Shown: positions 1-64,000 of the stretch, piece by piece
Position numbering within the stretch: the stretch's first letter is position 1
Layout: every line of letters begins with the position of its first letter
Source: Cyanobacteria bacterium P01_F01_bin.150
GTDB lineage: Bacteria > Cyanobacteriota > Cyanobacteriia > CAKZMO01
Direction: 5' to 3'
Length of the DNA: 64,000 nt
Assembly: GCA_039189765.1 (NCBI GenBank)
Contig: JBCCYL010000024.1
Location: 1-64,000 of the forward strand
Notes under the pieces: generated by a model
Told to the model about the DNA's origin: nothing
Databases searched by the model: none
Seen by the model: the letters and a program-made list of their open reading frames with translations, nothing else
Program-made: the position numbers and the translations under genes

Positions 1-189
1 AGCTCCTAACCCTATCTAGGGTCTGTGGATACGGCCAAGGTCTTAGTCGCTTCTAATCTGGTGAATTTAGGCATAATCGCAATTTATGCAACTATGCCTG
101 GGCTTACCCAACTTTAATGCTATCTGCTATGACCCGATCGCTTGGATTTGAGCTAAGCATGGGCAAAATTTGAGGAAGCGATCGCTTCC

Positions 190-223
190 AAAAAAAAATC
201 CCGGCCTGTTGTAGGACCGGGAA
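190..223 (-). terminator. Rho-independent terminator (hairpin + U9) on minus strand
   Basis: Plus strand shows A9 followed by tcccggcc..ggaccggga inverted repeat; on minus strand this is a GC stem followed by a 9-U tract, downstream of minus-strand ORFs at 391-1377. Confidence 0.55.
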
Positions 224-526
224 AGAGCTGTGTTTAGAGAGAAAGTAGAGTGTTCTAGAAGGAGAAGGAAAAACTTTTAATGTTGTTCGTTCGTCTGTGT
301 GTTGTTTGTGTGTATAGAGTACTTCAGCCATTCACTAATTCATTTCAAAAGGGCAATGGTGTTCTTCATCAAGCAATCAAGTGATGGCTATCACTCACTG
401 CAAAAAGGAAGAAAACCGTAGTGCATCAGTTGGGCCGAGACAACATCATGCCGAGGTTGCCTCGACGGCAATACCCTTCTGCCACTATCTCCCCCTGCTA
501 TGGCAGACTCACTGGAGCAGATATGT

Positions 527-1377
527 TTAATCGTCGTAGTTAAACGTGAGTTTTTGATACTTCCGGGAATTACCCTGACTGGCGAGTTGACATAGAACTT
601 CCTTTTGTCTGGACCCCTCAGCCCGAAAGCAGTTGACCTGCTGTTCAAAGCTGGCTAATCGAGTGATGTAATTCTTGGGATTAAGGCGAAGCTTATTACG
701 GAACTGTTTCCAGGGGACGTCTACAATATCATCGCCACACACCATCTCCACTTCGCCCCCCTCAATATCCACATCGTTAGCTGGTCGATATAATTCATTT
801 TTGTCCATCCCTAACATCAATCGTTCGTTGCTCCAGCAATCCCATTAAGTCGGCAACACAACCACTCATACTCGAAAATTGTCTTTCTATCGCATTGTAA
901 ACAACATTGGGCGTTCTTGACGGTTGTTGTTCTGGACGAACACCATCCAGAGATCTTCGTGCTTCTTCTAAGCTAGTGAGCAACTGATTGATGGTGTCTT
1001 TTAGGGCAGTGTCATCGTCATTTTTCAGTGATGCCGTTAACCGCCTCAAGCGTCTGGAGATTTCATTATGTAAATCCCGTGCATCAATAAATGAAATATT
1101 CGCCTCAAGCACATCAAGGCGTTGAATAATTTCTGACAATTCAATCGTTACAGTCTGAACTTTAACCATTTTCCCTGCTTCCACCGCCGCCTTCTTGGCT
1201 GCTTGAGCCTCCTTAAAGCTGCGAATCGATTACCATAAGCCAAACGCACTGAGTACTACGCCAACAACACTCAAAAGTAAGAAGACCCAAAAATCCCATG
1301 TTTGAATAAGTGGCTGTTCGCCCTTTTCTAAAAGCTGGTCTAGTTTCTGTTCAAGGATTTCTGCGCTTTCTTCCATT
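527..1377 (-). pseudogene. Disrupted or overlapping small-gene region: N-terminal TM segment ORF (1377->1233) interrupted by in-frame TAA at 1230-1232, continuing as 795..1184 ORF, then -1 frame overlap into 527..820 ORF; no recognisable family
   Basis: Manual translation of minus strand: MEESAEILEQKLDQLLEKGEQPLIQTWDFWVFLLLSVVGVVLSAFGLW-TAA-SIRSFKEAQAAKKAAVEAGKMVKVQ... is a continuous frame broken only by one stop; 795..1184 and 527..820 ORFs overlap by 26 nt in different frames. Confidence 0.3.
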
Positions 1378-1611
1378 TGGATTTGCCAAACTCTACACCA
1401 TGATAGCGCTCGTTATTTTAACTTTCACATTACTAATTTGTGATGATGAAATTACTCATATGATCAGTCGCTTAGTTAACACGACCTAATCAATAAAATT
1501 TACTTCTTATTAACAGTCCACTAGTACATCTCAATGGCGAGGGTCAGATTTTGCTGAACCCCAAGTCGGGGATCAGGGCAATGTAACACTAAAGAGCGAT
1601 GTGCCAGTACT

Positions 1612-1826
1612 GCGCGGCAGAAGTTCTGCCCCATTCTAAACCGGTATGTTTCTCGTTCCCAGCGGGACGCTGGGAGTGCTATCCAGAGACTCTGGCTCTG
1701 GGAGCATTCATGATGCCAATCTGGCTCTCAATTTGGACTCTAACCAGACCTGGAGACTCTGGCTCCAGGTCTGGTTCCCAGCCAGAGACAGGGAACCAGA
1801 GTTAGTGGGGCAGAACTTCTGCCGCC
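1612..1826. mobile_element. MITE-like element with perfect 20-bp terminal inverted repeats (gcggcagaagttctgcccca / tggggcagaacttctgccgc) and internal nested palindromes
   Basis: 1613-1632 is exact reverse complement of 1806-1825; interior contains palindromes cccagcgggacgctggga, ccagagactctgg, ccagacctggagactctggctccaggtctgg, ggttcccagccagagacagggaacc; no coding capacity. Confidence 0.6.
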
Positions 1827-2072
1827 TACTACTAGTGTTGAGCGATCGCAGCCGTATCATCACCAACTCCAGTGGTAGATCTGCCGAGAGAGATGGATGC
1901 AGAGACGATCGCCGCACTCAATAATAGCGACATTTCTGCCGATGCCCAAGCAGCATTTGGCGGGAGAAGTATCGTCAGTGCAGATGAACATCTATGCCAA
2001 CAGAGCAAAACAACGGATGAACTGCGAGCACGGGAAGTGAGCCGCAGTCCATTCGCTGATGAGAGCTTAGAT

Positions 2073-3644
2073 TTATGGACGGTTGATTTGGATAATTTCC
2101 GTTAGGATACTTTCCAATCCCCCATTCACGTTAATCCGTTCGATCTTATCGGCAATGCGCTCTAGTACCTCCAGCTCCTTTAACCGCAGAGCAACCGGAT
2201 TGCTTTCCATAACCTTGGCGGTGTTGAGCATGCTACGAGTGGCCGAAGTTTCCTCACGGCGACGAATCACGTTGGCCTGGGCCGCCTTCTCCGCTTCCAC
2301 TACCTGACACAGAATGGCCTTCATCTCACCGGGGAGAATAATATCCTTAACCCCGACCGATTCCACCTCAATTCCATACTCGGCAGTCTTCGAGAGAATG
2401 TAATCCGCCACACTAGAGTCGATCGCCCCCTTATCTTCCAAGAGGTCATCCAGCGATCGCGTCCCCACCGCCCCTCGCAGGGCAAACTGGAGTTCCTTAT
2501 ATAGAAAACCCTTGATATCCGCTAAGCCAGCCTTTGCCTTAACTGGATCAACAATGCGGTAGCCAGCGGTCAGATTCAAGCGCAGAGGCACCTTATCCTT
2601 TGAAAGAATTTCCTGACCGGATACATCCAGCGTTTGCAGACGTAGGTCTAGAACTTCAGTTTTGAGCGATCGCCCAAAAAGCCACCACACATGCCAACCT
2701 GGCTCCAGAGTCTCCTGTAGAGCCCCCTCGGAATAGAGCAAGCCCATATGCTGACTGGGTACTTCAGTAATATGCAGATGGGTATGGGCCAACTGGAAGA
2801 CTGCTGGCAACCCAGACACCAGTTCCTTCACCAATCGGGCTGGCAGCTTGGCGTCAGAGCTAAAGTTGATCACTTCCACTTCCACCCCACGCCAGAATAG
2901 CTGACGGCTGGTGGGCTGTAGAACCCCGATCACCTTTCCCTGGTAGCGGGCGATCGCCACTTCTTCTGCCCCCAAGGTCACGGCCTCACAGTACTCAGCT
3001 ACAAACTCAGGGTGCTGTTCCATTAACACGTCAGTGTTGGTAAAGCCAGGGATCGGCTTGGTGCGATCGTACAAGGTCACTCGAACCGTCTGACCATAGG
3101 TCCAGAACCCATATTCACCCGGCCCAAGAGGCCGCACAAAGTTATCTTGAATGTACAGCATGCCGATTTGGAACTCGGATACTCGCACAACTTTCAAGCC
3201 AGCCAAAGCGCTAGCGGCCTGATCCTTTACCTGTTCCACAAATGGGGTGGCCAGCTCTACGCTCTCATCCAGGTCAAAGCAATGGGCTTCCACATCAATA
3301 AATCCCCGCCAAAATAGGCGCAGTTGGTTGGGGGCGATCGCTTGCCACTGCTGTCCCACTCGAACCAGAGCCGCTTGGTTAAAGGCGGTCCGAACTACAA
3401 CAAATTGCTTATTAATCACATCAGCATGGGACTGCAACAATAACTCCACGTTATCGATGGTGGCTTTGGGAGTATTGAGATCAAAAATTTTTACGTTCCA
3501 GTGCCAGCCCATGCGGCGATGGGTGCCCGGCATAAGAACCTCTTGGAAATGACTGCGATAAAACAACATTCCCCGCTCGTTAGGCTTGATGTAAAACGTC
3601 TTGAATAGTTCGAACATAGCTCTTCTTCCTTGCAGCCGTGACAA
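2073..3644 (-). CDS. SPFH/band-7 (stomatin/prohibitin-like, slipin family) domain protein; alternative start at Met ~3617
   Basis: C-terminal half has SPFH hallmarks (..DIILPGEMKAILCQVVEAEKAAQANVIRRREETSATRSMLNTAKVM..NPVALRLKELEVLERIA..), long ORF with consistent codon usage. Confidence 0.75.
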   Translation of the reverse strand: MSRLQGRRAMFELFKTFYIKPNERGMLFYRSHFQEVLMPGTHRRMGWHWNVKIFDLNTPKATIDNVELLLQSHADVINKQFVVVRTAFNQAALVRVGQQWQAIAPNQLRLFWRGFIDVEAHCFDLDESVELATPFVEQVKDQAASALAGLKVVRVSEFQIGMLYIQDNFVRPLGPGEYGFWTYGQTVRVTLYDRTKPIPGFTNTDVLMEQHPEFVAEYCEAVTLGAEEVAIARYQGKVIGVLQPTSRQLFWRGVEVEVINFSSDAKLPARLVKELVSGLPAVFQLAHTHLHITEVPSQHMGLLYSEGALQETLEPGWHVWWLFGRSLKTEVLDLRLQTLDVSGQEILSKDKVPLRLNLTAGYRIVDPVKAKAGLADIKGFLYKELQFALRGAVGTRSLDDLLEDKGAIDSSVADYILSKTAEYGIEVESVGVKDIILPGEMKAILCQVVEAEKAAQANVIRRREETSATRSMLNTAKVMESNPVALRLKELEVLERIADKIERINVNGGLESILTEIIQINRP

Positions 3645-3790
3645 TTTTGGATTTTAGATTTTGGCTTTTGGCTGCGTTCCAGTTTTGAATAGTGACAGTT
3701 TGGGAGTTTGGGCGTTTGGGAGTTTGGGCGTTTTGAATTTTGAATTGGACTTTCTGCCTTCTGCCTTCTGCCTTCTACCTTCTGCCTTTT
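3645..3790. repeat. STRR-like tandem repeat array: (TTTTGGA/TTTTAGA)n, (GGGAGTTTGGGCGTTT)2, (TTTTGAA)2, (TGCCTTC)5; immediately 5' of SPFH start codon
   Basis: Direct reading of tandem units; same motif set recurs at 10345-10527, 11845-11895, 44351-44383 and inside CDS at 53014-53075. Confidence 0.85.
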
Positions 3791-4323
3791 TAAAGCTCTA
3801 CTGACGCTGGCATTTGCCGGGGTCTGTGCGGGCGATCGCCTGTACAGGAATGGATTAAGGCTCCCTTAGGGGCGGGCATGTCTTCTTAAGTTGCTCTGAT
3901 CAGATTGCTCTGACCAAAGTACTGTGGCAAGACATGTAAGATCGCCAAATATATTGTTCCGATTCTCCGTTGGAAAATAGGAAGAGATATACTCGATTCC
4001 AGTATCAAAAGCACTTCGCTAAAAGCGATGCGATGCGACTAGCTAAAAGCTACGCTACGCGATCGCGCTGGCCATTCCCTGGTGCTGTTTTCGCCTTGCT
4101 GTCCTGCATCTAGCGACTGTTTCCAGCGGTCAGATCCGGTTTAGTTTCGGCAAATTCAGCCCAATACCAGCACAGTAGAGCAGAGTGCGGAGTTGAACCG
4201 CATAGGATTTGTTTACCCTATTTACCAGTTGACGCTTGGAGAGCGCTGCTCTTGTAACCCCAGAGCGCGGGAGTACTTGTCCCTAACAAGTCGTCCTTAT
4301 TGCCCACAGGACTTGGGTAGCGT

Positions 4324-4399
4324 TGGCTAAACGTACAGGATTCGAACCTGCTACAGTCAGATTAACGGTCTGATGCTCTACCAATTGAGCTAACGTTTA
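4324..4399 (-). tRNA. tRNA-Asn (anticodon GTT), 76 nt with encoded CCA; unusual C at position 33
   Basis: Hand-folded cloverleaf: acceptor TAAACGT/ACGTTTA, D-stem GCTC/GAGC, anticodon stem TCAGA/TCTGA with loop CCGTTAA, T-arm GCAGG-TTCGAAT-CCTGT, discriminator G, CCA. Confidence 0.7.
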
Positions 4400-4402
4400 A
4401 GT

Positions 4403-4478
4403 TGGTACACGATGTAGGATTCGAACCTACGAATTCCGGATTTTAAGTCCAGTGCCTATTCCACTCGGCTAATCGCGT
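4403..4478 (-). tRNA. Non-canonical tRNA, 76 nt, anticodon UAA (Leu-decoding) but class-I architecture (5-nt variable loop), encoded CCA
   Basis: Hand-fold: acceptor ACGCGAT/ATCGTGT (one G-U), D-stem GCC/GGC, anticodon stem CTGGA/TCCGG (one U-G) with loop CTTAAAA, variable AATTC, T-arm GTAGG-TTCGAAT-CCTAC, discriminator A, CCA. Confidence 0.5.
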
Positions 4479-4646
4479 GATGACTACAGCACCATGTTCA
4501 GTGGTACACACCTGAGCAATTTTCAGCCCCAGTGCGCCGGTCAGGCTCAGAACCTGAACCACTACGTTCCACAATGTCGTATTCACCTCATACTACATAT
4601 GCTACAAAAACATTTTAAGGCTGTCAAGATGATGAGGGACCGGATC

Positions 4647-7600
4647 TCAGAGACCGTCACACAATCTCTTATCTTCGTCTCTAAGCTCAACCGGGTTATG
4701 GGCAACATGAAAGCGAAGCCAATCACAGCCATGAGCTACCATTGCATCCAAGCTAAGTGCCTTTAAATCCCAGAGTTTAATCGTCTTGTCTGAACTGCCG
4801 CTAATGAGGGTCTTGCCATTAGGACTGAAACTCACACTGGTGACCCAATCGTCATGGCCTATGAAGCTGCGGAGTTGCTGACCAGTCGTCACATCCCAGA
4901 GTTTGATTGTTTTATCCGCGCTGCCGCTAACGAGAGTCTTGCCATCGGCACTGAATCTGACACCCATGACCCAATTGTCATGACCTATAAAGTTGCGGAT
5001 TTCCTCTCCGGTCGTCACATCCCAGAGTTTGATCGTTTTGTCTGAACTGCCGCTAACGAGGGTCTTACCATCAGGACTGAAACTCACACTATTGATCCAA
5101 TCGTCATGACCTGTAAAGCTGCGGAGTTCCTTCCCGGTTGCCACATCCCAGAGTTTGATCGTCTTGTCCGTACTGCCGCTAATGAAGGTCTTACCATCGG
5201 CACTGAAACTCACACTATTAACCGACTCGTCATGGCCTATGAAGCCGCGAAGTTCCTCCCCGGTCGTCACATCCCAGAGTTTGATTGTTTTATCCGCGCT
5301 GCCGCTAACGAGAGTCTTGCCATCGGCACTGAAACTCACACTATTAACCGACTCGTCATGGCCTGTGAAGCTGCGGAGTTGCTCCCCAGTCTCCACATCC
5401 CAGAGGTTGATTGTCTTATCCGTACTGCCGCTAATGAGGGTCTTACCATCAGCACTGAAACTCACACTCATGACCCACAGGTCATGACCTGTAAAGCTAC
5501 GGAGTTCCTCCCCGGTCTCCACATCCCAGAGTTTGATCGTCTTGTCTGAACTGCTGCTAACGAAGGACTTGCCATCGGGACTGAAACTCACACTACTGAC
5601 CAACTGGTCATGACCTGTAAAGTTGTGGGGTTGCTCCCCAGTCTCCACATCCCAGAATTTGATTGTCTTGTCTAAACTGCTGCTAACAAGGGACTTGCCA
5701 TCGGGGCTAAAACTCACACTTATGACTGACTCGTTATGACCTGTGAAGCTACGGATTTCCTGCCCAGTCGCCACATCCCAGAGCTTGATCGTTTCGTCCG
5801 CACTGCCGCTAACAAGAGTCTGACCATCGGGGCTGAAACTGACCGTGACTGGCTCGTCATGACCTACAAAGCTGCGGAGTTGCTCCCCGGTCGCCACATC
5901 CCAGAGTTTGATCGTCTTGTCCGAACTTCCGCTAACGAGGGTCTGGCCATCAGGACTGAAACTCACACTAATGACCGCCTCATCATGACCTGTAAAGCTG
6001 CGGAGTTGCTCCCCAGTCGTCACATCCCAGAGTTTGATCATCGTGTCCGCACTGCCGCTAACGAGGGTCTGGCCATCAGAACTGAAACTGACACTACTGA
6101 ACGACTCGTCATGACCTGTGAAGCTGCGAAGTTGCTCCCCAGTGGCCACATCCCAAAGTTTGGCTGTCTTGTCCGCACTGCCGCTAACGAGGGTCTGGCC
6201 ATCAGGACTGAACCTGACACGCAAGACGTGCCTGTCATGGCCTGTGAAGCTGCGGAGTTCTTTCCCGGATTCCACATCCCAGAGTTTGATCGTCTTGTCC
6301 GCACTGCCGCTAACGAGGGTCTGGCCATCGGGGCTAAAACCGACACTCCAGACCCAATTGTCATGGCCTGTAAAGCTGTTGAGTTGCTCCCCGGTCACTA
6401 CATCCCAGAGTTTGACCGTCGTGTCATCACTGCCGCTAACGAGGGTCTGGCCATCGGGACTAAAACTGACACTCCTGACCCAACCGTCATGGCCTGTGAA
6501 GCTACGAACCTTATTACTCTTTAACATAACTTGCTGTAATGCATTCAGCCCCTCTGGTTGAGTAATTTGGTACTTCTGAAGAATAGTGCCTGCTCGAATG
6601 GCTTCCATCCACGCCTCAAAATCTTTACCTTCATTTAAAAGCGTTAATGAACCAAGCCCTGATGATCGCGCCTGGCTCAACTCGGCTTGTTTGATCGCTT
6701 TCTCCGCTCGTTTTAGTTGCTGTACCGCAACACCCCCACCTACCAATGCTAATACCAGCAACGATGCCAACCCCCCAATCACTAGCCGTTGCAGACGGAC
6801 CGATCGCTGCTGATTCATCTCCACCACCAACCGACTTGCTGTCACATACTCCCCCTGCAACGCCGTCGGACTCGGCTGCTTCTCCACTGCTCCCAACAAC
6901 CACTGCTCCGCCTCAGCCAAGTCACTCCCCCGCAGCAGCACATCCTCCCGTCGCCCCTTCTTATCCCACTCGATCGCCTTTACCAACAACTGCGTGTGAA
7001 ACCGCAAATGCTCCGGGTCCGTATCCAACGTCCGCAGCAGCTCCTTAAAATTGGTATCAAACTCCCCCTTATTCGCCGTAAAATCAATCCACTGCACCTT
7101 CGCCAACTCCGGATGCAAGTCCTTCGGATTCACCGGACGATGCAGCACCGTCACCATCCGCTTATTCAGCTTCGCCGCATACTCTACCTCATCAGCACAG
7201 TACGGAGACCTCACCGCCCGAGGCGACAGCACAAACAGAAAAAAATTCGACGTTTCAATTCCCTTGTAAATCTCCTGCTGAAAATCCGCCCCCGACGCAA
7301 TACTTTCCTGATCAAACCAGGTGCGCTTCCGCTGTCGTTGCAACGCATTATTTAACCGCCGGGCAAAATCTGAATCCGCCCGCGAATAGGAAATAAACAC
7401 ATCCGGAGCCACCGCCGCCGTCTGACTTTGACTCGCCTCAATAAAATCCTCCTGAATCTCCGTTGGCCCCTGCCCATCCTTCGCCTTCGCCACCTCCCGC
7501 CACGCCAGCGCATGTTGCAACTCATAGCCCTGAAGCAAAATACAGGGATTGCGCTGCTGCCGCTCCCACTTTAGCGCCTTGGTCAACAGCACCTTATGCT

Positions 7601-8717
7601 CCTTGTGATAGGTCGCATCCTGCTTTAACACCCGCAGCAGATCATCCTCATCCTGGAGATAATCCGCCTCCGTTTCATTGTCCGTCAGGTCAATATATTG
7701 GCGATTGCGCAGGAACACCGGAATCTCAGCCTCCTCCACCTGCCCCGCCAGCATAATAATCAGCCGCTTATTCAGTTGCAGCGATCGCTCCAATTCCATC
7801 TGACAATACTTCGACTTCAGCGAATGGGACGACATCAGCAACAGCACATTATCCGCCTGCTCTACCCCACGGGCGATCGCTCCCTCAAAATCATCCCCAT
7901 ACTCAATATCCGCCCGATAGCTCCAGGTAGTGATGCCGGAGCGCATAAGCGATCGCCTCACCGTCTCCGTCATCGCCCCATCTTCCTCCGCATGGGCCAA
8001 AAACACCTGGGTCATCAAGTTGTCGCCATTCTTGATGCTCTCGGTAATGTACTCATAATGCAAATCCGTCGGCCACAGAGGCGGCTGCTTATCCGCAAAC
8101 CGAACCGCCAGCCACTCCACCGCCTCTTGTTTATCCTCCCCAGTCAACAAGTAGCGGGTCTGCTTCTGATGTCGTTCCCACTCCAGTGCCTGATTCAGCA
8201 ACACCGTATGCTGATGCACATAGCCTTTTTCCAACTCCAGCAGCGCCAATATCTGCTGCAACGACTGCTCAAAATCATTAATCCCTTCCTTACACTGCAC
8301 CCAGTTAATTTTGCCGATTTCAGGATGCATATTTGTGTGGCAGGAATGCAGTCCCTCCGATTCATACTCAGCCCACTGGTCATCCGTGCCATCCAGATTG
8401 CGCTGCTGCCAGATCTCTTGGTCAATGTTCTCTACATGCAGCAGGGGAATAATCCGCTTTTTCCGCTTCAGCGCCAACTCAATTTCCAGTCGGCAATAGG
8501 CCGAATTGGTGGCATGGGGCGCAATGACAAACAGGAAATTATCCGCTTTTTCAATGCCATCATCAATTTGCTTTTGGTAATCTACCCCCAACGGAATATC
8601 TTCAAAATCAAACCAGACGGTGTAGCCCAACTCAACTAAGCGATCGTTCAGGTTCTTGGCAAAGTGCTTACTGTCGGCACGACCATAGGAAATAAAGACA
8701 TCTTGGAGAGGATTCAT
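4647..8717 (-). CDS. Giant multidomain protein: three tandem TIR domains (aa ~5-135, ~236-325, ~438-530), single TM helix (aa ~645-666), 14 WD40 repeats (two predicted 7-bladed propellers)
   Basis: TIR signatures DVFISYGRADS.. and DVFISYSRADSDFARRL.., divergent middle TIR VFLAHAEEDG..; each TIR followed by conserved H..LL..A.EWE...R..LL.G..L..A..WL module; hydrophobic LVIGGLASLLVLALVGGGVAV; 14x GHD..V.SV.FSPDG..L.SGS.D.TIKLWDV repeats. Confidence 0.85.
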   Translation of the reverse strand: MNPLQDVFISYGRADSKHFAKNLNDRLVELGYTVWFDFEDIPLGVDYQKQIDDGIEKADNFLFVIAPHATNSAYCRLEIELALKRKKRIIPLLHVENIDQEIWQQRNLDGTDDQWAEYESEGLHSCHTNMHPEIGKINWVQCKEGINDFEQSLQQILALLELEKGYVHQHTVLLNQALEWERHQKQTRYLLTGEDKQEAVEWLAVRFADKQPPLWPTDLHYEYITESIKNGDNLMTQVFLAHAEEDGAMTETVRRSLMRSGITTWSYRADIEYGDDFEGAIARGVEQADNVLLLMSSHSLKSKYCQMELERSLQLNKRLIIMLAGQVEEAEIPVFLRNRQYIDLTDNETEADYLQDEDDLLRVLKQDATYHKEHKVLLTKALKWERQQRNPCILLQGYELQHALAWREVAKAKDGQGPTEIQEDFIEASQSQTAAVAPDVFISYSRADSDFARRLNNALQRQRKRTWFDQESIASGADFQQEIYKGIETSNFFLFVLSPRAVRSPYCADEVEYAAKLNKRMVTVLHRPVNPKDLHPELAKVQWIDFTANKGEFDTNFKELLRTLDTDPEHLRFHTQLLVKAIEWDKKGRREDVLLRGSDLAEAEQWLLGAVEKQPSPTALQGEYVTASRLVVEMNQQRSVRLQRLVIGGLASLLVLALVGGGVAVQQLKRAEKAIKQAELSQARSSGLGSLTLLNEGKDFEAWMEAIRAGTILQKYQITQPEGLNALQQVMLKSNKVRSFTGHDGWVRSVSFSPDGQTLVSGSDDTTVKLWDVVTGEQLNSFTGHDNWVWSVGFSPDGQTLVSGSADKTIKLWDVESGKELRSFTGHDRHVLRVRFSPDGQTLVSGSADKTAKLWDVATGEQLRSFTGHDESFSSVSFSSDGQTLVSGSADTMIKLWDVTTGEQLRSFTGHDEAVISVSFSPDGQTLVSGSSDKTIKLWDVATGEQLRSFVGHDEPVTVSFSPDGQTLVSGSADETIKLWDVATGQEIRSFTGHNESVISVSFSPDGKSLVSSSLDKTIKFWDVETGEQPHNFTGHDQLVSSVSFSPDGKSFVSSSSDKTIKLWDVETGEELRSFTGHDLWVMSVSFSADGKTLISGSTDKTINLWDVETGEQLRSFTGHDESVNSVSFSADGKTLVSGSADKTIKLWDVTTGEELRGFIGHDESVNSVSFSADGKTFISGSTDKTIKLWDVATGKELRSFTGHDDWINSVSFSPDGKTLVSGSSDKTIKLWDVTTGEEIRNFIGHDNWVMGVRFSADGKTLVSGSADKTIKLWDVTTGQQLRSFIGHDDWVTSVSFSPNGKTLISGSSDKTIKLWDLKALSLDAMVAHGCDWLRFHVAHNPVELRDEDKRLCDGL

Positions 8718-8973
8718 AGGGGGATGGGGAAAAAAGACAGCAGATCAACACACAGATAAGGACATGATCCGATAAAGCCCCTATCCTGAGATACAAGCAT
8801 CTTTTGTAGAGTACCGTACGAAAAGACAGGGATAGGTCAAGACGCCAAAGTTCTTAAAAACCTAATTCTGTAGGGGTTTTAGTAGTCCATATGCATTAAT
8901 GTTAAATAAGGACCCAGCTTGCTGTCCTCGTTCATTTTCAAAATCATGACGTGTCATCATTTGGGCGAGTTAT

Positions 8974-9756
8974 TTAACCTATCAAAGCCTTTGCATGATG
9001 TTGAATATGATCTCCCATAAAGGTGGAGATAAAGTAGTAGCCGTGGTCATAGCCAGGGTGTTGACGGAACGTAACAGGCTGACCGACAGCCTGACAAGCA
9101 GCTTCAAATTTTTCAGGCTGGAGTTGATTCTCGGTAAAAAATTTATCGGCCATTCCCTGATCAACTAGAATGGACGAAAACACAGGCTCTGAATCATCAT
9201 GGCTAGTTCTCGACTCGCTAACAAGAGCCGTGGCATCATAGGCCGACCACTTTGATTGATCTGAGCCTAGGTAGGCAGTAAAGGCTTTTTGACCCCAAAA
9301 ACATTGGGTAGGAGCAGCAATTGGAGCAAAGGCCGACACAGAACGATACTGATTGGGATTTTTCAACGCACAAATTAACGCTCCATGTCCGCCCATCGAA
9401 TGGCCAAATATGCTTTGGCGATCGCCCTTCACCGCAAAATTAGCCGCCACCACCTGGGGCAGTTCGTTTACCACGTAGCTGTACATGCGATAGTGCGATC
9501 GCCACGGATCTTCCGTTGCGTCTACATAAAAACCGGCTCCAGAGCCTAAATCCCAGGTAGTGTCTTCCTCTGCAATTCCTGTGTTACGGGGGCTTGTATC
9601 CGGAGCCACCAACATTAGCCCGTGCTCTGCCGCATAGCGTTGTGCACCAGCCTTTATCATAAAGTTTTCTTCCGTACACGTTAGACCTGACAGGAAATAA
9701 AGTACAGGGACTGCACCCAGCTTCGCCTGCGGCGGTTGATACACCGAAAACCTCAT
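8974..9756 (-). CDS. frmB: S-formylglutathione hydrolase (esterase D family); ORF extends to 9849 but conserved start is MRFSVYQPP
   Basis: Full-length match to FGH family: ..[38 protein letters not shown]...W..YDA..L; GHSMGG nucleophile motif. Confidence 0.85.
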
Positions 9757-9936
9757 AGTGCTGTTGCACTCTGTAGACAAATGACTATAAAACCCCTGAA
9801 TTCCCCCAAAGCAGAAGGAATGACTGAGAGCAGAAAGCGTTGTAGGCATGGACAGCGGTTAAGATCAACATCTGAGTACCCATCATTTTATGGGATTATG
9901 CCCCAGTTTCTCGGAGAAGAAAATTTATTGCAACCG

Positions 9937-10338
9937 CTAGCCCATAAGAATGACTTTATCGAGCACATGAATAATGCCATTATCCGCTTCAAGGTCCGCA
10001 GCGACAACTGAAGCATTTTTTACCTCAAATCCACTGGATGAGCGAATAGGAATCACAGTCCCCTCTACAGAGGTAACCGTGCCCATGTCTTCTAACTCTT
10101 TTTGGGTAAACTTACCAGACACAACATGATAGGTAAGAATGCGAGCGAGCTGAGGAATATTCTGCACAAGCGTTTGAATAGTTCCGGGTGGAAGTTTAGC
10201 AAACGCTTCATCTGTGGGTGCAAAAACGGTAAACGGACCTGGAGACTTTAGAGTATCGACTAAATCAGCCGCTTTTACGGCAGTTACCAGGGTTTCAAAA
10301 TTACCTGCACCAACGGCAATATCAACAATATCGGGCAT
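9937..10338 (-). CDS. cupS: Fasciclin (FAS1) domain protein; by position directly downstream of cupA, candidate CupS subunit of NDH-1MS
   Basis: FAS1 motifs ..[16 protein letters not shown]...L..N...L..IL.YHVV.G.....E.......T..G..I...S.G..V.NA.VV..D.EA.NG.IHV.D.V; operon position after ndhF3-ndhD3-cupA. Confidence 0.6.
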
Positions 10339-10344
10339 GGGAAA

Positions 10345-10527
10345 AACGATTTTGGATTTTAGATTTTGATGGAGGAGTTGGGGAGTTAGGGCGTTTAAGG
10401 AGTTAGGGCGTTTAAGGAGTTAGGGCGTTTAAGGAGTTAGGGCGTTTAGGGAGTTTAAGGAGTTGGGAGTTGGATAGTCTGCCTTCTGCCTTCTGCCTTC
10501 TGCCTTCTGCCTTTTTTCCTTCTGCCT
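10345..10527. repeat. STRR-like tandem repeat array: (TTTTGGA/TTTTAGA)n, (GGAGTTAGGGCGTTTAA)4, (TGCCTTC)6; fills entire cupA-cupS intergenic space
   Basis: Direct reading; 17-mer repeated 4x, heptamer TGCCTTC 6x, ends at cupA stop codon and begins 7 nt after cupS ATG. Confidence 0.9.
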
Positions 10528-11835
10528 TTACCGATAGTCTTGGCTTTGAATATCCCTTAGCCGGGCTTCCGGACGTTTAAACCGATCGAGCTGAGTTTGA
10601 AAAAATTCGCGATTAGCCTGTAAGTGAGCTGGGTTTGGATCATCAAGGGGGTAAAGCAGGGCTTCTCGTAAGGCATGGATAACAGCAGAGGTGACGTTGT
10701 ACATGGAGCGCTGAAAGCTGACCCCCAGCTGAGTGATCATATCGTCTTCTCCTCGGCAATATTGCTTGTAATAGTCCACCAAGTAGGACGGCAGGAAGTG
10801 GAGCATATCTTGCATTAGCAATGTGGGTGGAATTCCTGCCGTCCCGACAGGAAAGAGATCGGCGTAAAGAATACCGTAGTGAAACTCTTCTTGATTGTTA
10901 GGAACCTGCTGGGCTTGAGCGTTATAGGATTTGGTGCCCCGGAAAGGGGATGTGCGGTAAAAAATGGCTTCAACATAGGGCAGCGCAGCTTCATAGAGCC
11001 ACATAAACCCTTTAGATTTTGGAATAATTTCGTAGCATTCGCCATCAATATAAGCGTGATGGTAAATAGGACGCCCGGACACAGCAAAGATGCCGTTCAC
11101 AAGAAAATCCATCGCTTCCGGAACAGTCTTTAAATTGCCCTCATCGTAAAGATCGGACATTTCGAAAAAGACGGCCGCCATCACCTCCCAGAACAAACCC
11201 AAGTTGGAATACTGAGATAGTTGCCGTACTTGTTCAATAAACATGTCAGGAAAAAGCTTATATAGTCCCAACATAACGGGATTGCTCTTGAAGTAGGCGC
11301 GAATGGCACGATCCGCGTTAGCCTTATATTCCTCAGTATCCAAGTAGGCATCAAACTTATTTACGGGAGCATACATGTGACGATGCCAAAGCATTGCCCT
11401 CATACAGGCCTCGGCAAATTCCATGTTGATGCGATCGTGATTCAAATGATGCAGCAGTCGAGGAAGGGTACGATTTGCACCTCCCTTCTTCATAAAGGCA
11501 AGCAGTTCAGGGTGCGCTTTTTCAGTGCCACGCCAAATTCTTAGGTCAGCATTGTCACCAGCATATTTGCTGGGGAGATCGAGATAGTCTTGGGAAATAA
11601 AGTACTTAAAAGCGGGAAGGGGATTGAGAAATACCTGTTCGGCAATGTAAAGCAAATCACGCCAGTAGAAATCCATTGGTACCGCATAGGCCTTATAGAT
11701 ACCAATAATTTGCATCAGGTTTTCAGGGGTATCCGGTAGCATGGACCCGCCTGCTTCCAGACGATGAATCACCTCAGCAAATTCATGATTTGCTGGGGGA
11801 AGGGCCGTAGAAGCAGGTGCGGTGGTAGTGGTCAT
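10528..11835 (-). CDS. cupA: CO2 hydration protein CupA/ChpY of the NDH-1MS high-affinity CO2 uptake complex
   Basis: ~435 aa, ChpX/ChpY family features, positioned immediately downstream of ndhD3 on the same strand as in canonical ndhF3-ndhD3-cupA-cupS operons. Confidence 0.8.
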   Translation of the reverse strand: MTTTTAPASTALPPANHEFAEVIHRLEAGGSMLPDTPENLMQIIGIYKAYAVPMDFYWRDLLYIAEQVFLNPLPAFKYFISQDYLDLPSKYAGDNADLRIWRGTEKAHPELLAFMKKGGANRTLPRLLHHLNHDRINMEFAEACMRAMLWHRHMYAPVNKFDAYLDTEEYKANADRAIRAYFKSNPVMLGLYKLFPDMFIEQVRQLSQYSNLGLFWEVMAAVFFEMSDLYDEGNLKTVPEAMDFLVNGIFAVSGRPIYHHAYIDGECYEIIPKSKGFMWLYEAALPYVEAIFYRTSPFRGTKSYNAQAQQVPNNQEEFHYGILYADLFPVGTAGIPPTLLMQDMLHFLPSYLVDYYKQYCRGEDDMITQLGVSFQRSMYNVTSAVIHALREALLYPLDDPNPAHLQANREFFQTQLDRFKRPEARLRDIQSQDYR

Positions 11836-11844
11836 AGTTCAGCA

Positions 11845-11895
11845 AGGGAGTTTGGGAGTTAGAGCGTTTGGGAGTTAAAGCGTTTGGGAGTTAGT
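11845..11895. repeat. STRR-like tandem repeats (GGGAGTTWGAGCGTTT)n in ndhD3-cupA spacer
   Basis: gggagtttgggagttagagcgtttgggagttaaagcgtttgggagttag. Confidence 0.85.
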
Positions 11896-11973
11896 TTGGC
11901 TAATAAACACGGCAGTGCTGTACTAAAGCTTAGCGTAGTGGTTGTTTATGAACAGTAAGGACCCTAATGTAGC

Positions 11974-13545
11974 CTAAAGGCTAGATATGGTAGTTGGCTC
12001 AGGAAAGGGAGATACCTGGGTGATATCGTAAATCAAATCCTTAATGGCAACGGTCTCAACAGAAGTCTCTGGAAATGCAGCCACCATCTCGGTTGCTGTC
12101 GCTTCACTCCACCGGACAAGCCAATTGGGTTGGATACCGAAGAAAAGAATAGAAAAAACTAGCATTAAGGCCGGAACTCGCTCCCGCCATTCCACTTTTG
12201 GGAAGTAGGCCACGGAATTATCTAAGCGCCCAAAACAGGTACGGTTCAGCAAAATGACAAAGTATACTGCGGTCAGTCCACTACCCACGACGCAGAAAAG
12301 AGTTTGGATGGGGAAAACGCTGTAGCTGCCTTGGAAAACAAGAAACTCAGCAATAAATCCGACTAATCCAGGGATGCCAGCACTGGCCATGCCGCTCAGG
12401 ACAAGGAGCGCACTGATAAGCGGTAAGCCACGCATCGGATTCATTAACCCATTCAGTACATCTAACTCACGGGTGCCAACTTTGGCTTCTACAACCCCAA
12501 CCAGATGAAACAGGATGGCCAATATAAGACCATGGGCAACCATTTGAGTGATGATGCCCACCATGCTTAGAGCTGTGAGCGATGATGCTCCAAGTAGGAT
12601 ATAGCCCATATGCCCGACAGAGCTATAGGCAACCATACGTTTGATGTCCTTTTGGGCGATCGCTACAACTGCACCATACAGAACGCTGATCGTTGCCCAC
12701 GTTGCTAGCCCTGGGGCAATCACTGTCCAAGCATCAGGAAAAAGAGCAAGGCCAAAGCGAATCAGACCGTATGCCCCAAGTTTTGCAAGGACCCCCCCCA
12801 ACAAAATGGCGACGGGAGCAGAGGCCGCAACGTAGGTATCTGGAAGCCAAGTATGGAGAGGAACCAGAGGCACCTTCATGCCAAAGCCCACCACGATAAT
12901 ACTTAGCAACAATATTTGAAAGCCAAGGGGAAGGACCTGACCAGCAAAAGCAGTGTAGGCGAAGTCAGAGGCTCCAGTAAACCAAATTAGGCCTAAAAAT
13001 CCCAGAACAATTAAGGCTCCTGACACTGCGGTGTAGAGCAAAAATTTTGTGGCTGCATAGTTCCGCTGTCCCCCACCCCAGATGGCAACAAGTAAGTAGA
13101 ACGGAATCAGCTCCACTTCGTAAAAAAGGAAGAATAGCAGCAAATTATGGGCCAAAAACGCCCCGGCAACCGCACCGCTAACCAGCAACATAAGGGCATA
13201 GAAAAGGCGAGGACGGTGGGTTCGTTCATCACTGCTATAAATCGCAATCCAGGTGAGAAAACTATTGAGGACAATCATTGGCAATGACAGCCCATCCACT
13301 GCTAAGTCATAATCCAACCCCAGAGCCGGAAGCCAAGGTAGCAGTTCCTGGAACTGAAAGGCAGGGTCTGTATAGTCAAACTGAGAGACCAGCCACAAAG
13401 ACCATAACAACACTGCTCCACTCAGGATTAGGGTTGTGATTTTTATGCGATTTGCTGGAATGGGCAAGAAACCAACGGCGATCGCCCCCACTACGGGAAA
13501 CCAAATTAATGTACTCAACACGGGCCAGATGATACCTCCAAACAT
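11974..13545 (-). CDS. ndhD3: NAD(P)H-quinone oxidoreductase subunit D (NuoM-like), CO2-uptake specific paralog
   Basis: Polytopic membrane protein with NuoM/NdhD motifs (..GLSLPMIVLNSFLTWIAIYSS.., ..TWLPDTYV.A.APV..LLGGVLAKLGAYGLIRF..); between ndhF3 and cupA. Confidence 0.8.
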   Translation of the reverse strand: MFGGIIWPVLSTLIWFPVVGAIAVGFLPIPANRIKITTLILSGAVLLWSLWLVSQFDYTDPAFQFQELLPWLPALGLDYDLAVDGLSLPMIVLNSFLTWIAIYSSDERTHRPRLFYALMLLVSGAVAGAFLAHNLLLFFLFYEVELIPFYLLVAIWGGGQRNYAATKFLLYTAVSGALIVLGFLGLIWFTGASDFAYTAFAGQVLPLGFQILLLSIIVVGFGMKVPLVPLHTWLPDTYVAASAPVAILLGGVLAKLGAYGLIRFGLALFPDAWTVIAPGLATWATISVLYGAVVAIAQKDIKRMVAYSSVGHMGYILLGASSLTALSMVGIITQMVAHGLILAILFHLVGVVEAKVGTRELDVLNGLMNPMRGLPLISALLVLSGMASAGIPGLVGFIAEFLVFQGSYSVFPIQTLFCVVGSGLTAVYFVILLNRTCFGRLDNSVAYFPKVEWRERVPALMLVFSILFFGIQPNWLVRWSEATATEMVAAFPETSVETVAIKDLIYDITQVSPFPEPTTISSL

Positions 13546-13689
13546 TAAAGCCTTTCTTACTAAGGGAGAGTTGACTCCAACCTCTTACCTTGACAGACAG
13601 AACTAGTGCTTTTTCAAGTTTTAATTTTGAGGTAAATCCCAGGGGATTTACCCCAATTCTTAAGGTTGAAAGAACACTAGAGAGATGAA

Positions 13690-15543
13690 TTAAAAAGCAG
13701 TGGACGACATAAACGATGTCCACCCCACCCAAATAGCAATCAAAACGCTAGCAATAGCAATGGTTAACAAGTAAGACTGGCCCTTCCCAGTATTGCTATA
13801 TCGCAAAGACTCTCCCGTTAATAGGGAAACAAATCCCACCAGGTTCACCACACCATCAATAATGAATCGGTCAAACCAATCCGTTAATCGGGATAGAGAC
13901 GCTACGCCCAAAACAATCGTGGATCGATATAGCTGAGGCGTATACATATCGTTGGCCAACATTTTCTGAAATCCAGGTAGGGGTAAACGTACAGGTCTAG
14001 CCACGACCTGACCAATGTAAATCACTCCACCAACAAAGCAGCCAACTGTACTGGACCATAGCAGCAGCAAGGCTACATCTTTATTTAGAGTGGCCCAACT
14101 AGGTAACAAACTTAGGTTTTGAAGAATAATCGGTAAATGGAGTGTCAAGCCCATTAAAGCCATCATTGGCAGAGTCACTAACCATGCACTTTCGGGCGAT
14201 CGCTCTGTCATCTGGGCGGGTTTACCGGCAAAGATTAGTCCAAACTCCCGCACCATACTTACGGCTGTTAGGAAGTTAACCAGTAGCAATACGGGAACAA
14301 GCCACGGATGAGACACCCACAGTCCGCTAGCCAACTTATTCAACGCCCAGAATCCGCCCAAAGGAGGCAGACCAATCAAGCCTGCGACGCCAACTATAAA
14401 ACAGATGCCAGAAATCGGGCGGCGGCTCCATAATCCTCCCATCAAGGTTAAATTCTGAGTAATGGAGTTGAGAATAATGGATCCACTGCTCATGGTTAGC
14501 AACCCTTGTGCTAAAGCATGACTGAGGATTAGAAGTAAAGCTGCCTTCGTGTGATGAGTAGCAACGGCTATAAAAACAAGCCCCATATAAGCGCTGACCG
14601 TGTAGGAAAGCGATCGCTTAATATCAATTTGAGCAATGGAAATAAGAGTTCCACCAATGGCGGTAATCGTACCGATAACAATCATTGTGGTCAGAGCCAC
14701 CGGAGATAAAGCCAAGACTGGCTCTAACTTGATAAGCACCCAAGCGCCTGTGGCAACCACAACGGAGTTTCGCAAAATAGTACTAGGCGCAGGCCCTTCC
14801 ATCGCCTCATCCAACCAAAGGTGCAGGGGGAACTGAGCACATTTCCCCATTGGACCAGCAATCAAGGCTAATCCTAGTAAAGCCGCTGTTCTTGGCTCCA
14901 AATCTGCGGTTTGCGCCCACTGCCCCAATTCACTAAAGTTCCAGGTCCCGGCAAGGGGATATAGGGCCAATACTCCCATCAGCAGAAATAGGTCGCCCAC
15001 CCTTTTAGTGAGAAACGCATCCCTCGCTCCTGTGACCACCAGCGACTGATTCAGCCAGAAGCCAACGAGAAGATAGGTCCCCAAGGTAAGAATTTCCAGG
15101 AGGATGTAGCTGAAAAACAGAGAGTTGCACAACGCAAGAGCACACATACCGCCCTCAAACATCGCTAGAAATGCAAAGAATCGCGCCCAACCCCAGTCCA
15201 TCTCCAAGTATCCAATGGCATAAATCTGAGCCAACACATTTAGTCCTGCAACTAAAATAGAAGCGCTGATAGTGATGGCTGAAACCTCGATAGGTAGGGT
15301 AAGTTTGAGCCCTGCCACATCAAGCCAGACCGCACTAATGTAGATGGGTTCACTCTGCCAAACAGCAGGAAATGCGATTAAACAGTGCAACAAGGTTGTT
15401 GCAGTGGTAAACAGATTTACATATCCCGCAGGACGAGGACCAGTGTGCTGGATCATTCCAGGTGACCACAACAGCGTCAAGACCATCCCCAGCAATGGAT
15501 AGCAGGGGATGAGCCAAGCGGTTTCTGCAAAATACTGTGTCAT
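13690..15543 (-). CDS. ndhF3: NAD(P)H-quinone oxidoreductase subunit F (NuoL-like), CO2-uptake specific paralog
   Basis: 617 aa NuoL/NdhF family membrane protein (..WLDEAMEGPAPSTILRNSVVVATGAWVLIKLEPV..); first gene of operon with ndhD3-cupA-cupS. Confidence 0.8.
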   Translation of the reverse strand: MTQYFAETAWLIPCYPLLGMVLTLLWSPGMIQHTGPRPAGYVNLFTTATTLLHCLIAFPAVWQSEPIYISAVWLDVAGLKLTLPIEVSAITISASILVAGLNVLAQIYAIGYLEMDWGWARFFAFLAMFEGGMCALALCNSLFFSYILLEILTLGTYLLVGFWLNQSLVVTGARDAFLTKRVGDLFLLMGVLALYPLAGTWNFSELGQWAQTADLEPRTAALLGLALIAGPMGKCAQFPLHLWLDEAMEGPAPSTILRNSVVVATGAWVLIKLEPVLALSPVALTTMIVIGTITAIGGTLISIAQIDIKRSLSYTVSAYMGLVFIAVATHHTKAALLLILSHALAQGLLTMSSGSIILNSITQNLTLMGGLWSRRPISGICFIVGVAGLIGLPPLGGFWALNKLASGLWVSHPWLVPVLLLVNFLTAVSMVREFGLIFAGKPAQMTERSPESAWLVTLPMMALMGLTLHLPIILQNLSLLPSWATLNKDVALLLLWSSTVGCFVGGVIYIGQVVARPVRLPLPGFQKMLANDMYTPQLYRSTIVLGVASLSRLTDWFDRFIIDGVVNLVGFVSLLTGESLRYSNTGKGQSYLLTIAIASVLIAIWVGWTSFMSSTAF

Positions 15544-15756
15544 AGCAGAGGGATGTCCTCAACAGCAATGTAACAATTGAACAAGGGATAATTAAATATC
15601 TAGGAAGCCTTACACATGTTCTCCGGCAGCTCACGCTGAAACCCTGAGATGAGGGTGCCCAGAACCAGCCCAAGAACCTGTTGAAAAGCCGCTCGAATCC
15701 AGACCCTAAAGCAGGATGGTGGACTACAATTTTCAGTCAAGTACCACGAGCTATCC

Positions 15757-15772
15757 ATAGATTAATTTCTAT
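15757..15772. promoter_or_regulatory. Candidate LysR-type NdhR/CcmR operator ATAG-N8-CTAT upstream of ndhF3, within AT-rich divergent promoter region (15544-15912)
   Basis: atagattaatttctat at ~215 nt upstream of ndhF3 start; matches T-N11-A LysR logic and the ATAG-N8-CTAT motif reported for NdhR targets; overlaps a second palindrome ctatccatag. Confidence 0.35.
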
Positions 15773-15912
15773 GATTATGACGTTTCTATTTATTTTAATT
15801 TATGTTTTTATATTAACCATATTCTTTGAGAAATGTAAACATCCATCTTATTAGCACCCAAGTTTCTTACTTTTCTTCTGTTTAATAGTTTTATCACTAC
15901 AAGATATTTGCT

Positions 15913-16914
15913 ATGAAACCGCACCTTTGGCCTGTTGCCTCTGCTTTTACAGCATCCAAACATCGTAACTCTTCAATCGATTCTGAACTGGGTTCATCTT
16001 CACAAGTCGTTCAAGCAGATACTGCTATAGATAAAACTAAATCTTTGTTGAAAGATGGCGATAGGTTTTGGACGCCTGTTAGGCAGATGGGGCTATTGGC
16101 ATGGCTTCTGGGCAGTGCGGTGGCGTTCCCTTTGCTTGCTTCAGTTGTTCAGTCCTATACACTGCCTGTTCGAGTGGATAGATGGTTGGAAGTTCGTTCC
16201 ATTGATGGCGTGGTCAATTTCCATCGGAATAATCAAGTCCAGGCAGCAAATTATGATACGCGGTTGGAGCAGGTGGGCGATCGCATCACCACCGACAACG
16301 ATTCCAGTGCAACTTTGGCGGTGGATACAGGCATTGGGTTTGTCTCGTTAGCAGAAAATACTGATTTGCACGTTCAGGAATTTAGCATTACGGATAGTGG
16401 GGGCCGAGTGACTCGCTTGAATATTGTTACAGGGCAAGCGCGTTTACAGGTTCGACCGTTTCTTAATCCGGAGTCTGAATTAGAGATTCGGACGCCGGCT
16501 GGGGTCAGTGGTGTGCGTGGCACCCAATTTGGTGTTGGAGTAGCGCCGAATGGGCAAACGGGAATTGCCACCACAGAAGGACAGGTGTATGCATTTGCTC
16601 AGGGCGTCACAGTATCTATTAATCCGGGATTTCAAAGTCTAATTGTTCCGGGGCAACCACCCACGCCACCAATGCCGATTACGGACAATGTGGAGATTGA
16701 CATCACCCGTTTTCATCCCATTGATAGAAACCTGGTTCGAGTTGCGGGACGGATTGATCCATTTAGCTTACTGACTGTTAACGACGAGATTCAGGATGTT
16801 AATTCTGAAGGGTGGTTTAACATTCTTGTTCCCCGTCCTGGTAATGATCTCATTCCAGTGACTGTATCTACTCTCTCGGGCAAATCAAAAGACTATGAAC
16901 TGGCAGTTCCGTAA
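15913..16914 (+). CDS. FecR domain-containing protein (periplasmic sensor partner of CHASE2 kinases)
   Basis: FecR-domain beta-rich region (..[48 protein letters not shown]..), N-terminal TM segment; overlaps and precedes CHASE2 kinase as in conserved FecR-CHASE2 pairs. Confidence 0.7.
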
Positions 16915-19900
16915 ACCGTTTTCTGGACTTGGGCGACTGTGCCCTTGGGATAATATGTTGTCTCGACTCAGGACGTTGCTACCGGGGATAGCGACGTCCA
17001 CTGCTGTAATAGGCCTGACCTACCTAGGAACATGGACTCCTTTAGAGCAATTAGCCTATCGATTGCTATTTAATGCCCGGGGGGAACGGCCTTGGGATGA
17101 GAGAGTTATTGTCATTGCCATTGATGAAAAAACCCTAACGGCACTAGATGAATATCCCCTGTCTCGAACCCATCACATTGAGCTACTTAATATTCTTCAA
17201 CCCATTGACTCAATGGTTATTGGGTTTGATATCTTTATGCAAGAAGCCAACACTGACAATAAGAAGTTGGCAGAAAAAATCAATAAATATGGTGGTCGAG
17301 TCGTTATGCCCTGGGCAAGAAGTGATAGCGACGCTTTTCCCCTATTAACCCATCCCACACTCCTTGAAAGTAATTTAAATATTTCCCATGTGGTGTCTTC
17401 TCCAGATGAGGATGGATTTGGTCGCCAGGTAGACCTATTTCATCCACTTTGGATTCCTGACACCATAACTGAATCCCCCTGCTGTTTTTTGTACGATGCA
17501 TTAATCCCCATTGAACCCGAAAAAATGATTGGCGGAGGATTGCAATTGGAAACGCAAGTTTCAACTGCCACGATGGCAGATTCAGAGACAGCGATCGCTC
17601 CAGACGCAGTCCCCAATACGTTGCTGACGTCACCCAATCAGCCAGCTTCAGAACCAACCGCAGATTTCTCAAGACGTGACGGTCGCCTTGCCGTTGGGGT
17701 CCCGATTCTAGGTCTGCGTCTTCTCCAACTTCGCAATCTTGTGAGTGCCGATCCAATTGTTGAATTACCGGTTCCAAACCTCAGCGATTCCACTCCCGAA
17801 GACCTCCCCATCCCTTATACATTTCCAGCTCCCAACACCTACTGGTTAGACTGGCCTGGTCCTGTCGAAACATTTATCGCCCAAGGTCAGCAGCACTCAT
17901 ATATAGATGTTCTAAATGGCAACGTTCCATTGGAAACCTTTGAAAACAAGATCGTCTTGGTCGGATATACAGCAGCAGGAATAGACTATATTCGTACCCC
18001 ATTCAACAGCTCTAGGGTGCGCAATGAGGGGAAATCTGTTAACGGGGTCCACCTCCAGGCTGTACTCGTCGATAATCTATTACACAAACGCTCCCTCAAA
18101 CCCCTACTGAGCCATAATCCTTTTTTCTCGATTATCCAAGCAGACACCGCATTAGGCCCTCAAAATGGTCAACTGGTTATCGTTCTATTAGTCCTTGGTC
18201 CAGGGGTTGCATTATTGGTCTCCAAACGGCCATTACCATGGCAAGCAATGATATCGGGAGGGGGAATTTTGGGGTGGATGGCGATCGCTCTTGTCCTTTT
18301 CCATACTGGCTACTGGCTCCCCACCGTAGCTCCCATTGTCACCATTGGCTTGACCATTGGCATCATCGCCGTTTATGAATATATTGCGTCAAAGGCTCAA
18401 ATTAAGGCCCACAGCCAGTTTATGGCCACCATGAGTCATGAAATTCGGACACCGATGAATGCCATCATTGGCATGTCTGGTTTGCTGATGGATACATCCC
18501 TTTCCTCAGAGCAAGAGGAGTTTGCCCAGATTATTCGGACCAGTAGTGACACGCTACTGTCGTTAATTAACGATATTCTTGATTTCTCTAAAATAGATGC
18601 TGGACGCCTAGAGCTAGAGCATAATGCCTTTAGTATTCGACGATGTGTGGAAAATGCGCTAGAACTGGTGGGGCCTCGGGCAAGCGAGAAACAGCTTGAG
18701 CTTGTTTATGAACTGGCTACAGATGTGCCAGAAGTTGTCGTAGGAGATACCATTCGCCTCCAGCAAATCTTAGTAAACTTAGTCACAAATGCGGTTAAGT
18801 TTACGAATAGGGGAGAAGTTGTTGTATTTGTCAAAATGGCCTCGATGCCGTTGGGAGTGCCGTTGGGAGAGAGTCATCCTTCTACGTCCACCTCGAATAG
18901 TTCGGTCTTGCAATTCTCAGTTAAAGATACGGGTATCGGCATTCCCGCTGATCGCACCGAGCGATTATTCAAACCCTTTAGCCAAATTGATGCCTCAGTG
19001 ACGCGTAAGTACGGTGGCACTGGGTTGGGTCTCACCATCAGTCATCGCCTCAGTCAACTCATGGGTGGACAAATGTGGGTGATTAGTCGAGATAAGCAAG
19101 GACGTAAAAGTCAAGCAGGCAATATCCCACCAAACTTTGTTCATCCGTCCATACCTAACCAAGGTTCTATTTTCTATTTCACCATTCCTGCCCCCCTGCC
19201 TGCCTCGCAAGAAACCGCGACCGATTTGTTGATAAATATGGGCGATCGCGACCAGCTACTCGGGCGACGAGTATTAGTAGTGGATGATAATGCAACCAAT
19301 CGGCGTATCCTTGCCTTACAGACCCAAGCTTGGGGCATGGAACCCGTCACTGTTGCCTCAGGCCAGGAGGCCCTGGCTATATTGAAACAAGGAGAACGGT
19401 TTGATATCGGGCTATTGGATATGCAAATGCCCGAGATGGATGGGGCGACATTAGCAGCAGAAATTCGCCAACAGTATTTTAAATTGGACTCTCAAACATC
19501 TCCTACCCCCCTAGTTTTGCTATCTTCTGTTCACCATCAAGACATTGGTTTGCGAGCTGTCGATCGCTATTTTGATGCCGTTGTCTATAAACCGATTAAA
19601 CAGGGACAACTCTACGAAATATTACGTTCGTTTGTGGCAAAGGATCGTCAACAGTTACAGCATCCACTAGAGCATCCACAAGCACCTTCGTTGACTGCTA
19701 GCCAACTTTTTGCTGAATCTTATCCCCTTCGTATTCTGCTGGCCGATGACAATCGGGTGAATCAAAAGGTCGCCATACGGCTATTGGAAAAATTAGGATA
19801 TCGAACCGATGTAGCTGCGAATGGATTAGAGGTCATTGCGGCGTTAGAACGCCAAACCTATGATGTGGTGTTGATGGATCTACAAATGCCTGAAATGGAT

Positions 19901-20590
19901 GGAATGGATGCCACAAAACATATTTTAAAGACGTTTACCCAATCTCCATATATTGTTGCAGTAACGGCGAGTGTCCTGGATAGCGATCGCCAGAAATGCT
20001 TGAAAGCTGGCATGCATGACTATGTCTGTAAACCATTCCGCATTGACGATCTCGCTCGTGTTCTGCGATTGGCCTCCACATGGGTTCCAAAACAAAAGCA
20101 AGATCTATCGTCACCGCTCCAACTTTCAAAAGAAGCAATAAGCTCAGAGCAAAATCAAACTAACACGACCCCCTCTTTTTCTGTATCGCTGGCGACAACG
20201 TCTCAATCTGAGCAGGACGTATTGGATATCAATACGTTTAATGCACTCAAGAGCGCATTTCCTCCTGATGCAGCCAGTGATTTGATTGATATTTATCTTG
20301 AGACAGCTCCTCAATATCTCCAAATTCTGCAATCTTCCCTTGGGGACGATACGATTGAGCAGCTCAATCGCTCTGTTCATAGCTTCAAGTCCAGTAGCGC
20401 TACATTGGGAGCGCTGCATTTAGCAAGCTTATGCAAGCAATTAGAGTCCATTACCTATGATGAGATAGCTGGTATGGCAAAGCTAGACGCAAACAATCTA
20501 GTGGAAGCAAAGCGACTGATTCAAGAAATAGTACTAACCTATCCTAGGGTTGAAACAAAGCTAAAGCAGGAACAAGAATTGCTGAACTGA
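16895..20590 (+). CDS. Hybrid sensor histidine kinase: CHASE2 sensor - TM - HisKA - HATPase_c - REC - REC - HPt
   Basis: CHASE2 N-terminus (..[12 protein letters not shown]..), H-box [20 protein letters not shown]-boxes, two receiver domains (..[24 protein letters not shown].. and ..[25 protein letters not shown]..), C-terminal HPt (..[14 protein letters not shown]..). Confidence 0.85.
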
Positions 20591-20591
20591 G

Positions 20592-21134
20592 CTAAACAGA
20601 ACCGCCATTACGGAAATAGACAACTCGTGAACGAATCTTGCAGGCCATTAATCGCATAGATAAATCTTCTGCATCTTCGCGAGTTTCAAATGCCCCGGCG
20701 TGGACATAGGTTCCTAAGCGAGATTCAATCACAAATGCGTCTGGGATATAGTGACGAACCTCCATTAATAAGGACTCTCGCCGTCCTGGAACAACCACAA
20801 CATAATTATGATTTGGCAAATGGCCAATAATCGTAACCTCGCCTTCTGCTCTTTCCGGTAGAGTATTGAGTACGCTTGCTTCAAACGTAAAGTCATCACA
20901 GACTTCACTGGTAGCCCAGGATGCAGGAATGCAGACGTAAAAAGAGGCTAGGACAATGAATAGAATTACCTCTAGCTGATATTTGCACGTGACGGCGAAC
21001 CCTCGATGCTGCCATTTTTCCAATACTTGCCTTGCTTTGTCCACACTGTGAAACTGCACGATCTCTGACATATATGACAAAAACGCGTGGGCCTTACATT
21101 GCTTGTTTAAATGCACGTTACTTTCAATAGCCAA
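20592..21134 (-). CDS. Membrane-anchored SPOR-like domain protein (hypothetical)
   Basis: One TM helix (LEVILFIVLASFYVCI) and C-terminal beta-alpha-beta region resembling SPOR (..YVVVVPGRRESLLMEVRHYIPDAFVIESRLGTYVHAGAFETREDAEDLSMRL..). Confidence 0.45.
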   Translation of the reverse strand: MAIESNVHLNKQCKAHAFLSYMSEIVQFHSVDKARQVLEKWQHRGFAVTCKYQLEVILFIVLASFYVCIPASWATSEVCDDFTFEASVLNTLPERAEGEVTIIGHLPNHNYVVVVPGRRESLLMEVRHYIPDAFVIESRLGTYVHAGAFETREDAEDLSMRLMACKIRSRVVYFRNGGSV

Positions 21135-21362
21135 TTGTCAAATTTTATTATATTCATCATAATTTTTTTTTAGATTTTATAATATTCAAAGGAATTCAAT
21201 TTAAGGTGAAATAGGTGGTGCTAGTGATTTTTTACTTTCTACCATCTGCTTAGAATGGATACTTTTTAGGTGAGCTTTTTGTTCTAGGTACTAGGACAAA
21301 GCCCTTGACAGATACCGCTCAATGACAAATATCATCGCCCAACATGGGCAGGACCCTATGAG

Positions 21363-23633
21363 ATGACTGCGGATCAGTCTTTACCTCCAAGCAATTCCCA
21401 TATGTTTTTCGCTCGTCGTCATCGAGAACGACCCACTGGCTCAAGCGGCCCTTTGGATTATGTTGAGTCTTGGACGATGCAGACACATAGCATTTCTCAG
21501 CATCCACCACAACACTATCTATTGGAACAGCATTTATTAGATGCTCTACGTCAAAAAATTGCAGAGGCTGGTCCAATACAGTCTCTATTGACAGAAACCG
21601 TCGCTGACTTACAAAAGAACTTACAGGTAGATCGAGTCCTTATATTGCCAATGGGCGATCGCTTTGCCACACCTCTGTTTACCTTGGGGGATATTGAAGC
21701 CCGTGTTGAGTCGGTTTTGTCCGTTTCAGATTATCGCCAGCACCATGCTGAGCATGGTGAGCTGCACAGTGATCAATCTCCCATTTGGATTGTGACAAAT
21801 GCCGATCGCAAAGCCTATGCCAATGGGCAGATTGATGTTGTTTGTGATATTTCCAGCACTACCCTACTGCTGCCTCAACGGACATGGCTAGAAGCTTTGG
21901 GGGTCAAGTCTTACATTAACCTGCCGATTTTGCAGCATCAACAATTGTGGGGAATGCTGATGCTGCAATGTTGTGAGGAGTATCGCGATTGGTCCTCTTT
22001 AGAGGTTGCAACATTGAAGCGTGTGGTTCAACAAATTGCCATTGCGATTGAACAAGCTGAATTACGCCAAACCTGTAAGCACATGGGGCAAAGTCCGCAA
22101 ATGGAGACCAATGGGCAGCAGTCCGCCTCAAATCGGTCCTCAGATCAACAAGAGCCGCAATCCAGTGCGTTGATGAATGAAGGCATGGCTCCTTTGAAGC
22201 AATCCTTGAAGTTTGCAGAATTAGTGCTAGAGGTGACCGAACGAATTCGCGACAGCTTAGATGAATCTCAAATTCTCCAAACCGCAACTCAAGAATTAGC
22301 TGAAGCTCTTAATGTTGAACGGTGCAAGATTGAGCTTTATGATCCTTCTCTGTCCACAGCAACAGTGGCCTATGAGCATGCATTAAATCCGCCCAATTGT
22401 ATTGGCATGACCCGAACAATGGCGGACTTTTTAGATCTCTATAAGCCTCTGTTCCAACATCAGCCAGTGCAGTTCGTCGTGCCACAGTCATCAAATTTAC
22501 GCTTAGTGAATATGACCCGACTTGCCTGCCCCATCTTTGATGATCAGGGTTTATTAGGAAATCTGTGGCTGTTTCGTCCTCGCAATGAGATGTTCAATCG
22601 CTGGGAAATACGAATTATTCAGCAAATTGCCAATGAATGTGCGATCGCCATCCGTCAAGCTCGTTTATACGAAGCATCTCAGAAACAAGTTCGAGAGTTA
22701 GAGCGTTTGAGCCAGCTTAAGGATGATTTCCTGAAAACGATTTCCCATGAACTCCGCACCCCTCTTAGCAGCATTATGCTTGGAGTCCAAACCCTAGAGC
22801 GTATCTTAAATCAAACCTTTGATGAGGAAAAATCACCGTCAACCGAGCTATCCGCAACAGCGTTATTGCAGGCAGAGCAGGCAGAGCAGGCAGAGCAGGC
22901 AGATGCATCGATAATAAAAACATCAGAAGAAATCGAGGTGTCAAGCACCAATGTATCCCAAGCAAAATCGTTAACGAAAGAGCATCTCAAAAAAATAGAT
23001 CGGCCAACAATCCAACGCTTATTTCAAACAGTGCGTATGGAATGCCATCGCGAAAATAAGCTAATTGAGGACTTGTTAACGTTCTGTTATCTGGAGGCGG
23101 GAAAGGAATCATCCATGACTACGTCCATTGATCTGAATCATTGGATTATGGACATCATCAAACGTTTTGAAATTCGCATCCAAAATCAGCAGCAACAGCT
23201 CACTGTTGACTTGTGCAACTGCCTACCTCTACTTACCACTGAGCTAGCTTATTTAGAGCGAATTGTATCTGAACTGCTTAACAATGCTTGTAAATACACT
23301 CCTCCCTACGAAAACATTACTATCTGCACGACCCTTAAATCGCTAATAGAGGAAGAAGCATTTGACAGCATTGACGATGAATACATTGTACTAATGGTAA
23401 AAAATTCAGGAGTTGAAATTCCGCAAGAAGAGCAGGATAGAATTTTTGATAAGTTCTATCGCATTCCATCTAGCGATCCTTGGCAATATGGGGGTACAGG
23501 GTTAGGACTTGCCCTAGTGAAGAAATTAACAAAATGTTTGGGAGCCTCCATTCAAGTCAGCAGTATGAACGGGCAGACTAGTTTTATGGTGCTATTTCCA
23601 GCCGATAGCTCTTCACATGCATCGTCTGAATAA
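21363..23633 (+). CDS. Sensor histidine kinase with two GAF domains, HisKA and HATPase_c; contains (AEQ)n tandem-repeat insertion
   Basis: H-box ISHELRTPLSSIMLGVQTLE, ATP-lid ..GGTGLGLALVKKLTKCLG..; tandem 9-nt repeat gcaggcagag x3.5 at 22870-22905 encodes QAEQAEQAEQA. Confidence 0.8.
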   Translation: MTADQSLPPSNSHMFFARRHRERPTGSSGPLDYVESWTMQTHSISQHPPQHYLLEQHLLDALRQKIAEAGPIQSLLTETVADLQKNLQVDRVLILPMGDRFATPLFTLGDIEARVESVLSVSDYRQHHAEHGELHSDQSPIWIVTNADRKAYANGQIDVVCDISSTTLLLPQRTWLEALGVKSYINLPILQHQQLWGMLMLQCCEEYRDWSSLEVATLKRVVQQIAIAIEQAELRQTCKHMGQSPQMETNGQQSASNRSSDQQEPQSSALMNEGMAPLKQSLKFAELVLEVTERIRDSLDESQILQTATQELAEALNVERCKIELYDPSLSTATVAYEHALNPPNCIGMTRTMADFLDLYKPLFQHQPVQFVVPQSSNLRLVNMTRLACPIFDDQGLLGNLWLFRPRNEMFNRWEIRIIQQIANECAIAIRQARLYEASQKQVRELERLSQLKDDFLKTISHELRTPLSSIMLGVQTLERILNQTFDEEKSPSTELSATALLQAEQAEQAEQADASIIKTSEEIEVSSTNVSQAKSLTKEHLKKIDRPTIQRLFQTVRMECHRENKLIEDLLTFCYLEAGKESSMTTSIDLNHWIMDIIKRFEIRIQNQQQQLTVDLCNCLPLLTTELAYLERIVSELLNNACKYTPPYENITICTTLKSLIEEEAFDSIDDEYIVLMVKNSGVEIPQEEQDRIFDKFYRIPSSDPWQYGGTGLGLALVKKLTKCLGASIQVSSMNGQTSFMVLFPADSSSHASSE

Positions 23634-24245
23634 GAGGCACTATCTGACTTTAGGGGGAAACTTGGCTACTTCGTGCCTAAGCTTCTTACATTTTGTGTTC
23701 CGTTTTAAGACGAAACACGATGAACGATCGCGTGAGCGTTTCGTTTCCACACAACCTGAATAAAATTGATCGTCACCCATCCTTTAAATATTCTATCTAT
23801 TCCTGTAAACGGAAGTCTAATTCGAAACTCTTCCTTAAAATCGAATAGGCCGATGTTCTCTCCGCCACTGTATTTCAAAGCTATGGGACGGTAACTGGCT
23901 GTACGTCTGCCCTGCTTTTAATGTGGCCCATCGTTGTTGAAAAAGTTGGGCACCTGTTCGGAGACGAGTCTGTTGGATTGGGCTAGGAACAATGGGGTTA
24001 GCTCTGAAACTGATGGTCTCAGTTTCCAAGACTGCAACCAATCCGTTTGCTCTCAGATAGATTAAAAGATTAAGGACCAGCCAAGTAGATTGGCTTGATC
24101 TTTTGTAGGATAGACGATAGCTTAACTCCATCACAGCGTTGACTGCTGTTGGGGTTCATAAATTTAGCCCAACCTACAGCCTATGTAGGTTCATCGTTCC
24201 TACGTAAATTCAGTGAATACCAGATAAGTGGAATATCAACCGTTT

Positions 24246-24275
24246 GGATATTGAGCAGTGGGATATTGAGCAGTG
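24246..24275. promoter_or_regulatory. Perfect 15-bp tandem direct repeat (GGATATTGAGCAGTG)x2 abutting the start of the RND adaptor gene; candidate operator
   Basis: ggatattgagcagtgggatattgagcagtg read directly; overlaps GTG start at 24273. Confidence 0.3.
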
Positions 24276-25571
24276 GTTTCAAAAATTCCTGATGCATTAA
24301 AGCGCATTAACTGGCAGTGGTTATGGTTGTTGCCAGCGTTTATGGTGATAACGTTTTGGTTGGATCGATCTCGGTCAATGTCGGTTGGGGCAGGGGATGC
24401 TGTCGCTGCTCTGCCTGTGCAAACTCTAGTTCTGGAGAGTGTACCTGCCTATCAAGTGGAACGCACCTATAGTGGAAAAATTGTTGCCCGACGCAGCAGT
24501 GATCTTGGATTTGAACAAGCGGGTACTCTGGTAGACGTGCTGGTGGACGAGGGCGATGCGGTTGCCAAGGGAGAGCCACTGGCCCGGTTAGATATCCGTA
24601 GTCTGGAGGCCCAGCGGCAGCAGTTAGAGGCTCAGCGTCGTCAGGCCCAAGCTCGGTTTCAAGAACTACAGATTGGGCCACGCCAGGAAGATATTTCTGC
24701 GGCTCAAGCGACTGTTGATGATTTACAGGCACAGCTTGCCCTTGCCCGTCTACAACAGCAGCGTCGAGACAATCTGTATAGTGAGGGCGCAATTTCCCTC
24801 GAAGCAAGAGATGAGGCTGCGTTTGGGGCTGAGGCGTTGACGGGTCGTCTTAACCAGGCTCAAAGCCAACTGGATGAACTACAGGCCGGAACCCGAGTTG
24901 AACAGGTCAGCGCCCAGGATGCTCTGGTGGATGAAGTTGAGGCTGCGTTAAAGAATTTAGACGTCTCAATTTCTAAAAGTACGATCTATGCGCCCTTTGA
25001 CGGTCGGATATCGTTGCGGTGGCTGGATGAGGGAGCCGTCGTTAGTCCGGGGCAGGCGGTGATCAGACTGGTGGAAGGAAGTGCTCTGGAAGCTCGCATT
25101 GGTGTACCGAGCCAAATGGCTAATCGTATTATCACTGGGAGTCAGCACACAATCGATGTGAATGGTCAGGTGGTTAGCGGTCGAGTGACTGCGCTGCTGC
25201 CAGAGTTAGATGATGCCAGTCAAACGGTTACGGTGGTTATGACATTGCTAACCGATGCCCAGTTATCCATTGGCAAGTTAGCCATTGGCACAACGGTACG
25301 GTTAACCTTACAGGATGAGCAAAATGAAATTGGCTACTGGCTCCCGACCAGTGCGCTTGTTGCTGGAGAAAAAGGGTTGTGGTCAGCCTATGTGCTAAAC
25401 GAACCAGACAATCAGACGGAGGACAATCTCTATCAAGTTAGCCGTCGAGAGGTCGAGGTAATTTATACGGAGAGCGATCGCGTCTTTGTCCGAGGATTAT
25501 TGCAACCAGGGGAAGAGCTTATTACTAGTGGAACTCATCGCCTTGTTCCCGGTCAGCTTGTTCAGCATTAG
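24273..25571 (+). CDS. Efflux RND transporter periplasmic adaptor subunit (HlyD/MFP family)
   Basis: N-terminal TM anchor, coiled-coil region (..LEAQRQQLEAQRRQAQARFQELQ..), beta-barrel/MP domains; immediately followed by RND pump. Confidence 0.8.
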   Translation: MVSKIPDALKRINWQWLWLLPAFMVITFWLDRSRSMSVGAGDAVAALPVQTLVLESVPAYQVERTYSGKIVARRSSDLGFEQAGTLVDVLVDEGDAVAKGEPLARLDIRSLEAQRQQLEAQRRQAQARFQELQIGPRQEDISAAQATVDDLQAQLALARLQQQRRDNLYSEGAISLEARDEAAFGAEALTGRLNQAQSQLDELQAGTRVEQVSAQDALVDEVEAALKNLDVSISKSTIYAPFDGRISLRWLDEGAVVSPGQAVIRLVEGSALEARIGVPSQMANRIITGSQHTIDVNGQVVSGRVTALLPELDDASQTVTVVMTLLTDAQLSIGKLAIGTTVRLTLQDEQNEIGYWLPTSALVAGEKGLWSAYVLNEPDNQTEDNLYQVSRREVEVIYTESDRVFVRGLLQPGEELITSGTHRLVPGQLVQH

Positions 25572-25573
25572 GG

Positions 25574-28500
25574 ATGGTTGTTACGCTTGCTCGGCTTGAT
25601 ATGTTTAACCTGTTTTTTCGAAATCGACAGCTTTTGTTTTTAACGCTGACGCTGATTATCGTTTGGGGATTGTCAGCGTTTTTATCGTTGCCTCGATTAG
25701 AAGATCCTGAGATCGTGCAGCGATCGGCGACGGTGACAACATTTTTTCCAGGAGCAAATGCTGAGCGGGTCGAGTCGCTGGTGACGGACAAGGTTGAGGA
25801 AGAACTCTCTGATATTGAGGAGGTGGACGAGATTATATCGTCTTCTAGCCCTGGGATATCGGTGGTGACGGTCATCCTCAAGGATACATTTTCGGATGTG
25901 GATCCGGTGTTTGCGCGGGTGCGCAGTCAAATTGATGATGTGATTCCTGAACTGCCTCCTGAGGCCAGTCGGCCAGAGTACGAGGACCGAAAAGTAAAGG
26001 CCAGTGCCATCATTGTGGGGCTGACCTGGGACATCGATGACCCCGTTAACTATTCGATTCTGCGGCGGGTAACCGAGGGATTAGAAGCTAAGCTGCGGAA
26101 TTTGCCTGGCACAAAACGGGTAGAGCTATTTGGGGAGCCAGATGAAGAAATTCAAGTGGAAATCAGTCAGGCTGATTTGTTGAGATTAGGGATTAGCGCT
26201 CAAGGACTCGCTCAGCAGATTGCCACAAGTGATGCAAAGGTGTCTACGGGGGAACTCCAGGGAGACGCCATTGAGCTGTTTTTTGAGGTAGACAGCGTTT
26301 TGGATTCGTTGGATCGAATTCGAGCCATTTCAATTCAGGTAGGCGCAGATGGCCAAACGGCTCAGCTAGGAGACATTGCCCAGGTGACCAAGGGGATACA
26401 AACGCCGGTGTCTGACCTAGCGCTGGTGGCGGGAAAGCCCGCAATCGTTGTGGCTGCGACGGTGGAGTCTGACTACCGGGTGGATCAGTGGGCGCAGCAG
26501 GCGAAGAAAGTGCTGAATGACTTTGAAGCCGATCTGTCGGACGGTCTCGGCATCGTTATTGTGCTGGATCAGAGTCGGTATGTGCGGCAGCGACTCAATG
26601 GGGTGATTAGCAATCTTATCCTCAGTGCTATTTTGGTGCTTGGCATATCGCTTGTAGTGCTGGGATGGCGCTCGGCGTTAATTGTTGGCGCAGCGCTGCC
26701 GCTGTCTATTCTGATGGTCTTTGGCAGCATGGACATGGTGGACATTCCACTGCATCAGATATCGATTACTGGGTTAATTATTGCCTTGGGATTGCTGATC
26801 GATAATGCGATTGTGGTGGTAGATGAGGTGCGGGTGCATTTACAGGACGGCAGCCGTCCGGATGAAGCGGTGAAAGAGACGGTAAAACACCTGGCAATAC
26901 CGCTGCTGGCATCGACGCTGACAACCGTGCTGGCGTTTATTCCCATTGCGGTATTGCCAGGCAGTACGGGGGAATTTATTGGCCCCATTGGCGGTACGGT
27001 GATTTTGGCCCTGCTGAGTTCGTTGGCATTATCCCTAACGGTGATTGCCGCTCTGGCAGGGCTGGTTTATCGCTGGAAACCGATGCCAGAATCGTCCCAC
27101 AAACAGCACTGGAGCGTGGGAGGCTGGTCCAATCAGCGACTTTCTCGCCTTTATCAACATAGCTTGAGGGTGGTGTTTCGTCGGCCTATTCTCGGCGTTT
27201 TAGTGGCGATGGTACTGCCCGCTATTGGTTTTATTCAGTTTTCGAGCCTGCCGCAGCAGTTTTTTCCACCGACCAATCGAGATCAGTTTCAAATCGAACT
27301 GGAGCGACCTGCATCTAGCTCGATCGCCACCACGCGCACCCAAACCCTGGCCATTCGCGATCGCATTAGACAGCATCCGGCCATCAACGACATCCACTGG
27401 TTTTTAGGGGAGGATGCTCCATCCTTTTTCTATAATCTTTTGAGCAGTCGTCGTAATCAATCTGAATATGCCCAGGGCATTGTTCAGCTAGACTCAACCC
27501 AACATCTCCGAGACACGATTCAAACCTTGCAGACTGACCTAGATGCGGCCTTTCCAGATGCACAGATTCTGGTTAAACAGCTAGAGCAGGGACCGCCCAT
27601 TGATGCGCCGATTGAGGTCAGCCTTTATGGCCCCAATTTGAAACAGTTGCGCATGCTGGGGGAGCGACTCCGCTTAATTCTGTCTCAGATTGATGAGGTG
27701 ACCCATACTCGCGCTACACTGTCGGAACTGTCCCCCAAGCTGTCATTAGACGTGGATGAGGCGGCGGCAAAAAGGGTGGGGTTAAGTAATGGGGCGATCG
27801 CCGCCCAGCTCAATACGCTCCTCAACGGTCAACTTGGTGGCTCTATTCTTGAAGACACGGAAAATATTCCGGTGCGAGTGCGGCTACCGGACCAGGAGCG
27901 GGGCGACCTGTCGAGTATTGCCTCTGTGGATTTGCTCAGCGACCATGGCACAACGGTGCCGTTTTCTGCGGTGGCATCAGTTCAGCTTCGACCAGAGGTC
28001 AGCACCATTGCTCGGCGAGATGGGCAGCGCGTCAACACTGTCCAGGGATTTATTACGGCGGGGTCTTTACCCAGTAGCGTGCTAGCCGAGTTTCAGCAGG
28101 CACTCGCAGAGCAAGAGTTTGAGCTACCGCCAGGCTACCGCCTCAGCTATGGAGGGGAAGCCGATGCCCGAGGGTCGGCCGTGGGTAATCTGCTGTCTAC
28201 GGTGGGGGTTTTGATGGTGCTGATGACCGCAACCTTGGTTCTGTCGTTTAATTCCTTTGCCTTGGCGGGACTACTGGCCATTGTGGCCATAGCAGCAGTG
28301 GGTTTGGCCGCGATGGCACTATGGCTATTTAACTCTTTGTTTGGCTTTACGGCCATCCTTGGTACCCTGGGACTTATTGGTCTGGCCATTAATGACTCGA
28401 TTGTTGTTTTGGCCGCGTTGCAAGATGATCCGCTGGCATGTAAAGGAGACCCAATCGCCACGCAGCAGGTCGTAATTAAGGCGACGCGACATGTGGTGGC

Positions 28501-28675
28501 GACGACGGTGACCACGATGATTGGGTTTACGCCGTTACTGCTGGATGCCACTGGATTTTGGCCACCGTTGGCGATCGCGATCGCTGGCGGATTGGGGGGA
28601 GCGACAGTATTGGCACTGTACTTTATTCCAGCCGCACACCTGCTGATTTATCGGTCTAAAGGAAAGCCACTTTGA
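25574..28675 (+). CDS. RND family efflux transporter permease (AcrB/AcrD/AcrF-like), 12-TM with two large periplasmic loops
   Basis: 1033 aa; characteristic motifs ..LGLLIDNAIVVVD.. and ..GLAINDSIVVL..; operon with adaptor. Confidence 0.85.
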   Translation: MVVTLARLDMFNLFFRNRQLLFLTLTLIIVWGLSAFLSLPRLEDPEIVQRSATVTTFFPGANAERVESLVTDKVEEELSDIEEVDEIISSSSPGISVVTVILKDTFSDVDPVFARVRSQIDDVIPELPPEASRPEYEDRKVKASAIIVGLTWDIDDPVNYSILRRVTEGLEAKLRNLPGTKRVELFGEPDEEIQVEISQADLLRLGISAQGLAQQIATSDAKVSTGELQGDAIELFFEVDSVLDSLDRIRAISIQVGADGQTAQLGDIAQVTKGIQTPVSDLALVAGKPAIVVAATVESDYRVDQWAQQAKKVLNDFEADLSDGLGIVIVLDQSRYVRQRLNGVISNLILSAILVLGISLVVLGWRSALIVGAALPLSILMVFGSMDMVDIPLHQISITGLIIALGLLIDNAIVVVDEVRVHLQDGSRPDEAVKETVKHLAIPLLASTLTTVLAFIPIAVLPGSTGEFIGPIGGTVILALLSSLALSLTVIAALAGLVYRWKPMPESSHKQHWSVGGWSNQRLSRLYQHSLRVVFRRPILGVLVAMVLPAIGFIQFSSLPQQFFPPTNRDQFQIELERPASSSIATTRTQTLAIRDRIRQHPAINDIHWFLGEDAPSFFYNLLSSRRNQSEYAQGIVQLDSTQHLRDTIQTLQTDLDAAFPDAQILVKQLEQGPPIDAPIEVSLYGPNLKQLRMLGERLRLILSQIDEVTHTRATLSELSPKLSLDVDEAAAKRVGLSNGAIAAQLNTLLNGQLGGSILEDTENIPVRVRLPDQERGDLSSIASVDLLSDHGTTVPFSAVASVQLRPEVSTIARRDGQRVNTVQGFITAGSLPSSVLAEFQQALAEQEFELPPGYRLSYGGEADARGSAVGNLLSTVGVLMVLMTATLVLSFNSFALAGLLAIVAIAAVGLAAMALWLFNSLFGFTAILGTLGLIGLAINDSIVVLAALQDDPLACKGDPIATQQVVIKATRHVVATTVTTMIGFTPLLLDATGFWPPLAIAIAGGLGGATVLALYFIPAAHLLIYRSKGKPL

Positions 28676-28914
28676 GGAAGGCCAGTGTGGAACACCGATC
28701 AATATATGAACTTTAGGAATTGACATTTGAGCTAATTTGTGAGTAAGTCAGCTGTAGAGCAAAAAATATGACTATTTAGGGCGAAAGATATGACTAAATA
28801 TGAACTTTTAGGTATTTTGCCGATTTGGGATTTGCCCCATACTATGGACAACTAAATAACACAAGTCAAATCTAGCTTATGGCTGACTCCAAACAAAAGC
28901 TTGTAAGAAAATAT

Positions 28915-28998
28915 CCAATTAACTTTGGGCTTAAGGTTTAAGCCGGGAAGAATTTAACGGGATACTGGGGCGCGAAGCGCCCCAGTATCCCGCCTTAA
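28915..28998. repeat. Copy 1 of ~80-nt structured interspersed repeat (GGGCTTAA..TTAACGGGA-[15-bp stem]-GAAG-[stem]-TCCCGCCTTAAAA..ACAAGCC)
   Basis: Nested hairpins ggcttaaggtttaagcc and gggatactggggcgcg aag cgccccagtatccc; near-identical framework at 55755-55845 with different stem sequence. Confidence 0.75.
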
Positions 28999-29209
28999 AA
29001 GACAAGCCTAACTTTGTCATTTATAGGCGAAAATTTAGATATAGATATCAAGTTATTTTTGTCACTTTTTATTCTGTTCTTTCTGTTAGACTCATGTTTG
29101 CTGATAGCGTCTTTTTATAAATTCCTGCAACGATAAATCTGTAAATATTTACAAAGCAGTCATTATTGTTATTACAGCAATCGATTTTATCTAAGAGATA
29201 TATCTCAAA

Positions 29210-30055
29210 ATGACTAAATTTAAAAATCAACCATGGAATTTGTTTAAGCGTAAATTTGTTAGCTTTACCAAAAAGAAAGTTAATCCAACCCCAAGAGTCG
29301 TCACTGGTATAAAAAATCTTAATACCTATTCTCTATTAAAGAGTTGTCATGGCGTTAACTATTATCTTTGGAATGGGAGCGAATTTAATCCTAATCAGCC
29401 AACCTTCATCGTTACCCATGGATGGCGGGCCAAAGGCGCTAAATCTGGAGTTTTCCAGAAATTATTGGCTGCGATTAAGGCGCGTGCTACCCATGCCAAC
29501 GTCATTCTGGTTGATTGGACAGAATATTCTACTTCTTTAAACTATACAACGGTTAAAAATAATACTCTAAAGGTTGGGGACTGGGTCAGAAATTTTTTAA
29601 TTGACCTAAAGATTAACCCCGCTACAACGACCTTAATCGGTCACAGTCTTGGTGCACATATATTGGGCAATGCTGGAGACGGATATAGAAAAGAGATCGG
29701 TCGTTCAATTAATACCATTATTGCCCTTGAACCCGCTGGCCCACTGTATAGCACAACCTGCAAAGGCCAACGGTTAGATGACGGTGATGCAGCCCACGTG
29801 GTTGCGCTTCACTCCACTGATTTTATCGGATACAAAGGAGCCATAGGCGACGTAGATATTTACCTTAATGACTGGTCTTACGACAGCCAATCCGGCTTAA
29901 ACGGTTTGTTGTCTGCTGGACTAAGGCATCTCTATCCTGTCTTAGTTTTGACCGATTTATTTGAAGGCAAAAGATTTAAACAAGGTGATAATTCATCATT
30001 TTCGCTGACTTGCCTTTATACTCGGTCCGGCAGTTCTGTCGTTAAGACCATCTAA
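29210..30055 (+). CDS. Pancreatic-lipase/phospholipase-A1-like alpha/beta hydrolase (GHSLGAH nucleophile elbow)
   Basis: Motifs ..PTFIVTHGW.. and ..LIGHSLGAHILGNAG.. typical of the pancreatic lipase-type lipase family; AT-rich codon usage unlike neighbours. Confidence 0.65.
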   Translation: MTKFKNQPWNLFKRKFVSFTKKKVNPTPRVVTGIKNLNTYSLLKSCHGVNYYLWNGSEFNPNQPTFIVTHGWRAKGAKSGVFQKLLAAIKARATHANVILVDWTEYSTSLNYTTVKNNTLKVGDWVRNFLIDLKINPATTTLIGHSLGAHILGNAGDGYRKEIGRSINTIIALEPAGPLYSTTCKGQRLDDGDAAHVVALHSTDFIGYKGAIGDVDIYLNDWSYDSQSGLNGLLSAGLRHLYPVLVLTDLFEGKRFKQGDNSSFSLTCLYTRSGSSVVKTI

Positions 30056-30067
30056 GCCAACTTAGTT

Positions 30068-31414
30068 ATGGGACTAAAAAACATGACGAAGACTAACACC
30101 ATACCCAACAGTTTGCCCACTCAAGATCAACTTTCACAAACAGTGATGGACTTAATTATAAAGTTTATCGAACCCTGTGAGAATGACGAATTTGCGATCG
30201 AATTATGGAACGGTCAACGTTGGGACCCCACACCGGAAAAGACCCGTGCCACTCTGATTATTCGTGACCCTGGGGCTATTCGTACCCTACTCTTTTCCGG
30301 GGGAACCCTTGCCCTTGCAGAGCTATATATGGGCGGTCGAGTAGACATTGTGGGTGAGATTGAGGCGATGCTGCCTTTGGTGGATTACCTGATCACGCTA
30401 AAGCCAAAATGGAGTGACGTGCTGCCAGTCGCCGTAAAGCTGCTCAAATTTTCTGACAACAGCAACCATCAAAACGGTCAGATTAGTCATGAGCCTGCGG
30501 TTGTGTCTGGCGATCCTAAAAGTCGCCAGCGCGTTGGCGATGCCATTAAATATCACTATGATCAGCCATCGGAGTTTTGGCAGCTTTGGCTTGACCCCTA
30601 CATGCAGTATACCTGTGCCTATTTTCAGGACGAGGACGACGATCTGGCTACGGCACAGCTCCAAAAGATGGACTACATTTGTCGGAAATTGCGTCTCCAG
30701 CCTGGAGACCGCTTTTTGGACCTCGGCTGTGGTTGGGGTGGATTAGCCGTTTATGCAGCCAAGCACTATCAGGTCCAGTCGGTAGGCATTACCATTAGCA
30801 AATATCAGGCGGAATATGCACAAAACTGGATTAAGCGGGAAGGATTAGACGATATTTGCCGTGTCGAACTAGGGGATTTTCGGGATGCCCTAAACTTTGA
30901 AAAGTTTGACAAGGTAGCTGGGGTTGGTATTCTTGAACACCTCACTTCGCACTTAATCAATGAATATTTTGAGACCGCGTGGACGTGCTTAAATCCGGGG
31001 GGGATCTTCCTAAACCATGCCACGGGTTCTGTTGCAAGGCAACCCACTCGCAAGGGTAAGTCGTTTATGCATCGCTATATTTTTCCAAATACTGAACTTA
31101 TTCCCATTAATGATGTGTTGGCGGTAGCCGATCGGACGGGATTTGAAATTCGGGACTTGGAGAATCTACGGGAGCATTACCGATTGACGTTAATCCGCTG
31201 GCTCAAGAACTTTGAGGCCAATTCTAGTCAGGTTCTTGAATTTATGGATAAATCAGCATACCGTGCCTATCAGCTCTACTTTGTCGGCTGTATCTATGAC
31301 TTCAATATTGGACGAAATAATCTTTATCAGTCTCTCTACGTGAAGCCAAAGAACAATAAAAGTGGAATGCCTTTATCACGGGCATACCTGTATAAAGGCA
31401 TGGATAAAGCATAG
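30068..31414 (+). CDS. Cyclopropane-fatty-acyl-phospholipid synthase family SAM-dependent methyltransferase
   Basis: CFA synthase/mycolic acid cyclopropane synthase family signature incl. SAM motif I ..FLDLGCGWGGLAVYAAKHY.. and downstream ..GVGILEHL.. ; 13 nt after lipase stop. Confidence 0.8.
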   Translation: MGLKNMTKTNTIPNSLPTQDQLSQTVMDLIIKFIEPCENDEFAIELWNGQRWDPTPEKTRATLIIRDPGAIRTLLFSGGTLALAELYMGGRVDIVGEIEAMLPLVDYLITLKPKWSDVLPVAVKLLKFSDNSNHQNGQISHEPAVVSGDPKSRQRVGDAIKYHYDQPSEFWQLWLDPYMQYTCAYFQDEDDDLATAQLQKMDYICRKLRLQPGDRFLDLGCGWGGLAVYAAKHYQVQSVGITISKYQAEYAQNWIKREGLDDICRVELGDFRDALNFEKFDKVAGVGILEHLTSHLINEYFETAWTCLNPGGIFLNHATGSVARQPTRKGKSFMHRYIFPNTELIPINDVLAVADRTGFEIRDLENLREHYRLTLIRWLKNFEANSSQVLEFMDKSAYRAYQLYFVGCIYDFNIGRNNLYQSLYVKPKNNKSGMPLSRAYLYKGMDKA

Positions 31415-31432
31415 GATTTACGTGGAAAAAGC

Positions 31433-32305
31433 ATGATTGAATCAACTCAAGGGCTGTATTTACCCACATATGCCAGTCGAGAAGGCTTTAAACCAGGTGT
31501 TTGTGTGGGTATGGCTATCGTTCACATTATCGCCTGTCTAGCGCCATGGTACTACACCCCCTATTCCCTACCTTTGCTATTGGGCGGATGGATGCTAACG
31601 GGTGGGATCGGAATTTCAATTGGTTACCATCGGCTGCTGGCCCATCGTAGTTTTGACACATTTATGTGGTTAAAGTATCTCTTTGCCACCTTCGGGGTTT
31701 TGTCCGTACAGTCCGGACCGATTACATGGGTTGGCTCGCATCGCCTCCACCATAGGTTTACCGACCAGGAGCTAGATATTCATACGCCTAAAGCTGGTTT
31801 TTTGTGGGGACATATGGGCTGGATTGTTTTTGAACACCCCATGATTGCCGCGAAACCATTGGGAACGTACGCAGCGGATATTGCCAAGGATCCAGTCTTT
31901 CAAGTCCTCGATCGGTATTATCTGGGCATCAATATTCTGTTGGGAATCATCTTGTTGGGAATCGGATATTTATGTGGTGGCATGCACACGGCCCTATCTT
32001 TTTTGATTTGGGGAGGATTTCTGCGCATTGTTTTTACGTGGCACTGTATATTCTCAGTTAACTCAGTTTGCCACTATTGTGGATATCGTAACTTCGACCT
32101 CTCTGATGATAGCTACAATAACCCTCTTGTTTCATTACTGACCTTTGGTGAAGGCTGGCACAACAACCATCATTTCTGTCCCTCTTCAGCTAGTTTATCG
32201 TTGCGTCCCTTCGAAATTGATGTCGCTTATTACTTTATTGCTTTGCTACAGAAACTAGGGTTGGCTTGGAATGTTCGAGTTAAAACTAGAAATAAGAGTA
32301 CTTAA
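31433..32305 (+). CDS. Membrane fatty-acid desaturase, Delta9 (DesC/stearoyl-CoA desaturase-type) with three His boxes
   Basis: His boxes HRLLAH, HRLHHRF, HNNHH with spacing typical of Delta9 acyl-lipid/acyl-CoA desaturases; 18 nt after CFA-synthase stop. Confidence 0.8.
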   Translation: MIESTQGLYLPTYASREGFKPGVCVGMAIVHIIACLAPWYYTPYSLPLLLGGWMLTGGIGISIGYHRLLAHRSFDTFMWLKYLFATFGVLSVQSGPITWVGSHRLHHRFTDQELDIHTPKAGFLWGHMGWIVFEHPMIAAKPLGTYAADIAKDPVFQVLDRYYLGINILLGIILLGIGYLCGGMHTALSFLIWGGFLRIVFTWHCIFSVNSVCHYCGYRNFDLSDDSYNNPLVSLLTFGEGWHNNHHFCPSSASLSLRPFEIDVAYYFIALLQKLGLAWNVRVKTRNKST

Positions 32306-32392
32306 AATTCAAGATGGGAAAGGTTTAACGAAAGGTTGGATCACCAAGTATCTTCTAAGAAACACGACGTGTTTCTTGCATTTTTAACGTGT

Positions 32393-32432
32393 TGTGTCGG
32401 TGAGGCCGACACAACACGTTAAAGGCTCCTAA
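32393..32432. repeat. Perfect 18-bp-stem hairpin (ttaacgtgttgtgtcgg tgag gccgacacaacacgttaa) downstream of desaturase; member of TTAACG-flanked hairpin family or terminator
   Basis: Direct reading of inverted repeat; flanks TTAACG/CGTTAA as in repeats at 28950, 51350, 55790. Confidence 0.6.
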
Positions 32433-32724
32433 CTTAGAATCCAGCGGTCAGGATGATAGTGAGGGAACATAAATTTGTCCAAGTGTGATATGGCCCACAT
32501 TCAGCAGGTTGATGCATTGAGCAAATAATATCGTTGACAGGTGGAGGCAAAGAAGCTGAGCATATGTCGCTGAATCTGAGTAAGCTTGATGCCGACTTTC
32601 GTTCCATTGAGCCAAATCAAATGGACGGTGTGCACGCTGGCGCGCTTGACTCTCCACTAGCCCTCACGCTCACTCGGCTGAAATTGTTCGGCAGGTAGCG
32701 TTTCAAGCAACTCCTTTGCCCAGG

Positions 32725-33564
32725 TTAGCCAAGCGCCTTAATACCGCGTAGCAGCATGTAGCTTGACAACCCTAAGAGTAATAAGCGAAAGAGAGTGGTA
32801 ATAGTCTTATCGGAAAGTTTGGGAAGAAGACGGGTGCCAAATTGAGCACCAATAATAGCGCCTCCCCCCAAACAGAGGCCAGGAATCCATAACACATGAC
32901 CACTGATGGACTGACGAATAAGCGCAGAAGACGCGATCGCCACAATTGCGCCTAAACTGGTGCGTACCGCGATTTTAATCGGCTCATTTAGAGCCAGCAT
33001 TTGCAATGGCACCATCACCGCCCCACCACCAACACCAAATAATCCCGATAGCATTCCCGCCAAAACGCCAATCCCCATCGTCGGTACAAATGGATAGCGC
33101 CTCTCCCGCTCAGTCCCACTTACAGCTTCTCCTTGCTCCCCTGCTCCCCCGCTCCCCTGCTCCCCTGCTCCCTTATGCCCCTGCTCCCTTACCAGCGATC
33201 GCTTCAACCCCATTAGATAAATAGTGGTCAACGCCAAGACAGCAAAGCCAATGGACAGAAAAGCATCAGGAATGCTGGCCCCCAACCACGATCCTACTTG
33301 AGCCGACATTAGACCAAAGCCGCCCAAAATTAAGGCCACTTTCCAATTTAAGGTCCCCGTTTGTAAATTGCGAATACTGCCAGAAAGACCGCTGAGTAAG
33401 ACCCCAATGAGGCTGGTGGCGGCAGCTTGAAGAGTAGTAGCGCCAGCTAAGGTTAGGGCTGGAACATTGAGTAAGCCACCACCAATGCCTAAAATACCAG
33501 CTAAGGTTCCAGTAAATAAGCCAAATCCAAATAGAAGAAACCAGCCTAACGGGGTATCAATCAT
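32725..33564 (-). CDS. TSUP (TauE/SafE) family anion exporter, with in-frame Gly/Glu-rich repeat insertion
   Basis: Two 4-TM halves with conserved ..GIGGGLL..P.L../..GVGGGAVMVPL.. motifs; central loop GAGEQGSGGAGEQGEA encoded by tandem ctcccctgctccc repeats (33111-33195). Confidence 0.75.
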   Translation of the reverse strand: MIDTPLGWFLLFGFGLFTGTLAGILGIGGGLLNVPALTLAGATTLQAAATSLIGVLLSGLSGSIRNLQTGTLNWKVALILGGFGLMSAQVGSWLGASIPDAFLSIGFAVLALTTIYLMGLKRSLVREQGHKGAGEQGSGGAGEQGEAVSGTERERRYPFVPTMGIGVLAGMLSGLFGVGGGAVMVPLQMLALNEPIKIAVRTSLGAIVAIASSALIRQSISGHVLWIPGLCLGGGAIIGAQFGTRLLPKLSDKTITTLFRLLLLGLSSYMLLRGIKALG

Positions 33565-34026
33565 TTGCGCTATTGCACCTAAAACGTCTGTCTTTACTCA
33601 ATTCATAAAAGCATAAAGGCGCTTACAACTTAAACAGACTTCATTTTAGGGCCAGTTTTTACTAGATTTTACGGATCGGAGCGATCGCAGCCTGTAAAGA
33701 GGCTAGAGGATTACGAAATTGTGCGGAAACAGAAAAGAACTTTGATGAAGATTTCAAGTACTTTTACTTAACCGTCATGGATGAGCGTTAGCTACCCTTT
33801 CGTACAAACTCTTATGGATACGAAGCAAAATCTCAGTGTATACACTATAATCTTTGGATAAGAGAGAGTAGTTCGGGTGCATGTAGTTAGAAGAAACGAC
33901 CTAAATTGGTACGCTAGTTCCAAAAAAGGTTCTGAAAACTGCTTAAGGTGTAGGGTTCCATCTAACTGTGTCGTTCCATAGCTAATAGAACTGTTGCATT
34001 CCCCTAGCGGGGCTTCCTTGAATTTC

Positions 34027-34236
34027 ATGACTGTTTTAACAAATGTGCGCCCACTTAAAGTGCGGTTAAGAGAAACTGTTGAACGGATTATCAAGTCAGG
34101 CTGTATTACACGAGCTGATGAAGACTTACTGTTCCATGCTGCAACCTCAGATCAAGTATTGACCCAAGAAGAAATGAAGCTGGTACAGCGGGTCTTCGAT
34201 CGTCTTCAGATGAATATGCTAAAGCTTTCAGACTAA
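34027..34236 (+). CDS. Small hypothetical protein (~70 aa)
   Basis: ORF in a 1-kb otherwise non-coding gap; no recognisable family; weak. Confidence 0.2.
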   Translation: MTVLTNVRPLKVRLRETVERIIKSGCITRADEDLLFHAATSDQVLTQEEMKLVQRVFDRLQMNMLKLSD

Positions 34237-34583
34237 GACCCCTAAATTAGAGAACGTTTGAGAAATCCGATCCTTTTAAGCGACGTTGCTAGGAAGTAAG
34301 TTACTAGTGGCTTAGACGGTTAAAAATCATCAATGTTCCCATTAAAAGCGTGGATTGGGTAAATCGCGTCTGCTGATTTTCTAATCGTTTACATTGTGAC
34401 TACAAGATTCGGATTTGTCTTAGCCATTTGAGTATGCTCAAGCCGAGTGATTTGAGATGGTGGCCATTGCTTCTGCTCATGGGTAGGAGTGCCAGGCTGA
34501 ACTTCTGAGAAATCATCTTTTTAATATTCGTCAACAAATACAATCCGGCAGGGATTCTCTCCTCATCTATGTATGACATGCAA

Positions 34584-34608
34584 GAGTGCTAGCACTCTAA
34601 GATTTTTT
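34584..34608 (+). terminator. Terminator-like perfect 16-bp palindrome agagtgctagcactct followed by T6 (plus-strand orientation), abutting stop of minus-strand permease gene
   Basis: Direct reading; could terminate an unannotated plus-strand transcript from 34240-34600 or act bidirectionally. Confidence 0.35.
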
Positions 34609-35389
34609 AGCTGGAAGCACTAGTGTAAAATCTGAGTGCAAAACGCCATATTTGTTTGGAAATCCATAAAAGTCCGAAGGACAACAGCAAGCTGATCAGA
34701 AACCATGATGACTCCAAGCGGTCGAGCAGGGCTTGAGCAGGAATCGTCGTTAGAAACGTGACTGGCACCACAAATGTGAAAAAGACTCGATAGGCCGCAG
34801 GGTAGGCAACAATCGGATATCGGCCTGCTTCTAGTAAGCCCCGCAGCACTTCAGTAACGTTATAGACTTTGACAAACCAAATACTGGTGGCACCCAGCAT
34901 AAACCAAAGACTATACAAACTCAGCGCACCACAAAATAGAGGCAGGATTCCTGTCACATAGTTAGCAATATTCAGGTTGAGCTGGTTGCCGGCATAACCA
35001 ATAATCAATAGCCCAAATAGAACATCTGGTAGTCCCCAGGGCGAGACAACTCGGGTTGATAGCCAAAACTGGGAGCTAACGGGCTTAAGCAAAACAAAGT
35101 CAAGGGTACCGTCTTGAACGTGACGAACAATCTTGCTCAAATTGGGGGATAAAAAAGTGGAAGAAAACCCCTGAAGAAGCGTAAACATTCCCAAAACAAC
35201 TAGAGCTTCTTCCCAGGACCAATCTTGGAAAGTATAGTCTGTTTGATAGAAAAGAAAAAGACCAAATATGCTGCCTACCAGCCCTGTTATGCTGCTGAGG
35301 GCGGCAATCAAAAAGTTGAGACGATACTCTAGCTCAGCAGCGATCGCGGTTCCCCAGAACAGTCTCAATACTCTAAAATAACGCAGCAT
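34607..35389 (-). CDS. ABC-2 family transporter permease (6 TM)
   Basis: 260 aa polytopic membrane protein with ABC-2 permease-like topology; weak motif support. Confidence 0.5.
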   Translation of the reverse strand: MLRYFRVLRLFWGTAIAAELEYRLNFLIAALSSITGLVGSIFGLFLFYQTDYTFQDWSWEEALVVLGMFTLLQGFSSTFLSPNLSKIVRHVQDGTLDFVLLKPVSSQFWLSTRVVSPWGLPDVLFGLLIIGYAGNQLNLNIANYVTGILPLFCGALSLYSLWFMLGATSIWFVKVYNVTEVLRGLLEAGRYPIVAYPAAYRVFFTFVVPVTFLTTIPAQALLDRLESSWFLISLLLSFGLLWISKQIWRFALRFYTSASS

Positions 35390-35406
35390 AATTCACCCTA
35401 AAGCAT

Positions 35407-35850
35407 TTACGATGAGGCGAACTCCAAAGCGTAATCACGAAACCGATTGAGATCCTCTTGGATAGTAGACTCCACCACACGTCCCAGGAACAGGTTATCC
35501 ATCAGAGCCAAAACCGGAGGAACATTATAGGAAACAGACAGACGTACGATGCTGCCATCCTCTCCTCGATCGTAGAATCGAATCGCTCCTCGATTCGGTA
35601 AGCCGCTGACTGACTCCCACCGAATGACTTGATGAGTAATAAGGTCGGTGATGCGCGATCGCCAGCTAAACTCAAATCCTGCGGACGCTAGCTTCCACAC
35701 CGATAGTTCAGGATCTTCCTCAAGTATTTTGACCGAATCAATCCAGCGCATCCAATTTGGCATTTGCTCCAAATCGGACCAAAGGGACCAAACAACCTCA
35801 ATAGGTATTTCAACTTCAACTTGCACGCTATGTTCGAGCCACTTGGCCAT
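35407..35850 (-). CDS. SRPBCC (polyketide cyclase/dehydrase, START-like) family protein; likely start MAKWLEHS (ORF track extends to 35910 via TTG)
   Basis: ..VEVEIPIEVVWSLWSDLEQMPNWMRWIDSVKILEED.. typical SRPBCC helix-grip N-terminus. Confidence 0.65.
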   Translation of the reverse strand: MAKWLEHSVQVEVEIPIEVVWSLWSDLEQMPNWMRWIDSVKILEEDPELSVWKLASAGFEFSWRSRITDLITHQVIRWESVSGLPNRGAIRFYDRGEDGSIVRLSVSYNVPPVLALMDNLFLGRVVESTIQEDLNRFRDYALEFASS

Positions 35851-35985
35851 AGTTGCCTTGCTCCTCCCTCGATACAAATGCATCGTCTGACGGGACTGAT
35901 TCCGTGTCAAGTATTCTCATGCTGAAGACAGTGAAACTTTACGCGGTCCCTTAACTCTTGGTCATAATAACGAAACCCATTTCCG

Positions 35986-37452
35986 CTAAGCTGCTGGCGA
36001 ACAGCAGCGGCAGCTTGACGCAAGCTGATCGAGCACAGCAGCGGCAGCTTGACGCCCAGAAAGGGTCGCCCCTTCCATGCTGTCAATGTAATCTTGCTGC
36101 GTGTAACTCCCTGCAAGAAAGAAGTTACTCACTGGAGTCTTCTGAGCAGGGCGATAGGGTTCCATTCCTGGGGCTTCCCGATAAAGAGACTGGGCCAGCT
36201 TAACAACGCTGTACCAGGTCATATTCAAATCGCGGGAAGAGGGGAACAGCTTACGGACCTGCTCAAGCACATGCTCAGCAATGACTTCTTTCCGCTCTTT
36301 AATAAACGGATCTCCCGGCGTCAACACTAATTGAAGCAGTGACCCCTCGCCTTCTTTGTAATAATCGGCAGGACTAGTGAGGGCTAAATCGGCAAAACAT
36401 GAGAAATCAGCATCAGGAGTGTAAAGCAGGTTGTCCAAGCCGGTGGCATGCTCAAGCTGAGTTCGCTCCGCATGATCCTGCATTTCCGTAACCCAACCAT
36501 CAAACCGTAGCTGCACCGTGACGACGGGAACCGCATCCAACTTGTAGAGGTTATCGAACTGCTCCCATTTACGCCAGCCCTCAGGCACTAAACGCTGGAT
36601 GCCGGGCACATCACAAGCACAAACATAGGCATCCGCTTTAACCGTACTAACGTCACTGCCTTGGGAGACTTCCAATCCTGTTACTTTAGTATTGTCCCCC
36701 TCACTCTCAAAATGCACCTCACGCACCTGGTTGCGCAGGTGAATCTTAACGTTGTGCTTCTCCAAATAATCCACAATTGGACGGTGCAAATATTCACCAG
36801 GCGACCCTTCCAACATCCGCAAAATGGACGCTTCTGTGCGAACGGCAAAGAATTGGAAGATGGTAAGCATACACCGGGCAGAAATATCTTCGGTGTCGAT
36901 AAACCCTAGGGCATAGGCAATGGGGTCCCACATCCGCTTTAAGCTGCCGTTGGACCCTCCATGACTGCGAAACCAGTCAGCAAAGCTAACGTTATCTAGG
37001 CCTCGAATGGTTTTCATTGCTCCATCGAAATCCACTAAGCCCCGCACGATGGGACTAGTGCCCAAGGCAAGGGAGTTAGACAGCTTGTCCTGGACCGAAA
37101 GTTGAGACGTGGTAAAAAAGGCTTTAAGACCATTAAAGGGCGCTCCGGTCAAGAAGCGAAAATCAAGCGCCCCTAAATCACCGCCCTCGTTGACAAAGGT
37201 GTGAGTATGCTCCTTAAGCCGCAGATCTTTGAAGGAGCCAACCTTTTTCATCAGCTCAAATAAATTGTAGTAGCAGCCGAAAAAGACATGCAGGCCCATT
37301 TCAATATGATTGCCGTCTTTGTCTACCCAACTGCCCACTTTGCCGCCAACAAAGGAACGAGACTCAAAAATTTCTACTTCATGACCCGCGTCTACCAGCT
37401 CCACTGCAGTGGACAATCCAGCTAACCCCGCGCCAACAATTGCGACCCGCAT
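35986..37452 (-). CDS. pds: 15-cis-phytoene desaturase (plant/cyanobacterial PDS type); C-terminus altered by a 34-bp tandem duplication
   Basis: FAD-binding N-terminus [19 protein letters not shown].., ..[33 protein letters not shown].. full-length PDS/CrtP family; see finding on 35990-36060. Confidence 0.9.
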
Positions 37453-37551
37453 GACCCAACCTTTCTAATGTGTCCTTAACACAGTGTAATATACATCTTC
37501 CCCACTGCCTGGAACAAATTGGTGCTCTATCCCGAACGTCCTTTGCCCACC

Positions 37552-38664
37552 CTAAGCTGGTACGTTATTTTCTGGCAGGTCTCTCATACTATCGCTGGGT
37601 AGCTTTGATTCATAGACTATAGATGTGTCCAGAAGACGCAGTTCTGAACAGCGCGATCGCCCATAATACTGCTGATACCAAGTCACAAACTGCTGAAGAC
37701 CATCTTCAAGCTTGGTTTTAGGCACAAAGCCAATGGCTTGATTTAGGGCATCCACATCCGCATAGGTTTCCAGCACATCACCAGGTTGTAGCGGCAGCAT
37801 ATTTTTTTGAGCGTTAACTCCAAGACAGCGTTCCAAGGTCTGGATAAAGTCCATAAGGGTAACAGGCTGATGATTCCCAATATTGTAGATACGGTAAGGC
37901 GCTTGGCTGGTGCTGGGATCGGGACAGTGGCCGGACCACAGACGATCAGCCTGGGGCGTATGGGGAAGCAGTCGCACAATCCCTTCCACAATATCGTCAA
38001 TATAGGTAAAGTCGCGACTCATATTGCCATAGTTGTACACATCAATGGGTCGGCCTTCTAGAATGGCCTGGGTAAATTTATAGGTCGCCATATCTGGTCG
38101 CCCCCAAGGACCGTAAACGGTAAAGAATCGCAGCCCCGTACTGGGGATGCAATAAAGATGGCTGTAAGCATGGGCCATCAGTTCATTAGCTTTTTTAGTC
38201 GCTGCATAGAGGCTGATGGGGTGATCCACATTATGCTGAACGGAAAAGGGGACAGCGCGATTGGCTCCATAGACCGAACTGGATGAGGCAAAGATCAAAT
38301 GTTTGACTTTATAGCTGCGGCATCCCTCCAAAACATGGAAAAATCCCACCAAATTACTGTCCGTATAGGCATGGGGATTGTCGAGGGAATAGCGTACTCC
38401 GGCTTGGGCGGCTAAGTGAATCACATCGTCAGGCTGATATTCGCCAAACAGCCACTCCATTGCTGCGCGATCGCTCAAGTCTATCTTATGGAACTGAAAA
38501 TTAGGATAGGGCTGAAGCTGAGCCAGGCGATCGCCCTTTAGCTGAACGCTGTAGTAATCATTGAGATTGTCCATCCCGATGACGGTATAACCATTATTCA
38601 ACAGTGCTTTGGCAACGTGATACCCAATAAAGCCAGCAGCACCAGTGACAAGAATCGTTGACAT
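37552..38664 (-). CDS. NAD-dependent UDP-glucuronate 4-epimerase-like (SDR extended family)
   Basis: ..ILVTGAAGFIGYHVAKAL...G..V.G.DNLNDYY....K..RL..L, catalytic YAATKKANELMAHAY; family typical of UDP-GlcA->UDP-GalA epimerases. Confidence 0.75.
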   Translation of the reverse strand: MSTILVTGAAGFIGYHVAKALLNNGYTVIGMDNLNDYYSVQLKGDRLAQLQPYPNFQFHKIDLSDRAAMEWLFGEYQPDDVIHLAAQAGVRYSLDNPHAYTDSNLVGFFHVLEGCRSYKVKHLIFASSSSVYGANRAVPFSVQHNVDHPISLYAATKKANELMAHAYSHLYCIPSTGLRFFTVYGPWGRPDMATYKFTQAILEGRPIDVYNYGNMSRDFTYIDDIVEGIVRLLPHTPQADRLWSGHCPDPSTSQAPYRIYNIGNHQPVTLMDFIQTLERCLGVNAQKNMLPLQPGDVLETYADVDALNQAIGFVPKTKLEDGLQQFVTWYQQYYGRSRCSELRLLDTSIVYESKLPSDSMRDLPENNVPA

Positions 38665-38676
38665 GGGTTCTAATCC

Positions 38677-40044
38677 TTAATAGTGGGTTAAATTCAACGC
38701 CTGTAAAACGGGGGGATGATCGCCTACCGGAAAATGTAGGACACTCAGTTTGCCGGGGGAGAGTGGCAGAGTGGGGGCCAAACCATGACGAAGACGAATG
38801 GTTTTAGCGATCAACGATTGCAGAGTGGGGATAGGGGCGATCGCCATTCCCGTAATCAGTCGCTTCTTGGCCGGATCGGTATGATTTTCCTGGTCTAAGG
38901 CCCGATGCCATTGACGGGCAAAGTCATGGCGTTGAACCTGGAGCTGCACCAGATTTGTACGGTCCTGAAATAGCTGCTGGGCGATCGCTTGGGCGACCGG
39001 ATCGGTTTGCGTCAGACTATAGGCCATCGGCATATCTGCCAGATGCTGGCGAATGGTAGTCGTTTGTTGCATTAACTGATCTGTCGCACGGTCTGACTGA
39101 GGAGCTACAGGGAGTAACAGTAGACGTAAGCCCTGTTTGCCTGCTTTAAGTTTGGGTAAGGGTTCCCCCAAGTGGCACGTGCAGTTCAAAACCCGCAGTT
39201 GGGCAGTGGATGTGGGCTGGGAATAGTCGAGGATACTAATGCCACCATTGGACTGTTGTAAACGGTGGTGAAATCGCGGCGAGAGTCCTAAGGCCGTGCT
39301 GATAAGGGCATGGTTGGTACCGCCATGGCTGACAACTAAGATGGTTTGACCAGGATGGTTGGGAAGAGTGGCTTGCCAAAAAGCTTGGGCTTGACGATAC
39401 AGCTCCAGAATCGGAAACGTCTTTTGCGGTTTAGGATGTAGCGCCTGTGTGGTCGTTTTGTCCAATCCTCTGGAGCTAGCAAATCCTCCGGGGCTAGATA
39501 ATCCTCTGGGGCTAGATAATGGAACGACAGACTGGCGGTCAAGATTCATCTGAAATTCGTGGGGCCGTTTGAGCCAGCATTGGTAGGCGATCGCCTCTTC
39601 ACTACGCACATCTTTGTAGCATCGCCCTTCCCACTGCGGCAGATTAATTTCCCGTAATCGTTCCGAAAAAATAGGTGCAGGCATTGGATATTGACTCGTT
39701 TTTGCCGCAATCCCTTCTGTCGTTTCACGGACCCGTTTTAGGGGACTAGCATACACTGCATCCACAGGAATAGAGGAAAGAATGGTGCCAACCCTATGGG
39801 CCTGCTGCCAGCCTTGGGCATTTAATACTGAATCATTGCTGCTGCCCTGGTATCGCTGTTGATCGTTGAAGGTGCTGCGGCCATGGCGGACTAGGATGAC
39901 ACGGGTGGTATAAGGGCCACAAGGGGGGAGATTAAACCAGTTACGGATATAACTAGTATTAGCCTTATCGTTGGTGGTTCTGGAGTCGGGCTGATTTGAG
40001 GAGATGTCGGTTAATGGTTGGCGTTGTTCAATAAGAGAGAGCAT
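38677..40044 (-). CDS. Histidine phosphatase (phosphoglycerate-mutase-like) family protein with in-frame repeat insertion; ORF track start 40143 overlaps ABC gene, likelier start MLSLIEQ
   Basis: RHG motif ..VILVRHGRSTFN.. and ..VVSHGGT..; tandem ggggctagataatcctct x2 at 39470-39520 encodes SSPRGLSSPGG. Confidence 0.6.
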   Translation of the reverse strand: MLSLIEQRQPLTDISSNQPDSRTTNDKANTSYIRNWFNLPPCGPYTTRVILVRHGRSTFNDQQRYQGSSNDSVLNAQGWQQAHRVGTILSSIPVDAVYASPLKRVRETTEGIAAKTSQYPMPAPIFSERLREINLPQWEGRCYKDVRSEEAIAYQCWLKRPHEFQMNLDRQSVVPLSSPRGLSSPGGFASSRGLDKTTTQALHPKPQKTFPILELYRQAQAFWQATLPNHPGQTILVVSHGGTNHALISTALGLSPRFHHRLQQSNGGISILDYSQPTSTAQLRVLNCTCHLGEPLPKLKAGKQGLRLLLLPVAPQSDRATDQLMQQTTTIRQHLADMPMAYSLTQTDPVAQAIAQQLFQDRTNLVQLQVQRHDFARQWHRALDQENHTDPAKKRLITGMAIAPIPTLQSLIAKTIRLRHGLAPTLPLSPGKLSVLHFPVGDHPPVLQALNLTHY

Positions 40045-41893
40045 AGGGTCGTTCTCCTTTTCGGGGTTGGGCGGGGGATGGGTTACCCATCTGTAGATGA
40101 TAGAGGTGGGCATACCGGGCGTTGAGTTGAAGCAGTTCATCATGACTTCCCTGTTCTAAAATGCGGCCCTGCTCGATATATAAAATATGGTCAGCCGTTT
40201 GAGCCGTATGGAGATTATGGGAAATCAAAAAGGTGGTTTTGCCCTGAACCAGTCGATTAAGGGCAGAGGTGACGAGGCGATCGCTTTCGTTATCTAACCC
40301 CGTGGTGGGTTCATCCAAAATCAGAATAGGAGCCTTACGGACCGCAGCGCGGGCAATGGCAATCCGCTGTCGCTGTCCCCCTGACAGGGTTGCCCCTCGT
40401 TCCCCCAAAACAGTGTCGTAGCCGTCTGGTAGCTGTAGGATAAAGTCATGGGCATTGGCCAGTTTAGCCGCTGTCTCAATATCGTCCTGGGTCGCAGTAA
40501 GACAGCCATAGGCAATATTCTCTCGGATGGTGGTGGCAAATAGCACGCTGTCCTGGAGCACAATACTAAAGCGCTGTCGCAGAGTGTCGAGGGTATAGTC
40601 TCGAATGTCCTGACCATCAATAAGAATCGCGCCATCGCTGGGGTCATAGAACCGCATCAGCAAACTGACCAGGGAGGACTTGCCACCACCAGACGGACCC
40701 ACCAACGCCACTTTTTGGCCCGGCATGATGTGAAAATTCAAGTCTTTCAGGGTGCCGTGGTGTTCGTCATAGCCAAAGTAAACAGCCTGGAATTGGATGG
40801 CACCTTGAAAGGATGGGGTGGGTTGGGCATGGGGGCGATCGCTTATTTTGGGCACCGTATCAAGAATATCTAAAATCCGTTCACCCGAAGCCGTCGCCTT
40901 GGCAATTTGTCCCGTGTACTTCGCCAGTTGGCGCATGGGCTTAAAGGCCACTTTTAGATAGGTGGTGAACACCAGCAGGTCGCCTGCGGTCAAGGCTCCC
41001 TGAAGCACTAATTGAACGCCGCGCCAGAGGACAAGGGCAGTGGCGATCGCCACTAACACTTCCACTAGACGTTCTTGGCCTGCCCTTAGCTTTTGGGCCT
41101 GGGCACTTTCCCTAAGGCTTTTACGATTCTGACGGCTAAAGCTCCGTTCCAGCATGTCCTGAAGCCCAAGTGCTTTTACCACTTTGATGGCACCAATCGA
41201 CTCAGCAACTGAGGCGGCCATGGCTCCCTCTCGTTTACGCTGACGTCGGGCCACGTCTCGAATTTTGCGGGTCATTTTTACAGTGGACAGGGCAAACAGC
41301 GGCAGGACCAACAGGGCAATCATCGCTAGTTCCCAATTTAGCCACAGCATTACGCCCAACATACCCACTAGGGTCAGCCAATTGGTGAGTAATGGCAGCA
41401 CGGCCACAACGGTGACTTCTCGCAGCCGCTCAATATCGTAAGTAACACGGGTAATCAAATCCCCACTTTTATGCTGGTGATGAAAGCTAAGAGACAGCCG
41501 CTGAATATGGCTAAAAAGCTGGCCACGAATCGCGGTCATAATATGGGTTGCGGCAACGGCCATCCCGACGGTGCTAAAGTAGGCCGCTCCTCCTCGTAAA
41601 CTAGAAACCCCGACCAGGGAAAGGGTAAGTACGGTCAATAAACTCAAGGGATGGAGGCCAAAGGTATCCGGGGATGCAGTCAAATCAGTTCCAGCAGAAA
41701 AGCCAGGAAGAATGACGCGATCGAACATAAATTTCAGGGGCCACGGCTCCAGGAGTCGCATCGCAGTTTCCAGCAGCAACGCCAGAAACGACAGAGATAA
41801 GAGTCGTTTTTCTTTAACAATCTGGGGCTGAAACTGCCGCAGAATTCGACCAATACCTGGAATGGATTTTTTCAATGATTGATGACTGGGCAT
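40028..41893 (-). CDS. ABC exporter, fused TMD-NBD (MsbA/type I exporter-like)
   Basis: 6-TM N-terminal domain; Walker A GPSGGGKSS, signature LSGGQRQRIAIARA, Walker B ILILDEPT. Confidence 0.85.
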   Translation of the reverse strand: MPSHQSLKKSIPGIGRILRQFQPQIVKEKRLLSLSFLALLLETAMRLLEPWPLKFMFDRVILPGFSAGTDLTASPDTFGLHPLSLLTVLTLSLVGVSSLRGGAAYFSTVGMAVAATHIMTAIRGQLFSHIQRLSLSFHHQHKSGDLITRVTYDIERLREVTVVAVLPLLTNWLTLVGMLGVMLWLNWELAMIALLVLPLFALSTVKMTRKIRDVARRQRKREGAMAASVAESIGAIKVVKALGLQDMLERSFSRQNRKSLRESAQAQKLRAGQERLVEVLVAIATALVLWRGVQLVLQGALTAGDLLVFTTYLKVAFKPMRQLAKYTGQIAKATASGERILDILDTVPKISDRPHAQPTPSFQGAIQFQAVYFGYDEHHGTLKDLNFHIMPGQKVALVGPSGGGKSSLVSLLMRFYDPSDGAILIDGQDIRDYTLDTLRQRFSIVLQDSVLFATTIRENIAYGCLTATQDDIETAAKLANAHDFILQLPDGYDTVLGERGATLSGGQRQRIAIARAAVRKAPILILDEPTTGLDNESDRLVTSALNRLVQGKTTFLISHNLHTAQTADHILYIEQGRILEQGSHDELLQLNARYAHLYHLQMGNPSPAQPRKGERPYALSY

Positions 41894-41903
41894 AGTGTGT
41901 CCT

Positions 41904-43019
41904 TCAGGAGACTCCGGCTCTGTTTTCTACCCTGTTCTCCTCAGGGGCAACATTAACCATTGGCAGCGCTGGGATTGGATAATATGCGTGGGCAGTGCGC
42001 TTTTTGTAGGAGTTAGTAATCCACTTGTTAAGAATGCGCTCCAGGGCGATCGCCCTTTGCTCCAGCCACGGCACCGTTTTGCCAAAAGTAAACCGACGGA
42101 CAAGGGGCTTTAGAAATGCATGGTGGCGACGATGGCCCATGCGACGGTAGCGCTTCTTGAAGTACTTGTCTTTTTTCAGCAAATTCCATTTTTGGCTGAA
42201 GTGATGGAGACTCTTGCGTTCCCAATCATCACTCCAGCGCAGCATAAAATAGGATAGATCGGACCAGCGGTAGAGGATCTCAGGCACATAGGTAACAACG
42301 GACTCTGGTTCACAGAAAATAGTCCCTCCAGCCTGGGTAACGGTGAGGCAAAAGTCGATATGTTCGCGGGTACTCAGCAGGCTTTCATCCAGCAGCCCGG
42401 TGCGATGAAAGATATCGGTGCGCACCAGCATACAGTGAAATTCGGCAAATTCACATTGACGCTGATGGAGCTGATCCTGCACCTCCGCTACGGGGCGGTT
42501 AACGAAATAGTGTTTTTCATGGACTCGATGCCGGGTCCGATCGCCATGGACCTCCAGAACAATCCTGGCTTCTCCTCCCGCCAAGTGAATTTTTTGGTGC
42601 AGCGGTTTGCCAATGCAGGTGAGGGGACAGACGACATCTGCCTGATTGTCTGAGGCGCATTGCAGGAGGCGATCGCACCATCCCGGTGACACCTCCACAT
42701 CATTGTCGATAAACAGAACATAGGGGGTTTTAACGTGGCTTAGCCCAATGTTCCGGGCCTGATTAGGCGACAGATAGTGATCGGTGCGAATTAATTCAAA
42801 GTCACGCGTTACCGCTTGAGTTTCAAGATAGCTACGGACCGAAGCCGGAGACCCACCATCTACATAAATCAAATGAAACGGAATTTTGGTACAGGCATAA
42901 ATGCTTTCAAGGGATTCGCGAGTGTAGCTAAACCGTTCACGGGGAACCACCACAATGGTGACAGCAGGAGTAGAGCCAATGGAGCTAAAAAGCGGTTGAT
43001 GCTGATTAAGGATATTCAT
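41904..43019 (-). CDS. Glycosyltransferase family 2
   Basis: ..VTIVVVPRERFSYTRESLESIY.. GT-A fold N-terminus, DxD-type motif ..FIDNDVEV.. Confidence 0.7.
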   Translation of the reverse strand: MNILNQHQPLFSSIGSTPAVTIVVVPRERFSYTRESLESIYACTKIPFHLIYVDGGSPASVRSYLETQAVTRDFELIRTDHYLSPNQARNIGLSHVKTPYVLFIDNDVEVSPGWCDRLLQCASDNQADVVCPLTCIGKPLHQKIHLAGGEARIVLEVHGDRTRHRVHEKHYFVNRPVAEVQDQLHQRQCEFAEFHCMLVRTDIFHRTGLLDESLLSTREHIDFCLTVTQAGGTIFCEPESVVTYVPEILYRWSDLSYFMLRWSDDWERKSLHHFSQKWNLLKKDKYFKKRYRRMGHRRHHAFLKPLVRRFTFGKTVPWLEQRAIALERILNKWITNSYKKRTAHAYYPIPALPMVNVAPEENRVENRAGVS

Positions 43020-43090
43020 GATGATCGAATGTGGATAGACGAACTTGGATAAATAAAGTTGGATAAACGAGCTTGAGTTGTGTCGTTTGA

Positions 43091-44338
43091 CTAGGCACTT
43101 TGAGATAAGGGTTGGGCGATAGCATTATGAACCGAACGTAATGGAGCGATGGAGTGACCCAGCACCTGGGCATAGACCTTTACCCAGTTGTCCTGTTCTA
43201 CCTCAGGGGAAAGCTTTTGTGAGACATTGATTTGTGCCTGGCGGCCAAGGGACTGGCGCAATTCAGGAGAATCGGCAAGCTGGCGGATCGCCTGGGCAAG
43301 CTCCACTCTGGAACTGGGTGGAACAACTAATGAATCCTCTCCATTGGTCAAAATTTCGCCAATGGCGTCAACATTGGTGCCAATAATCGGACAGCCTGCC
43401 ATCATGGCTTCTAGCATGGCGTTGGGACAGCCATCATGAATGGATGGAATCGAGAATATATCCAGATGGGGCAAAAAGGTCAGGGCGTCTTCACGGGGCA
43501 TCATCCCAGTGACATGAACCCGATGCCTAAAAGAGTGATGCGTCAGGAGATCATCCCAATAGGCCTTTTCCTTATCGACAAAATCCCCAATCAAAACCAG
43601 CGTTAGGGGAATACTGTCTTGGAGCAGAGCACAGGCATCTAGCAAAAATTCAATCCCTTTCTTATCCCGAAATCTCCCCAGGGAACCAATTACTAGCCCT
43701 GTATCAGCATTCTGCCACAGGGATTTAATCAGCCCTGGTGTAGGCATTTCTTCAAAGTCAACAGCAGCAATCGAATTCCAAAACGCTGAAGACCGGGGCC
43801 TAAGCGTAGGAACTAGCACCGTTGCTCGTCGCTGCAGATCTCGACTGACACAGGTCACCCAATCAGATTGCTCAAGAGTCCAGGTAATCTGGCCGTGATA
43901 TTTGGGATTAAAAACATGTTTATGCAGGTCATTACCGCGAATGCTGTTGAGAACGGGGATACCATATTCCTTAGCCAGCAACGTGGCTAGAAACCCCGTC
44001 TCATTGAGAAAAAAGGCGTGAAAGGCATCAAAGTCATAGCGGAGGTGGAGCGATCGCACCTGAGCATACACTTCGGTCATATAGTCCTGAACGGCCCAGT
44101 TTTCCGCCCGCACTGCGCAGTGAATACGATGCACCAATACCCCATCATCATTATTAGTGGTGTAGCCTGTGCGAATGCTGGGATTTGGCGTATTGTGAAA
44201 CTTAGCGCTGAAGACGGTTACATGTACTTCGTAGCCAGACCTCTGAAGCATATGGGCGATACGATAAACAGACGTGCCAACCCCACCAATATCGGGGGGA
44301 TATTCGAGGGTAGTCATGCAAATACGAGCAGCAGTCAT
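43091..44338 (-). CDS. Glycosyltransferase family 4 (GT-B, retaining)
   Basis: ..E.PPDIGGVGTSVYR.. N-terminus and C-terminal ..PS..DGCPNAMLEAMMAGCPIIGT.. EX7E-like region. Confidence 0.75.
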   Translation of the reverse strand: MTAARICMTTLEYPPDIGGVGTSVYRIAHMLQRSGYEVHVTVFSAKFHNTPNPSIRTGYTTNNDDGVLVHRIHCAVRAENWAVQDYMTEVYAQVRSLHLRYDFDAFHAFFLNETGFLATLLAKEYGIPVLNSIRGNDLHKHVFNPKYHGQITWTLEQSDWVTCVSRDLQRRATVLVPTLRPRSSAFWNSIAAVDFEEMPTPGLIKSLWQNADTGLVIGSLGRFRDKKGIEFLLDACALLQDSIPLTLVLIGDFVDKEKAYWDDLLTHHSFRHRVHVTGMMPREDALTFLPHLDIFSIPSIHDGCPNAMLEAMMAGCPIIGTNVDAIGEILTNGEDSLVVPPSSRVELAQAIRQLADSPELRQSLGRQAQINVSQKLSPEVEQDNWVKVYAQVLGHSIAPLRSVHNAIAQPLSQSA

Positions 44339-44350
44339 GGAAACTCCTTT

Positions 44351-44383
44351 GATTTTGGATTTTGGATTTTGGATTTTGGATTG
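44351..44383. repeat. Heptamer tandem repeat (TTTTGGA)x4.5 immediately 5' of GT4 start codon
   Basis: gattttggattttggattttggattttggattg; on mRNA strand reads (UCCAAAA)n just upstream of AAGGAG SD and AUG. Confidence 0.9.
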
Positions 44384-44492
44384 TCTGCAAGGAAGTCCGG
44401 TCCTCTCCTCTTGGCAAAGGCGAGTTAGAGGGGGTGCTCCAAAAGTTGGACTATTTCAGCCAGGCATTACAAGAGGTGGGTCTTCCAAACCA

Positions 44493-45677
44493 TTAAAGTG
44501 AGGACAAGTTGAATGAAGGGCGATCGCAAAACTCTTTTACGATTTCAGCGGTGTGCTTCACTCCATCTAGGTCAAAGGACATGGGAGACGGGGTTTGATC
44601 CAAAGCATCTATCACTCGCTGGGCAAAGCGTTCGGGAGCCAAGTCTTCGGGGTGAATAACGGATACAATGCCTAGTTCTTCTAGCTGTTTAGAGCGGATG
44701 GTTTGTTCCTGGTCGTTGTTGCCAGTGAAAGGGAGGAGGAGCGATCGCACTCCGGTCGTCAGCACATTCATGGTGGTGTTGTAGCCTGCCATGTTGATGG
44801 AAAGATCAGCACGGCACATATATTGCAGTAAATTGGGCGTATATCGTTGAACTGAAAGATTGGATTGTTGAGAAGCGATCGCTTTCAGCCGCTCAAATAC
44901 CTCATCCGGGGAAAATGGCCCAGTAAACATTTGAATATGATGGGGAATCCGTCCTTCTAAAAATTTGCTAGCCTGGGCTGCACAATTGAGCAACTCATGA
45001 CCAAAGCGTCCCCCGCCAACGCTGACCAGAATCAGTGGGTAAGGGATGGTGGGCTGCTGGGCTGTTTCAACTACTTGGAGCTGCTGTTCTTGAACCACAT
45101 ACCCGGTGTAGTATAGCGGGCAGCTCAGGTCGCGAGTGCGGGAAAAGCTACGCTCTAGGGGCATAAACTTGGGATCGCCGTGAACCAATAACAGGTCAAA
45201 GTAACGGTTCATCAGGGTGCAAATTTTCATCTCATGCCGTTCTTGATCCTGTTTGGTGACGACAATATCTCGCAGGCTACAGGCAATTTTGGCTCCGTGG
45301 AATCGGGCTCGTTCAATTAAGGGCAACAATTCTGGAGAAAACTTGCGACGACCAAAGGGAAAGAGTTCCACCATCAAAATATCGGGCTGGAAGTCATCAC
45401 AGATTGCCAGAAGGCGATCGCGCCGGATCTCCATGGCTTTTTCAACCGTGCTGACTCCAGCAGGAGCTTGAAGGGCGGAAAATTCGGCATCGGTTTTAAG
45501 GGGCAAAATATTCACTACCTCAATGCCATCAGGAGTGGGGTAGTCCTGAATTACTTCGCCACCATTGATAAAGCAGATTTGGAAGTCTGAAGTTAGTCCT
45601 TTAACAATTTCCATACTGCGAATTAGGTGACCGATACCAAGGATATGTTGGCAGTAGAACAATAGGCGTTTTTTCAT
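44493..45677 (-). CDS. GT-B fold glycosyltransferase (GT1/GT28 MGT-like)
   Basis: N-terminal ..LLFYCQHILGIGHLIRSMEIVKGL.. and C-terminal nucleotide-sugar binding region; paralog of 45756-47015. Confidence 0.6.
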   Translation of the reverse strand: MKKRLLFYCQHILGIGHLIRSMEIVKGLTSDFQICFINGGEVIQDYPTPDGIEVVNILPLKTDAEFSALQAPAGVSTVEKAMEIRRDRLLAICDDFQPDILMVELFPFGRRKFSPELLPLIERARFHGAKIACSLRDIVVTKQDQERHEMKICTLMNRYFDLLLVHGDPKFMPLERSFSRTRDLSCPLYYTGYVVQEQQLQVVETAQQPTIPYPLILVSVGGGRFGHELLNCAAQASKFLEGRIPHHIQMFTGPFSPDEVFERLKAIASQQSNLSVQRYTPNLLQYMCRADLSINMAGYNTTMNVLTTGVRSLLLPFTGNNDQEQTIRSKQLEELGIVSVIHPEDLAPERFAQRVIDALDQTPSPMSFDLDGVKHTAEIVKEFCDRPSFNLSSL

Positions 45678-45755
45678 GGGAAGACTTTTGAGAATATTGA
45701 AACGTCAGCAGATAGGCGAAGACTTGGTGTTATTCCTCTTCTGTGGGGAAAACAG

Positions 45756-47015
45756 TCAAGACGCTGCGATCGCTAATCTAGGATTGGGCTGCGATAAATG
45801 GCAGTCAGGAAAGGAAAACGAAGAAGGATGATTTGGGAGCAACGCCATTAGGCGCTGAGCAATACGAGGAAGGGCACCCATATCAAGAGGTGCGGTGGGA
45901 GTGAGTGGAGTCGTCAACTGTTGTTGAATGGCAGTTGCCAGGGTATGGGGTGATAAATCAAAGGGATGAATGGCGTTAAAAAGGTGCTGCTGCCGCATCC
46001 GTTCCGCTCGAATCCATTGTTCTTGCACAGGGTGGACTCGGGGAACGACAATGGCCTGTTTTTGCAGGGACAGAATTTCACAAACCGTGTTGTATCCTCC
46101 CATGGACACGACTAAATCCGCAGCTCCCATCAGACTGAGTAAATCATCGCTAAAATCCAAAACGGCTACGTCAGAGTAAGCTAATGCGGCTTGATGCACT
46201 CGTTTACACTGGGCCTCAGGCATTTCATATCCACACACAATCAGACTTTTTATGGCCGGTAGGTTGGGCTGCCCTGCAATCATGTCCAAATAGGTCATTA
46301 ATAGGCGATCGCCATCGGCTCCTCCTCCAGCCGTTACCAGCACTAGCTTTTCGTCTGGACTAACATGCAACTTTTGTCGAACATTGATGGCCGCAGAGAG
46401 CCCTGGTTTGCGGTGAATATAACCACAGAAATGGGTCTTTTGGGCGATCGCCTCTGGAAACTGATACTCCTGAAGCACGTTAAAAATATCCTGGTTGCCA
46501 ACGACCCAAATTTCAGCATAGTGTTGGTTAAGAATGTCAAAATAATTATGGCGTTGCCACTGTCGATAGGTCGCTTCGGGGGTATCCAAAATATCTCGCA
46601 GCAATAACACCAGGCGGGTTGAAAGGCCTGTAGATGATTGGGCCGATTGCGCTAAAAAATTAAGGGTTGGCTGTAGCTCTTGCAGTAGCCCACTGGGTTT
46701 TTTATCGACTAAAAATACGTCTGGCTGAAAGGCCTGGATGGCCGATAGGATCAGATCGGCTCGAAGATTAACGGTTTCCTCCAGAGGAGTATCCAAAAAG
46801 GTAACACCGAGGCCACCGGTCTGATCACGACTCACGCAGGGAAGTTTGATATAGTCCAGTCCTCTGGGCAAACGCAGGCTGTGCAGGGCAGGAGAACCAG
46901 AGAGGACCAAAATAGAAAGGCCAGGGATTGTCTCCAACAGGTAGTCACAGATAGCCAGCATTCGTCGGATATTGCCCAGACCAAAGGCATCATGGGAATA
47001 AACCATTAGTTTCAT
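45756..47015 (-). CDS. GT-B fold glycosyltransferase (GT1/GT28 MGT-like), paralog of previous
   Basis: N-terminal ..MVYSHDAFGLGNIRRMLAICDYL.. mirrors neighbour; similar length and C-terminal region. Confidence 0.6.
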   Translation of the reverse strand: MKLMVYSHDAFGLGNIRRMLAICDYLLETIPGLSILVLSGSPALHSLRLPRGLDYIKLPCVSRDQTGGLGVTFLDTPLEETVNLRADLILSAIQAFQPDVFLVDKKPSGLLQELQPTLNFLAQSAQSSTGLSTRLVLLLRDILDTPEATYRQWQRHNYFDILNQHYAEIWVVGNQDIFNVLQEYQFPEAIAQKTHFCGYIHRKPGLSAAINVRQKLHVSPDEKLVLVTAGGGADGDRLLMTYLDMIAGQPNLPAIKSLIVCGYEMPEAQCKRVHQAALAYSDVAVLDFSDDLLSLMGAADLVVSMGGYNTVCEILSLQKQAIVVPRVHPVQEQWIRAERMRQQHLFNAIHPFDLSPHTLATAIQQQLTTPLTPTAPLDMGALPRIAQRLMALLPNHPSSFSFPDCHLSQPNPRLAIAAS

Positions 47016-47092
47016 GATTGTTTCTGTTGATTAGAAGTCTCTCGGTTCAAGGAATGGCAAATAAATAGCCCTTTGCTGCGCAGGGCATTTGA

Positions 47093-48577
47093 CTAAGCCA
47101 CTTGGGATAATGGCTGCACAGTTGCCCCGTCCTTGAACGATAACGATGATTTCAATAACGCCCAGGATGGTTGTGAATTCCCGGCAGTCCGACCAATGCC
47201 GACGTAGTAAAAGCCTGCTTTGGTCATCGTCTCTGGTTCCAAGGCATTGCGGCCATCGATCATGACAGGAATGCGCATAATTGTCGCTAGGTTTGCATAG
47301 TCTAAAGATTGAAATTCTGCCCATTGCGTCACTAGCACTAAGGCATCACAGCCGTCTGCCAAATCTTCCACTGATGTCATTACCGCGACGTTTTCTAGAG
47401 AATCAGGTGCATGGTGAGGGGCAATAATGGGGTCATAGACTTTAACTTTTGCCCCCAGGCGATGGAGTTCACAAATAAGGTCGAGGGCCGGTGCATCTCG
47501 CATGTCGTCCGTATTAGGTTTAAAGGTTAAGCCTAACAAGCCAATGATTTTACCCTTGAGAATTTTTAGAGTTTGCTGTAGCTTTTCCAAGGCTAAAGTA
47601 CGCTGATATCGATTGGTTTGGACCGCTGCATTTAAGACAGGAGCCTCATAACCATAGTCCTGGGCAGTGTGAATTAGTGCCGCTACGTCTTTTGGAAAAC
47701 AGGATCCGCCCCAACCAATGCCAGACTGTAAAAACTTTGGGCCAATGCGGGAGTCCAGTCCTATGCCCATTGCCACTTGCGTAACATCTGCCCCAACGCG
47801 ATCGCAAATATTCGCCACATCATTAATAAAGCTAATCTTGGTAGCCAAAAATGCATTGGCTGCATATTTAATCATTTCTGCAGATGCCAAATCTGTCACT
47901 ATCAGAGGAACTGAATTTTGACTCGGCTGGCTGTAGTGATGAATGCGATGAATTAGTGGTTCATACAGTTCGCTCATAAGCACGATCGCTTGGTTATTTT
48001 CACTCCCTAACACAATCCGATCGGGGTTAAACGTATCAAAAACCGCCGAACCTTCTCTCAGAAATTCAGGATTGCTTACCACATCAAAGCACTCTGACCA
48101 TTGCTTTTGATCAGTTGCCAAATCTGTAGTCACTGTAGCCTGATGGATTTCGTCTAGAATTATCTGACGGACCCAGTTCCCAGACCCAATGGGAACCGTA
48201 GACTTATTGACAATAACTTTATAATTATCTGGGGTGCTACCTTTCACCAGATTGCTGCCAATACCGCGGGCAACTGCTTCTACATAACGAGTATCGCTCT
48301 CCCCTGTGGGCAACGACGGTGTGCCCACTGCGATAAAAAGAATCGTTCCATGGGCTACCCCAGCAGCTAAGTCCGTGGTGAATCTTAGCTGGCCTAACGC
48401 CATCGAGTTCTGCATTAGCTGCTCTAGACCGGGTTCGTAAATGGGCGATCGCCCTGCTTGCATCTGAGCGATTTTTTCAGCGTTATTGTCCACACAGATG
48501 ACATCATGGCCTAACTGTGCCAGACAGACTCCAGTCACTAATCCAACATATCCTGTGCCAATTACACATACATTCAT
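47093..48577 (-). CDS. ugd: UDP-glucose 6-dehydrogenase; start at MNVCVIGTGYVG (ORF track extends to 48619)
   Basis: Rossmann N-terminus MNVCVIGTGYVGLVTGVCLAQLGHDVICVDN, catalytic region ..GGSCFPKDV.., full-length UDPGDH family. Confidence 0.85.
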   Translation of the reverse strand: MNVCVIGTGYVGLVTGVCLAQLGHDVICVDNNAEKIAQMQAGRSPIYEPGLEQLMQNSMALGQLRFTTDLAAGVAHGTILFIAVGTPSLPTGESDTRYVEAVARGIGSNLVKGSTPDNYKVIVNKSTVPIGSGNWVRQIILDEIHQATVTTDLATDQKQWSECFDVVSNPEFLREGSAVFDTFNPDRIVLGSENNQAIVLMSELYEPLIHRIHHYSQPSQNSVPLIVTDLASAEMIKYAANAFLATKISFINDVANICDRVGADVTQVAMGIGLDSRIGPKFLQSGIGWGGSCFPKDVAALIHTAQDYGYEAPVLNAAVQTNRYQRTLALEKLQQTLKILKGKIIGLLGLTFKPNTDDMRDAPALDLICELHRLGAKVKVYDPIIAPHHAPDSLENVAVMTSVEDLADGCDALVLVTQWAEFQSLDYANLATIMRIPVMIDGRNALEPETMTKAGFYYVGIGRTAGNSQPSWALLKSSLSFKDGATVQPLSQVA

Positions 48578-49024
48578 AAAGCGTGATCTCCAGTTCTTCA
48601 ATGCCAGAAGCCAAACCACAAATGCTTAACACTTCAAGGATTTATGGTGGTCAGACCCGGTGGCTTTGTTCCAGTGACTTTAGAATCGTTGAACTGGATA
48701 AGATGGTCGTGAAGAATTGATGAGAACCAGTTCATGAAGGTTCATGAGAAAAAGATGAGAAGAACTTAGAATTCAGCCCTTTGAATCTCCTCAGCCGTCT
48801 TTAAAACTCGGCTATATGGGACATTCAAAGATAGTTAAGCTTAATATCTATTTTGCTAAGAGCTTTTTCATCAACGGAGCTTAGAGGCAACTTCAGCGAT
48901 AGAATTCACGTCAGGCATTGCAAAGATCACAAACTACCATGGTGCCAAAATCATCCATCTTGAATTAGTTTAATATTTAATTTCTCATGTTTTTATTGCT
49001 CTCATAGTTAAGGATAATGATGCG

Positions 49025-50626
49025 GTGACTGTACCAAACCCCATCCGTAACGAAGACAAGCCAACCGCCGATACCTTCTCTGAAACGTTGGCACCAACCC
49101 AGCCCGTTAAAACATCACCATCTTCTAAAAATCTTATTCAGAAGGGATGGATCCTGTGGCAACGCTGGTTAAAAGAAACACGGACCCGTGTTTTACTTAT
49201 CTATGCGCTCAGCATGTTGGGGGTTACTGCAATCTCTATCCCCATTTTTCGCACTCTCTTATTTGCCCAAGTTGGCGATCGGGTCCAATCCAATTTACTC
49301 AAAGAAATTGATGAGTTTCAAGATGAATATAGAAACTGGGTCACCACTGTCTCCCCCACAGATAGGGAGATGGATACGAATGCAGCATTAAGATCTTTTA
49401 TCGATGACTTTATTAGAGAAGAGTCCCCAGAAGATGATAACTATCACCTTTTCTTCTTAAATAATGGTAGCCCTGACAGTCAGTTTTATCGGGCCACGCC
49501 CCCTGCATTACCAGACATTATTCACCCCGAGTCAGAATTAGTGAACGAATGGCTGACCCAATCTTTACCTGAAAAGCCGAATAATGAATCACGACTCGTA
49601 ATTCGGGGTGAAGATGCGGTAGCCGATTCAGAAATTGGCTCAATCCTTTACAAGGTAATTGCCCTAAATATTGATAATCAGCGTCAAGGTTTATATATTG
49701 CCGCCCATTTCACGGCTGGAGAACGGAGGGAAGCCTTTGGTGGAGTATATATTTTTGCCGCAGTAGCGCTGTGGGTCGTCCTGGTCTCATTTCTTTTAGC
49801 CTGGGTTGGCAGCAGACAACTCTTCGCTCCGGTGCGTTCCCTTGCAACCGCAGCTCGTTCTATTGGGAGGCACAACTTGTCAGAGCGTTTGAACGTTCAA
49901 GGCAGAGGAGAACTGGCCGATTTGTCCTCCACCTTCAATGCCATGATGTCTCGACTAGAAACGGCGTTTGAAACCCAGCGCAAATTTATCAATGATGCCA
50001 GCCATGAATTACGGACTCCGATTACGATTATTCGTGGCCATCTCGAACTTATGGGCACAGACCCGGCTGAACAGCGGGAAACCTTGACCTTAGTAATGGA
50101 TGAATTGGATCGGATGACGCGTTCAGTCACCGATTTGCTGTTGCTGGCCAAAGCCGAACGCCCAGATTTTCTTAGGATTGAGAGTATTGATGTCGAGGCT
50201 TTTACAGAGGACGTTTACCAGAAAGCGATCGCCCTGGCTCCTCGCCAATGGTCGCTAGTGAATAAAGGCACTGGCATCATGATGGGCGATCGCCACCATA
50301 TTGCTGGAGCAATCCTTAATCTGATTGGAAATGCCATCAAATATACCCATGAAGCCGATACGATTGAGGTCGGATCAAGCTGCACTCACCGCAAAATTCA
50401 ATTCTGGATACGTGATACCGGAGAGGGAATTGATCTGAGTGACCAAACTCGGATTTTTCAACGATTTGCTCGGGCCTCTCACTCATCGGGCCAATCTGAG
50501 GGAGCTGGTCTGGGATTAGCAATCGTCAAAGCTGTGGTAGAAGCTCATCAAGGACACGTTGAACTTACCAGTCAACCAGGAGTGGGTTCCAACTTTACCC
50601 TCGTTTTTCCGTTAGAGATTGATTAG
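49025..50626 (+). CDS. Two-component sensor histidine kinase (periplasmic loop-TM-HAMP-HisKA-HATPase_c)
   Basis: H-box ASHELRTPITIIRGHLEL, N/G-boxes ..LIGNAIKYT.. ..GLGLAIVKAVVEAH.GHVELTS.. Confidence 0.85.
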   Translation: MTVPNPIRNEDKPTADTFSETLAPTQPVKTSPSSKNLIQKGWILWQRWLKETRTRVLLIYALSMLGVTAISIPIFRTLLFAQVGDRVQSNLLKEIDEFQDEYRNWVTTVSPTDREMDTNAALRSFIDDFIREESPEDDNYHLFFLNNGSPDSQFYRATPPALPDIIHPESELVNEWLTQSLPEKPNNESRLVIRGEDAVADSEIGSILYKVIALNIDNQRQGLYIAAHFTAGERREAFGGVYIFAAVALWVVLVSFLLAWVGSRQLFAPVRSLATAARSIGRHNLSERLNVQGRGELADLSSTFNAMMSRLETAFETQRKFINDASHELRTPITIIRGHLELMGTDPAEQRETLTLVMDELDRMTRSVTDLLLLAKAERPDFLRIESIDVEAFTEDVYQKAIALAPRQWSLVNKGTGIMMGDRHHIAGAILNLIGNAIKYTHEADTIEVGSSCTHRKIQFWIRDTGEGIDLSDQTRIFQRFARASHSSGQSEGAGLGLAIVKAVVEAHQGHVELTSQPGVGSNFTLVFPLEID

Positions 50627-50637
50627 GAGAAGGATCC

Positions 50638-51312
50638 ATGACTCAAATCCTTATTGTTGAAGATGAATCCCGTATTGCCGCCTTTGTGGAAAAGGGACTA
50701 AAGGCTGAGGGCTATTCCACAGTGATTGCAACAAATAGTGCCGATGCAGAGGCGATCGCCCTGGATGGCACTGTTGACTTAATGGTTCTGGATCTGGGTC
50801 TACCGGATAAAGATGGTCTGTCTCTTCTGGGCGATCTGCGTGGGCAAGGGTTTGCAGCTCCAATTATCATTTTGACGGCCCGTGATGACATCAACGATAA
50901 GGTGTCTGGATTTGAAGGCGGGGCCGATGATTATATGACCAAACCTTTTCGATTTGAAGAACTGTTGGTGCGTGTTAAAGCCCGTCTCCGTAGAGCGACC
51001 CCGACCCCAACCGCGACTGAGACCATGAGCCTACACATTCAAAACGTAATCCTGGACCTGCGCACCCGCTGTGTCACAGTAAACGGCCAGGAATTAGAAC
51101 TATCGGCCCGTGAGTTTACTCTGATCGAGACGTTTATGCGCCACCCCAATCAGGTTATGAGTCGGGAACAACTGTTAGATAAAGTATGGGGGTATGATTA
51201 TGCTCCAGGCTCTAATATCGTGGACGTTTATGTCGGCTACTTACGAAAAAAAATAGGAGCCGATTTTATTGAAACAGTTCGCGGTATGGGATATCGCCTC
51301 AAAACGACCTAA
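50638..51312 (+). CDS. OmpR/PhoB-family response regulator (REC + winged-helix)
   Basis: ..ILIVEDESRIAAFVEKGL..DLMVLDLGLPDKDGL.. and C-terminal ..RVWGYDY...NIVDVYVGYLRKKI.. Confidence 0.9.
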   Translation: MTQILIVEDESRIAAFVEKGLKAEGYSTVIATNSADAEAIALDGTVDLMVLDLGLPDKDGLSLLGDLRGQGFAAPIIILTARDDINDKVSGFEGGADDYMTKPFRFEELLVRVKARLRRATPTPTATETMSLHIQNVILDLRTRCVTVNGQELELSAREFTLIETFMRHPNQVMSREQLLDKVWGYDYAPGSNIVDVYVGYLRKKIGADFIETVRGMGYRLKTT

Positions 51313-51329
51313 TCTTTTTTCAAGAATCA

Positions 51330-51395
51330 ACGGTTTCGTTTTAAGGCGAAACAGAATTGACGGTATTGTGGGCGCGTCGCGCCCACAATACCCGC
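51330..51395. repeat. Hairpin repeat (copy 3 of TTRACGG-stem-loop-stem-CCGCCTAAA family) in convergent intergenic region; may also act as bidirectional terminator
   Basis: gtttcgttttaaggcgaaac small hairpin followed by ggtattgtgggcgcg tcg cgcccacaatacc perfect 15-bp stem. Confidence 0.65.
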
Positions 51396-51427
51396 CTAAA
51401 TTTGATATCCGAAATCAACCCAAAGTG

Positions 51428-51991
51428 TTAAGCCATAAACGATTCGTCAATCTTAGCTGCCATAATCAAATCTCGCTGTAGCTCATTGCCAAACATAAAA
51501 TCATGTTCGCCAACCGCTTCAAATCCATATTTGCGGTAAAAAGCGATCGCCCTCGGATTATGCTCCCACACCCCAAGCCAGATAACGTCAGCGTTGTCCT
51601 GGCTTGCTATTGTTAGAACCTGGCTCATGATTTTATGAGCCACTCCTTGCCCATGCCACTTCTTTGATACATACAAGCGACGTAACTCTGACGGGCGATC
51701 GGCAACCACAGAGGCTTGAGGTGCGTGTAAAAGAACTTGGGCAAAGCCCACTGGCTGACCATCCACCTCCCCCAACAGCACAACACTGTTAGAGCCGATA
51801 ATTTCAAGCCGTTGAACCTCAGGACCAAAATTCTTTGCACAGTAGAGGTCCAGATCAGAGCCATTGTTTTCTGTTGCAAACGCGTCGCGAAAGGTATACT
51901 CCGCCAGATGAGCCAGCACTTCTGCATCGTCGATGTCAGCTCGTCTGATAAACGCTTGTTCCATCGTTGCCATTATGACCGGTCCCTCCAA
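51428..51991 (-). CDS. GNAT family N-acetyltransferase
   Basis: ..RRLYVSKKWHGQGVAHKIM.. acetyl-CoA binding motif A region, ~187 aa. Confidence 0.75.
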   Translation of the reverse strand: MEGPVIMATMEQAFIRRADIDDAEVLAHLAEYTFRDAFATENNGSDLDLYCAKNFGPEVQRLEIIGSNSVVLLGEVDGQPVGFAQVLLHAPQASVVADRPSELRRLYVSKKWHGQGVAHKIMSQVLTIASQDNADVIWLGVWEHNPRAIAFYRKYGFEAVGEHDFMFGNELQRDLIMAAKIDESFMA

Positions 51992-52041
51992 TAGCTAGGT
52001 TAAACGCCCAGTGGCCTGCTGCCCACAGGGTAGTGTAGTAG

Positions 52042-53472
52042 CTAAACTTTTTTGAATCGTTCTTTTGCCGCTTGAAACGCTTCAGTCATCGCCTGTTGAA
52101 TGCGATCGGGATCGGGCTTTTTTCCTCCCATTACATCCCCAAAGTACACACAAGCGCCTTCACCCAACGCCCAAGTGTAGGCTGCGGCCCACGATGCTGC
52201 AACTACGCTGCCAAAGCCAGGAATAAACTTAATCAGTTCTCGACCGATGGCCTGGGCTAGAAATCCACCGGCGATCGCGCTTACAATTCCCCCCGCCTGG
52301 GACGTCGAAATTTTCTGACCGTAGAGCTTACCCAACAGTCCCACCATCGACACCTGGAGCGCCGTCAAAACGGGCATAGTTGCAAAGGGCAGCGGCACTG
52401 CCGCCAAGGTGGCCGCCATTGTTGCAAAAGCCAACATATAACGACGTCCCACTTCCCGATATACGGACCCCAACTGCTCATTAGCCTGCTTACTTGCATC
52501 AGCATCCAATAGTTGACGAATCGTTCGCGCCTCCGCCTCTGGTAACAGCTCCGCCAGCGTATCCCGCAGCGCTTCCAATCCATAAAATACAGGACTATAC
52601 CCATCCTCCTCCAGAGTAAAATCAATCAATATTGCCCGATCCCAAAGGCCATCAAATGCCTCTTTCACAGATTCAAAGGCACGATTGACGTCTTCCATCA
52701 TTGGAGGGTAGTCGGGATGATTTTCAACGTCACTGGCATACAGCTCATGGACACAAGTAACCACCAGAAGACAGGGAATAGCTGGAGAACCCATCGACTC
52801 TGCGCCCTGGAAATATCGTACCTGCTTCACAATGTCCCTTAACGACGCAACGGCAAAATCATTAATCTTCACCGTCAAAATCAGCACCCTCGCCTGCTGC
52901 TTCTCTTTCACCCCACCCTCTAAATTTACATCAGCAAGACCAGAGTTATTGTCCGTCTGAACAACGGTGTTGGGTTTCCTACCGTCAACCCAACCTACGC
53001 CCTCATTCTTCCTCCCCAACGCCCCAACTCCCCAACTCCCCAACTCCTCAACTCCCCAACCCTCTACCAACTCCTCCACCCAACTTTCCGTATCCTGAGC
53101 TACATCCCCCAACCCAACTGTGTCCGTAAAAATAAGCAGAGGAAGCTCTGCGGAAGGATAGGCATACCGCTCCGTATTCTGAGTATGGGGCCGAAACCCC
53201 TGACCAACGATGTCCGCAGATACGCCAGTCAGCCCTCGAACGATAGAGCTTTTACCAGCCTGGGGTTTACCAATTAAGATGGCTTCTGTAGTGGGTAACT
53301 GTCCTCGTAGGCTCTCTAAAATTTCAGCAATCTGTTTATCGTCCACATCTAGCCACCGTGAGGATTTTCGTGCTAGCCAGGCAGATAGTTCTTTAGGAAA
53401 AGATGCAGGATTGAGCTTTTCAAGATTTAGGTGCTTTAGGTATTGGGACGTTTGCTGCCAGAAGTCGGTCAT
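52042..53472 (-). CDS. P-loop GTPase with C-terminal DUF697 membrane-associated domain (YcjF/YfjD-like), carrying in-frame STRR-like repeat insertion
   Basis: G1 GKPQAGKSSIVRGLTG, G3 ..FTDTVGLGD..; C-terminal hydrophobic DUF697-like region; (CCCCAACT)n repeat at 53014-53075 encodes WGVEELGSWGVGALG. Confidence 0.65.
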   Translation of the reverse strand: MTDFWQQTSQYLKHLNLEKLNPASFPKELSAWLARKSSRWLDVDDKQIAEILESLRGQLPTTEAILIGKPQAGKSSIVRGLTGVSADIVGQGFRPHTQNTERYAYPSAELPLLIFTDTVGLGDVAQDTESWVEELVEGWGVEELGSWGVGALGRKNEGVGWVDGRKPNTVVQTDNNSGLADVNLEGGVKEKQQARVLILTVKINDFAVASLRDIVKQVRYFQGAESMGSPAIPCLLVVTCVHELYASDVENHPDYPPMMEDVNRAFESVKEAFDGLWDRAILIDFTLEEDGYSPVFYGLEALRDTLAELLPEAEARTIRQLLDADASKQANEQLGSVYREVGRRYMLAFATMAATLAAVPLPFATMPVLTALQVSMVGLLGKLYGQKISTSQAGGIVSAIAGGFLAQAIGRELIKFIPGFGSVVAASWAAAYTWALGEGACVYFGDVMGGKKPDPDRIQQAMTEAFQAAKERFKKV

Positions 53473-53684
53473 GGCGTCGTCGTTTTTTTGAATATCGATC
53501 TTAAGCTTAACTAACGTTGATCCGCAAGTTTGCTATGCCGTTGGGCAAAATAGTTTTAGCCGTGGACCAATTGCAAAGAAAAACGTCGCCAATGTTACGG
53601 TTTATTTCGTTGTTTTTCACATTCAGAGACAGGACATGAGTCATACCGTATCCTCAAGTCTATAGGAGAATAAGATTGTGACTT

Positions 53685-54422
53685 ATGTATCAGCCTTTTC
53701 GTGAGCATTTAGAAACTGAGATATTTACTCGATTTGACGACCTTCAAGCTCGTCCTATTCCTCCTGGATTAGAGTCGAACGTTAGGAGTCATGGACGCCA
53801 CCCTGCGACGATTCAGAGCTGGTGTTATCAGTGCGGTCCTTTGCGAAAAATTCGTTACACCTACATTGATGCAGGTCCTGCGGCTCAGATATTTAACAGC
53901 GTCATTTATCCCGATCATCGCTACGATTTGCCATTCTTGGGATTAGACTTTCTGTCATTTGGCAGCGTTAAAAATCTTGTAGTTCTCGATTTTCAGCCCT
54001 TATTTCAAGATGAAGATTATCAAGAAAAGTATATTCATCCTCTGAGGGCTTTGCATGCGAAGTATCCAGATCTAGCTCAAGATCTGGAAATGAAGTACTA
54101 CGATGCAAACCAGTATTTCTCTAAGTGCCTGCTGTTTGCTAAAACCGATCCGGAAACCATTAAAACTAGGCTGTTTGAGGCCTTTAAAGACTATCTCAAC
54201 TTGTATTGGGAGTTGCTAGATAATGCTGAGCCATTTACTGATGCAGCGGACATCGAACGTATTGCTCAGGCTCAAAGAGACTATGATCAGTACAGTGCCG
54301 ATCGTGATCCTGCGTCAGGGTTATTCAAGAGCTATTTTGGTCACGAGTGGGCTGAGAAGTTTCTTTACGAATTCCTGTTCGAAGATGCTGAACCCGCTGT
54401 AGTGGGAGCGACTCGCACATGA
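53685..54422 (+). CDS. pebA: 15,16-dihydrobiliverdin:ferredoxin oxidoreductase
   Basis: FDBR family; ..[55 protein letters not shown].. ; 4-bp ATGA overlap with following FDBR paralog. Confidence 0.8.
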
Positions 54423-55192
54423 CTTTGTATCAATCATTCTTAGACTATGCGATCGCCCAGCTAGAAGAACACCTTGATATTCAACCCTATCCTATTCCGG
54501 AAGGCTTTGAGACAAAGTCTGCCATTGTCGGTAAAGGAAAGCATCAAAACGAGGTGCAAACCGATAGCTATGGTTCTTGTTCTCCAAAGCTTCGCCAGAT
54601 AAGGGCGGCCCATGTTAAGGGAGGGGGTGCGTTTCAGGTCCTTAATTTTGTGATTTTTCCCCACATTAACTACGATTTGCCATTCTTTGGGGCTGATTTA
54701 GTGACCTTGCCTTCAGGCCATTTGATTGCCATTGATATGCAGCCCCTGTTTCGGGATGAGCCTGAGTATCAGGCGAAGTATGCCGATCCAGTGATGCCCA
54801 TTTTTGAAAAGCATCAGCAAAATTTGCCTTGGGGTGGTGATTTTCCTGATGAAGCACAGCAGTTTTTCTCTCCGGCTTTTCTATGGACTCGTCCCAAGGA
54901 AACATCCGATGTAGAGACTCACGTGTTTGATGCGTTCAAAGACTATCTCCACGCCTACATTAATTTTGTTAAAAAGGCTGAACCTGTAACGGATGAAGCG
55001 AAGCTTCAGGAGATTGAAGCGGCTCAGTTACGTTACCTTCGGTATCGCGCAGAAAAGGATCCTGCCAGGGGGATGTTGACTCGCTTTTACGGCCCAGAAT
55101 GGACCGAAGAATATATTCACGGATTTTTGTTTGACCTAGAGCAAAACCTTGACCAAGAGCGACAATTAGCTAGGGCTGTGGTATTGGCTTGA
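54419..55192 (+). CDS. pebB: Phycoerythrobilin:ferredoxin oxidoreductase
   Basis: Second FDBR paralog (257 aa) ..[49 protein letters not shown].. ; canonical pebA-pebB order. Confidence 0.8.
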
Positions 55193-55255
55193 TGATTGTC
55201 ATAAAGTAGAAGATAAAGTCCACAGAAGCCTGCCCTTGACGGTACGGGAAGACTA

Positions 55256-55669
55256 CTAATCACTCGTCGCATGGGCTTTGAGATCATCCAAGGAGACATA
55301 TTCCAAAGCGCTTGCATGGGTAGCATCAAGAGCAACGTTTGGAGCCCTTTTAGCATCCATCGCTTCTTTCCAGCGAGAGGCACATAAACACCAGCGATCG
55401 CCCGGCTTTAATCCTGGAAATCGATACATTGGTCTAGGCGTACTTAGATCATTGCCTCGCGCCTTAGTAAATTCTAGAAACTCTTCAGTCATTTCAGCGC
55501 ACACCACATGTGCTCCCATGTCTCCAGCTCCAGTACGGCACATGCCGTCTCGATAAAATCCCGTCATCGGATCGGTGCAGCAGCATTGTAGGGGGCCGCC
55601 CAAAACATTGGTGGCAACAGGCGGATTGTTTGCCTTGACGGGGTTTCCAGATATATCGTTATTGGCCAT
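55256..55669 (-). CDS. DUF2237 family protein (Cys-rich, uncharacterised)
   Basis: ..TGFYRDG.C.TG..D.G.H.VCA.MT.EFL.F....GNDLSTP.....FPGLKPGDRWCLCA.RW.EA pattern. Confidence 0.6.
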   Translation of the reverse strand: MANNDISGNPVKANNPPVATNVLGGPLQCCCTDPMTGFYRDGMCRTGAGDMGAHVVCAEMTEEFLEFTKARGNDLSTPRPMYRFPGLKPGDRWCLCASRWKEAMDAKRAPNVALDATHASALEYVSLDDLKAHATSD

Positions 55670-55754
55670 AGCTGTTTCCCGCTGATTCTCGTTTCAAGTT
55701 GAGTTCTTTGCCGTTTAATATTGGCGCTTTGAATTGTAGCACTGCAAGAGTCCC

Positions 55755-55845
55755 ATATATGAAGGGGGCTTAAAACTTAAACCGGGAAGGACTAACGGGA
55801 AATTGGGGGCGCGAAGCGCCCCCAATTTCCCGCCTTAAAATACAA
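55755..55845. repeat. Copy 2 of ~80-nt structured interspersed repeat (same framework as 28915-28998, different but self-complementary stem)
   Basis: gggcttaaaacttaaaccgggaaggactaacgggaaattgggggcgcg aag cgcccccaatttcccgccttaaaatacaagccc. Confidence 0.75.
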
Positions 55846-55927
55846 GCCCTTATTTTTCACAGGGGTTAAAATACGAGAGGTTAACGTTCATATTCTTAAC
55901 CGCATTCTTAAATTACAGCATAAAGTA

Positions 55928-56899
55928 ATGAGTCCATCTGCCACTCAGACGTCTTCTATCTCTGCTCCAGACGCATCCAAGTCTGGCTCTGGGGCTGTAT
56001 TAAATTCAGGATCGGTTGACGCGATCGCATCTTCTTCCAAGCCAGACATGTCATCTAAATCTGTCGATAATCTGTCTGATTCTCTAGAGCATAAATTGGA
56101 TACCCTTCGGCAGCTATTTTTAGACATGGAACAAGCTTTAATTGCTTACTCTGGAGGTGTAGACAGTACGCTGGTGGCTAAGGTCGCCTATGATGTGCTG
56201 GGCGATCGCGCCGTTGCCATCACCGCAGATTCTCCCTCTTTGCTACCGGATGATTTAGAAGATGCCCGCATTCAGGCTGCGGCCATCGGTATTGCCCATG
56301 AAGTTGTGGCCACCCATGAGATGGATAATCCGGCCTACACGTCAAACCCAGTAAACCGCTGTTACTTTTGCAAGAGCGAACTACATGACACCCTAAAACC
56401 ACTGGCCCTGGAACGGGGATTTCCCTATGTGGTAGACGGAGTCAATGCGGATGACCTACAGGACTACCGCCCAGGGATTCAAGCCGCGAAGGAACGGGGA
56501 GCGCGATCGCTCTTGGCCGAAGTGGGCGTTAGCAAGAAGGAAGTCCGTCAGCTATCCAAAGCGCTAGGATTAAGTTGGTGGGATAAGCCTGCTCAGCCCT
56601 GTTTAAGCTCACGTTTCCCCTATGGTGAGGAAATTACCGTGGAGAAATTGCGGCGAGTGGGTCAAGCAGAACGGTATTTAAGAAAGTTGGGATTTACGGA
56701 TATTCGTGTCCGCTCAGATGGTGATACGGCTCGAATTGAGGTTTTACCGGATAAAATTCAGTCTTTTGTAGCCACAACTGATTTGCCAGCACTAGTGGCA
56801 AAGCTACAAGACTACGGCTTCTTTTATGTCACTCTGGATTTGGAGGGCTATCAAAGCGGTAAGTTAAACCGTGTGCTAGCCAGCCATATTCATAAATAA
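55928..56899 (+). CDS. LarE-like PP-loop ATP pyrophosphatase (TIGR00268 family), with Ser-rich N-terminal extension
   Basis: PP-loop ..LIAYSGGVDSTLVA.., ..NPVNRCYFCK.. and ..PCLSSRFPYGEEIT.. conserved in LarE/ThiI-like sulfur transferases. Confidence 0.75.
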   Translation: MSPSATQTSSISAPDASKSGSGAVLNSGSVDAIASSSKPDMSSKSVDNLSDSLEHKLDTLRQLFLDMEQALIAYSGGVDSTLVAKVAYDVLGDRAVAITADSPSLLPDDLEDARIQAAAIGIAHEVVATHEMDNPAYTSNPVNRCYFCKSELHDTLKPLALERGFPYVVDGVNADDLQDYRPGIQAAKERGARSLLAEVGVSKKEVRQLSKALGLSWWDKPAQPCLSSRFPYGEEITVEKLRRVGQAERYLRKLGFTDIRVRSDGDTARIEVLPDKIQSFVATTDLPALVAKLQDYGFFYVTLDLEGYQSGKLNRVLASHIHK

Positions 56900-56954
56900 G
56901 CTTGTATAGAATGAGGGGTTTGCCTCTAATCACATCGCCGCTCAGGAATTATCC

Positions 56955-57197
56955 ATGCTGTGCTTGTATCTGTTGCAAATCAGTCTGGACCAAGATGGAG
57001 ACGGGGGGGGCTATTTTTGCCCAGCAGCTCACGGTGATGACACCCTGATTGGTGGTGTCTGTAGCAATATCTTTGTCCTTCGGAAGGGCTACGGTACCGA
57101 CCTGATTCGTGACTTCAATATCGGGGAAGACCTAGTTCGTCTCCAGGGTAGCCTCAGCCAAAGGACTCATCAAGCTATTTGGGCAGCATTTTATTAA
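56955..57197 (+). CDS. Orphan 80-aa ORF resembling a C-terminal fragment of an RTX/hemolysin-type Ca-binding protein (possible gene remnant)
   Basis: ..GDDTLIGG...NIF.L.KGYGTDLIRDFNIGEDLVRL.. resembles terminal repeats of RTX proteins; no upstream coding continuation. Confidence 0.25.
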   Translation: MLCLYLLQISLDQDGDGGGYFCPAAHGDDTLIGGVCSNIFVLRKGYGTDLIRDFNIGEDLVRLQGSLSQRTHQAIWAAFY

Positions 57198-57199
57198 GG

Positions 57200-57880
57200 T
57201 TAAACCACTTTCGCCGATACTTTATCAGTCACATCAGCGGCATTAAGGGCAACCATCACGACCTCTGAAGGATCATAAATAAGATCATAGGACTCTTCAG
57301 TTGCTAGAGCTTGCATTGCCTCGCGAACCTTTTTGTCGGCTTCAGCTTTAATCTTCTGAGCATATTGCTCTTTGAGATTCTTGATGTCTGCCTGATCTTG
57401 CTTTATTTTTTCGATGAAACCCTTAGCTCGTTGATAGAGCGCTGGCATTATGGTGAGCTGGTAATCGTATGAATACTCTGAAAGTTCTAACTCCCTGTCC
57501 TCAAGCCTCCAATCCTGCTCAATAAAGTACACCTTTGATTTCCCATACCAACCACCGTAGCGACGTTGATCAACGGCAGAAACGAATTCTACTGGATCGG
57601 GTTGGCCAAGGTCTTCCATATAGGCTGCTAGCTCAGGAAAACGCTCTTTAAATGGCTTCCCTCCTACGAGAATTTCACTCGTACCATAATAACCGCACAT
57701 TTCTTTTTCTTTCTCTTGCTGTTCAGCATATAGCTTTGCAAAGCTATCCTTATGATTTTCTATGGATGCTTGTTCACGTAAAATGTCTGCGGGAGGGTTG
57801 GCCTCTAAGTCTTTAATTTTCTCGGATGAATACTTTTCTACAATTGTGCTGACTGAAACGTGGCCAACTTTTATACTCAT
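57200..57880 (-). CDS. Hypothetical protein with C-terminal coiled coil and OmpH/Skp-like tail; AT-rich; immediately downstream of STAND NTPase gene
   Basis: 226-aa ORF, K/E/Q-rich coiled coil (..IKQDQADIKNLKEQYAQKIKAEADKKVREAMQAL..), tail ..YDLIYDPSEVVMVALNAADVTDKV.. ; no signal peptide. Confidence 0.45.
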   Translation of the reverse strand: MSIKVGHVSVSTIVEKYSSEKIKDLEANPPADILREQASIENHKDSFAKLYAEQQEKEKEMCGYYGTSEILVGGKPFKERFPELAAYMEDLGQPDPVEFVSAVDQRRYGGWYGKSKVYFIEQDWRLEDRELELSEYSYDYQLTIMPALYQRAKGFIEKIKQDQADIKNLKEQYAQKIKAEADKKVREAMQALATEESYDLIYDPSEVVMVALNAADVTDKVSAKVV

Positions 57881-58074
57881 GATGATTTTTCTTGAACTAG
57901 GACATGGTTAGCTAATCATCAAATTGTAAAATCCAGGTAAAATGGGCCAAGTCAGGGAGATAAATCTTTTGTAAGGTGGGTACATCCCTAGAAGCAAATG
58001 AGAAAAGCGATAGTGAAACCCATGCAGGTTCTTGGTTTCGCTCCTGATTCCGTTGGTAAATTTTTTTGACATGG

Positions 58075-61000
58075 CTATAGTTCTTGGACAGCCCCTAGCT
58101 GTTCCAATGTCGATATTTCAGACTCCGTCAGTCCTTCAATATCCGCAATATTCATGCCATCATAGGGTTCTCGGTTTTTGATGATCTTCAGACATTTGCC
58201 TGTTTCGACGGACCATAGACGAATGGTTTTATCATCGCTGCCGCTAGCCAGTGTTTTGCCATCAGGGCTAAAATCAACGGCCCATACCGTATTTCCGTGG
58301 CCATTCAGGACATATACTCGCTTCCCCGTCTGCATATTCCATAATCGGACCGTACGATCTGCGCTACCGCTGGCTATCCACTGGCCATCTGGACTGACCG
58401 CAACAGAAATCACCCAATTTTCATGCCCTTTGAAAATTTGCTCACAAGCTCCTGTACAGGTATCCCAACGCCTGATGGTTTGGTCCATGCTGCTGCTGAC
58501 TAAAAAGTCTCCTTGCGGAGAAAACGCAATGCACCAGATGCCGCTGCTATGGCCTTTCCAGGTCGCTACACAGTCATAGGTCTCTAGGTCCCAAAGCTTA
58601 ATGGTGCGATCATAAGATCCGCTGGCCAATAGATTTTTTTCAGGATGAAAGGCAACTGAGCTGACCCAATGCCGATGCCCCGTTAGCGTTTGCTTACAGT
58701 TGCCCGTACGTAGGGTCCACAGCTTGATACTCTGATCAGCACTGCCGCTGGCTAAAAGGGTCGTTGCTGGATTGAAGGCAACAGACCAGACCGATTTTGT
58801 ATGGCCTGAAAAGCGGCGGTGCGTTCTTTTTTTACTATTATTGGGTTGCTTATTGAGTCGCCATAGGTGTACTCCGCCATCTTCATTGCCACTGGCTAAC
58901 TGCTGTCCATTTGGGCTAAACGCAACAGTCCAGATAACTTCTTGCACCTCTTTTAGGGTCTCTGAGGTGTTCTCCGCAGCCATATTCCACAGGTGCAAGC
59001 TGCGATCGCCCTGACCACTAGCCAACTGACGACCATCCGGACTATACGCCAGGGTCCACACCCAGTTGCCGCTGCCCTGCAATGCCTTTAGACACTGGCC
59101 ACTGCCCCGGTCCCAGAGCCGCAGGGTGCGATCTTCGCTGCCGCTGGTCAAATAGTCGCCGTCTGGACTAAAGGCCACGGACCAGACCCAATTACTATGT
59201 CCGGTTAGCACCCTCAGACACTGGCGTGTTTTCACATCCCACAAGCGCACCGTCTGATCCGCACTGCCACTGGCCAGCAGGGTGCCATCGGGGCTAAAGG
59301 TCACCATCCAAATCCAGTTACTATGCCCCTCTAAGGTATGCAAACACTGTCCCGACGGCATTTCCCACAGGCGAATGGTTTGATCGGCGCTACCGCTGGC
59401 CAACTGGCTGCCATCAGGGCTAAAGGCAACCGACCATACGCCATGCTTATGCTCTGCTAGGGTCTGCAAACACTCCCCCGTAAGTGATGACCAGAGTCTA
59501 ATCGTGCAGTCGGCGCTGCCGCTGGCCAAGTAGTCTCCGTTGGGTGCAAAGGCAACCGACCAAATGCCGTGCCCGTGTCCGCCTAAAATCTGCCGACACT
59601 CCCCTGTCTCAATGTCCCACAAGCGTACAGTACGATCAGCGCTGCCGCTGGCTAGCACGGTGCCATCAGGGCTAAAGGCGACGGACATCACCCAGTTTTG
59701 ATGTCCGTCAAAGGTCTGTAAGCACTCCCCTGTCTCCACATCCCAAAGGCGTACGGTGCGATCAGCGCTGGCGCTGGCCAGCAAGATGCCATCGGGGCTA
59801 AACGCAACGGAGCACACCCAGTTCTGATGCCCTTCAAAGGTGGCGATGTGGGAGCCAATATCGCCAGTGGCTCCTGGTGATGATGCAGGGGTTAGGTGCG
59901 ATCGCCACAGCCAGATTTCGCCGTTTGTATCCCCCGTTGCCAGTAAATTATCTTCCGTTCTAAACGTGATGGCGCGAATGCTGCCAAAAGGCTGATTAAA
60001 CAATGAATGGGTCAGATCAGAGCCAGAAAAGTTGACGTTGTGCAGCGTCAGTCCCCGCAGTGAGGTTTGGCGAATGGTGAGGTTAGAAAAGTCGTAGCCC
60101 TTTAGATCGACCCCCAGATGGTGCAAAAGGGTCAGGACATTGCCGCCTAGATAGCTGCGATCGCGCGTTGGCAGCGATTGCACCGATTCCAGGCAATCAG
60201 TCAGGGTTGAGGCTAAGGCGTTTATTGACGACCATTCTGTCTGTAGCTGCGACCGAATGGGGCCTAAGATAAGGCGAATTTGCGCCTGGTAGATGTAGTC
60301 ACTGCTATTTGCTTTCACCAAACCATGGGACCGCAGTCGTTTAGGTGTTTGGCTCCGAATCTCCTCACACACTTGCTCGATCAGCTCACCGGTAAAGTAA
60401 TCCATAATGACCGCCTGCTGAGTGATGCGAGAGCCACTTTTTTCCAGCAACGAACGCCGCTCCAGCGAGTCTATGGCCTGCAATAGCTTGTTTAGCGGCA
60501 CGGTTTCTACCATATCGGTCTGTAGCGATCGCCACACCACAGGCTCTCGACGAATCGCTAGCCAGTACATAATGTCTTGTTCCAGCGTCGTTAAGCGCTT
60601 CATCTGTCGCGCTAGCAGTTGCCTAATATCGCCAAAAATAAACAGATCCTGCTGTGCTAATTCCAAAAAAGCAGAAAGGCTGCCATCGAAATAATCCCTA
60701 ACCGCTGCGGCAATAATCTTAAGCGCCAGAGGATTGCCACCATAGACGTCAATTAGCTGATTCCATTCCGCCTCGGTTCCTGAAAATGAACGATTCACTT
60801 GGTCCGTGGCCTTGATTAGCGCCTGCCCCGCCGTAATCGAAAGCCCCGAAAGCTGAAAGCTGCGGATTGGCGATGTATCGATCGCCTGAATCGAGATTTC
60901 CTTGGGTAGCTCACGGGAGGTCAGCAAAATGCTGCTGCTGTGGTCGGTTTCACTCAGGGTTTTTAGCAGTTGACCATAGTCTTCATAGCCTGGAAGGTAA

Positions 61001-61776
61001 ATACCTGCACCATCTCCTTCCCCAAATAACGATTCAACATTATCTAGAACAATTAGACAGCGATGATTTCGCAGGCAGGTCATCAAGGTTCGAATCTGAG
61101 CATCGATACTTTGAGTGGCACCATTATCAACCAGATCAACCATTGGCTGCTCAACAAAAAAGTTGAGTATACTCGCTAATATCTCCTGAATAGACGGGGC
61201 ATTTTTCAGACCACGCCATATTAAATAGTCAAAACGATCAGCGACTTGGTGCGCCAACTTTGCACTCAGCGTTGTTTTTCCCATGCCGCCGATACCACAG
61301 ATCGCCACAAGCCGACATCGGTCCTCAACCAGCCAGCTTTCCAGGGTTGTTAATACTTGTTCACGTCCAAAGAATACAGAACTATCGATCGCTTCCCCCC
61401 AATCTTGAGTCGCTTTGGCTGTAGCCTGATCTGTATCGCGTTGAGACGTATCTTTTTCAAGATTTTTTGGGGAAGCTTGGAGATTTTCTACTTCTCTTTC
61501 TTTGGAAGATCCTTCTTTGGAAGATAATCGTGAACTTGCTTTTGCCGGTAGCTCACGCTCTAAATCGGCAATATCTTCCCATTCCAGATTGAGCGTTGCG
61601 CAAAGTTCAGTAAATGTCGCAAAGTCAACAGGTTTGCCTCCTAAGAATTTCTTAACAGTTGCTAGGGAATAGCCTGCTCTTTCCGCTAAAGCACGTTGGG
61701 TTGGAAATCCGTTGCGTTGAATAGCAATGCGGAGGGTGTTCAAGCAGACTTGCTGGGCTTTGAGCGAACGAGGCAT
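58075..61776 (-). CDS. STAND NTPase: N-terminal XRE-type HTH - NB-ARC/AAA (Apaf-1-like) - ~13 WD40 repeats
   Basis: HTH ..FPTQRALAERAGYSLATVKKFLGGKPV..; P-loop ..VAICGIGGMGKTTLSAKLAHQ.., Walker B ..CLIVLDNVE..; C-terminal GH..V.SVAFSPDG..LASGS.D.T.RLW repeats. Confidence 0.85.
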   Translation of the reverse strand: MPRSLKAQQVCLNTLRIAIQRNGFPTQRALAERAGYSLATVKKFLGGKPVDFATFTELCATLNLEWEDIADLERELPAKASSRLSSKEGSSKEREVENLQASPKNLEKDTSQRDTDQATAKATQDWGEAIDSSVFFGREQVLTTLESWLVEDRCRLVAICGIGGMGKTTLSAKLAHQVADRFDYLIWRGLKNAPSIQEILASILNFFVEQPMVDLVDNGATQSIDAQIRTLMTCLRNHRCLIVLDNVESLFGEGDGAGIYLPGYEDYGQLLKTLSETDHSSSILLTSRELPKEISIQAIDTSPIRSFQLSGLSITAGQALIKATDQVNRSFSGTEAEWNQLIDVYGGNPLALKIIAAAVRDYFDGSLSAFLELAQQDLFIFGDIRQLLARQMKRLTTLEQDIMYWLAIRREPVVWRSLQTDMVETVPLNKLLQAIDSLERRSLLEKSGSRITQQAVIMDYFTGELIEQVCEEIRSQTPKRLRSHGLVKANSSDYIYQAQIRLILGPIRSQLQTEWSSINALASTLTDCLESVQSLPTRDRSYLGGNVLTLLHHLGVDLKGYDFSNLTIRQTSLRGLTLHNVNFSGSDLTHSLFNQPFGSIRAITFRTEDNLLATGDTNGEIWLWRSHLTPASSPGATGDIGSHIATFEGHQNWVCSVAFSPDGILLASASADRTVRLWDVETGECLQTFDGHQNWVMSVAFSPDGTVLASGSADRTVRLWDIETGECRQILGGHGHGIWSVAFAPNGDYLASGSADCTIRLWSSLTGECLQTLAEHKHGVWSVAFSPDGSQLASGSADQTIRLWEMPSGQCLHTLEGHSNWIWMVTFSPDGTLLASGSADQTVRLWDVKTRQCLRVLTGHSNWVWSVAFSPDGDYLTSGSEDRTLRLWDRGSGQCLKALQGSGNWVWTLAYSPDGRQLASGQGDRSLHLWNMAAENTSETLKEVQEVIWTVAFSPNGQQLASGNEDGGVHLWRLNKQPNNSKKRTHRRFSGHTKSVWSVAFNPATTLLASGSADQSIKLWTLRTGNCKQTLTGHRHWVSSVAFHPEKNLLASGSYDRTIKLWDLETYDCVATWKGHSSGIWCIAFSPQGDFLVSSSMDQTIRRWDTCTGACEQIFKGHENWVISVAVSPDGQWIASGSADRTVRLWNMQTGKRVYVLNGHGNTVWAVDFSPDGKTLASGSDDKTIRLWSVETGKCLKIIKNREPYDGMNIADIEGLTESEISTLEQLGAVQEL

Positions 61777-61926
61777 AGTTATCTAAATCGGTCAGAATTC
61801 AAGATCACTTTAAATCAAATTCTATATTTTTTGTGTCCAGTACCTCCTTCGAACACCATCTGAATCAACAAGATATTTAAGTCTCGCAGCGTTTGGTTCT
61901 CAAAGTGTCCCTGATTTAATTGCGAC

Positions 61927-62763
61927 TCATAACCCGAATTTTTTTCGTAGAATACTATCTAAGACTGCGTTAGGCAATATCCTTTTGATAAGGGGTAGCC
62001 ATAGACTTTTCTTGCCAAGGCGAATAACGGGTGGAGGAGACGGCTTTAGCAACTGTTTTACTAATGCTTGAGCGATCGCCCCAACCGGGCTCGCATCTGT
62101 TTGAGACGCATTCGCCCGATTAGCAATGGCCTCAGAGCGATTAGCATACCAAGAATCAGATTTGAGGAACTGTTGGACTGTTGCCGTTGCCGTCGCTCCA
62201 AAATTAGACTGCACGGCACCTGGCTGCACCAAAACCACCTGAATACCAAAGCTAGCAAGTTCCATCCTTAGCACCTCTGTCAGCGCATGAAGTGCAGCTT
62301 TGGAGGCACAGTAGGCTCCAGCAAAAGGAGTCGGCACAATCCCAGAAATACTGCCAATATTGACAATCAATCCCTTTCTCCCAGACGTATCATCCTGCTT
62401 TTTCATTTGGGACGCAAAGGCTTGGGCGATCGCCACCGGGGCAAATACATTGGTTGCAAACTGCTGCTCAAGAGCGGAGGTTGGAAGCTCAATAGTTGGT
62501 CCCATAAGACCATAGCCAGCATTGTTGATAAGAATATCAATGCGGTGGTGAGTAGAAATGACGTCCCCAAGGACTTGATTGATTTGGTGCCCATCCGTAA
62601 CATCCAGGCGAGCAATACTTATTCCCATTTGCTCAAGTTCGTGTAGGGGATCGAGCTGGCGAGCAGTGGCAATGACTCGACAGTTACTTTTATAAAATGT
62701 TTTGGCCAAAGCACGACCAATACCCGACGAACACCCAGTAATAAATACAACTGTCATAATCAA
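61927..62763 (-). CDS. SDR family short-chain dehydrogenase/reductase
   Basis: TGCSSGIGRALA Rossmann motif, catalytic YCASKAAL. Confidence 0.85.
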   Translation of the reverse strand: MIMTVVFITGCSSGIGRALAKTFYKSNCRVIATARQLDPLHELEQMGISIARLDVTDGHQINQVLGDVISTHHRIDILINNAGYGLMGPTIELPTSALEQQFATNVFAPVAIAQAFASQMKKQDDTSGRKGLIVNIGSISGIVPTPFAGAYCASKAALHALTEVLRMELASFGIQVVLVQPGAVQSNFGATATATVQQFLKSDSWYANRSEAIANRANASQTDASPVGAIAQALVKQLLKPSPPPVIRLGKKSLWLPLIKRILPNAVLDSILRKKFGL

Positions 62764-62792
62764 AGGTACATGTTTCGAAATTCTGTTGCCTG

Positions 62793-63134
62793 TTAACTAG
62801 ACTCAAAATCGGACATAGAGGGCGTCCATCGATACACCGATAGGTTAATTCTACCCTTAGCATCAAATTCAATACCTTCATCTTCCAGGAGCGCTCGCTG
62901 AGCGTAATCGGTTCCGTGGCGAAAAATTGAGTGAGAAATTTCCCCCTTAGCATTAATGACTCGTTGCCAAGGAATATCAGAATGTTTCATATCCACTTGG
63001 TAAAGCGCATAGCCCACAAGACGAGCCCGTCGGGGAAGATTTGCTAATTCGGCAACCTGACCATAAGTGGCCACTTTTCCCTCTGGAATCTGGCGAACAA
63101 CTGCGTAGATAGAGTCATAGCTCGACATAGCCAC
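62793..63134 (-). CDS. Alkyltransferase-like protein (MGMT DNA-binding domain, active-site Cys replaced: PWQRV)
   Basis: ..GKVATYGQVAELANLPRRARLVGYAL....DIPWQRVINAKG.. ; PCHRV->PWQRV indicates ATL rather than catalytic Ogt. Confidence 0.75.
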   Translation of the reverse strand: MAMSSYDSIYAVVRQIPEGKVATYGQVAELANLPRRARLVGYALYQVDMKHSDIPWQRVINAKGEISHSIFRHGTDYAQRALLEDEGIEFDAKGRINLSVYRWTPSMSDFESS

Positions 63135-63295
63135 GTCCTAAAGTCATCAAAATTCCTACGAGTATTGTAAGCGATCGCTTCAATGGCCGGTTACAGCTGC
63201 TTAGGAACGAAGATTTAATTACGTGTCAAACTTCTCTAAAGGTGCGTTACGCTGTCGCTTCACAGCACCCTACGCATTGATAAATTCTTAAATCC

Positions 63296-63877
63296 TCATT
63301 TCTTACCGTAGAAATTAAGCAACGATTGAACAAAAGCCCCTGCTGTTTTCCCCTTCTGGTCATCAGAGAAGCTGACATTATGCTGTTGAGTCCCGGTACG
63401 AATGCCAGAAGCCGTGTGGGGCGATCGCCACAGCTCCAGATGGGCAACAGCAGGTTCGGCATAAAAGTTATCGTAGGCAGGCCCCCAATGCAATGAACTC
63501 CAGTGGGTCCAAACATCATGGCTGACTCGATGAATGGGGAAGTCCCCGTACAATGGCACTCCCCAGCCGTCAACCGCAATTAGAGCGGTCACCTGGCCGC
63601 CTTGCGTTTGCCATTGCCGAGCAGCCCCAATACTTCCCACAACCCCTGCACTAAACCCAATAAACAAGATTGCCTGACTACCGTGACCCAAGGTAGAACC
63701 ATCAAGTCCGATGTGTTCACACTGCATATCTAAAAATGCTAAGACATGTTGTGGTGAATACACAGGAACCACTTGGCTAGGTGTGACCCAAGCCTTATCC
63801 AACAATGGTTGTACCGATCTAATAAACTCATGGGTAAAGGTAACAGAATGAATGCCAGGAACCACAAGAATGTTCAT
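63296..63877 (-). CDS. Alpha/beta-hydrolase-like hypothetical protein
   Basis: GxSxG ..GFSAGV.. with flanking hydrophobic beta-strand pattern; no closer assignment possible. Confidence 0.45.
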   Translation of the reverse strand: MNILVVPGIHSVTFTHEFIRSVQPLLDKAWVTPSQVVPVYSPQHVLAFLDMQCEHIGLDGSTLGHGSQAILFIGFSAGVVGSIGAARQWQTQGGQVTALIAVDGWGVPLYGDFPIHRVSHDVWTHWSSLHWGPAYDNFYAEPAVAHLELWRSPHTASGIRTGTQQHNVSFSDDQKGKTAGAFVQSLLNFYGKK

Positions 63878-64000
63878 TCAGATAGGCCACTTAAATAAAT
63901 TCTTTTTAGGGCAGGAACAAATTAACGTTAATTTGCGTCAGGCACAACCAGTATCACATAGAGGGCACTATGGGGTATTAGAAGACAAAATAATGTTGTT

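Follow-up and report, generated by a model that had tools for sequence, protein, structure and literature searches.

Short tandemly repeated repetitive (STRR) sequences of cyanobacteria were reportedly described by Mazel et al. in 1990. Their units are CCCCA(A/G)T in STRR1, TT(G/T)GTCA in STRR2 and CAACAGT in STRR3. On the side of translation, unstructured A/U-rich or C/A-rich enhancers or standby sites are bound by ribosomal protein S1, and initiation on the cyanobacterial rbcL mRNA is independent of a Shine-Dalgarno sequence and dependent on that protein.

The heptamers GGGGA(C/T)T of Nostoc PCC 7120 and GGGAATC of Xanthomonas are enriched between co-directional ORFs, where their G-rich strand is the antisense one in the 50 bp before an ORF and the sense one in the 50 bp that follow a stop codon, which the repeat sometimes overlaps (Rehm et al. 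2015, PMC4692102). Most of these heptamers are transcribed, their copy number is variable, some copies lie within ORFs and G-quadruplex formation has been shown in vitro (PMC4692102). TAACTGA direct repeats occur in marine Beggiatoaceae, Cyanobacteria and Bacteroidetes, typically as forward arrays a few nucleotides upstream of starts where Shine-Dalgarno sequences are rare and the downstream genes are unrelated (MacGregor 2015, PMC4679880). Indels of 7 nt separate close strains, units cross phyla and orientation is mixed in Microcystis; a regulatory role was proposed (PMC4679880). In Nostoc PCC 7120, recF and 20 other genes are preceded by (TTCAAAA)3-4 at no more than 100 nt from the start codon or -10 box, and the repeat strand tracks gene direction, with TTTTGAA at 14 leftward and TTCAAAA at 7 rightward genes (Pradhan et al., bioRxiv 10.1101/2022.06.06.494920). 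A translational role was speculated, and the reporter data do not isolate the effect of the repeat (bioRxiv 10.1101/2022.06.06.494920).

The window analysed here is a stretch of 64,000 nucleotides (64 kb) from the marine metagenome-assembled genome (MAG) P01_F01_bin.150. It is of cyanobacterial origin, has a GC content of 48% and contains the HIP1 octamer GCGATCGC in 73 copies; its CupA and GT4 match proteins of this MAG at 100% identity. The host MAG is unclassified. By CupA, SPFH and GT4, its nearest named relatives bear the labels Cyanothece, Leptolyngbyaceae, Acaryochloris and Synechococcales, and they are not heterocyst-forming genera; STRR sequences were originally described from heterocyst-forming hosts. 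A first-pass annotation of the window had claimed that arrays built from one motif set lie upstream of four minus-strand genes, SPFH, cupS, cupA and GT4, all in the same orientation. Tandem Repeats Finder (TRF) combined with direct reading of the sequence places arrays at all four sites, and the gene identities hold by Pfam, the product at the cupS position being a fasciclin-domain protein. Genes and arrays are as follows.

2073-3617, minus strand: Band_7/SPFH gene (Pfam), ATG at 3617
about 3644-3790, mRNA on the minus strand: S1, whole array upstream of SPFH (TRF, direct reading)
3644-3671, minus strand: S1 start-proximal block, ATTTTGG x4 on the plus strand
about 3697-3746, minus strand: both S1 middle blocks
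3698-3733: S1 middle block, GGGAGTTTGGGCGTTT x2.2 on the plus strand; the mRNA reads (AAACGCCCAAACUCCC) x2.2
3731-3746: S1 middle block, TTTTGAA x2.3 on the plus strand; the mRNA reads (UUCAAAA) x2
about 3752-3790, minus strand: S1 distal block, TTCTGCC x5.3 on the plus strand; the mRNA reads (GAAGGCA) x5
9937-10338, minus strand: gene for the fasciclin-domain protein at the cupS position (Pfam), ATG at 10338
about 10345-10528, mRNA on the minus strand: S2, whole array in the cupA-cupS spacer (TRF, direct reading)
10348-10368, minus strand: S2 start-proximal block, GATTTTG x3 on the plus strand
10374-10473, minus strand: S2 middle block, GGAGTTAGGGCGTTTAA x4.4 flanked by GGAGTTNN units on the plus strand
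10478-10528, minus strand: S2 stop-proximal block, TCTGCCT x7.1 on the plus strand; the mRNA reads (GAAGGCA) x7
10528-11835, minus strand: ChpXY/CupA gene (Pfam), ATG at 11835
about 11845-11895, minus strand: S3, GTTTGGGAGTTAGAGC x2.8 on the plus strand; mRNA (AACUCCCAAACGCUYU) x2.8
43091-44338, minus strand: GT4 glycosyltransferase gene (Pfam), ATG at 44338
about 44351-44383, minus strand: S4, GATTTTG x4.6, perfect, on the plus strand; mRNA (UCCAAAA) x4.6

Taken together, the motifs at these sites read TTTTGGA/TTTTAGA, GGAGTTNGGGCGTTT and TGCCTTC on the plus strand, with TRF periods of 7, 8, 16 and 17 and between 2.2 and 7.1 copies. The arrays are real and non-random. Against 100 dinucleotide-preserving shuffles for each two-unit motif pattern, the window contains 9 matches to TTTTRGATTTTRGA with at most 1 mismatch (0.16 in shuffles), 7 to TGCCTTCTGCCTTC (0.05) and 10 to GGAGTTNRRGCGTTT (0.06). 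Within the 64 kb, TCYAAAA recurs at 3 loci, the 16/17-mer at 3 and GAAGGCA at 2. Tandem heptamers, numerous copies scattered mainly between genes, several unit families per genome and differing blocks that adjoin one another are all STRR-like, and the suggestion that these are STRR-like tandem repeats is borne out by the period 7-8 arrays dispersed in the window. The units differ from the described ones in that TCCAAAA/TCTAAAA, GAAGGCA and AAACGCCC/AAACTCCC match none of STRR1-3, and the window additionally has AAACNCCC doublets of 16-17 nt. A literature search for the exact repeat units returned nothing relevant.

The start codons of all four genes are consistent with the N-termini of homologues, and the A/C-rich strand is the mRNA strand at 4/4 sites, so the uniform orientation claimed initially is correct. 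Upstream of SPFH, the start-proximal block reads GCCAAAA-GCCAAAA-UCUAAAA-UCCAAAA on the mRNA and ends 26 nt before the ATG; this gap contains AAGGAAG. The distal block of the same array begins directly after a conserved noncoding block ending CAGTAGAGCTT. The S2 array occupies the entire spacer from the cupA stop to the cupS start. Its (GAAGGCA)7 begins at the cupA stop codon itself, TAA 10528-10530 (TAA-AGGCAGAAGG), its middle block reads (AAACGCCCUAACUCCUU) x4.4 plus AACUCCNN units on the mRNA, and its start-proximal block, UCAAAA-UCUAAAA-UCCAAAA, lies 9 nt before the cupS ATG. S3, in the ndhD3-cupA spacer, ends 10 nt before the cupA ATG. No Shine-Dalgarno sequence is present between the arrays and the ATGs of cupS and cupA. 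S4 is flanked by two glycosyltransferase genes of the same direction. It ends 12 nt short of the GT4 ATG, with the Shine-Dalgarno sequence AAAGGAG immediately downstream, and the mRNA reads (UCCAAAA)4.6, then UCAAAGGAGUUUCC, then AUG.

Only the UCYAAAA block and the C-rich 16/17-mer are therefore start-proximal at the four sites, 9-26 nt from the ATG. The view that the repeats sit immediately 5' of the ribosome-binding site stands for these two, but not for (GAAGGCA)n, which in S1 and S2 occupies the opposite end of the spacer, 130-140 nt 5' of the start. S1 and S2 have an identical block order and an exact 20-mer, ATTTTGGATTTTAGATTTTG, in common, and their flanks are unrelated.

S2 and S3 belong to an ndhF3-ndhD3-cupA-cupS cluster, recognised from the window ORFs and with a Pfam-labelled gene order identical in relatives. 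In model cyanobacteria this cluster is a co-transcribed operon. The arrays had initially been called 5' leaders; S2, S3 and S4 are instead intercistronic spacers, not promoter-driven leaders. By analogy with the operon of model strains, and given the 9-26 nt to each ATG, the arrays are very probably part of transcripts. Location inside an operon, as well as the organism, distinguishes them from the Nostoc TTCAAAA repeats, the unit of which is one base from TCCAAAA and is itself present in S1. Like the TAACTGA arrays they are forward and close to the ATG (0-26 nt when relatives are included), with no Shine-Dalgarno sequence at cupA and cupS; the unit differs.

Two further octamer arrays of the same family as the spacer arrays lie inside ORFs.

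53012-53085, minus strand: octamer array, GGAGUUGG / GGCGUUGG on the sense strand, inside the GTPase/DUF697 ORF 52042-53472
33134-33188, minus strand: octamer array, GGGGAGCA on the sense strand, inside the TauE ORF 32725-33564

The first falls in the linker between the two Pfam domains of the GTPase/DUF697 protein. In both, the G-rich strand is the sense strand, the reverse of the orientation at S1-S4.

Orthologous sites in relatives show how quickly the arrays change. In the closest relative found, an ENA metagenome contig (L094, ERZ26696514) whose CupA is 91% identical, the cupA-cupS spacer reads UAA-(GAAGGCA)3-(AUCCAAA)6-GAGG-AUG and is 72 nt long against 189 nt in the window, the 17-mer block being absent. 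In its ndhD3-cupA spacer, (AAAUCCA)4(AACUCCA)2 abuts the cupA AUG where the window has the 16-mer. The AACUCCA units at this position suggest that the C-rich 8/16-mer may derive from a UCCAAAA-type heptamer. A further (AAGGCAG)3.6 follows 4 nt after the stop of an L094 gene that has no co-directional downstream neighbour. In Cyanothece sp. SIO2G6 (L229; CupA 83%), (AUCCAAA)5 ends 2 nt before the cupS AUG, and an array before cupA is absent from the ndhD3-cupA spacer. A third relative (L095; CupA 82%) has a flipped array, its sense strand reading UUUUGAA-UUUUAGA-UUUUGGA, which follows the cupA stop by 5 nt and precedes cupS by 50 nt; in its ndhF3-ndhD3 spacer, (UUUUGAG)3.3 is found close to the stop and a C-rich array beside the start.

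The same pattern of retention and replacement is seen at the other two genes. SPFH orthologues L220 and L221 (90%) keep UCUAAAA-UCCAAAA beside the ribosome-binding site, and in their leaders GAAGGCA is absent or a different 180-nt insert takes its place; orthologue L222 (79%) has inverted arrays of other units. GT4 orthologues L223 and L224 (83%) keep an interrupted UCCAAAA array, in L223 before the Shine-Dalgarno sequence. In the 60% GC genome represented by L225 (GT4 71%), CCAAAAU-CCAAAAU-CUAAAAU-CCAAAAU stands directly before AAGGAG-AUG, (GAAGGCA)16 follows the upstream stop, and a flipped (GAUUUUG)4.6 array (808-839) lies 8 nt after another stop. The start-proximal array is absent from GT4 orthologues L227 (72%) and L228 (67%). 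Relatives with 71-91% protein identity thus often keep a UCCAAAA array 0-26 nt before the corresponding start codon, and between them copy number, unit and middle blocks differ and the array is missing or flipped in some. Being shared at orthologous positions, the arrays are of some age, yet their copy number, unit and presence are unstable. The UCUAAAA-UCCAAAA pair also recurs at non-orthologous sites.

The position and orientation bias relative to genes that had been proposed from the window alone is seen both in the lineage and in a wider sample. In a lineage tally of the window and its relatives, which relies on tool-made gene calls, every one of the 10 arrays whose sense strand is A/C-rich has a start codon 0-26 nt away. 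The 3 arrays that read TTTTGRR on the sense strand (L095 twice, L225 808-839) all follow a stop by 5-16 nt, and the next start is at least 50 nt distant. Among co-directional ORFs at cyanobacteria-like loci, start-proximal arrays have more C than G on the sense strand in 11/11 cases and stop-proximal arrays more G than C in 7/7, counts that include loci orthologous to each other as well as the in-ORF locus L174. L174 was dropped as support and as a clean spacer example, since an ATGA start/stop overlap behind GGAGG puts its arrays inside an ORF.

The same polarity extends to 27 heptamer-rich loci from mixed, unknown organisms, with about 125 arrays and heuristic ORF calls. On the sense strand, 52 stop-proximal arrays have more G than C against 19 with more C than G; for start-proximal arrays the counts are 18 and 36 (Fisher p = 1.1e-5, or 0.011 without the searched units). 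Individually, 18 of these loci obey the rule, 3 oppose it and 6 are tied. The searches were strand-blind and so cannot generate an orientation bias. (GAAGGCA)3 is found in more than 120 metagenome contigs of 35-68% GC, mostly non-cyanobacterial, and a crude ORF-based tally of 95 (GAAGGCA)n arrays in metagenome contigs gives 47 sense within 60 nt after a stop against 18 in the antisense mirror position. Polarity is thus identical to that of the Nostoc and Xanthomonas heptamers at the window sites, in relatives and in the wider tallies; the units differ. A preferred context for STRR-like repeats, the other option offered at first pass beside a common control element, lies nearer the data than that element and fits the published positional rule (PMC4692102).

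The 16/17-mer is essentially private. A scan with the pattern GGAGTTWGGGCGTTTN{1,2}GGAGTT over 185,579 species-representative genomes, the window's own genome not among them, gave one match, in a Prevotella MAG (L093). Its co-directional spacer runs stop - A-rich tract - (AGGGGCA)3 - (AAACUCCUAUACUCCC)6.4 - 30 nt - AUG, an architecture like that of the window with a nearly identical unit, AAACTCC(C). This window-like Prevotella array mirrors the sharing of TAACTGA units across phyla.

On the sense strand the spacers are weakly folded, their minimum free energies being -0.09 to -0.20 kcal/nt where random 150-mers of the window give -0.24 +/- 0.05. Compared with their own shuffles they have no extra structure (folding z = 0.5 to 1.8), and their antisense strands fold like average sequence. 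An Rfam search of the spacers gave no family match, either at gathering score or at E<=1. A structured cis-regulatory RNA such as a riboswitch, attenuator or thermometer was rejected on these grounds (no Rfam match, folding weaker than background, z >= 0). Pairing of (GAAGGCA)n with the C-rich block was also discarded: it appears in minimum-free-energy structures and is no better than in shuffles. Each start-proximal block has between 0 and 2 G. Around the AUG, from -20 to +12, the native array gives a higher mean predicted unpaired probability than the flipped one at 9/10 sites, and at 7/10 the native value ranks within the top 7% or better among random-genomic replacements; the measure partly includes the array itself, and for S2-S4, where the array lies within 9-13 nt of the AUG, the result is partly built in.

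Our results are best accounted for, in what we consider the probable reading, by lineage-specific STRR-type slippage repeats whose orientation is filtered by the needs of translation initiation. On this reading, the most economical one, the arrays belong to a unit family common to a clade of marine cyanobacteria and fill spacers that tolerate them. Simple-sequence DNA in intergenic and intercistronic spacers would grow, shrink and change unit through replication slippage, and the resulting arrays would be transcribed within mRNAs. Near gene ends only one orientation would be tolerated, with selection as the putative cause of the polarity. Next to a start, the mRNA strand is G-poor and A/C-rich, either (UCCAAAA)n or (AAACNCCC)n, which would be unable to fold and would keep the ribosome-binding region single-stranded. 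Such a G-free tract would not pair with the initiation region. It is devoid of AUG, GUG and UUG and of GGA- or GAGG-like sequence, both of which (UUUUGGA)n would bring in. It may also serve the ribosome or ribosomal protein S1 as an unstructured landing site, a functional analogy with S1-type enhancers that draws on the G-poor single-stranded tract immediately 5' of the initiation region. Such a landing site may fit cupA and cupS, both of which have no Shine-Dalgarno sequence. Next to a stop, the sense strand is G-rich or purine-rich, with (GAAGGCA)n in the window and (UUUUGGA)n in relatives. A genome-wide repeat family combined with an orientation filter would explain how unrelated genes share a motif set with no specific riboregulator. 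The argument from translation initiation would cover the start-proximal half of the rule, the stop-proximal preference for G lying outside it.

An alternative places the origin of the polarity in the DNA. Arrays would start to form at the ends of ORFs and grow in one direction, for example through strand-asymmetric slippage or repair, and polarity would be a by-product that plays no part in expression. The rule can be stated regardless of the direction of the flanking gene: on the top strand, arrays to the right of a gene have more G than C in 48/66 cases (48:18) and arrays to the left more C than G in 40/59 (40:19). Rehm et al. also remarked that polarity can be stated independently of gene direction (PMC4692102). 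Together with the very fast turnover and the short-read assemblies broken at arrays, this independence means that a DNA-level cause is still a serious rival, albeit one we judge unlikely. It has to contend with the more open initiation regions of the native orientation in silico, markedly so relative to the flipped one, and no known mechanism ties slippage polarity to ORF boundaries. A bias between replication strands was rejected as the cause because G-rich and C-rich blocks lie on one strand within a single spacer, as arranged in S1 and S2.

Persistence of the UCCAAAA unit down to 71% identity and from 48% to 60% GC could point to a positive function rather than tolerance. A doubtful but specific version of such a function, to which we give rather little weight, is a two-part, convergently used translation module in which a purine-rich block extends from the upstream stop and an A/C-rich, G-free block leads to the next start, serving ribosome hand-over or recruitment of ribosomal protein S1 where no Shine-Dalgarno sequence is present. 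Evidence cited for this module is the look-alike in Prevotella, which belongs to a phylum that initiates without Shine-Dalgarno pairing, and the retention of (UCCAAAA)n across relatives of 48-60% GC. If true, it would make STRR-type repeats functional initiation elements and not junk.

A dedicated post-transcriptional regulon is less easily reconciled with the turnover of the arrays and seems quite unlikely. An RNA-binding protein or small RNA acting on (UCCAAAA)n or the C-rich 16-mer would here co-regulate NDH-1/CupA CO2 uptake, SPFH and glycosyltransferases. The unit's position 0-26 nt before orthologous starts in several relatives, including the 60% GC genome, the UCUAAAA-UCCAAAA pair at non-orthologous sites, and the comparable proposals made for TAACTGA and for the Nostoc recF/recO heptamers all speak for such a system. 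Yet arrays are absent or flipped in similarly distant relatives (L095, L227 and L228, and L229 in its ndhD3-cupA spacer), units and copy numbers vary freely, and S3 has the 16-mer in place of UCCAAAA-type units. Moreover the downstream genes are functionally unlinked, array units also occur after stop codons and within ORFs, and no candidate binding factor was identified. The common post-transcriptional control element that the first-pass annotation had suggested for the four genes finds no backing here, given that the spacers have no conserved structure (z >= 0) and no Rfam family, and that the arrays turn over fast, are missing or flipped in some relatives, and share units with arrays that follow stops with no downstream gene or lie in ORFs.

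A transcriptional element at the DNA level fares worse and is very unlikely, whether as an array-borne -10 box or as a template-strand G-quadruplex that modulates transcription. UCUAAAAU contains a -10-like TAAAAT 17-36 nt before the ATG, and TAAAAT occurs in the arrays of S1, S2, L094, L220, L221, L223 and L225. It is missing, however, from S4, L229 and the cupA array of L094. Consensus scans of the spacers found no promoter, -35 element or terminator, and a single promoter-like match upstream of S1 is at chance level. The quadruplex variant can point to the Nostoc and Xanthomonas heptamers in vitro (PMC4692102) and to a canonical motif (G3N5 x4) on the plus strand of S1 at 3702-3728. By the criterion of at least 4 G-tracts of at least 3 G with loops of up to 7 nt, this is the only such motif among the four sites, with none at S2, S3, S4 or in the UCCAAAA arrays of relatives. 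G-quadruplex formation was therefore rejected as the property in common here. The location of S2 and S3 in a cluster that is generally known to be co-transcribed in model cyanobacteria also argues against a transcriptional element.

A mobile composite element, (GAAGGCA)n-(16-mer)n-(UCYAAAA)n copied whole between spacers, could claim the block order and exact 20-mer common to S1 and S2 but is extremely improbable and was rejected for want of shared ends, the flanks being unrelated with no terminal inverted repeats or target duplications, the blocks being gained and lost singly among orthologues, and the 16/17-mer occurring in no other species-representative genome bar the one Prevotella array. 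A MITE or other small dispersed repeat was likewise set aside: there are no defined or shared ends, the S1 and S2 flanks are unrelated and the blocks vary independently.

The repeat class, its positional bias and speculation on a regulatory role are already in the literature. New here are the unit set, the host lineage, a position rule that one unit follows in either orientation, and the Prevotella look-alike from another phylum. The new heptamer unit families come from an uncultured marine lineage, and a single unit is found in both orientations under a strict position rule, with the A/C-rich strand as sense at starts and the G-rich strand as sense at stops. The case also adds evidence that arrays can persist before orthologous genes despite changing copy number and unit. 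If the rule reflects constraints of translation initiation, the arrays would be cheap, evolvable tuners of expression and would provide a design rule for synthetic cyanobacterial operons; if it does not, they would be tolerated simple-sequence DNA. A practical effect is that short-read assemblies break at exactly these spacers. The exact protein match to CupA, for example, is a single 2.2-kb Logan contig that is broken at the repeats.

Between the tRNA gene and the SPFH gene, the window and three loci carrying SPFH orthologues (L220–L222) share a conserved noncoding block, located as follows.
Window 3795-4270, minus strand: conserved noncoding block
L220 1440-1835: the corresponding block
L221 175-600: the corresponding block
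L222 4275-4715: the corresponding block
The block opens with a tRNA-like piece, in which a T-arm (GCGGTTCRAnTCCGY) is followed by an acceptor-like CTGCTCTA. This leads into a long hairpin with compensatory changes in 8 of its 49 predicted pairs. A second conserved stretch terminates in CAGTAGAGCTT, immediately ahead of the arrays. The identity of the upstream tRNA varies by genome (Asn, Lys or Met+Lys). Rfam and ARAGORN searches returned no call for the block, which may represent either a small RNA that has escaped annotation or a folded 5' UTR.

The spacers that carry the arrays have also been colonised by other small repeats, of which two palindromic elements were mapped.
Window 1777-1797: small palindromic dispersed repeat CCCAGCCAGAGnCTGGGAACC
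L094 (a CupA relative) 9936-9956: the same repeat
L223 (a GT4 orthologue locus) 1432-1452: the same repeat
L229 (a CupA relative) about 6325-6347: the same repeat, in reverse orientation
Window 44407-44424, in the spacer upstream of GT4: second, GC-rich palindromic element, CCCCTTGGCAAGGGGGAG-like, also found in L221 and in the GT4 orthologue locus L227
The CCCAGCCAGAGnCTGGGAACC repeat is common to related genomes and directly adjoins a UCCAAAA array in three relatives. The arrays fragment assemblies precisely at the spacers that bear them: short-read contigs with array-bearing genes terminate at or within arrays in L220, L221, the GT4 orthologue locus L224 and L001, a Logan contig (SRR22824305) that breaks off inside (GAAGGCA)n.

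When contigs of species-representative genomes were searched with the 16-mer, the sole match was a Prevotella sp. MAG (JAFYJN010000067.1; L093 2813-2951). Here the array sits in a spacer separating co-directional ORFs, and its sense strand reads (AGGGGCA)3.3 followed by (AAACTCCTATACTCCC)6.4, the latter stopping 30 nt short of an ATG. In this different phylum, both architecture and unit are a close match to the cyanobacterial arrays. Arrays of three or more GAAGGCA units are widespread among metagenome contigs (L100–L179), which range from 35 to 68% GC and are mostly non-cyanobacterial. They are frequently accompanied by an inverted partner, giving (GAAGGCA)n...(TGCCTTC)n. By a crude ORF-based tally the unit is preferentially found as the sense strand directly after stop codons (47 versus 18).

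One of these metagenome contigs, JAESFU010000028.1 (L174), carries five heptamer blocks in succession at 10088-10313, namely GCAGAAG, TCAAAAC, CACCTCT, AAACTCA and CACTCCC. Upstream of the blocks is an ATGA start/stop overlap, itself preceded by GGAGG, and the blocks are probably translated as a low-complexity N-terminal extension before a hydrophobic segment. Separately, some IMG/VR 'viral' contigs (L005, L014, L019, L067, L089 and L091) are crowded with heptamer arrays built from many different units. Two arrays are often paired in inverted orientation, separated by 60-150 nt and led by the G/T-rich arm; such pairs would form long hairpins.

Tandem repeats also occur inside ORFs of the window.
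4767-6503: 126-nt tandem repeat, 13.8 copies, in large minus-strand ORF 4647-8717
59237-59841: 126-nt tandem repeats of ~2 copies, three times, in large minus-strand ORF 58075-61776
53012-53085: octamer array (GGAGTTGG)n, sense strand G-rich, in the GTPase/DUF697 ORF
33134-33188: octamer array (GGGGAGCA)n, sense strand G-rich, in the middle of the TauE transporter ORF
22868-22903: perfect nonamer array (GCAGGCAGA)4, in plus-strand ORF 21363-23633
The 126-nt repeats presumably correspond to repeated protein domains. The (GGAGTTGG)n array codes for a low-complexity linker of the GTPase/DUF697 protein, and canonical G-quadruplex motifs lie on the coding strand at both octamer arrays. The unit length of the nonamer keeps that array in frame with its ORF.

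Follow-up and report, generated by a model that had tools for sequence, protein, structure and literature searches.

Two tRNA genes with anticodons that differ between relatives in a putative conserved non-coding operon upstream of a cyanobacterial slipin/SPFH gene

Among orthologous tRNA genes, no part is normally better conserved than the anticodon. The asparagine, lysine, methionine and proline synthetases all read it, AlaRS does not, and bacterial tRNA-Leu belongs to class II, with a long variable arm. Anticodon shifts have been detected in eukaryotic genomes by a synteny-based approach (PMC3923123), and in yeast the tRNA gene pool was reported to adapt genetically after deletion of a tRNA gene (PMC3868979). 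Accessory tRNA genes are found in cyanobacterial L-arrays, which hold up to 43 tRNA genes, are mobile or plasmid-borne and stay repressed by TrcR until translational stress (PMC8421152, PMC10272220). Phage tRNAs are reported to escape anticodon nucleases by loop mutations (PMC10264068). Here, we analyze a pair of cyanobacterial tRNA genes embedded in what is best read as a previously undescribed conserved structured RNA locus, in which tRNA bodies persist between relatives and anticodons differ.

The window analyzed is a 64-kb stretch (64,000 nucleotides) from Cyanobacteria bacterium P01_F01_bin.150. ARAGORN finds exactly two tRNA genes in it, both on the minus strand, called as tRNA-Asn(gtt) at 4324-4399 (henceforth tRNA1) and tRNA-Leu(taa) at 4403-4478 (tRNA2), and no tmRNA. 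A 3-nt spacer separates tRNA2 from tRNA1. Both are real, structurally intact tRNA genes: their minimum free energy folds are cloverleafs, the conserved D- and T-loop nucleotides are present, and they score 64.6 bits (tRNA1) and 64.4 bits (tRNA2) against the Rfam tRNA model RF00005 (gathering score 29; E ~1e-11). The acceptor stem of tRNA1 (UAAACGU...ACGUUUA, U1-A72) is followed by G73 and an encoded CCA, and its anticodon loop, CCGUUAA, reads C32, C33, GUU, A37, A38. tRNA2 combines the anticodon loop CUUAAAA (U33, UAA, A37) with a 5-nt variable loop (AAUUC), A1-U72, A73 and an encoded CCA; its acceptor stem, ACGCGAU/AUCGUGU, contains a wobble pair, G3·U70, on which the initial annotation of this DNA is silent. 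That annotation had described two 76-nt cloverleafs with encoded CCA, one with GUU and C33, the other with UAA, a 5-nt variable loop, A1-U72 and A73, but had named no strand. ARAGORN, Rfam and the predicted folds uphold the cloverleafs, the loop sequence confirms C33, the Rfam alignment bears out the features of tRNA2, and the ARAGORN run that had been proposed returns the same two genes with the same anticodons. The annotation also placed the pair next to a triple-TIR WD40 gene, and in the window the stop codon of a TIR-TIR-TIR-WD40 open reading frame (8717..4647, minus strand) does lie 169 nt ahead of the pair, but this neighbor is not conserved and other genes stand there in orthologous loci.

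tRNA1 carries all three determinants described for bacterial tRNA-Asn, namely GUU, G73 and U1-A72, the last being the amidotransferase determinant (PMC9976931). It departs from canonical tRNA-Asn in having C rather than U at position 33, a state shared by 9 of 516 viral tRNAs taken without selection. The 5-nt variable loop of tRNA2 is not the architecture of class II tRNA-Leu. LeuRS determinants comprise A73, A15 paired with U48, and the D-loop nucleotides G18G19/A20a (PMC9976931); tRNA2 has A73 and G18G19, and its 15-48 pair is G-C, not A-U. G3·U70, the major, transplantable alanine determinant, is present together with A73, so that tRNA2 carries the major AlaRS determinants, although the pair is not kept in orthologues; the minor bacterial determinants G2-C71, G4-C69 and G20 (PMC9976931) are all absent, with C2-G71, C4-G69 and A20 in their place. 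An assignment of tRNA2 to a tRNA-Ile2/Met type was also considered, since its antisense strand matches, at 48 bits, RF04354, a model whose consensus corresponds to plastid trnI-CAU read in reverse complement; as identity to that consensus is only 62%, the match was treated as a hint only and the assignment rejected.

For comparison, we used eight loci in two clades of related, poorly sampled cyanobacteria. At seven orthologous loci, a unit lies upstream of the same slipin/SPFH gene and runs in the order promoter, structured leader, tRNA2, tRNA1 and structured tRNA-like trailer, with zero to two tRNA genes per locus. Each of the SPFH homologues at 90%, 90%, 79%, 71%, 70% and 70% identity is preceded by the unit, at a distance of 250-1000 nt and in the same orientation; outer neighbors differ, and the SPFH/slipin gene is the only conserved one. 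This synteny with a chromosomal gene means that the unit was inherited vertically. In the window, the SPFH/Band-7 gene of the slipin family occupies 2073..3617 on the minus strand (Pfam Band_7, 2.4e-35); its longest open reading frame begins at 3644, and alignment with homologues suggests ATG 3617 as the likely start. The protein shows only weak HflK/C similarity (NCBIfam) and gave no match to defence-system models. Exact-protein look-ups of three open reading frames of the window found no record, probably owing to the choice of start codon. The unit differs at no more than 1 of 551 nt among six independent assemblies of one species and at none among three assemblies of another, which rules out assembly errors as the source of the odd loops. 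A composite transposon, suggested by two 523-aa open reading frames, was dismissed, as these encode unrelated proteins, SPFH and NdhD-like.

Across the orthologous loci, strong purifying selection appears to act on the tRNA bodies, whereas their anticodon triplets have apparently been exchanged again and again. The tRNA1 bodies are 78-99% identical, compared with 24-60% identity at four-fold degenerate sites of the neighboring SPFH gene. The seven tRNA1 orthologues carry GUU, GUU, CUU, UUU, GUU, AGG and CAU, i.e., five anticodons in seven lineages, with CUU at locus L234 and UUU at L235. To our knowledge, AGG is not a normal bacterial anticodon. The cloverleaf is kept in all seven (97.3% of cells paired), with an invariant anticodon stem, compensatory changes in the acceptor stem, an invariant encoded CCA and a 7-nt loop throughout. 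The anticodon is the fastest part of the gene, at a minimum of 2.0 changes per column, whereas the D and T arms have 0.29-0.31 and the anticodon stem has 0; 6 of the 36 changes fall within 3 of the 76 columns (binomial P = 0.003). Single substitutions join GUU, CUU, UUU and CAU, all with A37, and the sole NGG anticodon is followed by G37, as it would be in a genuine tRNA. GUU is kept at three of the seven loci, across both clades, and since neutral sites are saturated the triplet is not simply unconstrained. The discriminator tracks phylogeny rather than the anticodon: G73 accompanies the lysine anticodons, A73 accompanies GUU at L238. Some orthologues have acceptor mismatches, e.g., at 1:72 in L245 and L248. 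C33 and G3·U70 are confined to the window; at L236, in one of the two closest relatives, the tRNA1 loop is CUGUUAA, with U33. There is thus no stable asparagine anticodon among the orthologues, which include CUU, UUU, CAU and AGG. With CUU and UUU at L234 and L235, the gene cannot be the sole tRNA-Asn gene in those relatives, and it is unlikely that tRNA1 is the only tRNA-Asn of the present organism, given that the orthologue in close relatives would read lysine codons.

The UAA anticodon of tRNA2 does not occur in its orthologues, which have CUA at L234 and CAU at L235, and the gene is degenerate in four of the five relatives in which all of it can be read. Anticodon loops are shortened at L238 (6 nt) and L248 (5-6 nt), L234 has a 26-nt insertion in the T loop, L235 lacks 1 nt in the 3' acceptor strand, and at L245 most of the gene is deleted. 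With these odd loops, the insertion and the deletions, tRNA2 is not a consistent decoder. Its 3-70 pair is A3-U70 at L234, G3-C70 at L235 and G3·U70 in the window, which reads as the pattern of a compensatory intermediate on the way from G-C through G·U to A-U. Because bodies are almost fixed and anticodons differ between relatives, the labels ‘leucine’ and ‘asparagine’ describe only a local state, and the supposed class-I tRNA-Leu(UAA) would not descend from a leucine tRNA but be a class-I tRNA whose anticodon has become UAA. The earlier suggestion of an identity-switched tRNA comes close in this respect, as orthologues bear other anticodons. Its companion, a likeness to the cryptic arrays of Nostocales, does not hold: the organism lies outside Nostocales, its ChpX protein being 100% identical to one from the MAG Cyanobacteria bacterium P01_F01_bin.150 and its nearest named relatives being Leptolyngbyaceae/Acaryochloris-like, and the locus comprises two tRNA genes and one acceptor-less tRNA-like element rather than a long array of the Anabaena trn type.

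The sequence around the pair is likewise conserved and structured. A sigma-70-like promoter, TTGACA-17 nt-TAGCAT (4599..4627, minus strand; 10 of 12 consensus matches in a scan), putatively serves the unit; its -35 TTGACA and -10 TAGCAT/TAGTAT are kept in the clade-A orthologues L234 and L235. Downstream of it, the leader (4506..4561, minus strand) forms two conserved hairpins, GGUUCAGGUUCUGAGCCUGACC and GCGCACUGGGGCUGAAAAUUGCUCAGGUGUGU; RNAalifold on six orthologues gives 20 pairs, three of them with compensatory changes, and long stretches are invariant. The trailer opens with a D-arm-like hairpin, H1 (4312..4293), and an anticodon-arm-like hairpin, H2 (4291..4275), both on the minus strand (4275..4312 in all) and with compensatory pairs in alignment A5. 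The 7-nt loop of H2 (ACUUG-UUAGGGA-CAAGU) keeps the frame Y-U-NNN-R-A, and its NNN varies among orthologues (AGG, UGG, UGG, GAG, CAA, UUU, UAG). H3 (GCGG-UUCAACU-CCGC; 4187..4201, minus strand) is T-arm-like, with GGUUCRANUCC in all orthologues. For this third tRNA-like element no acceptor stem was found in the trailer, and neither ARAGORN nor Rfam calls a tRNA; its authentic loop frame with a variable triplet shows that variable ‘anticodons’ occur here without aminoacylation. H4-H6 (4065..4173, minus strand) consist of a long-range helix, GUGCUGGU/GCCAGCGC, around a long hairpin with a GAAA tetraloop at its tip (C-GGAAAC-G), with compensatory changes in 7 of 9 pairs of helix 5 and 4 of 11 of helix 6. 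Over the whole trailer, 15 of 43 pairs are compensatory, compared with 6.3 ± 1.6 in shuffled alignments (0 of 500 as high) and 3-8 in slid controls, a covariation signal that supports a structured trailer. A putative terminator, a hairpin with a U-run (UCGCUUUUAGCGA-AGUGCUUUUG; 4006..4028, minus strand) found by consensus scan, sits in a window-specific insertion and is absent from the orthologues. Between trailer and SPFH gene (3826..3859, minus strand), the non-coding blocks CUUAAUCCA (3859..3851) and GAUCGCCCGCAC (3837..3826) are identical in all seven loci, where neutral sites are saturated; given a promoter-like site at 3976..3948, they may be part of the SPFH 5' region. A search for a ‘codon’ partner in cis found none: no triplet in the unit changes along with one of the three anticodons, and the best agree in 3-4 of 7 loci. 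When the window and two orthologous loci were searched with the Rfam 15 models (GOLLD, ROOL, OLE, HEARO, YrlA, tmRNA, group I intron and others) at E-values up to 10, only tRNA passed; YrlA (RF02553) reached 17-23 bits in the window and orthologous loci against a gathering score of 69.

Class-I tRNA(UAA) genes are common in viral contigs (117 of 120 among the first matches listed), and those that encode CCA mostly have A73 (40 of 42 among the matches listed), so the combination of a class-I body with UAA has precedents. A class-I tRNA(UAA) followed by an adjacent tRNA-Asn occurs at 42 viral, metagenome or genome loci, all with U33, and C33 is found in two tRNA-Asn genes of one phage clade. The best viral match to tRNA2, however, is only ~82% identical over 55 nt, and that to tRNA1 88% over 58 nt, versus 91-96% body identity to clade-A orthologues. 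tRNA2 thus lacks the relatedness and the stable UAA of the phage class-I family, and with low viral identity and a UAA not shared by orthologues, common descent with phage tRNAs is unsupported. BLAST of the tRNA region and trailer against phage and plasmid collections returned only generic tRNA or simple-repeat matches. In viral contigs, the tRNA1 core pattern found a single unrelated phage tRNA-Met, a leader 15-mer gave chance matches only, a gapped leader motif gave a chance match to a lambdoid outer-membrane gene, and the trailer motif had no match. A scan for the pair pattern in a genome collection composed of species representatives other than the source genome yielded 14 matches, none of them cyanobacterial. 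The pair had also been proposed to mark an integration point, for which no integrase or repeat evidence was found.

We lean towards the interpretation that the pair represents spare tRNAs undergoing repeated anticodon shifts inside a conserved structured non-coding operon upstream of the slipin/SPFH gene. It is possible, though less probable, that the tRNA-shaped elements are instead non-decoding structural modules that belong to a larger non-coding RNA or form part of a long SPFH leader, acting as processing punctuation, protein-binding tRNA mimics or anticodon-loop displays whose triplet drifts or diversifies. The conserved, structured leader and trailer, the variable NNN within a shared Y-U-NNN-R-A frame in three tRNA-like anticodon arms (one of them acceptor-less), the degeneracy of tRNA2 and the speed of anticodon change relative to the body would all suit such modules. 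Yet tRNA1 retains every feature of a working tRNA at all seven loci, including CCA, the 7-nt loop, an R37 in keeping with N36, and compensation within the acceptor stem; GUU has persisted in both clades despite saturated neutral sites, no triplet of the unit covaries with the anticodons, and the Rfam match is to tRNA only. A doubtful further reading is an undescribed cyanobacterial RNA of ~0.6-0.9 kb with three tRNA-shaped modules and diversifying triplets, which would act as decoy or sensor for anticodon nucleases, toxins or another anticodon-reading factor rather than as ordinary decoders, possibly coupled to SPFH.

Other accounts are contradicted more directly, and the pair is neither housekeeping nor a recent phage import nor a Nostocales-type array. 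Simple decay is excluded by the conservation of bodies, leader and trailer far above neutral sites, even though C33, the degenerate tRNA2 orthologues and the acceptor mismatches resemble it. An ordinary tRNA-Asn and tRNA-Leu(UAA) might be expected from the lack of other tRNA genes in the 64-kb window, but the Lys-, Met- or Pro-type anticodons of orthologues exclude a housekeeping Asn role, and tRNA2 is no class II tRNA-Leu and has G15-C48 where A15-U48 is the determinant (PMC9976931); pseudogenes or housekeeping genes are, taken together, very improbable. Hardly better placed, if still improbable, is the idea that tRNA2 is a deliberately mistranslating AlaRS substrate that inserts alanine at UUA/UUG leucine codons. 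G3·U70 with A73, and a synthetase that ignores the anticodon, make it conceivable; against it, G3·U70 occurs in the window only, the L234 and L235 states fit a compensatory intermediate, the minor determinants are missing, and UUA and UUG together make up ~42 per 1000 codons in the open reading frames of the window, so that efficient Leu-to-Ala misreading would be costly. We give least credence to a recent phage or mobile-element cassette inserted beside a TIR defence gene, which would supply tRNAs for A/U-rich codons or tRNAs that resist nucleases, C33 being an escape mutation. Viral class-I UAA tRNAs with A73, the 42 adjacent pairs, the phage clade with C33, the reported loop-mutation precedent (PMC10264068) and the three TIR domains encoded upstream all lend it appeal. 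It founders on the synteny of the unit with one chromosomal SPFH gene at seven divergent cyanobacterial loci, the lack of phage or integrase genes and flanking repeats, the lower viral identity, the absence of a real match in phage and plasmid collections, U33 in all 42 phage-type pairs, orthologues without UAA and a TIR gene that is not a conserved neighbor.

If the spare-tRNA interpretation is right, the locus would be a small, vertically inherited non-coding operon of promoter, leader, tRNA2, 3-nt spacer, tRNA1 and a trailer with an acceptor-less element, presumably transcribed from the conserved promoter, with RNase P and 3' processing releasing CCA-ending tRNAs. tRNA1 would be an Asn-type spare tRNA whose U33 has recently turned C. 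Its charging would follow the anticodon, as the Asn, Lys, Met and Pro synthetases read it and MetRS and AsnRS identity can be transplanted via the anticodon (PMC9976931); here, that would mean asparagine, with decoding made less efficient by C33. For tRNA2, A73 would permit LeuRS, and G3·U70 with A73 could admit AlaRS. Housekeeping tRNAs elsewhere presumably cover decoding, making both genes accessory and dispensable, and this status would leave the anticodons free to shift or selectable for the needs of each lineage.

One syntenic bacterial tRNA gene thus presents five anticodons in seven lineages on a nearly invariant body, and variation restricted to the triplet is likewise seen in its partner, tRNA2, and in the third tRNA-like hairpin. 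Should the tRNAs be charged, the locus would reveal a natural, repeatedly used route to reassign a spare tRNA, with possible stop-codon suppression (CUA at L234) or mistranslation (UAA with G3·U70 in the window); if they are not, it would represent a new structured RNA presenting anticodon loops. In both cases, it offers a concrete system for the evolution of tRNA identity in bacteria, and automatic ‘tRNA-Leu’ or ‘tRNA-Asn’ labels at such loci are not to be trusted.

Each of the closest known systems shares part of this picture. Like phage tRNA(UAA)/tRNA-Asn clusters, the pair has a class-I UAA tRNA with A73, an encoded CCA that is frequent there too, an adjacent tRNA-Asn and the C33 of one phage clade, but it is chromosomal and syntenic and at most 82-88% identical over the core. 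As described for the L-array of PCC 7120 (PMC8421152, PMC10272220), its genes would be accessory and transcribed as an operon with atypical members and pseudogenes; in L-arrays, however, tRNA genes are tightly clustered in their dozens, with up to 43 (PMC8421152), whereas here two genes in 64 kb occupy a fixed chromosomal site beside an SPFH gene, outside Nostocales. Neither C33 nor class-I Leu tRNAs are mentioned in the 2021 L-array paper. The YrlA/Y RNA-like family RF02553 and tmRNA resemble the unit in placing tRNA-shaped domains within a larger structured RNA, yet YrlA scores fall far under the threshold, there is no Rsr/Ro gene among the annotated neighbors, and, unlike in YrlA or tmRNA, two modules are complete tRNAs with CCA. 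The likeness extends to alloacceptor anticodon shifts, or tRNA gene remolding, where syntenic orthologues, in the cases described, keep the body while the anticodon moves to another amino acid; the shifts at this locus are mostly single-step (GUU, CUU, UUU, CAU) and among anticodon-reading synthetases. Set apart from those cases are the unusual frequency of shifts, with five anticodons in seven orthologues of one bacterial gene, the accompanying variation of the partner gene and of a third tRNA-like element, and the conserved structured leader and trailer around the genes.

In the whole 64-kb window ARAGORN calls only two tRNA genes, and both lie on the minus strand: tRNA-Asn(gtt) at 4324-4399 (tRNA1) and tRNA-Leu(taa) at 4403-4478 (tRNA2), which score 64.6 and 64.4 bits with the Rfam tRNA model (gathering score 29 bits) and share the cloverleaf as minimum-energy structure. 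Read 5'-3', tRNA1 (UAAACGU-UA-GCUC-AAUUGGUA-GAGC-A-UCAGA-CCGUUAA-UCUGA-CUGUA-GCAGG-UUCGAAU-CCUGU-ACGUUUA-G-CCA) has a GUU anticodon, C33, U1-A72 and G73, and tRNA2 (ACGCGAU-UA-GCCG-AGUGGAAU-AGGC-A-CUGGA-CUUAAAA-UCCGG-AAUUC-GUAGG-UUCGAAU-CCUAC-AUCGUGU-A-CCA) has a UAA anticodon, a 5-nt variable loop, A1-U72 and A73. The initial annotation, which had read an Asn gene with C33 and a class-I UAA gene with A1-U72 and A73, described both correctly; a G3·U70 wobble pair in tRNA2 is absent from its description. As the source is a MAG, an assembly error behind C33 is possible in principle. On the plus strand, Rfam RF04354 ('Plastid-ycf2 5UTR') matches 4405-4478, antisense of tRNA2, with 48.4 bits, below its gathering score (65.7). 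When reverse-complemented, the consensus of this model reads as a tRNA with anticodon loop triplet CAU, which we take from gene order to be plastid trnI-CAU, suggesting that the tRNA2 body, only 62% identical to this consensus, may be of Ile2/Met type.

The pair lies in a compact unit. A predicted promoter-like site (TTGACA-17-TAGCAT, 4627..4599, minus) is followed by tRNA2, a 3-nt gap and tRNA1, and then by about 700 nt without a minus-strand ORF of at least 60 aa, before an SPFH/Band-7 gene of the slipin family (3644/3617..2073, minus). By tracing homologues of this SPFH protein (90% identity for two proteins, then 79%, 71%, 70% and 70%) to their contigs, we found the unit in six species-level loci (L234, L235, L236, L238, L245 and L248; seven with the window), always 250-1000 nt upstream of the SPFH gene and on the same strand; no trace of it was found at two other SPFH loci, L237 (Acaryochloris thomasi) and L244. 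The comparison covers eight loci in two clades. On the far side, the genes differ from locus to locus: the window carries an ORF of 1356 aa (8717..4647, minus), with three TIR domains followed by about 14 WD40 repeats, that PADLOC TIR/ThsB-like models match, and the other loci carry Uma2, hypothetical proteins, a glycosyltransferase and others. The adjacency to the TIR-WD40 gene pointed out initially is therefore real here yet incidental, whereas the SPFH gene is the conserved neighbour. Replicate assemblies of the unit differ by at most 1 in 551 nt (six, L238 species) or not at all (three, L245 species), so its unusual features are reproducible in these species.

Several further features surround the unit. 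The slipin-family protein (2073-3617, minus) has an N-terminal region of ~290 aa without a Pfam match that carries repeated FWRG-type motifs, and defence-system models did not match it. Downstream of its gene lies a 28-nt inverted repeat (1606-1633 and 1806-1833, 89% complementary, 172 nt between arms), and short tandem repeats, built of units like GGAGTTTG/GGCGTTTG and CTGCCTT, occupy several intergenic regions (3681-3791, 10365-10530 and 11833-11908). At L248 alone, the SPFH gene is directly followed (5576-6777) by a kinase-like gene with a faint AAA_33 match and a Thg1-like gene, of a family associated with tRNA 5'-end repair. Other window content (ChpXY genes, an NdhD-like gene, HIP1 sites) is typical of a cyanobacterium, and the ChpX protein matches one of the MAG Cyanobacteria bacterium P01_F01_bin.150 at 100% identity.

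No change is seen across the seven loci in the D stem, the anticodon stem, the CCA or most of the T arm of tRNA1; its cloverleaf is 97.3% paired, and compensatory changes occur in the acceptor stem. The anticodon loop varies: CCGUUAA in the window and CUGUUAA in L236 and L238 (anticodon GUU), CUCUUAA in L234 (CUU), UUUUUAA in L235 (UUU), CUCAUAA in L248 (CAU) and AUAGGGU in L245 (AGG). Counted as minimum changes per column, the anticodon evolves fastest (2.0), ahead of the remaining loop positions (1.25), the acceptor stem (0.79) and the D and T arms (about 0.3), and the anticodon stem shows none (0); the anticodon, 3 of 76 columns, takes 6 of 36 changes (P = 0.003). The tRNA1 bodies are 78-99% identical among loci, far above the identity at SPFH four-fold degenerate sites (54-60% between closest loci, 24-44% between clades), and L234 and L236 share 99% of their body sequence but not the anticodon (C34 and G34, respectively). 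GUU, present in both clades, is the probable ancestral state. It forms with CUU, UUU and CAU a set linked by single substitutions, all with A37; the NGG anticodon occurs with G37. C33 is confined to the window. The anticodon is a major determinant for the Asn, Lys, Met and Pro synthetases (PMC9976931), so that charging and decoding would tend to alter together if this body shifted its anticodon. By the same rules, window tRNA1 has the complete bacterial Asn set: GUU, G73 and, for the amidotransferase route, U1-A72.

The second gene is less constant. The CUUAAAA loop of the window is replaced by CUCUAAA (CUA, amber-reading) in L234 and by CUCAUAA (CAU) in L235, where the 3' acceptor strand is one nucleotide short; loops of 6 nt (L238) and 5-6 nt (L248) occur in genes without CCA, most of the gene is deleted in L245, and a contig end interrupts it in L236. 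The T loop of L234 also holds a 26-nt insert (about 1250-1275) forming a GNRA hairpin, CUAGCG-GCAA-CGCUAG. This series shows UAA to be a local state of tRNA2 and not a family character. At positions 3:70, the window has a G·U pair, L234 A-U and L235 G-C, a pattern typical of a compensatory intermediate and not of a selected alanine determinant.

Conserved, covarying RNA structure flanks the two tRNAs on either side. The leader (4506-4561, minus; about 55 nt) has two hairpins with long invariant stretches. The trailer (4323..4056) has six helices with 43 pairs, 94% of cells paired and 15 compensatory pairs; shuffles gave 6.3 ± 1.6 (0 of 500 reached 15), and slid controls gave 3-8. It comprises a D-arm-like hairpin, an anticodon-arm-like hairpin, a T-arm-like hairpin (GGUUCRANUCC) and a long hairpin with a GNRA cap that a long-range helix closes; a search for an acceptor stem of this third tRNA-like element found none. 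Its 7-nt anticodon-like loop keeps the frame Y-U-NNN-R-A around a variable NNN (AGG, UGG, UGG, GAG, CAA, UUU and UAG over the loci), and no triplet covarying with the anticodons was found within the unit. Two blocks beyond the trailer and ahead of the SPFH start, CUUAAUCCA and GAUCGCCCGCAC (3826-3859, minus), are invariant in all seven loci. An Rfam search of the locus matched no family except tRNA.

We lean towards an accessory tRNA operon whose spare tRNAs would repeatedly shift anticodon, with UAA and C33 as the window's current states. The proposal of an identity-switched tRNA made initially gains from the other anticodons on orthologous bodies, as a prediction from sequence. The main alternative, less likely, is that the tRNA-shaped elements are non-decoding modules of a larger structured RNA. 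For tRNA2 and the third element this reading gains from the degeneracy of the tRNA2 orthologues and from the missing acceptor stem; tRNA1 is fully canonical with CCA in all seven loci, which favours real tRNA function for this gene. A mixed case, with tRNA1 a working tRNA and tRNA2 and the third element structural, is quite possible. Plain pseudogenes or housekeeping genes are unlikely. Also unlikely is a dedicated Leu-to-Ala mistranslator. AlaRS requires G3·U70 and A73, helped by G2-C71, G4-C69 and G20 (PMC9976931); tRNA2 has the former two but lacks all three helpers, which counts against this reading together with the 3:70 pattern and the frequency of UUA and UUG (jointly some 42 of every 1000 codons in the long ORFs of the window), at which efficient Ala insertion would be costly. 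E. coli-type LeuRS requires A73 and D/T-loop tertiary elements, the long arm and anticodon being dispensable (PMC9976931); tRNA2 has A73 and G18G19, with G15-C48 in place of A15-U48.

A recent phage origin was considered, as viral contigs frequently carry class-I UAA tRNAs: of the first 120 pattern matches, 117 are class I. In these IMG/VR contigs (L001-L120), they measure 73-79 nt and commonly have A73; the CCA-encoding ones have A73 in 40/42, G1·U72 in 26/42 and G3·U70 in 0/42. Single copies also occur in genomes (L147-L160) of Actinobacteria (Citricoccus, Arthrobacter, Herbiconiux, Mycobacterium montefiorense) and Verrucomicrobia. tRNA-Asn with C33 was found in 26 viral contigs of one phage clade, and the U33 version of the same pattern in at least 120. 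This clade (L121-L146, mostly metagenome 3300045988) has two tRNA-Asn paralogues with loop CCGUUAA in an array Lys-Asn-Leu(CAA)-Asn-Leu(UAA)-Trp, and its tRNA-Ser(AGA) and tRNA-Gly(UCC) likewise have C33. A pattern for class-I tRNA(UAA) followed by tRNA-Asn yielded 42 real adjacent pairs from viral, metagenome and genome data, and every one of them has U33. The best phage-type matches of the window's genes are distant (82% over 55 nt, 88% over 58 nt), phage and plasmid collections contained nothing similar to the pair, and neither phage genes nor flanking repeats were found around it; we therefore rejected a recent phage origin as unlikely.

The closest known phenomenon to the shifting-anticodon operon that we favour is alloacceptor anticodon shift, or tRNA remolding, known mainly from eukaryotes and organelles (PMC3923123); rapid tRNA-gene evolution under new translational demands in yeast, as outlined in PMC3868979, is also near. 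The suggested likeness to Nostocales tRNA arrays extends to accessory tRNA genes alone: the locus is below the defining size of cyanobacterial L-arrays as outlined in PMC8421152, and the window's proteins have their nearest named relatives among Leptolyngbyaceae/Acaryochloris-like organisms and not in Nostocales. Unlike the remolding, yeast and L-array cases, the window's locus combines frequent shifts at one syntenic bacterial site with tRNAs set between a conserved, covarying leader and trailer that match no Rfam family.

What the first reader, a model, noticed from the sequence alone, without database searches (positions are those of the whole stretch)
4647..8717. 1356-aa protein with three tandem TIR domains, one transmembrane helix and a double WD40 propeller
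This architecture resembles a Toll-like receptor with its domain order reversed. Three TIR modules come first: two with canonical FISY.RAD motifs and a divergent middle one. Each is followed by a conserved ~35-aa helical module (H..LL..A.EWE...R..LL.G..L..A..WL). A single hydrophobic span (aa ~645-666) and 14 WD40 blades follow. Bacterial TIR domains are NAD+-cleaving effectors in Thoeris, CBASS and prokaryotic Argonaute defence systems. A membrane-spanning protein that puts a large beta-propeller sensor on one side and three TIRs on the other has not been characterised. The gene sits beside tRNA genes. Candidate roles are antiviral or abortive-infection functions, or cell-cell signalling in a filamentous cyanobacterium.
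Basis: partly seen in the sequence, partly recalled or inferred. Interest (0 to 1): 0.75.

Follow-up and report, generated by a model that had tools for sequence, protein, structure and literature searches.

The report
Membrane receptor with three TIR domains
This cyanobacterial gene encodes a single-pass membrane protein with three catalytically intact TIR (NAD-cleaving immune-type) domains predicted to sit inside the cell and a double WD40 propeller outside, one member of a large, experimentally unstudied family that looks like a bacterial counterpart of Toll-like receptors built in the opposite order.

Summary
ORF 4647-8717 (-) encodes 1356 aa: three TIR_2 domains, each followed by a conserved three-helix module, then one hydrophobic helix (aa 645-665) and 14 WD40 blades of 42 aa. 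The blades are 48% identical to 2YMU, a solved pair of 7-bladed propellers.

All three TIRs keep the catalytic Glu (E78, E308, E510), and it is kept in 119-121 of 121 relatives.

The gene belongs to a large family: at least 563 loci in species-representative genomes, mostly filamentous cyanobacteria plus a few filamentous Bacteroidota. The 3xTIR cassette and the membrane helix stay constant. The C-terminus is swapped between WD40, CHASE2, dCache and hemopexin.

Three family-level signals place the TIRs in the cytoplasm and the propellers outside:
- Positive-inside charge bias.
- TM-flanked CHASE2 and dCache variants.
- Cys-free blades with one conserved Cys pair in the tail.

In 23 of 80 related loci the gene lies next to SLATT-peptidoglycan hydrolase, LSDAT-SLOG or patatin genes, which are typical receivers or effectors of TIR-made nucleotide signals. 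This window has none of them.

Best reading: an outside-in transmembrane receptor with a TIR NADase or signal-generating output. Enzyme activity, ligand and biological role are untested. I found no paper describing the family. Verdict: a new variant of a known kind, interest 0.68.

The parts
4647..8717 (-). Whole gene: 1356-aa protein with three [TIR + helical module] units, one TM helix, a linker, 14 WD40 blades and a Cys-pair tail
8283..8705 (-). TIR1 (aa 5-145). Catalytic Glu E78 is at nt 8484-8486. It carries a family-conserved insertion of about 27 aa (aa ~95-125) that TIR2 and TIR3 lack.
   Evidence: Pfam TIR_2 E 3.9e-26; aligned to AbTIR; E78 kept in 121/121 relatives; insertion seen in the unit alignment
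8022..8240 (-). Helical module 1 (aa 160-232): three helices, motif H..LL..A..W...LL.G.....A..WL...PT
   Evidence: no Pfam family
7668..8012 (-). TIR2 (aa 236-350), the divergent one (VFLAHAEEDG). Catalytic Glu E308 is at nt 7794-7796.
   Evidence: Pfam TIR_2 E 9.1e-23; aligned to Cat1; E308 kept in 119/121 relatives
7410..7628 (-). Helical module 2 (aa 364-436)
7032..7406 (-). TIR3 (aa 438-562). Catalytic Glu E510 is at nt 7188-7190.
   Evidence: Pfam TIR_2 E 1.3e-30; aligned to Cat1, AbTIR and a plant TIR; E510 kept in 120/121 relatives
6810..7028 (-). Helical module 3 (aa 564-636). In the AF2 model its last helix (aa 619-655) runs without a break into the membrane helix.
6723..6785 (-). Predicted transmembrane helix (aa 645-665, LVIGGLASLLVLALVGGGVAV)
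6510..6722 (-). Helical linker between the membrane helix and the propellers (aa 666-736). Poorly conserved; pLDDT is low (44-69) in the N-terminal model and 69-87 in the C-terminal model.
4749..6509 (-). 14 WD40 blades (aa 737-1323) forming two 7-bladed propellers. No Cys. Variation is concentrated at repeat positions 9, 10, 12, 28 and 38.
4650..4748 (-). C-terminal helical tail with the conserved Cys pair (C1331, C1353; family motif GC.W..DYL....LC)
4324..4478 (-). Two tRNA genes (Asn-GTT, Leu-TAA) 168 bp downstream. They are neighbours only, with no demonstrated functional link.

Best explanation
The gene encodes a single-pass, N-in/C-out membrane receptor. The proposed layout and mechanism are as follows.

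Inside the cell there is a conserved cassette of three [TIR + three-helix module] units. Each TIR has an intact catalytic glutamate. The last helix of the third module continues directly into the membrane helix.

Outside the cell (periplasm, or possibly the thylakoid lumen) there are two 7-bladed WD40 propellers built from recently amplified blades. The few variable positions in these blades are the likely ligand-contact sites.

Proposed mechanism:
1. A ligand binds the propellers.
2. Binding changes the oligomeric state or the helix register.
3. The change is transmitted through the continuous helix to the TIR array.
4. The array rearranges into the TIR-TIR contacts that all characterised TIR NADases need.
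5. NAD+ is then cleaved. This either depletes NAD+ or produces an ADP-ribose-derived signal for SLOG, SLATT or patatin-type effectors encoded elsewhere.

The likely biological role is defence or regulated cell death in a filamentous, multicellular bacterium.

Shown here: the domain content, the conserved Glu, the conserved TM position, the swapping of C-terminal sensors, the charge and Cys signatures, and the effector neighbours in relatives.

Inferred: the topology of this particular copy, enzyme activity, ligand-induced activation, and the biological role.
For: Domains: three TIR_2 and 14 WD40 repeats. The TIR fold is confirmed by AF2 (pLDDT 83.9, pTM 0.72) and Foldseek matches to SARM1, TRR-2, TLR1, AbTIR and SPARTA TIRs.

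Catalytic Glu: aligned in all three TIRs and nearly invariant in the family.

Conservation pattern: the cassette aa 1-620 is strongly conserved (column identity 0.55-0.88), while the TM and what follows are not (about 0.2). This is an effector-constant, sensor-variable pattern.

Sensor swapping: the same cassette plus TM is fused to WD40, CHASE2, dCache or nothing. The dCache forms are TM-dCache-TM and the CHASE2 forms are TM-CHASE2 followed by two or more TM helices. A Bacteroidota member adds hemopexin repeats.

Topology:
- K+R in the TM flanks averages 4.9 on the N side and 2.6 on the C side, with N>C in 141/167 proteins.
- The WD regions of 64 relatives have a median of 0 Cys per 100 aa, and 37/52 full-length relatives have exactly 2 Cys after the TM, both in a conserved tail motif. 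The cytoplasmic STAND-WD40 protein in the same window has 14 Cys in 619 aa.

Coupling: the TM follows the last module at a median of 15 aa in 128/144 representatives, and the number of modules equals the number of TIRs. In the AF2 model helix 619-655 runs from the last module into the membrane helix (TM core aa 645-665); pLDDT falls below 50 over aa 651-662.

Propellers: 48% identity to 2YMU, 14 blades forming two 7-bladed propellers. Variation falls at 5 of 42 repeat positions.

Signalling context in relatives: 23/80 loci carry DUF4231/SLATT_3 fused to C39-like peptidase and GH19 (15 loci; in 8 of these the SLATT gene lies 55-105 bp from the TIR gene on the same strand), LSDAT_prok SLOG (12) or patatin (6). 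TIR plus SLATT with a cADPR signal is the published type VII Thoeris arrangement (bioRxiv 10.64898/2025.12.03.692087).

Accessory character: several paralogs per genome, and plasmid copies beside transposases, AbiEii and an integron integrase.
Against: - No enzyme assay exists for any family member, and a conserved Glu does not prove catalysis.
- This copy has only housekeeping neighbours (esterase, fasciclin, ChpXY/NdhD/NdhF, Band 7) and no SLATT, SLOG, patatin or DUF928 gene anywhere in the 64 kb.
- Its own TM flanks are not positively biased (3 vs 4 K+R).
- The closest solved WD40 relative (2YMU, 48% identity) comes from a cytoplasmic STAND ATPase, so an exported WD40 propeller is unusual.
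- No topology predictor could be run.
- I could not inspect the model coordinates, so the relative arrangement of the three TIRs (pre-assembled or held apart) is unknown.
- 57 of 80 related loci show no effector neighbour either.
Confidence: 0.55

Rival explanations
1. General (non-immune) transmembrane signal transduction. The 3xTIR cassette would be an output domain, equivalent to a cyclase or GGDEF domain, that turns an environmental or cell-cell cue sensed outside into an ADPR-type second messenger. The outcome would be regulation rather than death or defence.
For: - CHASE2 and dCache, the alternative C-termini, are classical environmental sensor domains of signalling receptors.
- This copy sits among housekeeping genes.
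- NCBI's automatic GO term for relatives is 'signal transduction'.
- LSDAT SLOG neighbours are ligand sensors rather than killers.
Against: - Recurrent neighbours include membrane-disrupting or lytic effector types: SLATT fused to peptidoglycan hydrolases, and patatin.
- Copy number varies between genomes, there is no synteny, and some copies sit on plasmids or beside IS elements and abortive-infection genes.
- The recently amplified blades with focused variation resemble immune-type sensors.
Confidence: 0.22
2. The TIRs are non-enzymatic scaffolds. As in animal TLR/MyD88 signalling, the array would nucleate assembly of other TIR proteins or adaptors and would not cleave NAD+ itself.
For: - Foldseek also matches scaffold TIRs (TLR1, TLR6, MyD88, Hydra TRR-2) with TM-scores of 0.66-0.85.
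- The tandem arrangement could act as a seed for a filament.
- No activity data exist.
Against: - The catalytic Glu is kept in all three domains in at least 119 of 121 relatives, within a conserved Y-C-x-x-E motif. Such conservation is expected for catalysis, and animal scaffold TIRs generally lack this Glu (established knowledge: Essuman 2018).
- Every bacterial TIR characterised to date is an NADase or signal generator.
Confidence: 0.1
3. The hydrophobic segment is not a membrane-spanning helix, or the orientation is the reverse. The protein would then be a cytoplasmic, NLR-like sensor lacking an NTPase, with the WD40 propellers detecting intracellular ligands as in the STAND-WD40 proteins.
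For: - The WD40 blades are close relatives of those in cytoplasmic STAND proteins (2YMU, 48% identity), and a second such protein is encoded in the window.
- The query's own flanking charges are ambiguous.
- No dedicated topology predictor was run.
Against: - A 21-residue apolar core lies at the same place in about 100 of 120 homologs and in 128 of 144 representatives.
- The family shows positive-inside bias.
- The CHASE2 and dCache paralogs have canonical TM-bounded layouts.
- The blades are Cys-free and the tail carries a conserved Cys pair, while the N-terminal half has normal Cys content.
- There is no signal peptide ahead of the 640-aa TIR region, and the periplasm lacks NAD+.
Confidence: 0.08

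Closest known systems
Animal Toll-like receptors (LRR ectodomain - TM - cytoplasmic TIR)
   Same: Single-pass membrane protein. A repeat-built solenoid or toroid sensor is predicted outside and TIR domains inside. The model predicts outside-in signalling. Tandem TIRs also occur in mollusc Tolls (PMC4929906).
   Different: - The domain order is reversed: type II (N-in) instead of type I.
- The sensor is WD40, not LRR.
- There are three TIRs, each with an extra three-helix module.
- These TIRs keep the catalytic Glu typical of NADase TIRs, whereas TLR TIRs act as scaffolds.
- There is no evidence of common descent of the whole architecture.
Thoeris and related TIR signalling defence systems (ThsB; type III with multiple TIR proteins; type VII TIR + SLATT)
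   Same: TIR_2/ThsB-like domains with the catalytic Glu. PADLOC ThsB models and NCBIfam ThcB4 hit at domain level. In 23/80 relatives the gene is adjacent to SLATT, SLOG or patatin genes, the same receiver and effector classes.
   Different: - There is no effector gene next to this copy.
- ThcB4 scores 96 bits against a cut-off of 220.
- Thoeris TIR proteins are cytoplasmic and sense infection inside the cell. None has a TM helix with an external sensor, and none has three TIRs fused in one chain with helical modules.
Cyanobacterial and actinobacterial STAND (NB-ARC/NACHT)-WD40 and TIR-STAND proteins (e.g. Npun_R6612/WRAP, PDB 2YMU; Dunin-Horkawicz 2014)
   Same: Highly repetitive, recently amplified 14-blade WD40 sensor (48% identity to 2YMU). 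TIR as the N-terminal effector. Enriched in multicellular bacteria. Proposed innate-immunity-like role.
   Different: There is no NTPase switch domain: a TM helix replaces it. The blades are Cys-free and predicted to lie outside the cytoplasm.
SARM1, AbTir, TIR-SAVED, TIR-STING and SPARTA (oligomerisation-activated TIR NADases)
   Same: The TIR fold and catalytic Glu position are shared. Activation through TIR-TIR assembly is the likely logic here too.
   Different: In those proteins assembly is between separate chains and is triggered by a cytoplasmic ligand. Here three TIRs are covalently linked and the trigger domain is across the membrane.
CHASE2 / dCache one-component transmembrane receptors
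   Same: Paralogs of this protein use exactly these extracytoplasmic sensors in their usual TM-bounded layout. CHASE2-type members keep the usual DUF928 neighbour: 5 of 7 loci, plus the Kovacikia plasmid copy.
   Different: The output is a 3xTIR cassette placed N-terminal to the sensor, not a C-terminal kinase, cyclase or GGDEF domain. The copy in this window carries WD40, not CHASE2 or dCache.

Membership tests
TIR domain superfamily (Pfam TIR_2, PF13676) | Sequence match above the curated gathering score, and a flavodoxin-like TIR fold | tested here: met
   Three separate matches of 92, 82 and 107 bits against a cut-off of 28. The AF2 model matches solved TIRs with TM-scores up to 0.85.
Catalytic (NADase-type) TIR domains | Conserved catalytic glutamate at the position of AbTIR E208 / SARM1 E642 | tested here: met
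   E78, E308 and E510 align with that Glu. They are kept in 121/121, 119/121 and 120/121 relatives.
Catalytic (NADase-type) TIR domains | Demonstrated NAD+ cleavage or ADPR-derived product | not testable with these tools
   This needs a biochemical assay. No paper on the family was found.
Thoeris (ThsB + ThsA-type effector operon) | An adjacent effector gene with a SLOG, Macro or SLATT sensor | tested here: not met
   The neighbours are esterase, fasciclin, ChpXY, NdhD/F, Band 7 and tRNAs. tblastn of SLATT, SLOG, patatin and DUF928 neighbours from relatives found nothing in the window.
Thoeris type III ThcB4 (NCBIfam NF058526) | Whole-protein score at or above the curated cut-off | tested here: not met
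   96.3 bits against a cut-off of 220. Only the TIR core aligns.
Toll-like receptors | N-terminal LRR ectodomain, then TM, then a C-terminal TIR | tested here: not met
   No LRR family appears among the Pfam matches listed (best 25 of 65 families shown for the whole protein). The order is TIR - TM - WD40. It is an analogue, not a member.
STAND / NLR-like TIR-NTPase-WD40 proteins | A central NB-ARC/NACHT P-loop NTPase domain | tested here: not met
   Scans of aa 1-738 in pieces found only TIR families. The module HMM and a TM helix occupy the interval.
WD40 double beta-propeller (2YMU-type, highly repetitive) | 14 WD40 blades folding as two 7-bladed propellers | tested here: met
   14 Pfam WD40 stretches; repeats spaced 42 aa apart, with one 41-aa interval. 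phmmer E 2.7e-211 and 48% identity to 2YMU. 2YMU is described as two 7-bladed propellers. AF2 is all-beta from aa 738 to 1318 with pLDDT 83.8.
3xTIR-module-TM receptor family (defined here) | At least two [TIR + three-helix module] units followed within about 60 aa by a TM helix and a variable C-terminal domain | tested here: met
   The query has three module hits (E about 1e-26 each) and a TM starting 9 aa after module 3. The same layout occurs in 116/120 homologs and 128/144 representatives.
Extracytoplasmic location of the C-terminal domain | Positive-inside rule, TM-bounded sensor paralogs, and a Cys signature of exported domains | tested here: inconclusive
   Met at family level. The query's own flanks are 3 vs 4 K+R, and no topology predictor or experiment was available.

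The most novel reading that the evidence does not exclude
These proteins are bacterial cell-surface pattern-recognition receptors. Rapidly diversifying WD40 propellers, or CHASE2/dCache domains, sit in the periplasm, which is continuous along a cyanobacterial filament. They detect phage parts, wall damage or signals from dying neighbour cells. They then switch on a cytoplasmic three-TIR array that makes an ADP-ribose-derived signal or collapses NAD+, triggering lysis or isolation of the cell. This would be the first outside-in TIR immune receptor in bacteria and a functional mirror image of Toll-like receptors.
Probability: 0.3. Interest if true: 0.9.

Novelty: new variant of a known kind. Interest (0 to 1): 0.68.

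Why it matters
All characterised bacterial TIR systems (Thoeris, CBASS/Pycsar TIR effectors, SPARTA, Cat1) sense infection inside the cell. A large family that couples TIR domains to sensors across the membrane would mean bacteria also run outside-in TIR signalling, the logic of animal Toll-like receptors.

This would also give a concrete, testable case for how TIR immunity relates to multicellularity, because the family is concentrated in filamentous cyanobacteria and filamentous Bacteroidota.

The covalently linked, invariably catalytic triple TIR offers a natural model for how TIR-TIR geometry gates NADase activity. The SLATT-peptidoglycan-hydrolase and SLOG/patatin neighbours in relatives suggest new effector branches.

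The family is big (at least 563 loci; the module profile hits 5350 cluster representatives), yet it has no Pfam model for its module, no PADLOC entry and no literature that I could find.

Tried and rejected
- Exact-sequence look-up of the protein found nothing on record.
- Conserved partners in this window: none found. tblastn of SLATT, SLOG, patatin, DUF928 and the unknown 447-aa neighbours of relatives gave no hits. None of the 80 loci shares the window's flanking genes; the only hit was a distant NdhD-like match (24% identity) in L058.
- tRNA-linked island: no repeat of either tRNA 3' end anywhere in the window, and GC content is unremarkable (0.47-0.54 vs 0.45-0.53). I rejected an integrated island as an explanation.
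- Promoter and terminator scan: nothing above shuffles.
- Helical module identity: no Pfam hit. The module HMM found it only in family members within 1 Mb of related loci and the window. In 31 of 31 sampled representatives it co-occurs with TIR_2. I therefore dropped my initial idea that it is a general juxtamembrane module shared with kinases or caspases, at least for the strong hits.
- Foldseek of the N-terminal model matched single TIR domains only and nothing for the three-domain assembly.
- The AFDB library was unavailable and model coordinates cannot be read, so TIR-TIR geometry could not be analysed.
- Cys comparison: there were no other WD40 proteins in the related loci, so the contrast rests on the one STAND-WD40 protein in the window.
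- Literature: six searches found no description of the family.
- Membership in Thoeris, TLR and STAND families was considered and rejected (see membership tests).

Full report
**1. Observation**

The ORF at 4647-8717 on the minus strand is intact and encodes 1356 aa. Pfam finds three TIR_2 domains, each well above the gathering score when the N-terminal thirds are scanned separately: E 3.9e-26, 9.1e-23 and 1.3e-30. It also finds 14 WD40 repeats.

A Kyte-Doolittle scan finds a single hydrophobic span. Its core is aa 645-665, the maximum is 2.36, and nothing else in the protein exceeds 1.6.

The three units of about 200 aa (TIR plus what follows) align end to end at 28-40% identity. TIR1 and TIR3 carry VFISY(G/S)RADS. 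TIR2 carries VFLAHAEEDG. TIR1 has an extra insertion of about 27 aa.

The stretch after each TIR shares invariant H, LL, A, W, LL.G, A, W, PT and S. It has no Pfam family.

The WD40 region consists of 14 repeats spaced 42 aa apart, apart from one 41-aa interval. At DNA level it is a 126-bp tandem array with 82% matches. Two tRNA genes lie 168 bp downstream.

The description is therefore correct in every point.

**2. Catalytic residues**

phmmer against PDB sequences aligns each TIR with solved NADase TIRs. E78, E308 and E510 fall on the catalytic Glu of AbTIR (E208 in the published numbering, from my own knowledge). They also fall on the conserved Glu of the W/Y-C-x-x-E motif of Cat1, plant TIRs and SARM1.

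In an alignment of the query with 120 homologs these positions are Glu in 121/121, 119/121 and 120/121 sequences. The preceding aromatic residue and Cys are also nearly invariant.

**3. A large family with a constant inside and a variable outside**

A search with aa 1-738 returned more than 1412 proteins at E<=1e-10. All named hits were filamentous cyanobacteria. The best hits were 75-81% identical: Merismopedia sp. SIO2A8, Leptolyngbya sp. SIO3F4 and marine cyanobacterial MAGs.

The same N-terminal cassette is joined to different C-termini:
- WD40 repeats, the majority.
- CHASE2.
- dCache.
- Nothing recognisable.

Module and TM positions are almost fixed: modules at about 181, 381 and 581, and the TM at 637-695. 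dCache versions have a second TM after the domain. CHASE2 versions end in two or more TM helices. These are the canonical layouts of extracytoplasmic sensors.

Column conservation is 0.55-0.88 across aa 1-620 and falls to about 0.2 from the TM onward.

The best 80 were all cyanobacteria, and several genomes had multiple copies: Scytolyngbya HA4215-MV1, Coleofasciculus C1-SOL-03 and Allocoleopsis SMAG_U16471 each have three. Full-length WD40 forms of 1350-1580 aa are the commonest type.

A profile of the three modules alone hits 5350 cluster representatives (E<=1e-3) among 1.84 billion. Among 144 of the best 150, copy numbers were 2 to 7: 111 with 3, 21 with 5, 6 with 4, 3 with 7, 2 with 2 and 1 with 6. 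All 31 sampled representatives carry TIR_2, and the number of modules matches the number of TIRs. A TM follows the last module at a median of 15 aa in 128/144.

Members also occur in filamentous Bacteroidota:
- Flexithrix dorotheae, with WD40 plus hemopexin repeats.
- Bernardetia and Chondrinema plasmids, 42-44% identical over the whole cassette.

**4. Topology**

No topology predictor was available, so I used three independent family-level tests.

(a) Positive-inside rule. In 167 family proteins the 15 residues before the TM hold 4.9 K+R on average, against 2.6 after it. N>C holds in 141, with 17 ties and 9 reversed. The query itself is neutral at 3 vs 4.

(b) Sensor paralogs. CHASE2 and dCache are extracytoplasmic domains bounded by TM helices, and they occupy the position of the WD40 array.

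(c) Cysteine pattern.
- The query has 6 Cys in aa 1-644, none in the 587-aa blade region, and exactly two in the C-terminal tail.
- 37 of 52 full-length relatives likewise have exactly two Cys after the TM, in a conserved GC.W..DYL...LC tail. 46 of 52 have an even number.
- The WD regions of 64 relatives have a median of 0 Cys per 100 aa.
- The STAND-WD40 protein encoded at 58075-61776 of the same window, which has no hydrophobic helix and is presumably cytoplasmic, has 14 Cys in 619 aa.

Together these favour TIRs in the cytoplasm and propellers in an oxidising compartment. That compartment would be the periplasm or, in a cyanobacterium, possibly the thylakoid lumen. For this particular copy that remains an inference from the family.

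**5. Structure predictions**

The model of aa 1-738 (40-sequence alignment) has pLDDT 83.9 and pTM 0.72. For a chain of this length that pTM argues the three units pack in a defined way rather than as beads on a string. I could not read the coordinates to see how they pack.

Helix 619-655 runs from the last module straight into the TM. Foldseek matches are single TIR domains: SARM1, Hydra TRR-2, TLR1/6, AbTIR, SPARTA and MyD88.

The model of aa 641-1356 has pLDDT 83.8. It shows a long helix at aa 642-695, an all-beta region at aa 738-1318 and a C-terminal helix.

Its best PDB relative is 2YMU, at 48% identity, Foldseek E 3e-54 and phmmer E 2.7e-211. 2YMU is the 14-blade WRAP domain of Nostoc punctiforme Npun_R6612, which folds as two 7-bladed propellers. 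That domain belongs to a STAND ATPase proposed to act in prokaryotic innate immunity.

Variation among the 14 blades of the query is concentrated at repeat positions 9, 10, 12, 28 and 38. From what is known of WD40 repeats these lie around the top face. I did not map them on the model.

**6. Genomic context**

In this window the neighbours are housekeeping genes: Band 7, esterase, fasciclin, ChpXY, NdhD and NdhF. There is no synteny with any related locus, no compositional anomaly and no tRNA-derived repeat.

I clustered all flanking ORFs of the 80 related loci. The recurrent neighbours are:
- DUF4231/SLATT_3 proteins fused to a C39-like peptidase and a GH19 domain: 15 loci; in 8 of them the SLATT gene lies 55-105 bp from the TIR gene on the same strand.
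- LSDAT_prok SLOG proteins: 12 loci.
- Patatin: 6 loci, always together with SLOG.
- DUF928: 6 loci, covering 5 of the 7 CHASE2-type members.
- An unknown 447-aa protein: 7 loci.
- TnpB transposases: 6 loci.

In total 23 of 80 loci carry a SLATT, SLOG or patatin gene. None of these genes is in our window.

SLOG and SLATT are the receiver and effector classes of TIR-signal systems. A 2025 preprint shows TIR plus SLATT (type VII Thoeris) signalling through cADPR.

Plasmid copies sit beside IS elements, an AbiEii toxin gene, an integron integrase and a methyltransferase. The family is thus accessory and mobile, not core.

**7. Mechanism**

I commit to an outside-in receptor. A ligand binds the external propellers. 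The change is passed through the continuous module-TM helix, or through ligand-driven oligomerisation. The three linked TIRs are re-arranged into the head-to-tail contacts that every characterised TIR NADase needs. NAD+ is then cleaved.

The result would be NAD+ depletion or an ADPR-derived messenger for SLOG, SLATT or patatin effectors. Those effectors are encoded next door in about 29% of relatives and, for orphan copies like this one, possibly elsewhere in the genome.

Shown: domains, the Glu residues, the family pattern, the charge and Cys signatures, and the neighbours. Inferred: this copy's topology, catalysis, the activation mode and the role. Confidence is 0.55.

Rivals:
- A non-immune second-messenger receptor (0.22).
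- Scaffold-only TIRs (0.10).
- A non-spanning helix or a cytoplasmic sensor (0.08).

**8. Comparison with known systems and novelty**

It works like a Toll-like receptor turned around, but it is not one: there is no LRR, the order is reversed, and the TIRs are of the catalytic type. It is not Thoeris either, because no effector is adjacent and ThcB4 scores 96 against a cut-off of 220. It is not a STAND/NLR protein, because there is no NTPase.

PADLOC gives only domain-level hits: ThsB, SAVED_TIR, Aga TIR, PDC-S66 and HEAT-ARM_XIII.

Six literature searches found no description of this architecture or of TIRs coupled to extracytoplasmic sensors in bacteria. Databases already annotate hundreds of copies as 'TIR domain-containing protein'. 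It is uncharacterised, but not unseen.

I rate it a new variant of a known kind, namely a sensor-coupled TIR effector, with interest 0.68. It is a large family and a clear, testable hypothesis about surface immune-type receptors in multicellular bacteria, but so far there is no functional evidence.

Noticed in passing
window 58075-61776 (-): A second large WD40 protein of 1233 aa. It has an N-terminal HTH-like region, a P-loop STAND/NB-ARC-type NTPase (GIGGMGKTT), a pentapeptide-like stretch and about 14 WD40 blades rich in Cys (14 in 619 aa). It has no hydrophobic helix. It is the classical cytoplasmic STAND-WD40 type related to Npun_R6612, and I used it only as a Cys-content contrast.
   Followed up: partly
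window 4324-4399 and 4403-4478 (-): Two tRNA genes only 3 nt apart, both with an encoded CCA end and both scoring about 64 bits in Rfam. The one with anticodon UAA (called Leu) is 76 nt long and has a short variable loop, whereas bacterial tRNA-Leu normally has a long variable arm. This may be a remnant of a cyanobacterial tRNA array or an atypical tRNA.
   Followed up: partly
related loci L008, L014, L024, L025, L027, L029, L044, L049, L051 (e.g. L008 1877-4084): DUF4231/SLATT_3 two-TM domains fused to a C39-like cysteine peptidase and a GH19 (chitinase/lysozyme-like) domain. These lie immediately next to 3xTIR receptor genes and often occur as two tandem paralogs. This looks like a nucleotide-gated, cell-wall-degrading effector that I have not seen described.
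   Followed up: partly
related loci L025, L044, L049, L051 (e.g. L051 14199-15542); also L021, L029, L046: A conserved protein of 399-447 aa with no Pfam match recurs within about 2 kb of the TIR receptor gene. In four loci it lies just downstream of the SLATT-hydrolase gene. Its function is unknown.
   Followed up: no
related loci L042, L043, L055, L057, L069, L075: In Calothrix and Rivularia relatives there is a conserved three-gene arrangement: LSDAT_prok SLOG, then a patatin-like phospholipase, then the 3xTIR-TM-WD40 gene, all on the same strand. It has the appearance of a complete signal-receiver-effector system.
   Followed up: partly
P0121, P0122, P0124; P0010: Relatives with five to seven tandem [TIR + module] units in one chain of about 1300-2200 aa. 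P0121 has seven TIR_2 matches. The unit number is therefore itself variable in the family.
   Followed up: partly
window 10528-15543 (-): A ChpXY (CO2 hydration protein), NdhD-like and NdhF-like gene cluster, the specialised NDH-1 CO2-uptake module of cyanobacteria. It confirms the cyanobacterial origin of the window.
   Followed up: no
window 53685-55192 (+): Two adjacent paralogous ORFs of 245 and 257 aa that, from memory, resemble ferredoxin-dependent bilin reductases (PebA/PebB type). This was not tested with any tool.
   Followed up: no
window 15913-16914 (+): A FecR-domain protein. FecR, DUF928 and CHASE2 genes often travel together in cyanobacteria, but no CHASE2 or DUF928 gene was found in this window.
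   Followed up: no

Follow-up and report, generated by a model that had tools for sequence, protein, structure and literature searches.

Several MITE families have been described in cyanobacteria; a review names Nezha and Muzha of Anabaena/Nostoc, the MaeMITEs of Microcystis, and the Anabaena MITEs, with lengths of 130–435 bp (PMC3184786). The repeat family analyzed here resembles these elements in that it is small, non-coding, and mainly intergenic and has terminal inverted repeats, flanking target repeats, and a stable predicted fold. With a length of 81–82 bp, it is much shorter than the named families. Its centre is an independent perfect palindrome, not just the pairing of the two ends, and at the left end the inner repeat motif occurs once more, in direct orientation. 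Nezha has the partner insertion sequence ISNpu3; no partner was found for the present element in the window or the fetched loci. The class itself is not new, as MITEs are common in cyanobacteria; the family, which is unusually small, seems to be an undescribed one within this ordinary kind of mobile DNA.

REPINs, which are also present in cyanobacteria, share the overall design of the present element: a length of ~80–100 nt, a pair of conserved blocks in inverted orientation, and a long hairpin with compensatory changes across it (PMC3116915). The REP end tags GTAG/CGTC, which define the two large REP superfamilies (PMC3733652), are absent from copies 1 and 2. Far fewer copies were found than is the case for REPINs, and there is no RAYT gene in the window (the whole 64-kb stretch of DNA that was analyzed). 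Moreover, the present element is flanked by 8-bp duplications, and REPINs are not known to have such duplications. Another group of very small mobile repeats, SDR1–8, is said to have been described by Elhai et al. in Genome Research in 2008 as small dispersed repeats of Nostoc punctiforme. The SDRs are reportedly 21–27 nt long and often embedded in other repeats, and a movement through RNA intermediates is said to have been proposed for them; some of them reportedly share a predicted hairpin with compensatory changes. The present element is likewise a very small mobile repeat, the SDRs reportedly being those of filamentous cyanobacteria; in a comparison by description only, it differs from them in its length of 81 bp, its terminal inverted repeats, and its 8-bp duplication. 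The Correia/NEMIS elements of Neisseria and the ERIC/RUP-type enterobacterial and pneumococcal MITEs are also listed in the above review (PMC3184786). They are short palindromic mobile repeats like the present one, with lengths of about 100–150 bp, fold into hairpins in transcripts, and can alter the expression of neighbors, but their sequences and hosts are different. The target duplication generally described for Correia elements is TA, in contrast to the 8 bp seen here.

Copies in the window and in other genomes

The window is part of a 77.7-kb contig of the MAG Cyanobacteria bacterium P01_F01_bin.150. Its gene content consists of ordinary chromosomal genes, and the nearest named homologues of its DUF2237 protein are found in Leptolyngbyaceae MAGs (80–84% identity). 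No transposase was found among the 41 ORFs of the window, and no RAYT or TnpA-like gene is located within its 64 kb.

A covariance model (R1) was trained on copy 1 and four copies from other genomes, with copy 2 left out, and was run unfiltered over both strands of the window. Copy 1 is a complete 81-bp element (GGCTT...AAGCC) at 28928–29008 of the forward strand and scored 104.6 bits (E = 2.5e-20), a value that is partly by construction because copy 1 is one of the five training sequences of R1. Copy 2, a complete 82-bp element at 55767–55848 of the forward strand, was outside the training set and scored 73.7 bits (E = 1e-13). Copy 3 (51332–51410, forward strand) scored 31.2 bits (E = 1.5e-4), with the model match covering 51333–51410; it contains the core with one or two mismatches, and its predicted fold has the same layout as the family, i.e. 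a small hairpin, AGAATTGACGG, a 15-bp stem, and CCCGCCTAAA. Copies 1 and 2 are solid copies, and copy 3 is a divergent relative. A further hairpin at 32359–32427 of the forward strand scored 22.8 bits (E about 0.01) and is a borderline family member, being possibly a very distant relative or unrelated. It consists of a small hairpin, TTTAACG, a 12-bp stem, and CGTTAAA, lies between convergent genes, and has neither the GGCTT/AAGCC ends nor a clear duplication. Nothing else in the window scored above 16.5 bits, apart from reverse-strand matches to the same palindromes. Far fewer occurrences of the core GGGCGCGAAGCGCCC are found in shuffles than in the window, and this is also true of the 3′ block CCCGCCTTAAAANACAAGCC.

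These matches of R1 to copies 1, 2, and 3 bear out the family that the initial annotation had recognized and for which it had suggested a covariance-model check. The two copies that it had placed at 28915–28998 and 55755–55845 are both real, but those bounds are off by about 10 nt from the true ones given above. Their shared framework also stands: GGCTTAA..TTAAGCC, GGGAAG, TAACGGGA, the long stem, a GAA loop, and TCCCGCCTTAAAA.ACAAGCC. The copy that had been regarded as related at about 51330–51395 corresponds to copy 3 and is real but divergent. As for the hairpin that had been included at 32393–32432, the TTAACG/CGTTAA flanks are present, but its membership is no better than borderline at the above score and with its location between convergent genes.

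When a 21-base pattern with the stem left free was searched among representative genomes of 185,579 species, seven stretches were matched, and four of them are true copies: L001 and L002 in the MAG CAYXJG01, and L004 and L007 in Cyanobacteria bacterium P01_E01_bin.6 (GCA_039194035.1). Both are cyanobacterial MAGs other than that of the window. The copies of the window itself are missing from these matches, and therefore its source MAG is outside that collection or masked. Look-ups of the flanking proteins showed that the sister strain P01_A01_bin.37 (GCA_039033975.1) has both copies at orthologous loci; the strain pair P01_E01_bin.6/P01_A01_bin.37 is ~99% identical in both spacers, with the element at both sites tested. 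The family is common to at least three poorly sampled cyanobacterial lineages that are known only from MAGs. Its dispersal amounts to two canonical copies and one divergent copy in the 64-kb window and to two copies in each of the two other MAGs. The copy number looks low, which counts against a MITE, with four true copies retrieved by the strict 21-base pattern from the 185,579 species genomes. Copies within one genome are 79–89% identical and are no closer than copies between genomes, so the family looks old or exchanged between lineages, not recently amplified; the absence of a visible recent burst also speaks against a MITE.

Searches of other sequence collections gave no further members. 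A BLASTN search of 72,556 plasmids with the element had no match at an E value of 0.01; at E 10, chance matches of ~20 nt were all that appeared. Of 19 matches to a 20-base pattern in metagenomes, none is a family member (two are unrelated reverse-strand terminators), and scans of viral contigs with the core pattern and the terminal-repeat pattern gave chance matches only. The open six-frame peptides of six copies, concatenated, matched nothing in a set of 5.8 billion proteins at E values up to 10. With Rfam, only two tRNAs were detected in the window at gathering thresholds, and only chance matches to microRNA-type hairpins, far under their thresholds, appeared at E values up to 10. A text search of the literature for the element motifs returned one irrelevant primer match only.

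Element architecture and insertion footprints

The similarity between copies starts at GGCTT and ends at AAGCC across six independent insertions. All copies open with GGCTT and close with AAGCC, except for L001, which closes with AAGCT. The two ends form imperfect terminal inverted repeats of ~21 bp (GGCTTnnnnTTTAAGsCGGGA), and 15–18 of 24–26 aligned positions match in all eight copies. In copy 1, the left repeat (GGCTTAAGGTTTAAGCCGGGA) is located at 28928–28948 of the forward strand (element positions 1–21), where 16 of 24 aligned positions are the reverse complement of the right end, and the right repeat (TCCCGCCTTAAAAGACAAGCC) is located at 28988–29008 (positions 61–81), as defined by the inverted-repeat alignment and the over-representation of the 3′ block. 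The first 17 nt of the left repeat (positions 1–17) are predicted to form a small hairpin, GGCTTAA/TTAAGCC. The inner motif TTTAA-CGGGA occurs a third time inside the element, at 28953–28962 (positions 26–35), where the sequence reads TTTAACGGGA; this internal occurrence is in direct orientation to the left end and forms the base of the long stem. It is invariant in the alignment of five full copies, and copy 2 has one T fewer (TAACGGGA). No solitary terminal inverted repeat, in addition to those of the copies, was found in the window or the fetched loci. An autonomous partner was likewise not found in the window or the fetched loci, a point against a MITE.

The long hairpin of copy 1 at 28959–28991 of the forward strand (positions 32–64) is G+C-rich and perfect, with 15 bp and a GAA loop; the DNA fold energy is −29 kcal/mol (z = −8.0), and the hairpin is also supported by covariation. 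Counting the closing C-G pair at 28958/28992, the stem has 16 bp. In the predicted fold, the palindrome is extended by this C-G pair and then by TTTAA/TTAAA across a CC bulge. The corresponding perfect hairpin of copy 2 at 55797–55831 of the forward strand, supported by the fold, the R1 alignment, and covariation, has 16 bp and a GAA loop, or 17 bp with the closing C-G pair at 55796/55832. About 45 nt of conserved sequence are located outside the stem, and the unpaired blocks GGGAAG, TTTAAC, and GCCTTAAAA are conserved across three genomes. The element is non-coding, with stops in most frames and a longest open stretch of 27 codons.

Copy 1 is flanked by an 8-bp target-site duplication. The 8-mer TAACTTTG at 28920–28927 is identical in all eight positions to that at 29009–29016, and both abut the element ends. 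L002 also has identical flanks (left TAGAATTG, right TAGAATTG; 8/8), and L001 has the left flank CTCTTTTA and the right flank CCCTTTTA (7/8). Thus, an 8-bp flanking repeat at 8/8 or 7/8 is present in three of the six independent insertions. The duplicated 8-mers differ by site and are mostly A+T-rich. The chance rate, as estimated from 8-mers 81 nt apart within the window, is 1.4e-4 for 8/8 and 8.3e-4 for at least 7/8; accordingly, among six insertions, two perfect pairs would arise by chance with a P of about 3e-7, and three pairs matching at 7/8 or more with a P of about 1e-8. The TTAA target-site duplications that had been suggested initially did not hold up, as the duplication found is 8 bp long and variable in sequence. 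The flanks of copy 3, GAATCAAC on the left (51324–51331) and GAAATCAAC on the right (51411–51419), match at eight of nine positions with one indel (an extra A) and are probably a decayed 8-bp duplication, weaker than that of copy 1 since a 1-nt indel is needed. The flank pattern is the signature of insertion by staggered target cleavage, not of a conserved gene or terminator. The empty-site junction to be expected is ...CCAATTAACTTTGTCATTTATAGG... for copy 1 and ...GTCTTAGAATTGATATTTTT... for L002.

The other three of the six canonical copies (copy 2, L004, and L007) have no recognizable 8-bp duplication, and at L004 only 5 bp are repeated (...TTTCG on the left and TTTCG... on the right). No clean empty site was recovered at the loci of copies 1 and 2 or in the sister-strain pair. 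Both observations count against a MITE.

Every copy is intergenic, and the neighbors are unrelated, with seven different neighbor sets in mixed orientations; the settings are sense, antisense, divergent, and convergent. Copy 1 is located between an RND pump gene (AcrB) and a lipase–CMAS–desaturase operon (lipase, 29210–30055), both in the same direction. Copy 2 lies between the divergent genes for DUF2237 (55256–55669, reverse strand) and a PP-loop ATPase-like protein (55928–56899, forward strand), 80 nt upstream of the latter. Copy 3 is situated between convergent genes, the response regulator gene ending at 51312 and the GNAT gene at 51428. Among the copies elsewhere, L001 lies beside the ArsA and GNAT genes and is antisense to both, L002 is upstream of a small hypothetical gene, L004 is between a CP43–PsaL fusion gene and a phycobilisome linker gene, 46 nt upstream of the linker start, and L007 is between convergent genes for a methyltransferase and a Na/Ca exchanger. 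Copies 1 and 2, L002, and L004 are each upstream of a gene in the same sense. In a scan, neither the element nor its immediate flanks showed a promoter or terminator consensus.

The divergent DUF2237/PP-loop arrangement is kept in three relatives (L044, L047, and L048), whose DUF2237 proteins are 85–87% identical to that of the window (the PP-loop ATPase is 82% identical, L044 only). Copy 2 is absent from these three orthologous spacers of 138–243 nt. The spacers align with the window over about 75 nt beside the PP-loop gene and are too diverged for a precise junction. An apparent left junction of copy 2 shared with L044, GTCCC.T.TATG.AGGG, was judged to be a spurious alignment because the block abuts the DUF2237 start codon in the relatives but is 76 nt away from it in the window. 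In the search for empty sites, contig L050 ended short of the site. The lipase beside copy 1 has no close relative, and the best match (75% identity) is in a different synteny.

Folding and covariation of the central palindrome

When the copies are folded as RNA, the z-scores relative to shuffled controls are −4.8 to −6.5; when they are folded as DNA, the range is −5.7 to −8.0. Covariation was analyzed in a model-guided alignment of eight copies, with column shuffles (500) and slid partners as the controls. In this alignment, 94% of cells are paired, and five pairs change on both sides. The covariation score of 0.144 compares with 0.070 ± 0.014 in the column shuffles, none of which (0/500) reaches 0.144, and with at most 0.043 when the partners are slid. 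Four of the both-sided pair changes are in the long stem (A:T/T:A, T:A/A:T, C:G/T:A, and G:C/A:T). Across the eight copies, the long stem has no one-sided standard-pair variant such as G-U, and three of its pairs depart solely by unpaired cells. The unpaired cells of the G+C-rich palindrome occur only near the apex, as C.A in L001 and L004 and as A.C in L007 and L033. The long stem shows genuine covariation.

Relative to copy 1, the long stem of copy 2 has three base pairs substituted on both sides and one G:C pair inserted, through an extra G on the 5′ arm and an extra C on the 3′ arm. The initial annotation was correct in that the two stems differ in sequence and are each perfectly self-complementary; the loop is GAA, and the stems have 16 bp (copy 1) and 17 bp (copy 2) with the closing C-G pair. 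The conclusion drawn there, that compensatory change indicates selection on structure, is only plausible, although the covariation is confirmed, because hairpin-templated correction fits equally well. Hairpin-templated correction of quasi-palindromes (template-switch mutagenesis) yields paired insertions and transversion pairs without intermediates. The stem pattern fits either selection on the hairpin or self-correction of the palindrome, and the data favor neither. A DNA palindrome can stay perfect without selection, and thus the covariation does not separate an RNA element from a DNA palindrome.

Proposed origin of the repeat and alternative explanations

We consider the repeat to be most likely a MITE, that is, an 81–82-bp non-coding, non-autonomous DNA transposon mobilized in trans by a DDE transposase whose cuts would be staggered by 8 bp. 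This reading is favored because of the 8-bp duplications at sharp ends, the ~21-bp inverted repeats, the unrelated contexts, and the absence of copy 2 from three orthologous loci. The proposed mechanism would be as follows. A DDE-type transposase encoded elsewhere would bind the TTTAAGsCGGGA motifs at both ends, cut the target with an 8-bp stagger, and insert the element, and repair of the gaps would create the 8-bp duplication. Insertion-sequence families with 8-bp duplications include ISL3, IS6, IS66, IS256, and IS1595. The central palindrome would stay perfectly paired along the lineages that give new copies, either because the hairpin or cruciform may help mobilization or be tolerated by the host, or because mismatches in the palindrome may be erased by hairpin-templated repair or replication. 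The initial annotation had left the choice between an RNA element and a MITE whose transposition would require the structure. The MITE is supported by the duplications, the inverted repeats, and the contexts, while the RNA element gains nothing from the analysis (no match in Rfam, no neighboring gene in common, and no conservation at orthologous sites). A stronger version, in which the central hairpin is a required signal for an 8-bp-duplicating transposase needing a folded palindrome, or is kept as a portable RNA module (stabilizer or insulator), appears unlikely to us. If it were true, selection and not passive correction would lie behind the paired insertion and the substitutions on both sides; a hairpin required by an 8-bp-duplicating transposase would combine features of DDE-type MITEs with those of hairpin-dependent REPIN-like elements.

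The kept stem pairing would be explained directly if the repeat were a REPIN-like or IS200/IS605-like hairpin element, whose folded single-stranded hairpin is recognized by a tyrosine (HUH) transposase such as RAYT, and the long stem without one-sided variants of the G-U type is as expected of a DNA-level structure. However, 8-bp duplications abut the element ends, and HUH single-strand transposition is not known to make a target-site duplication. On the surface, the layout is like that of a REP doublet, in that two conserved blocks in inverted orientation accompany a strong hairpin, and compensatory hairpin changes are common in REPINs, which have been reported in Nostoc punctiforme (PMC3116915). 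On the other hand, the GTAG/CGTC tags are absent beside the palindromes of copies 1 and 2 (copy 3 has GACG next to the stem), the window contains no RAYT or TnpA-like gene, and a population of REPINs would be expected to have many more copies than were found. We regard such an element as very unlikely. Just as improbable in our estimation is a structured RNA, either non-coding or regulating in cis (for example, a leader of the riboswitch kind or a gene for a small RNA); its stems would be kept by selection for RNA folding, and the copies would be paralogous RNA genes instead of mobile DNA. The predicted structure is strong and statistically supported by both-sided changes, the unpaired blocks are conserved in three genomes, and four copies lie upstream of a gene in the same sense; in addition, on a minus-strand transcript, each of the three one-sided changes in the stems would give a G-U pair, which is not significant (about 1 in 8). 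Nevertheless, Rfam gave no match at either gathering or permissive thresholds, the downstream genes are unrelated, the orientation to the neighbors is inconsistent, and copy 2 is missing from three orthologous leaders. Both the 8-bp duplications and the terminal inverted repeats are typical of inserted DNA and not of RNA genes, and neither a promoter nor a terminator consensus accompanies the element.

The location of copy 3, the hairpin at 32359–32427, and L007 between convergent genes would suit ordinary transcription-terminator or mRNA-stabilizing hairpins that are alike by convergence or local duplication, and these genomes are rich in long perfect terminator hairpins that score weakly with R1. 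Nevertheless, a T-tract is missing after the stem on either strand (GCCTTAAAA on the forward strand and GTTAAATTC on the reverse strand), and the scan calls no terminator. Copy 2 is between divergent gene starts, and L004 is only 46 nt upstream of a start codon. Such hairpins would also leave the ~45 nt of conserved non-stem sequence, the defined ends, and the 8-bp duplications unexplained, and this explanation is extremely improbable. The earlier statement that the family is not simply terminators is therefore upheld by the divergent setting of copy 2 and by the T-tract, which is present in none of the copies.

Several other identities were considered and rejected. A riboswitch or leader was dismissed on the ground that the copies share no gene. 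An integron attC site was rejected as well: the RYYYAAC-like ATTTAAC is present, but a GTTRRRY partner, an array, and an integrase are not. Ends of the Tn7/CAST type or Tn3 type do not agree with the flanks, since these elements duplicate 5 bp, compared with 8 bp here.

The copies in promoter or leader regions, such as those of the PP-loop ATPase-like and phycobilisome linker genes, could change expression. The family is also a compact test case for the perfect internal palindromes of mobile repeats, in which selection on a folded intermediate can be set against hairpin-templated correction. In annotation, a practical benefit would be that such hairpins are no longer mistaken for terminators or genes of small RNAs and are marked as sites at which assemblies break. 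One transposase alone was seen in the same sample, and it is of the IS630 type, a family that duplicates TA and not 8 bp, which is a point against a MITE.

Strain differences and assembly at the element hairpin

The element is present at both of the sites at which intergenic spacers were compared between the cyanobacterial MAGs P01_E01_bin.6 and P01_A01_bin.37 (L004:3276-3357 versus L037:3098-3179, and L034:4198-4277 versus L033:7107-7185). In these spacers, the two strains are ~99% identical, and the differences between them are concentrated in the element. In one spacer, three of the five differences fall inside a 6-nt stretch around which the apex of the hairpin is formed (GCGCTCAGCGC versus GCGCGGAGCAC), and in the other, two of the four are located in the small 5' hairpin of the element. 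Two more strain differences sit in palindromes unrelated to the element. This pattern could be due to exchange between copies, instability of the apex, or errors made at hairpins during assembly. One Logan contig (L038:1-37) has its beginning exactly within the element's long hairpin, suggesting that the palindrome breaks short-read assemblies.

Weak model matches and the c2 site in element-free relatives

Other long perfect hairpins in these genomes (L033:5783-5856 and L033:2963-3037), among them a bidirectional terminator (A8-stem-T8), also score weakly with the covariance model of the element. Because such hairpins behave in this manner, weak matches, such as window 32359-32427, should be treated with caution. 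At the c2 site, the 3' end of the window copy (55840-55848) reads AAAATACAAGCC, and the same place in the element-free spacers of the relatives L044, L047, and L048 reads AAAAAACAGCC(AAGGA). This correspondence is probably a matter of chance, but it could also represent a target that resembles the element end, or a remnant.

Tandem repeats in the window

Two very large minus-strand ORFs of the window (1356 and 1233 aa), at 4647-8717 and 58075-61776, contain long arrays of 126-nt (42-codon) tandem repeats at 4717-6531 and 58172-59827, respectively. Judging from their period and conserved blocks, the repeats of both ORFs look like the WD40 type. The adjoining genes of tRNA-Asn(GTT) and tRNA-Leu(TAA) (4324-4478, minus strand) lie immediately beside the first of these ORFs. 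Short tandem arrays with 7-8-nt units (AGTTTGGG, CTTCTGC, ATTTTGG, and CTCCCCAA) were found across several spacers (3644-3791, 10349-10530, 11833-11908, and 44352-44379), and one array (53012-53067) is inside an ORF. They are similar to the short tandemly repeated sequences of cyanobacteria.

Pigment-related and transposase genes

Two adjoining genes of ferredoxin-dependent bilin reductases (window 53685-55192), a pebA/pebB-like pair, suggest that the host is a phycoerythrin-containing cyanobacterium. On other contigs, a CP43/IsiA-like chlorophyll-binding protein fused to a PsaL domain is encoded at L004:3664-5226 (minus strand) and L037:1295-2791, and the neighbours of the fusion gene encode another CP43-like protein and a phycobilisome rod-core linker. 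An IS630-type transposase gene (HTH_32 and DDE_3 domains; L031:69-1337), on a contig from the sample that also yielded the source MAG, adjoins a paralogue of the lipase gene that lies next to c1 in the window.
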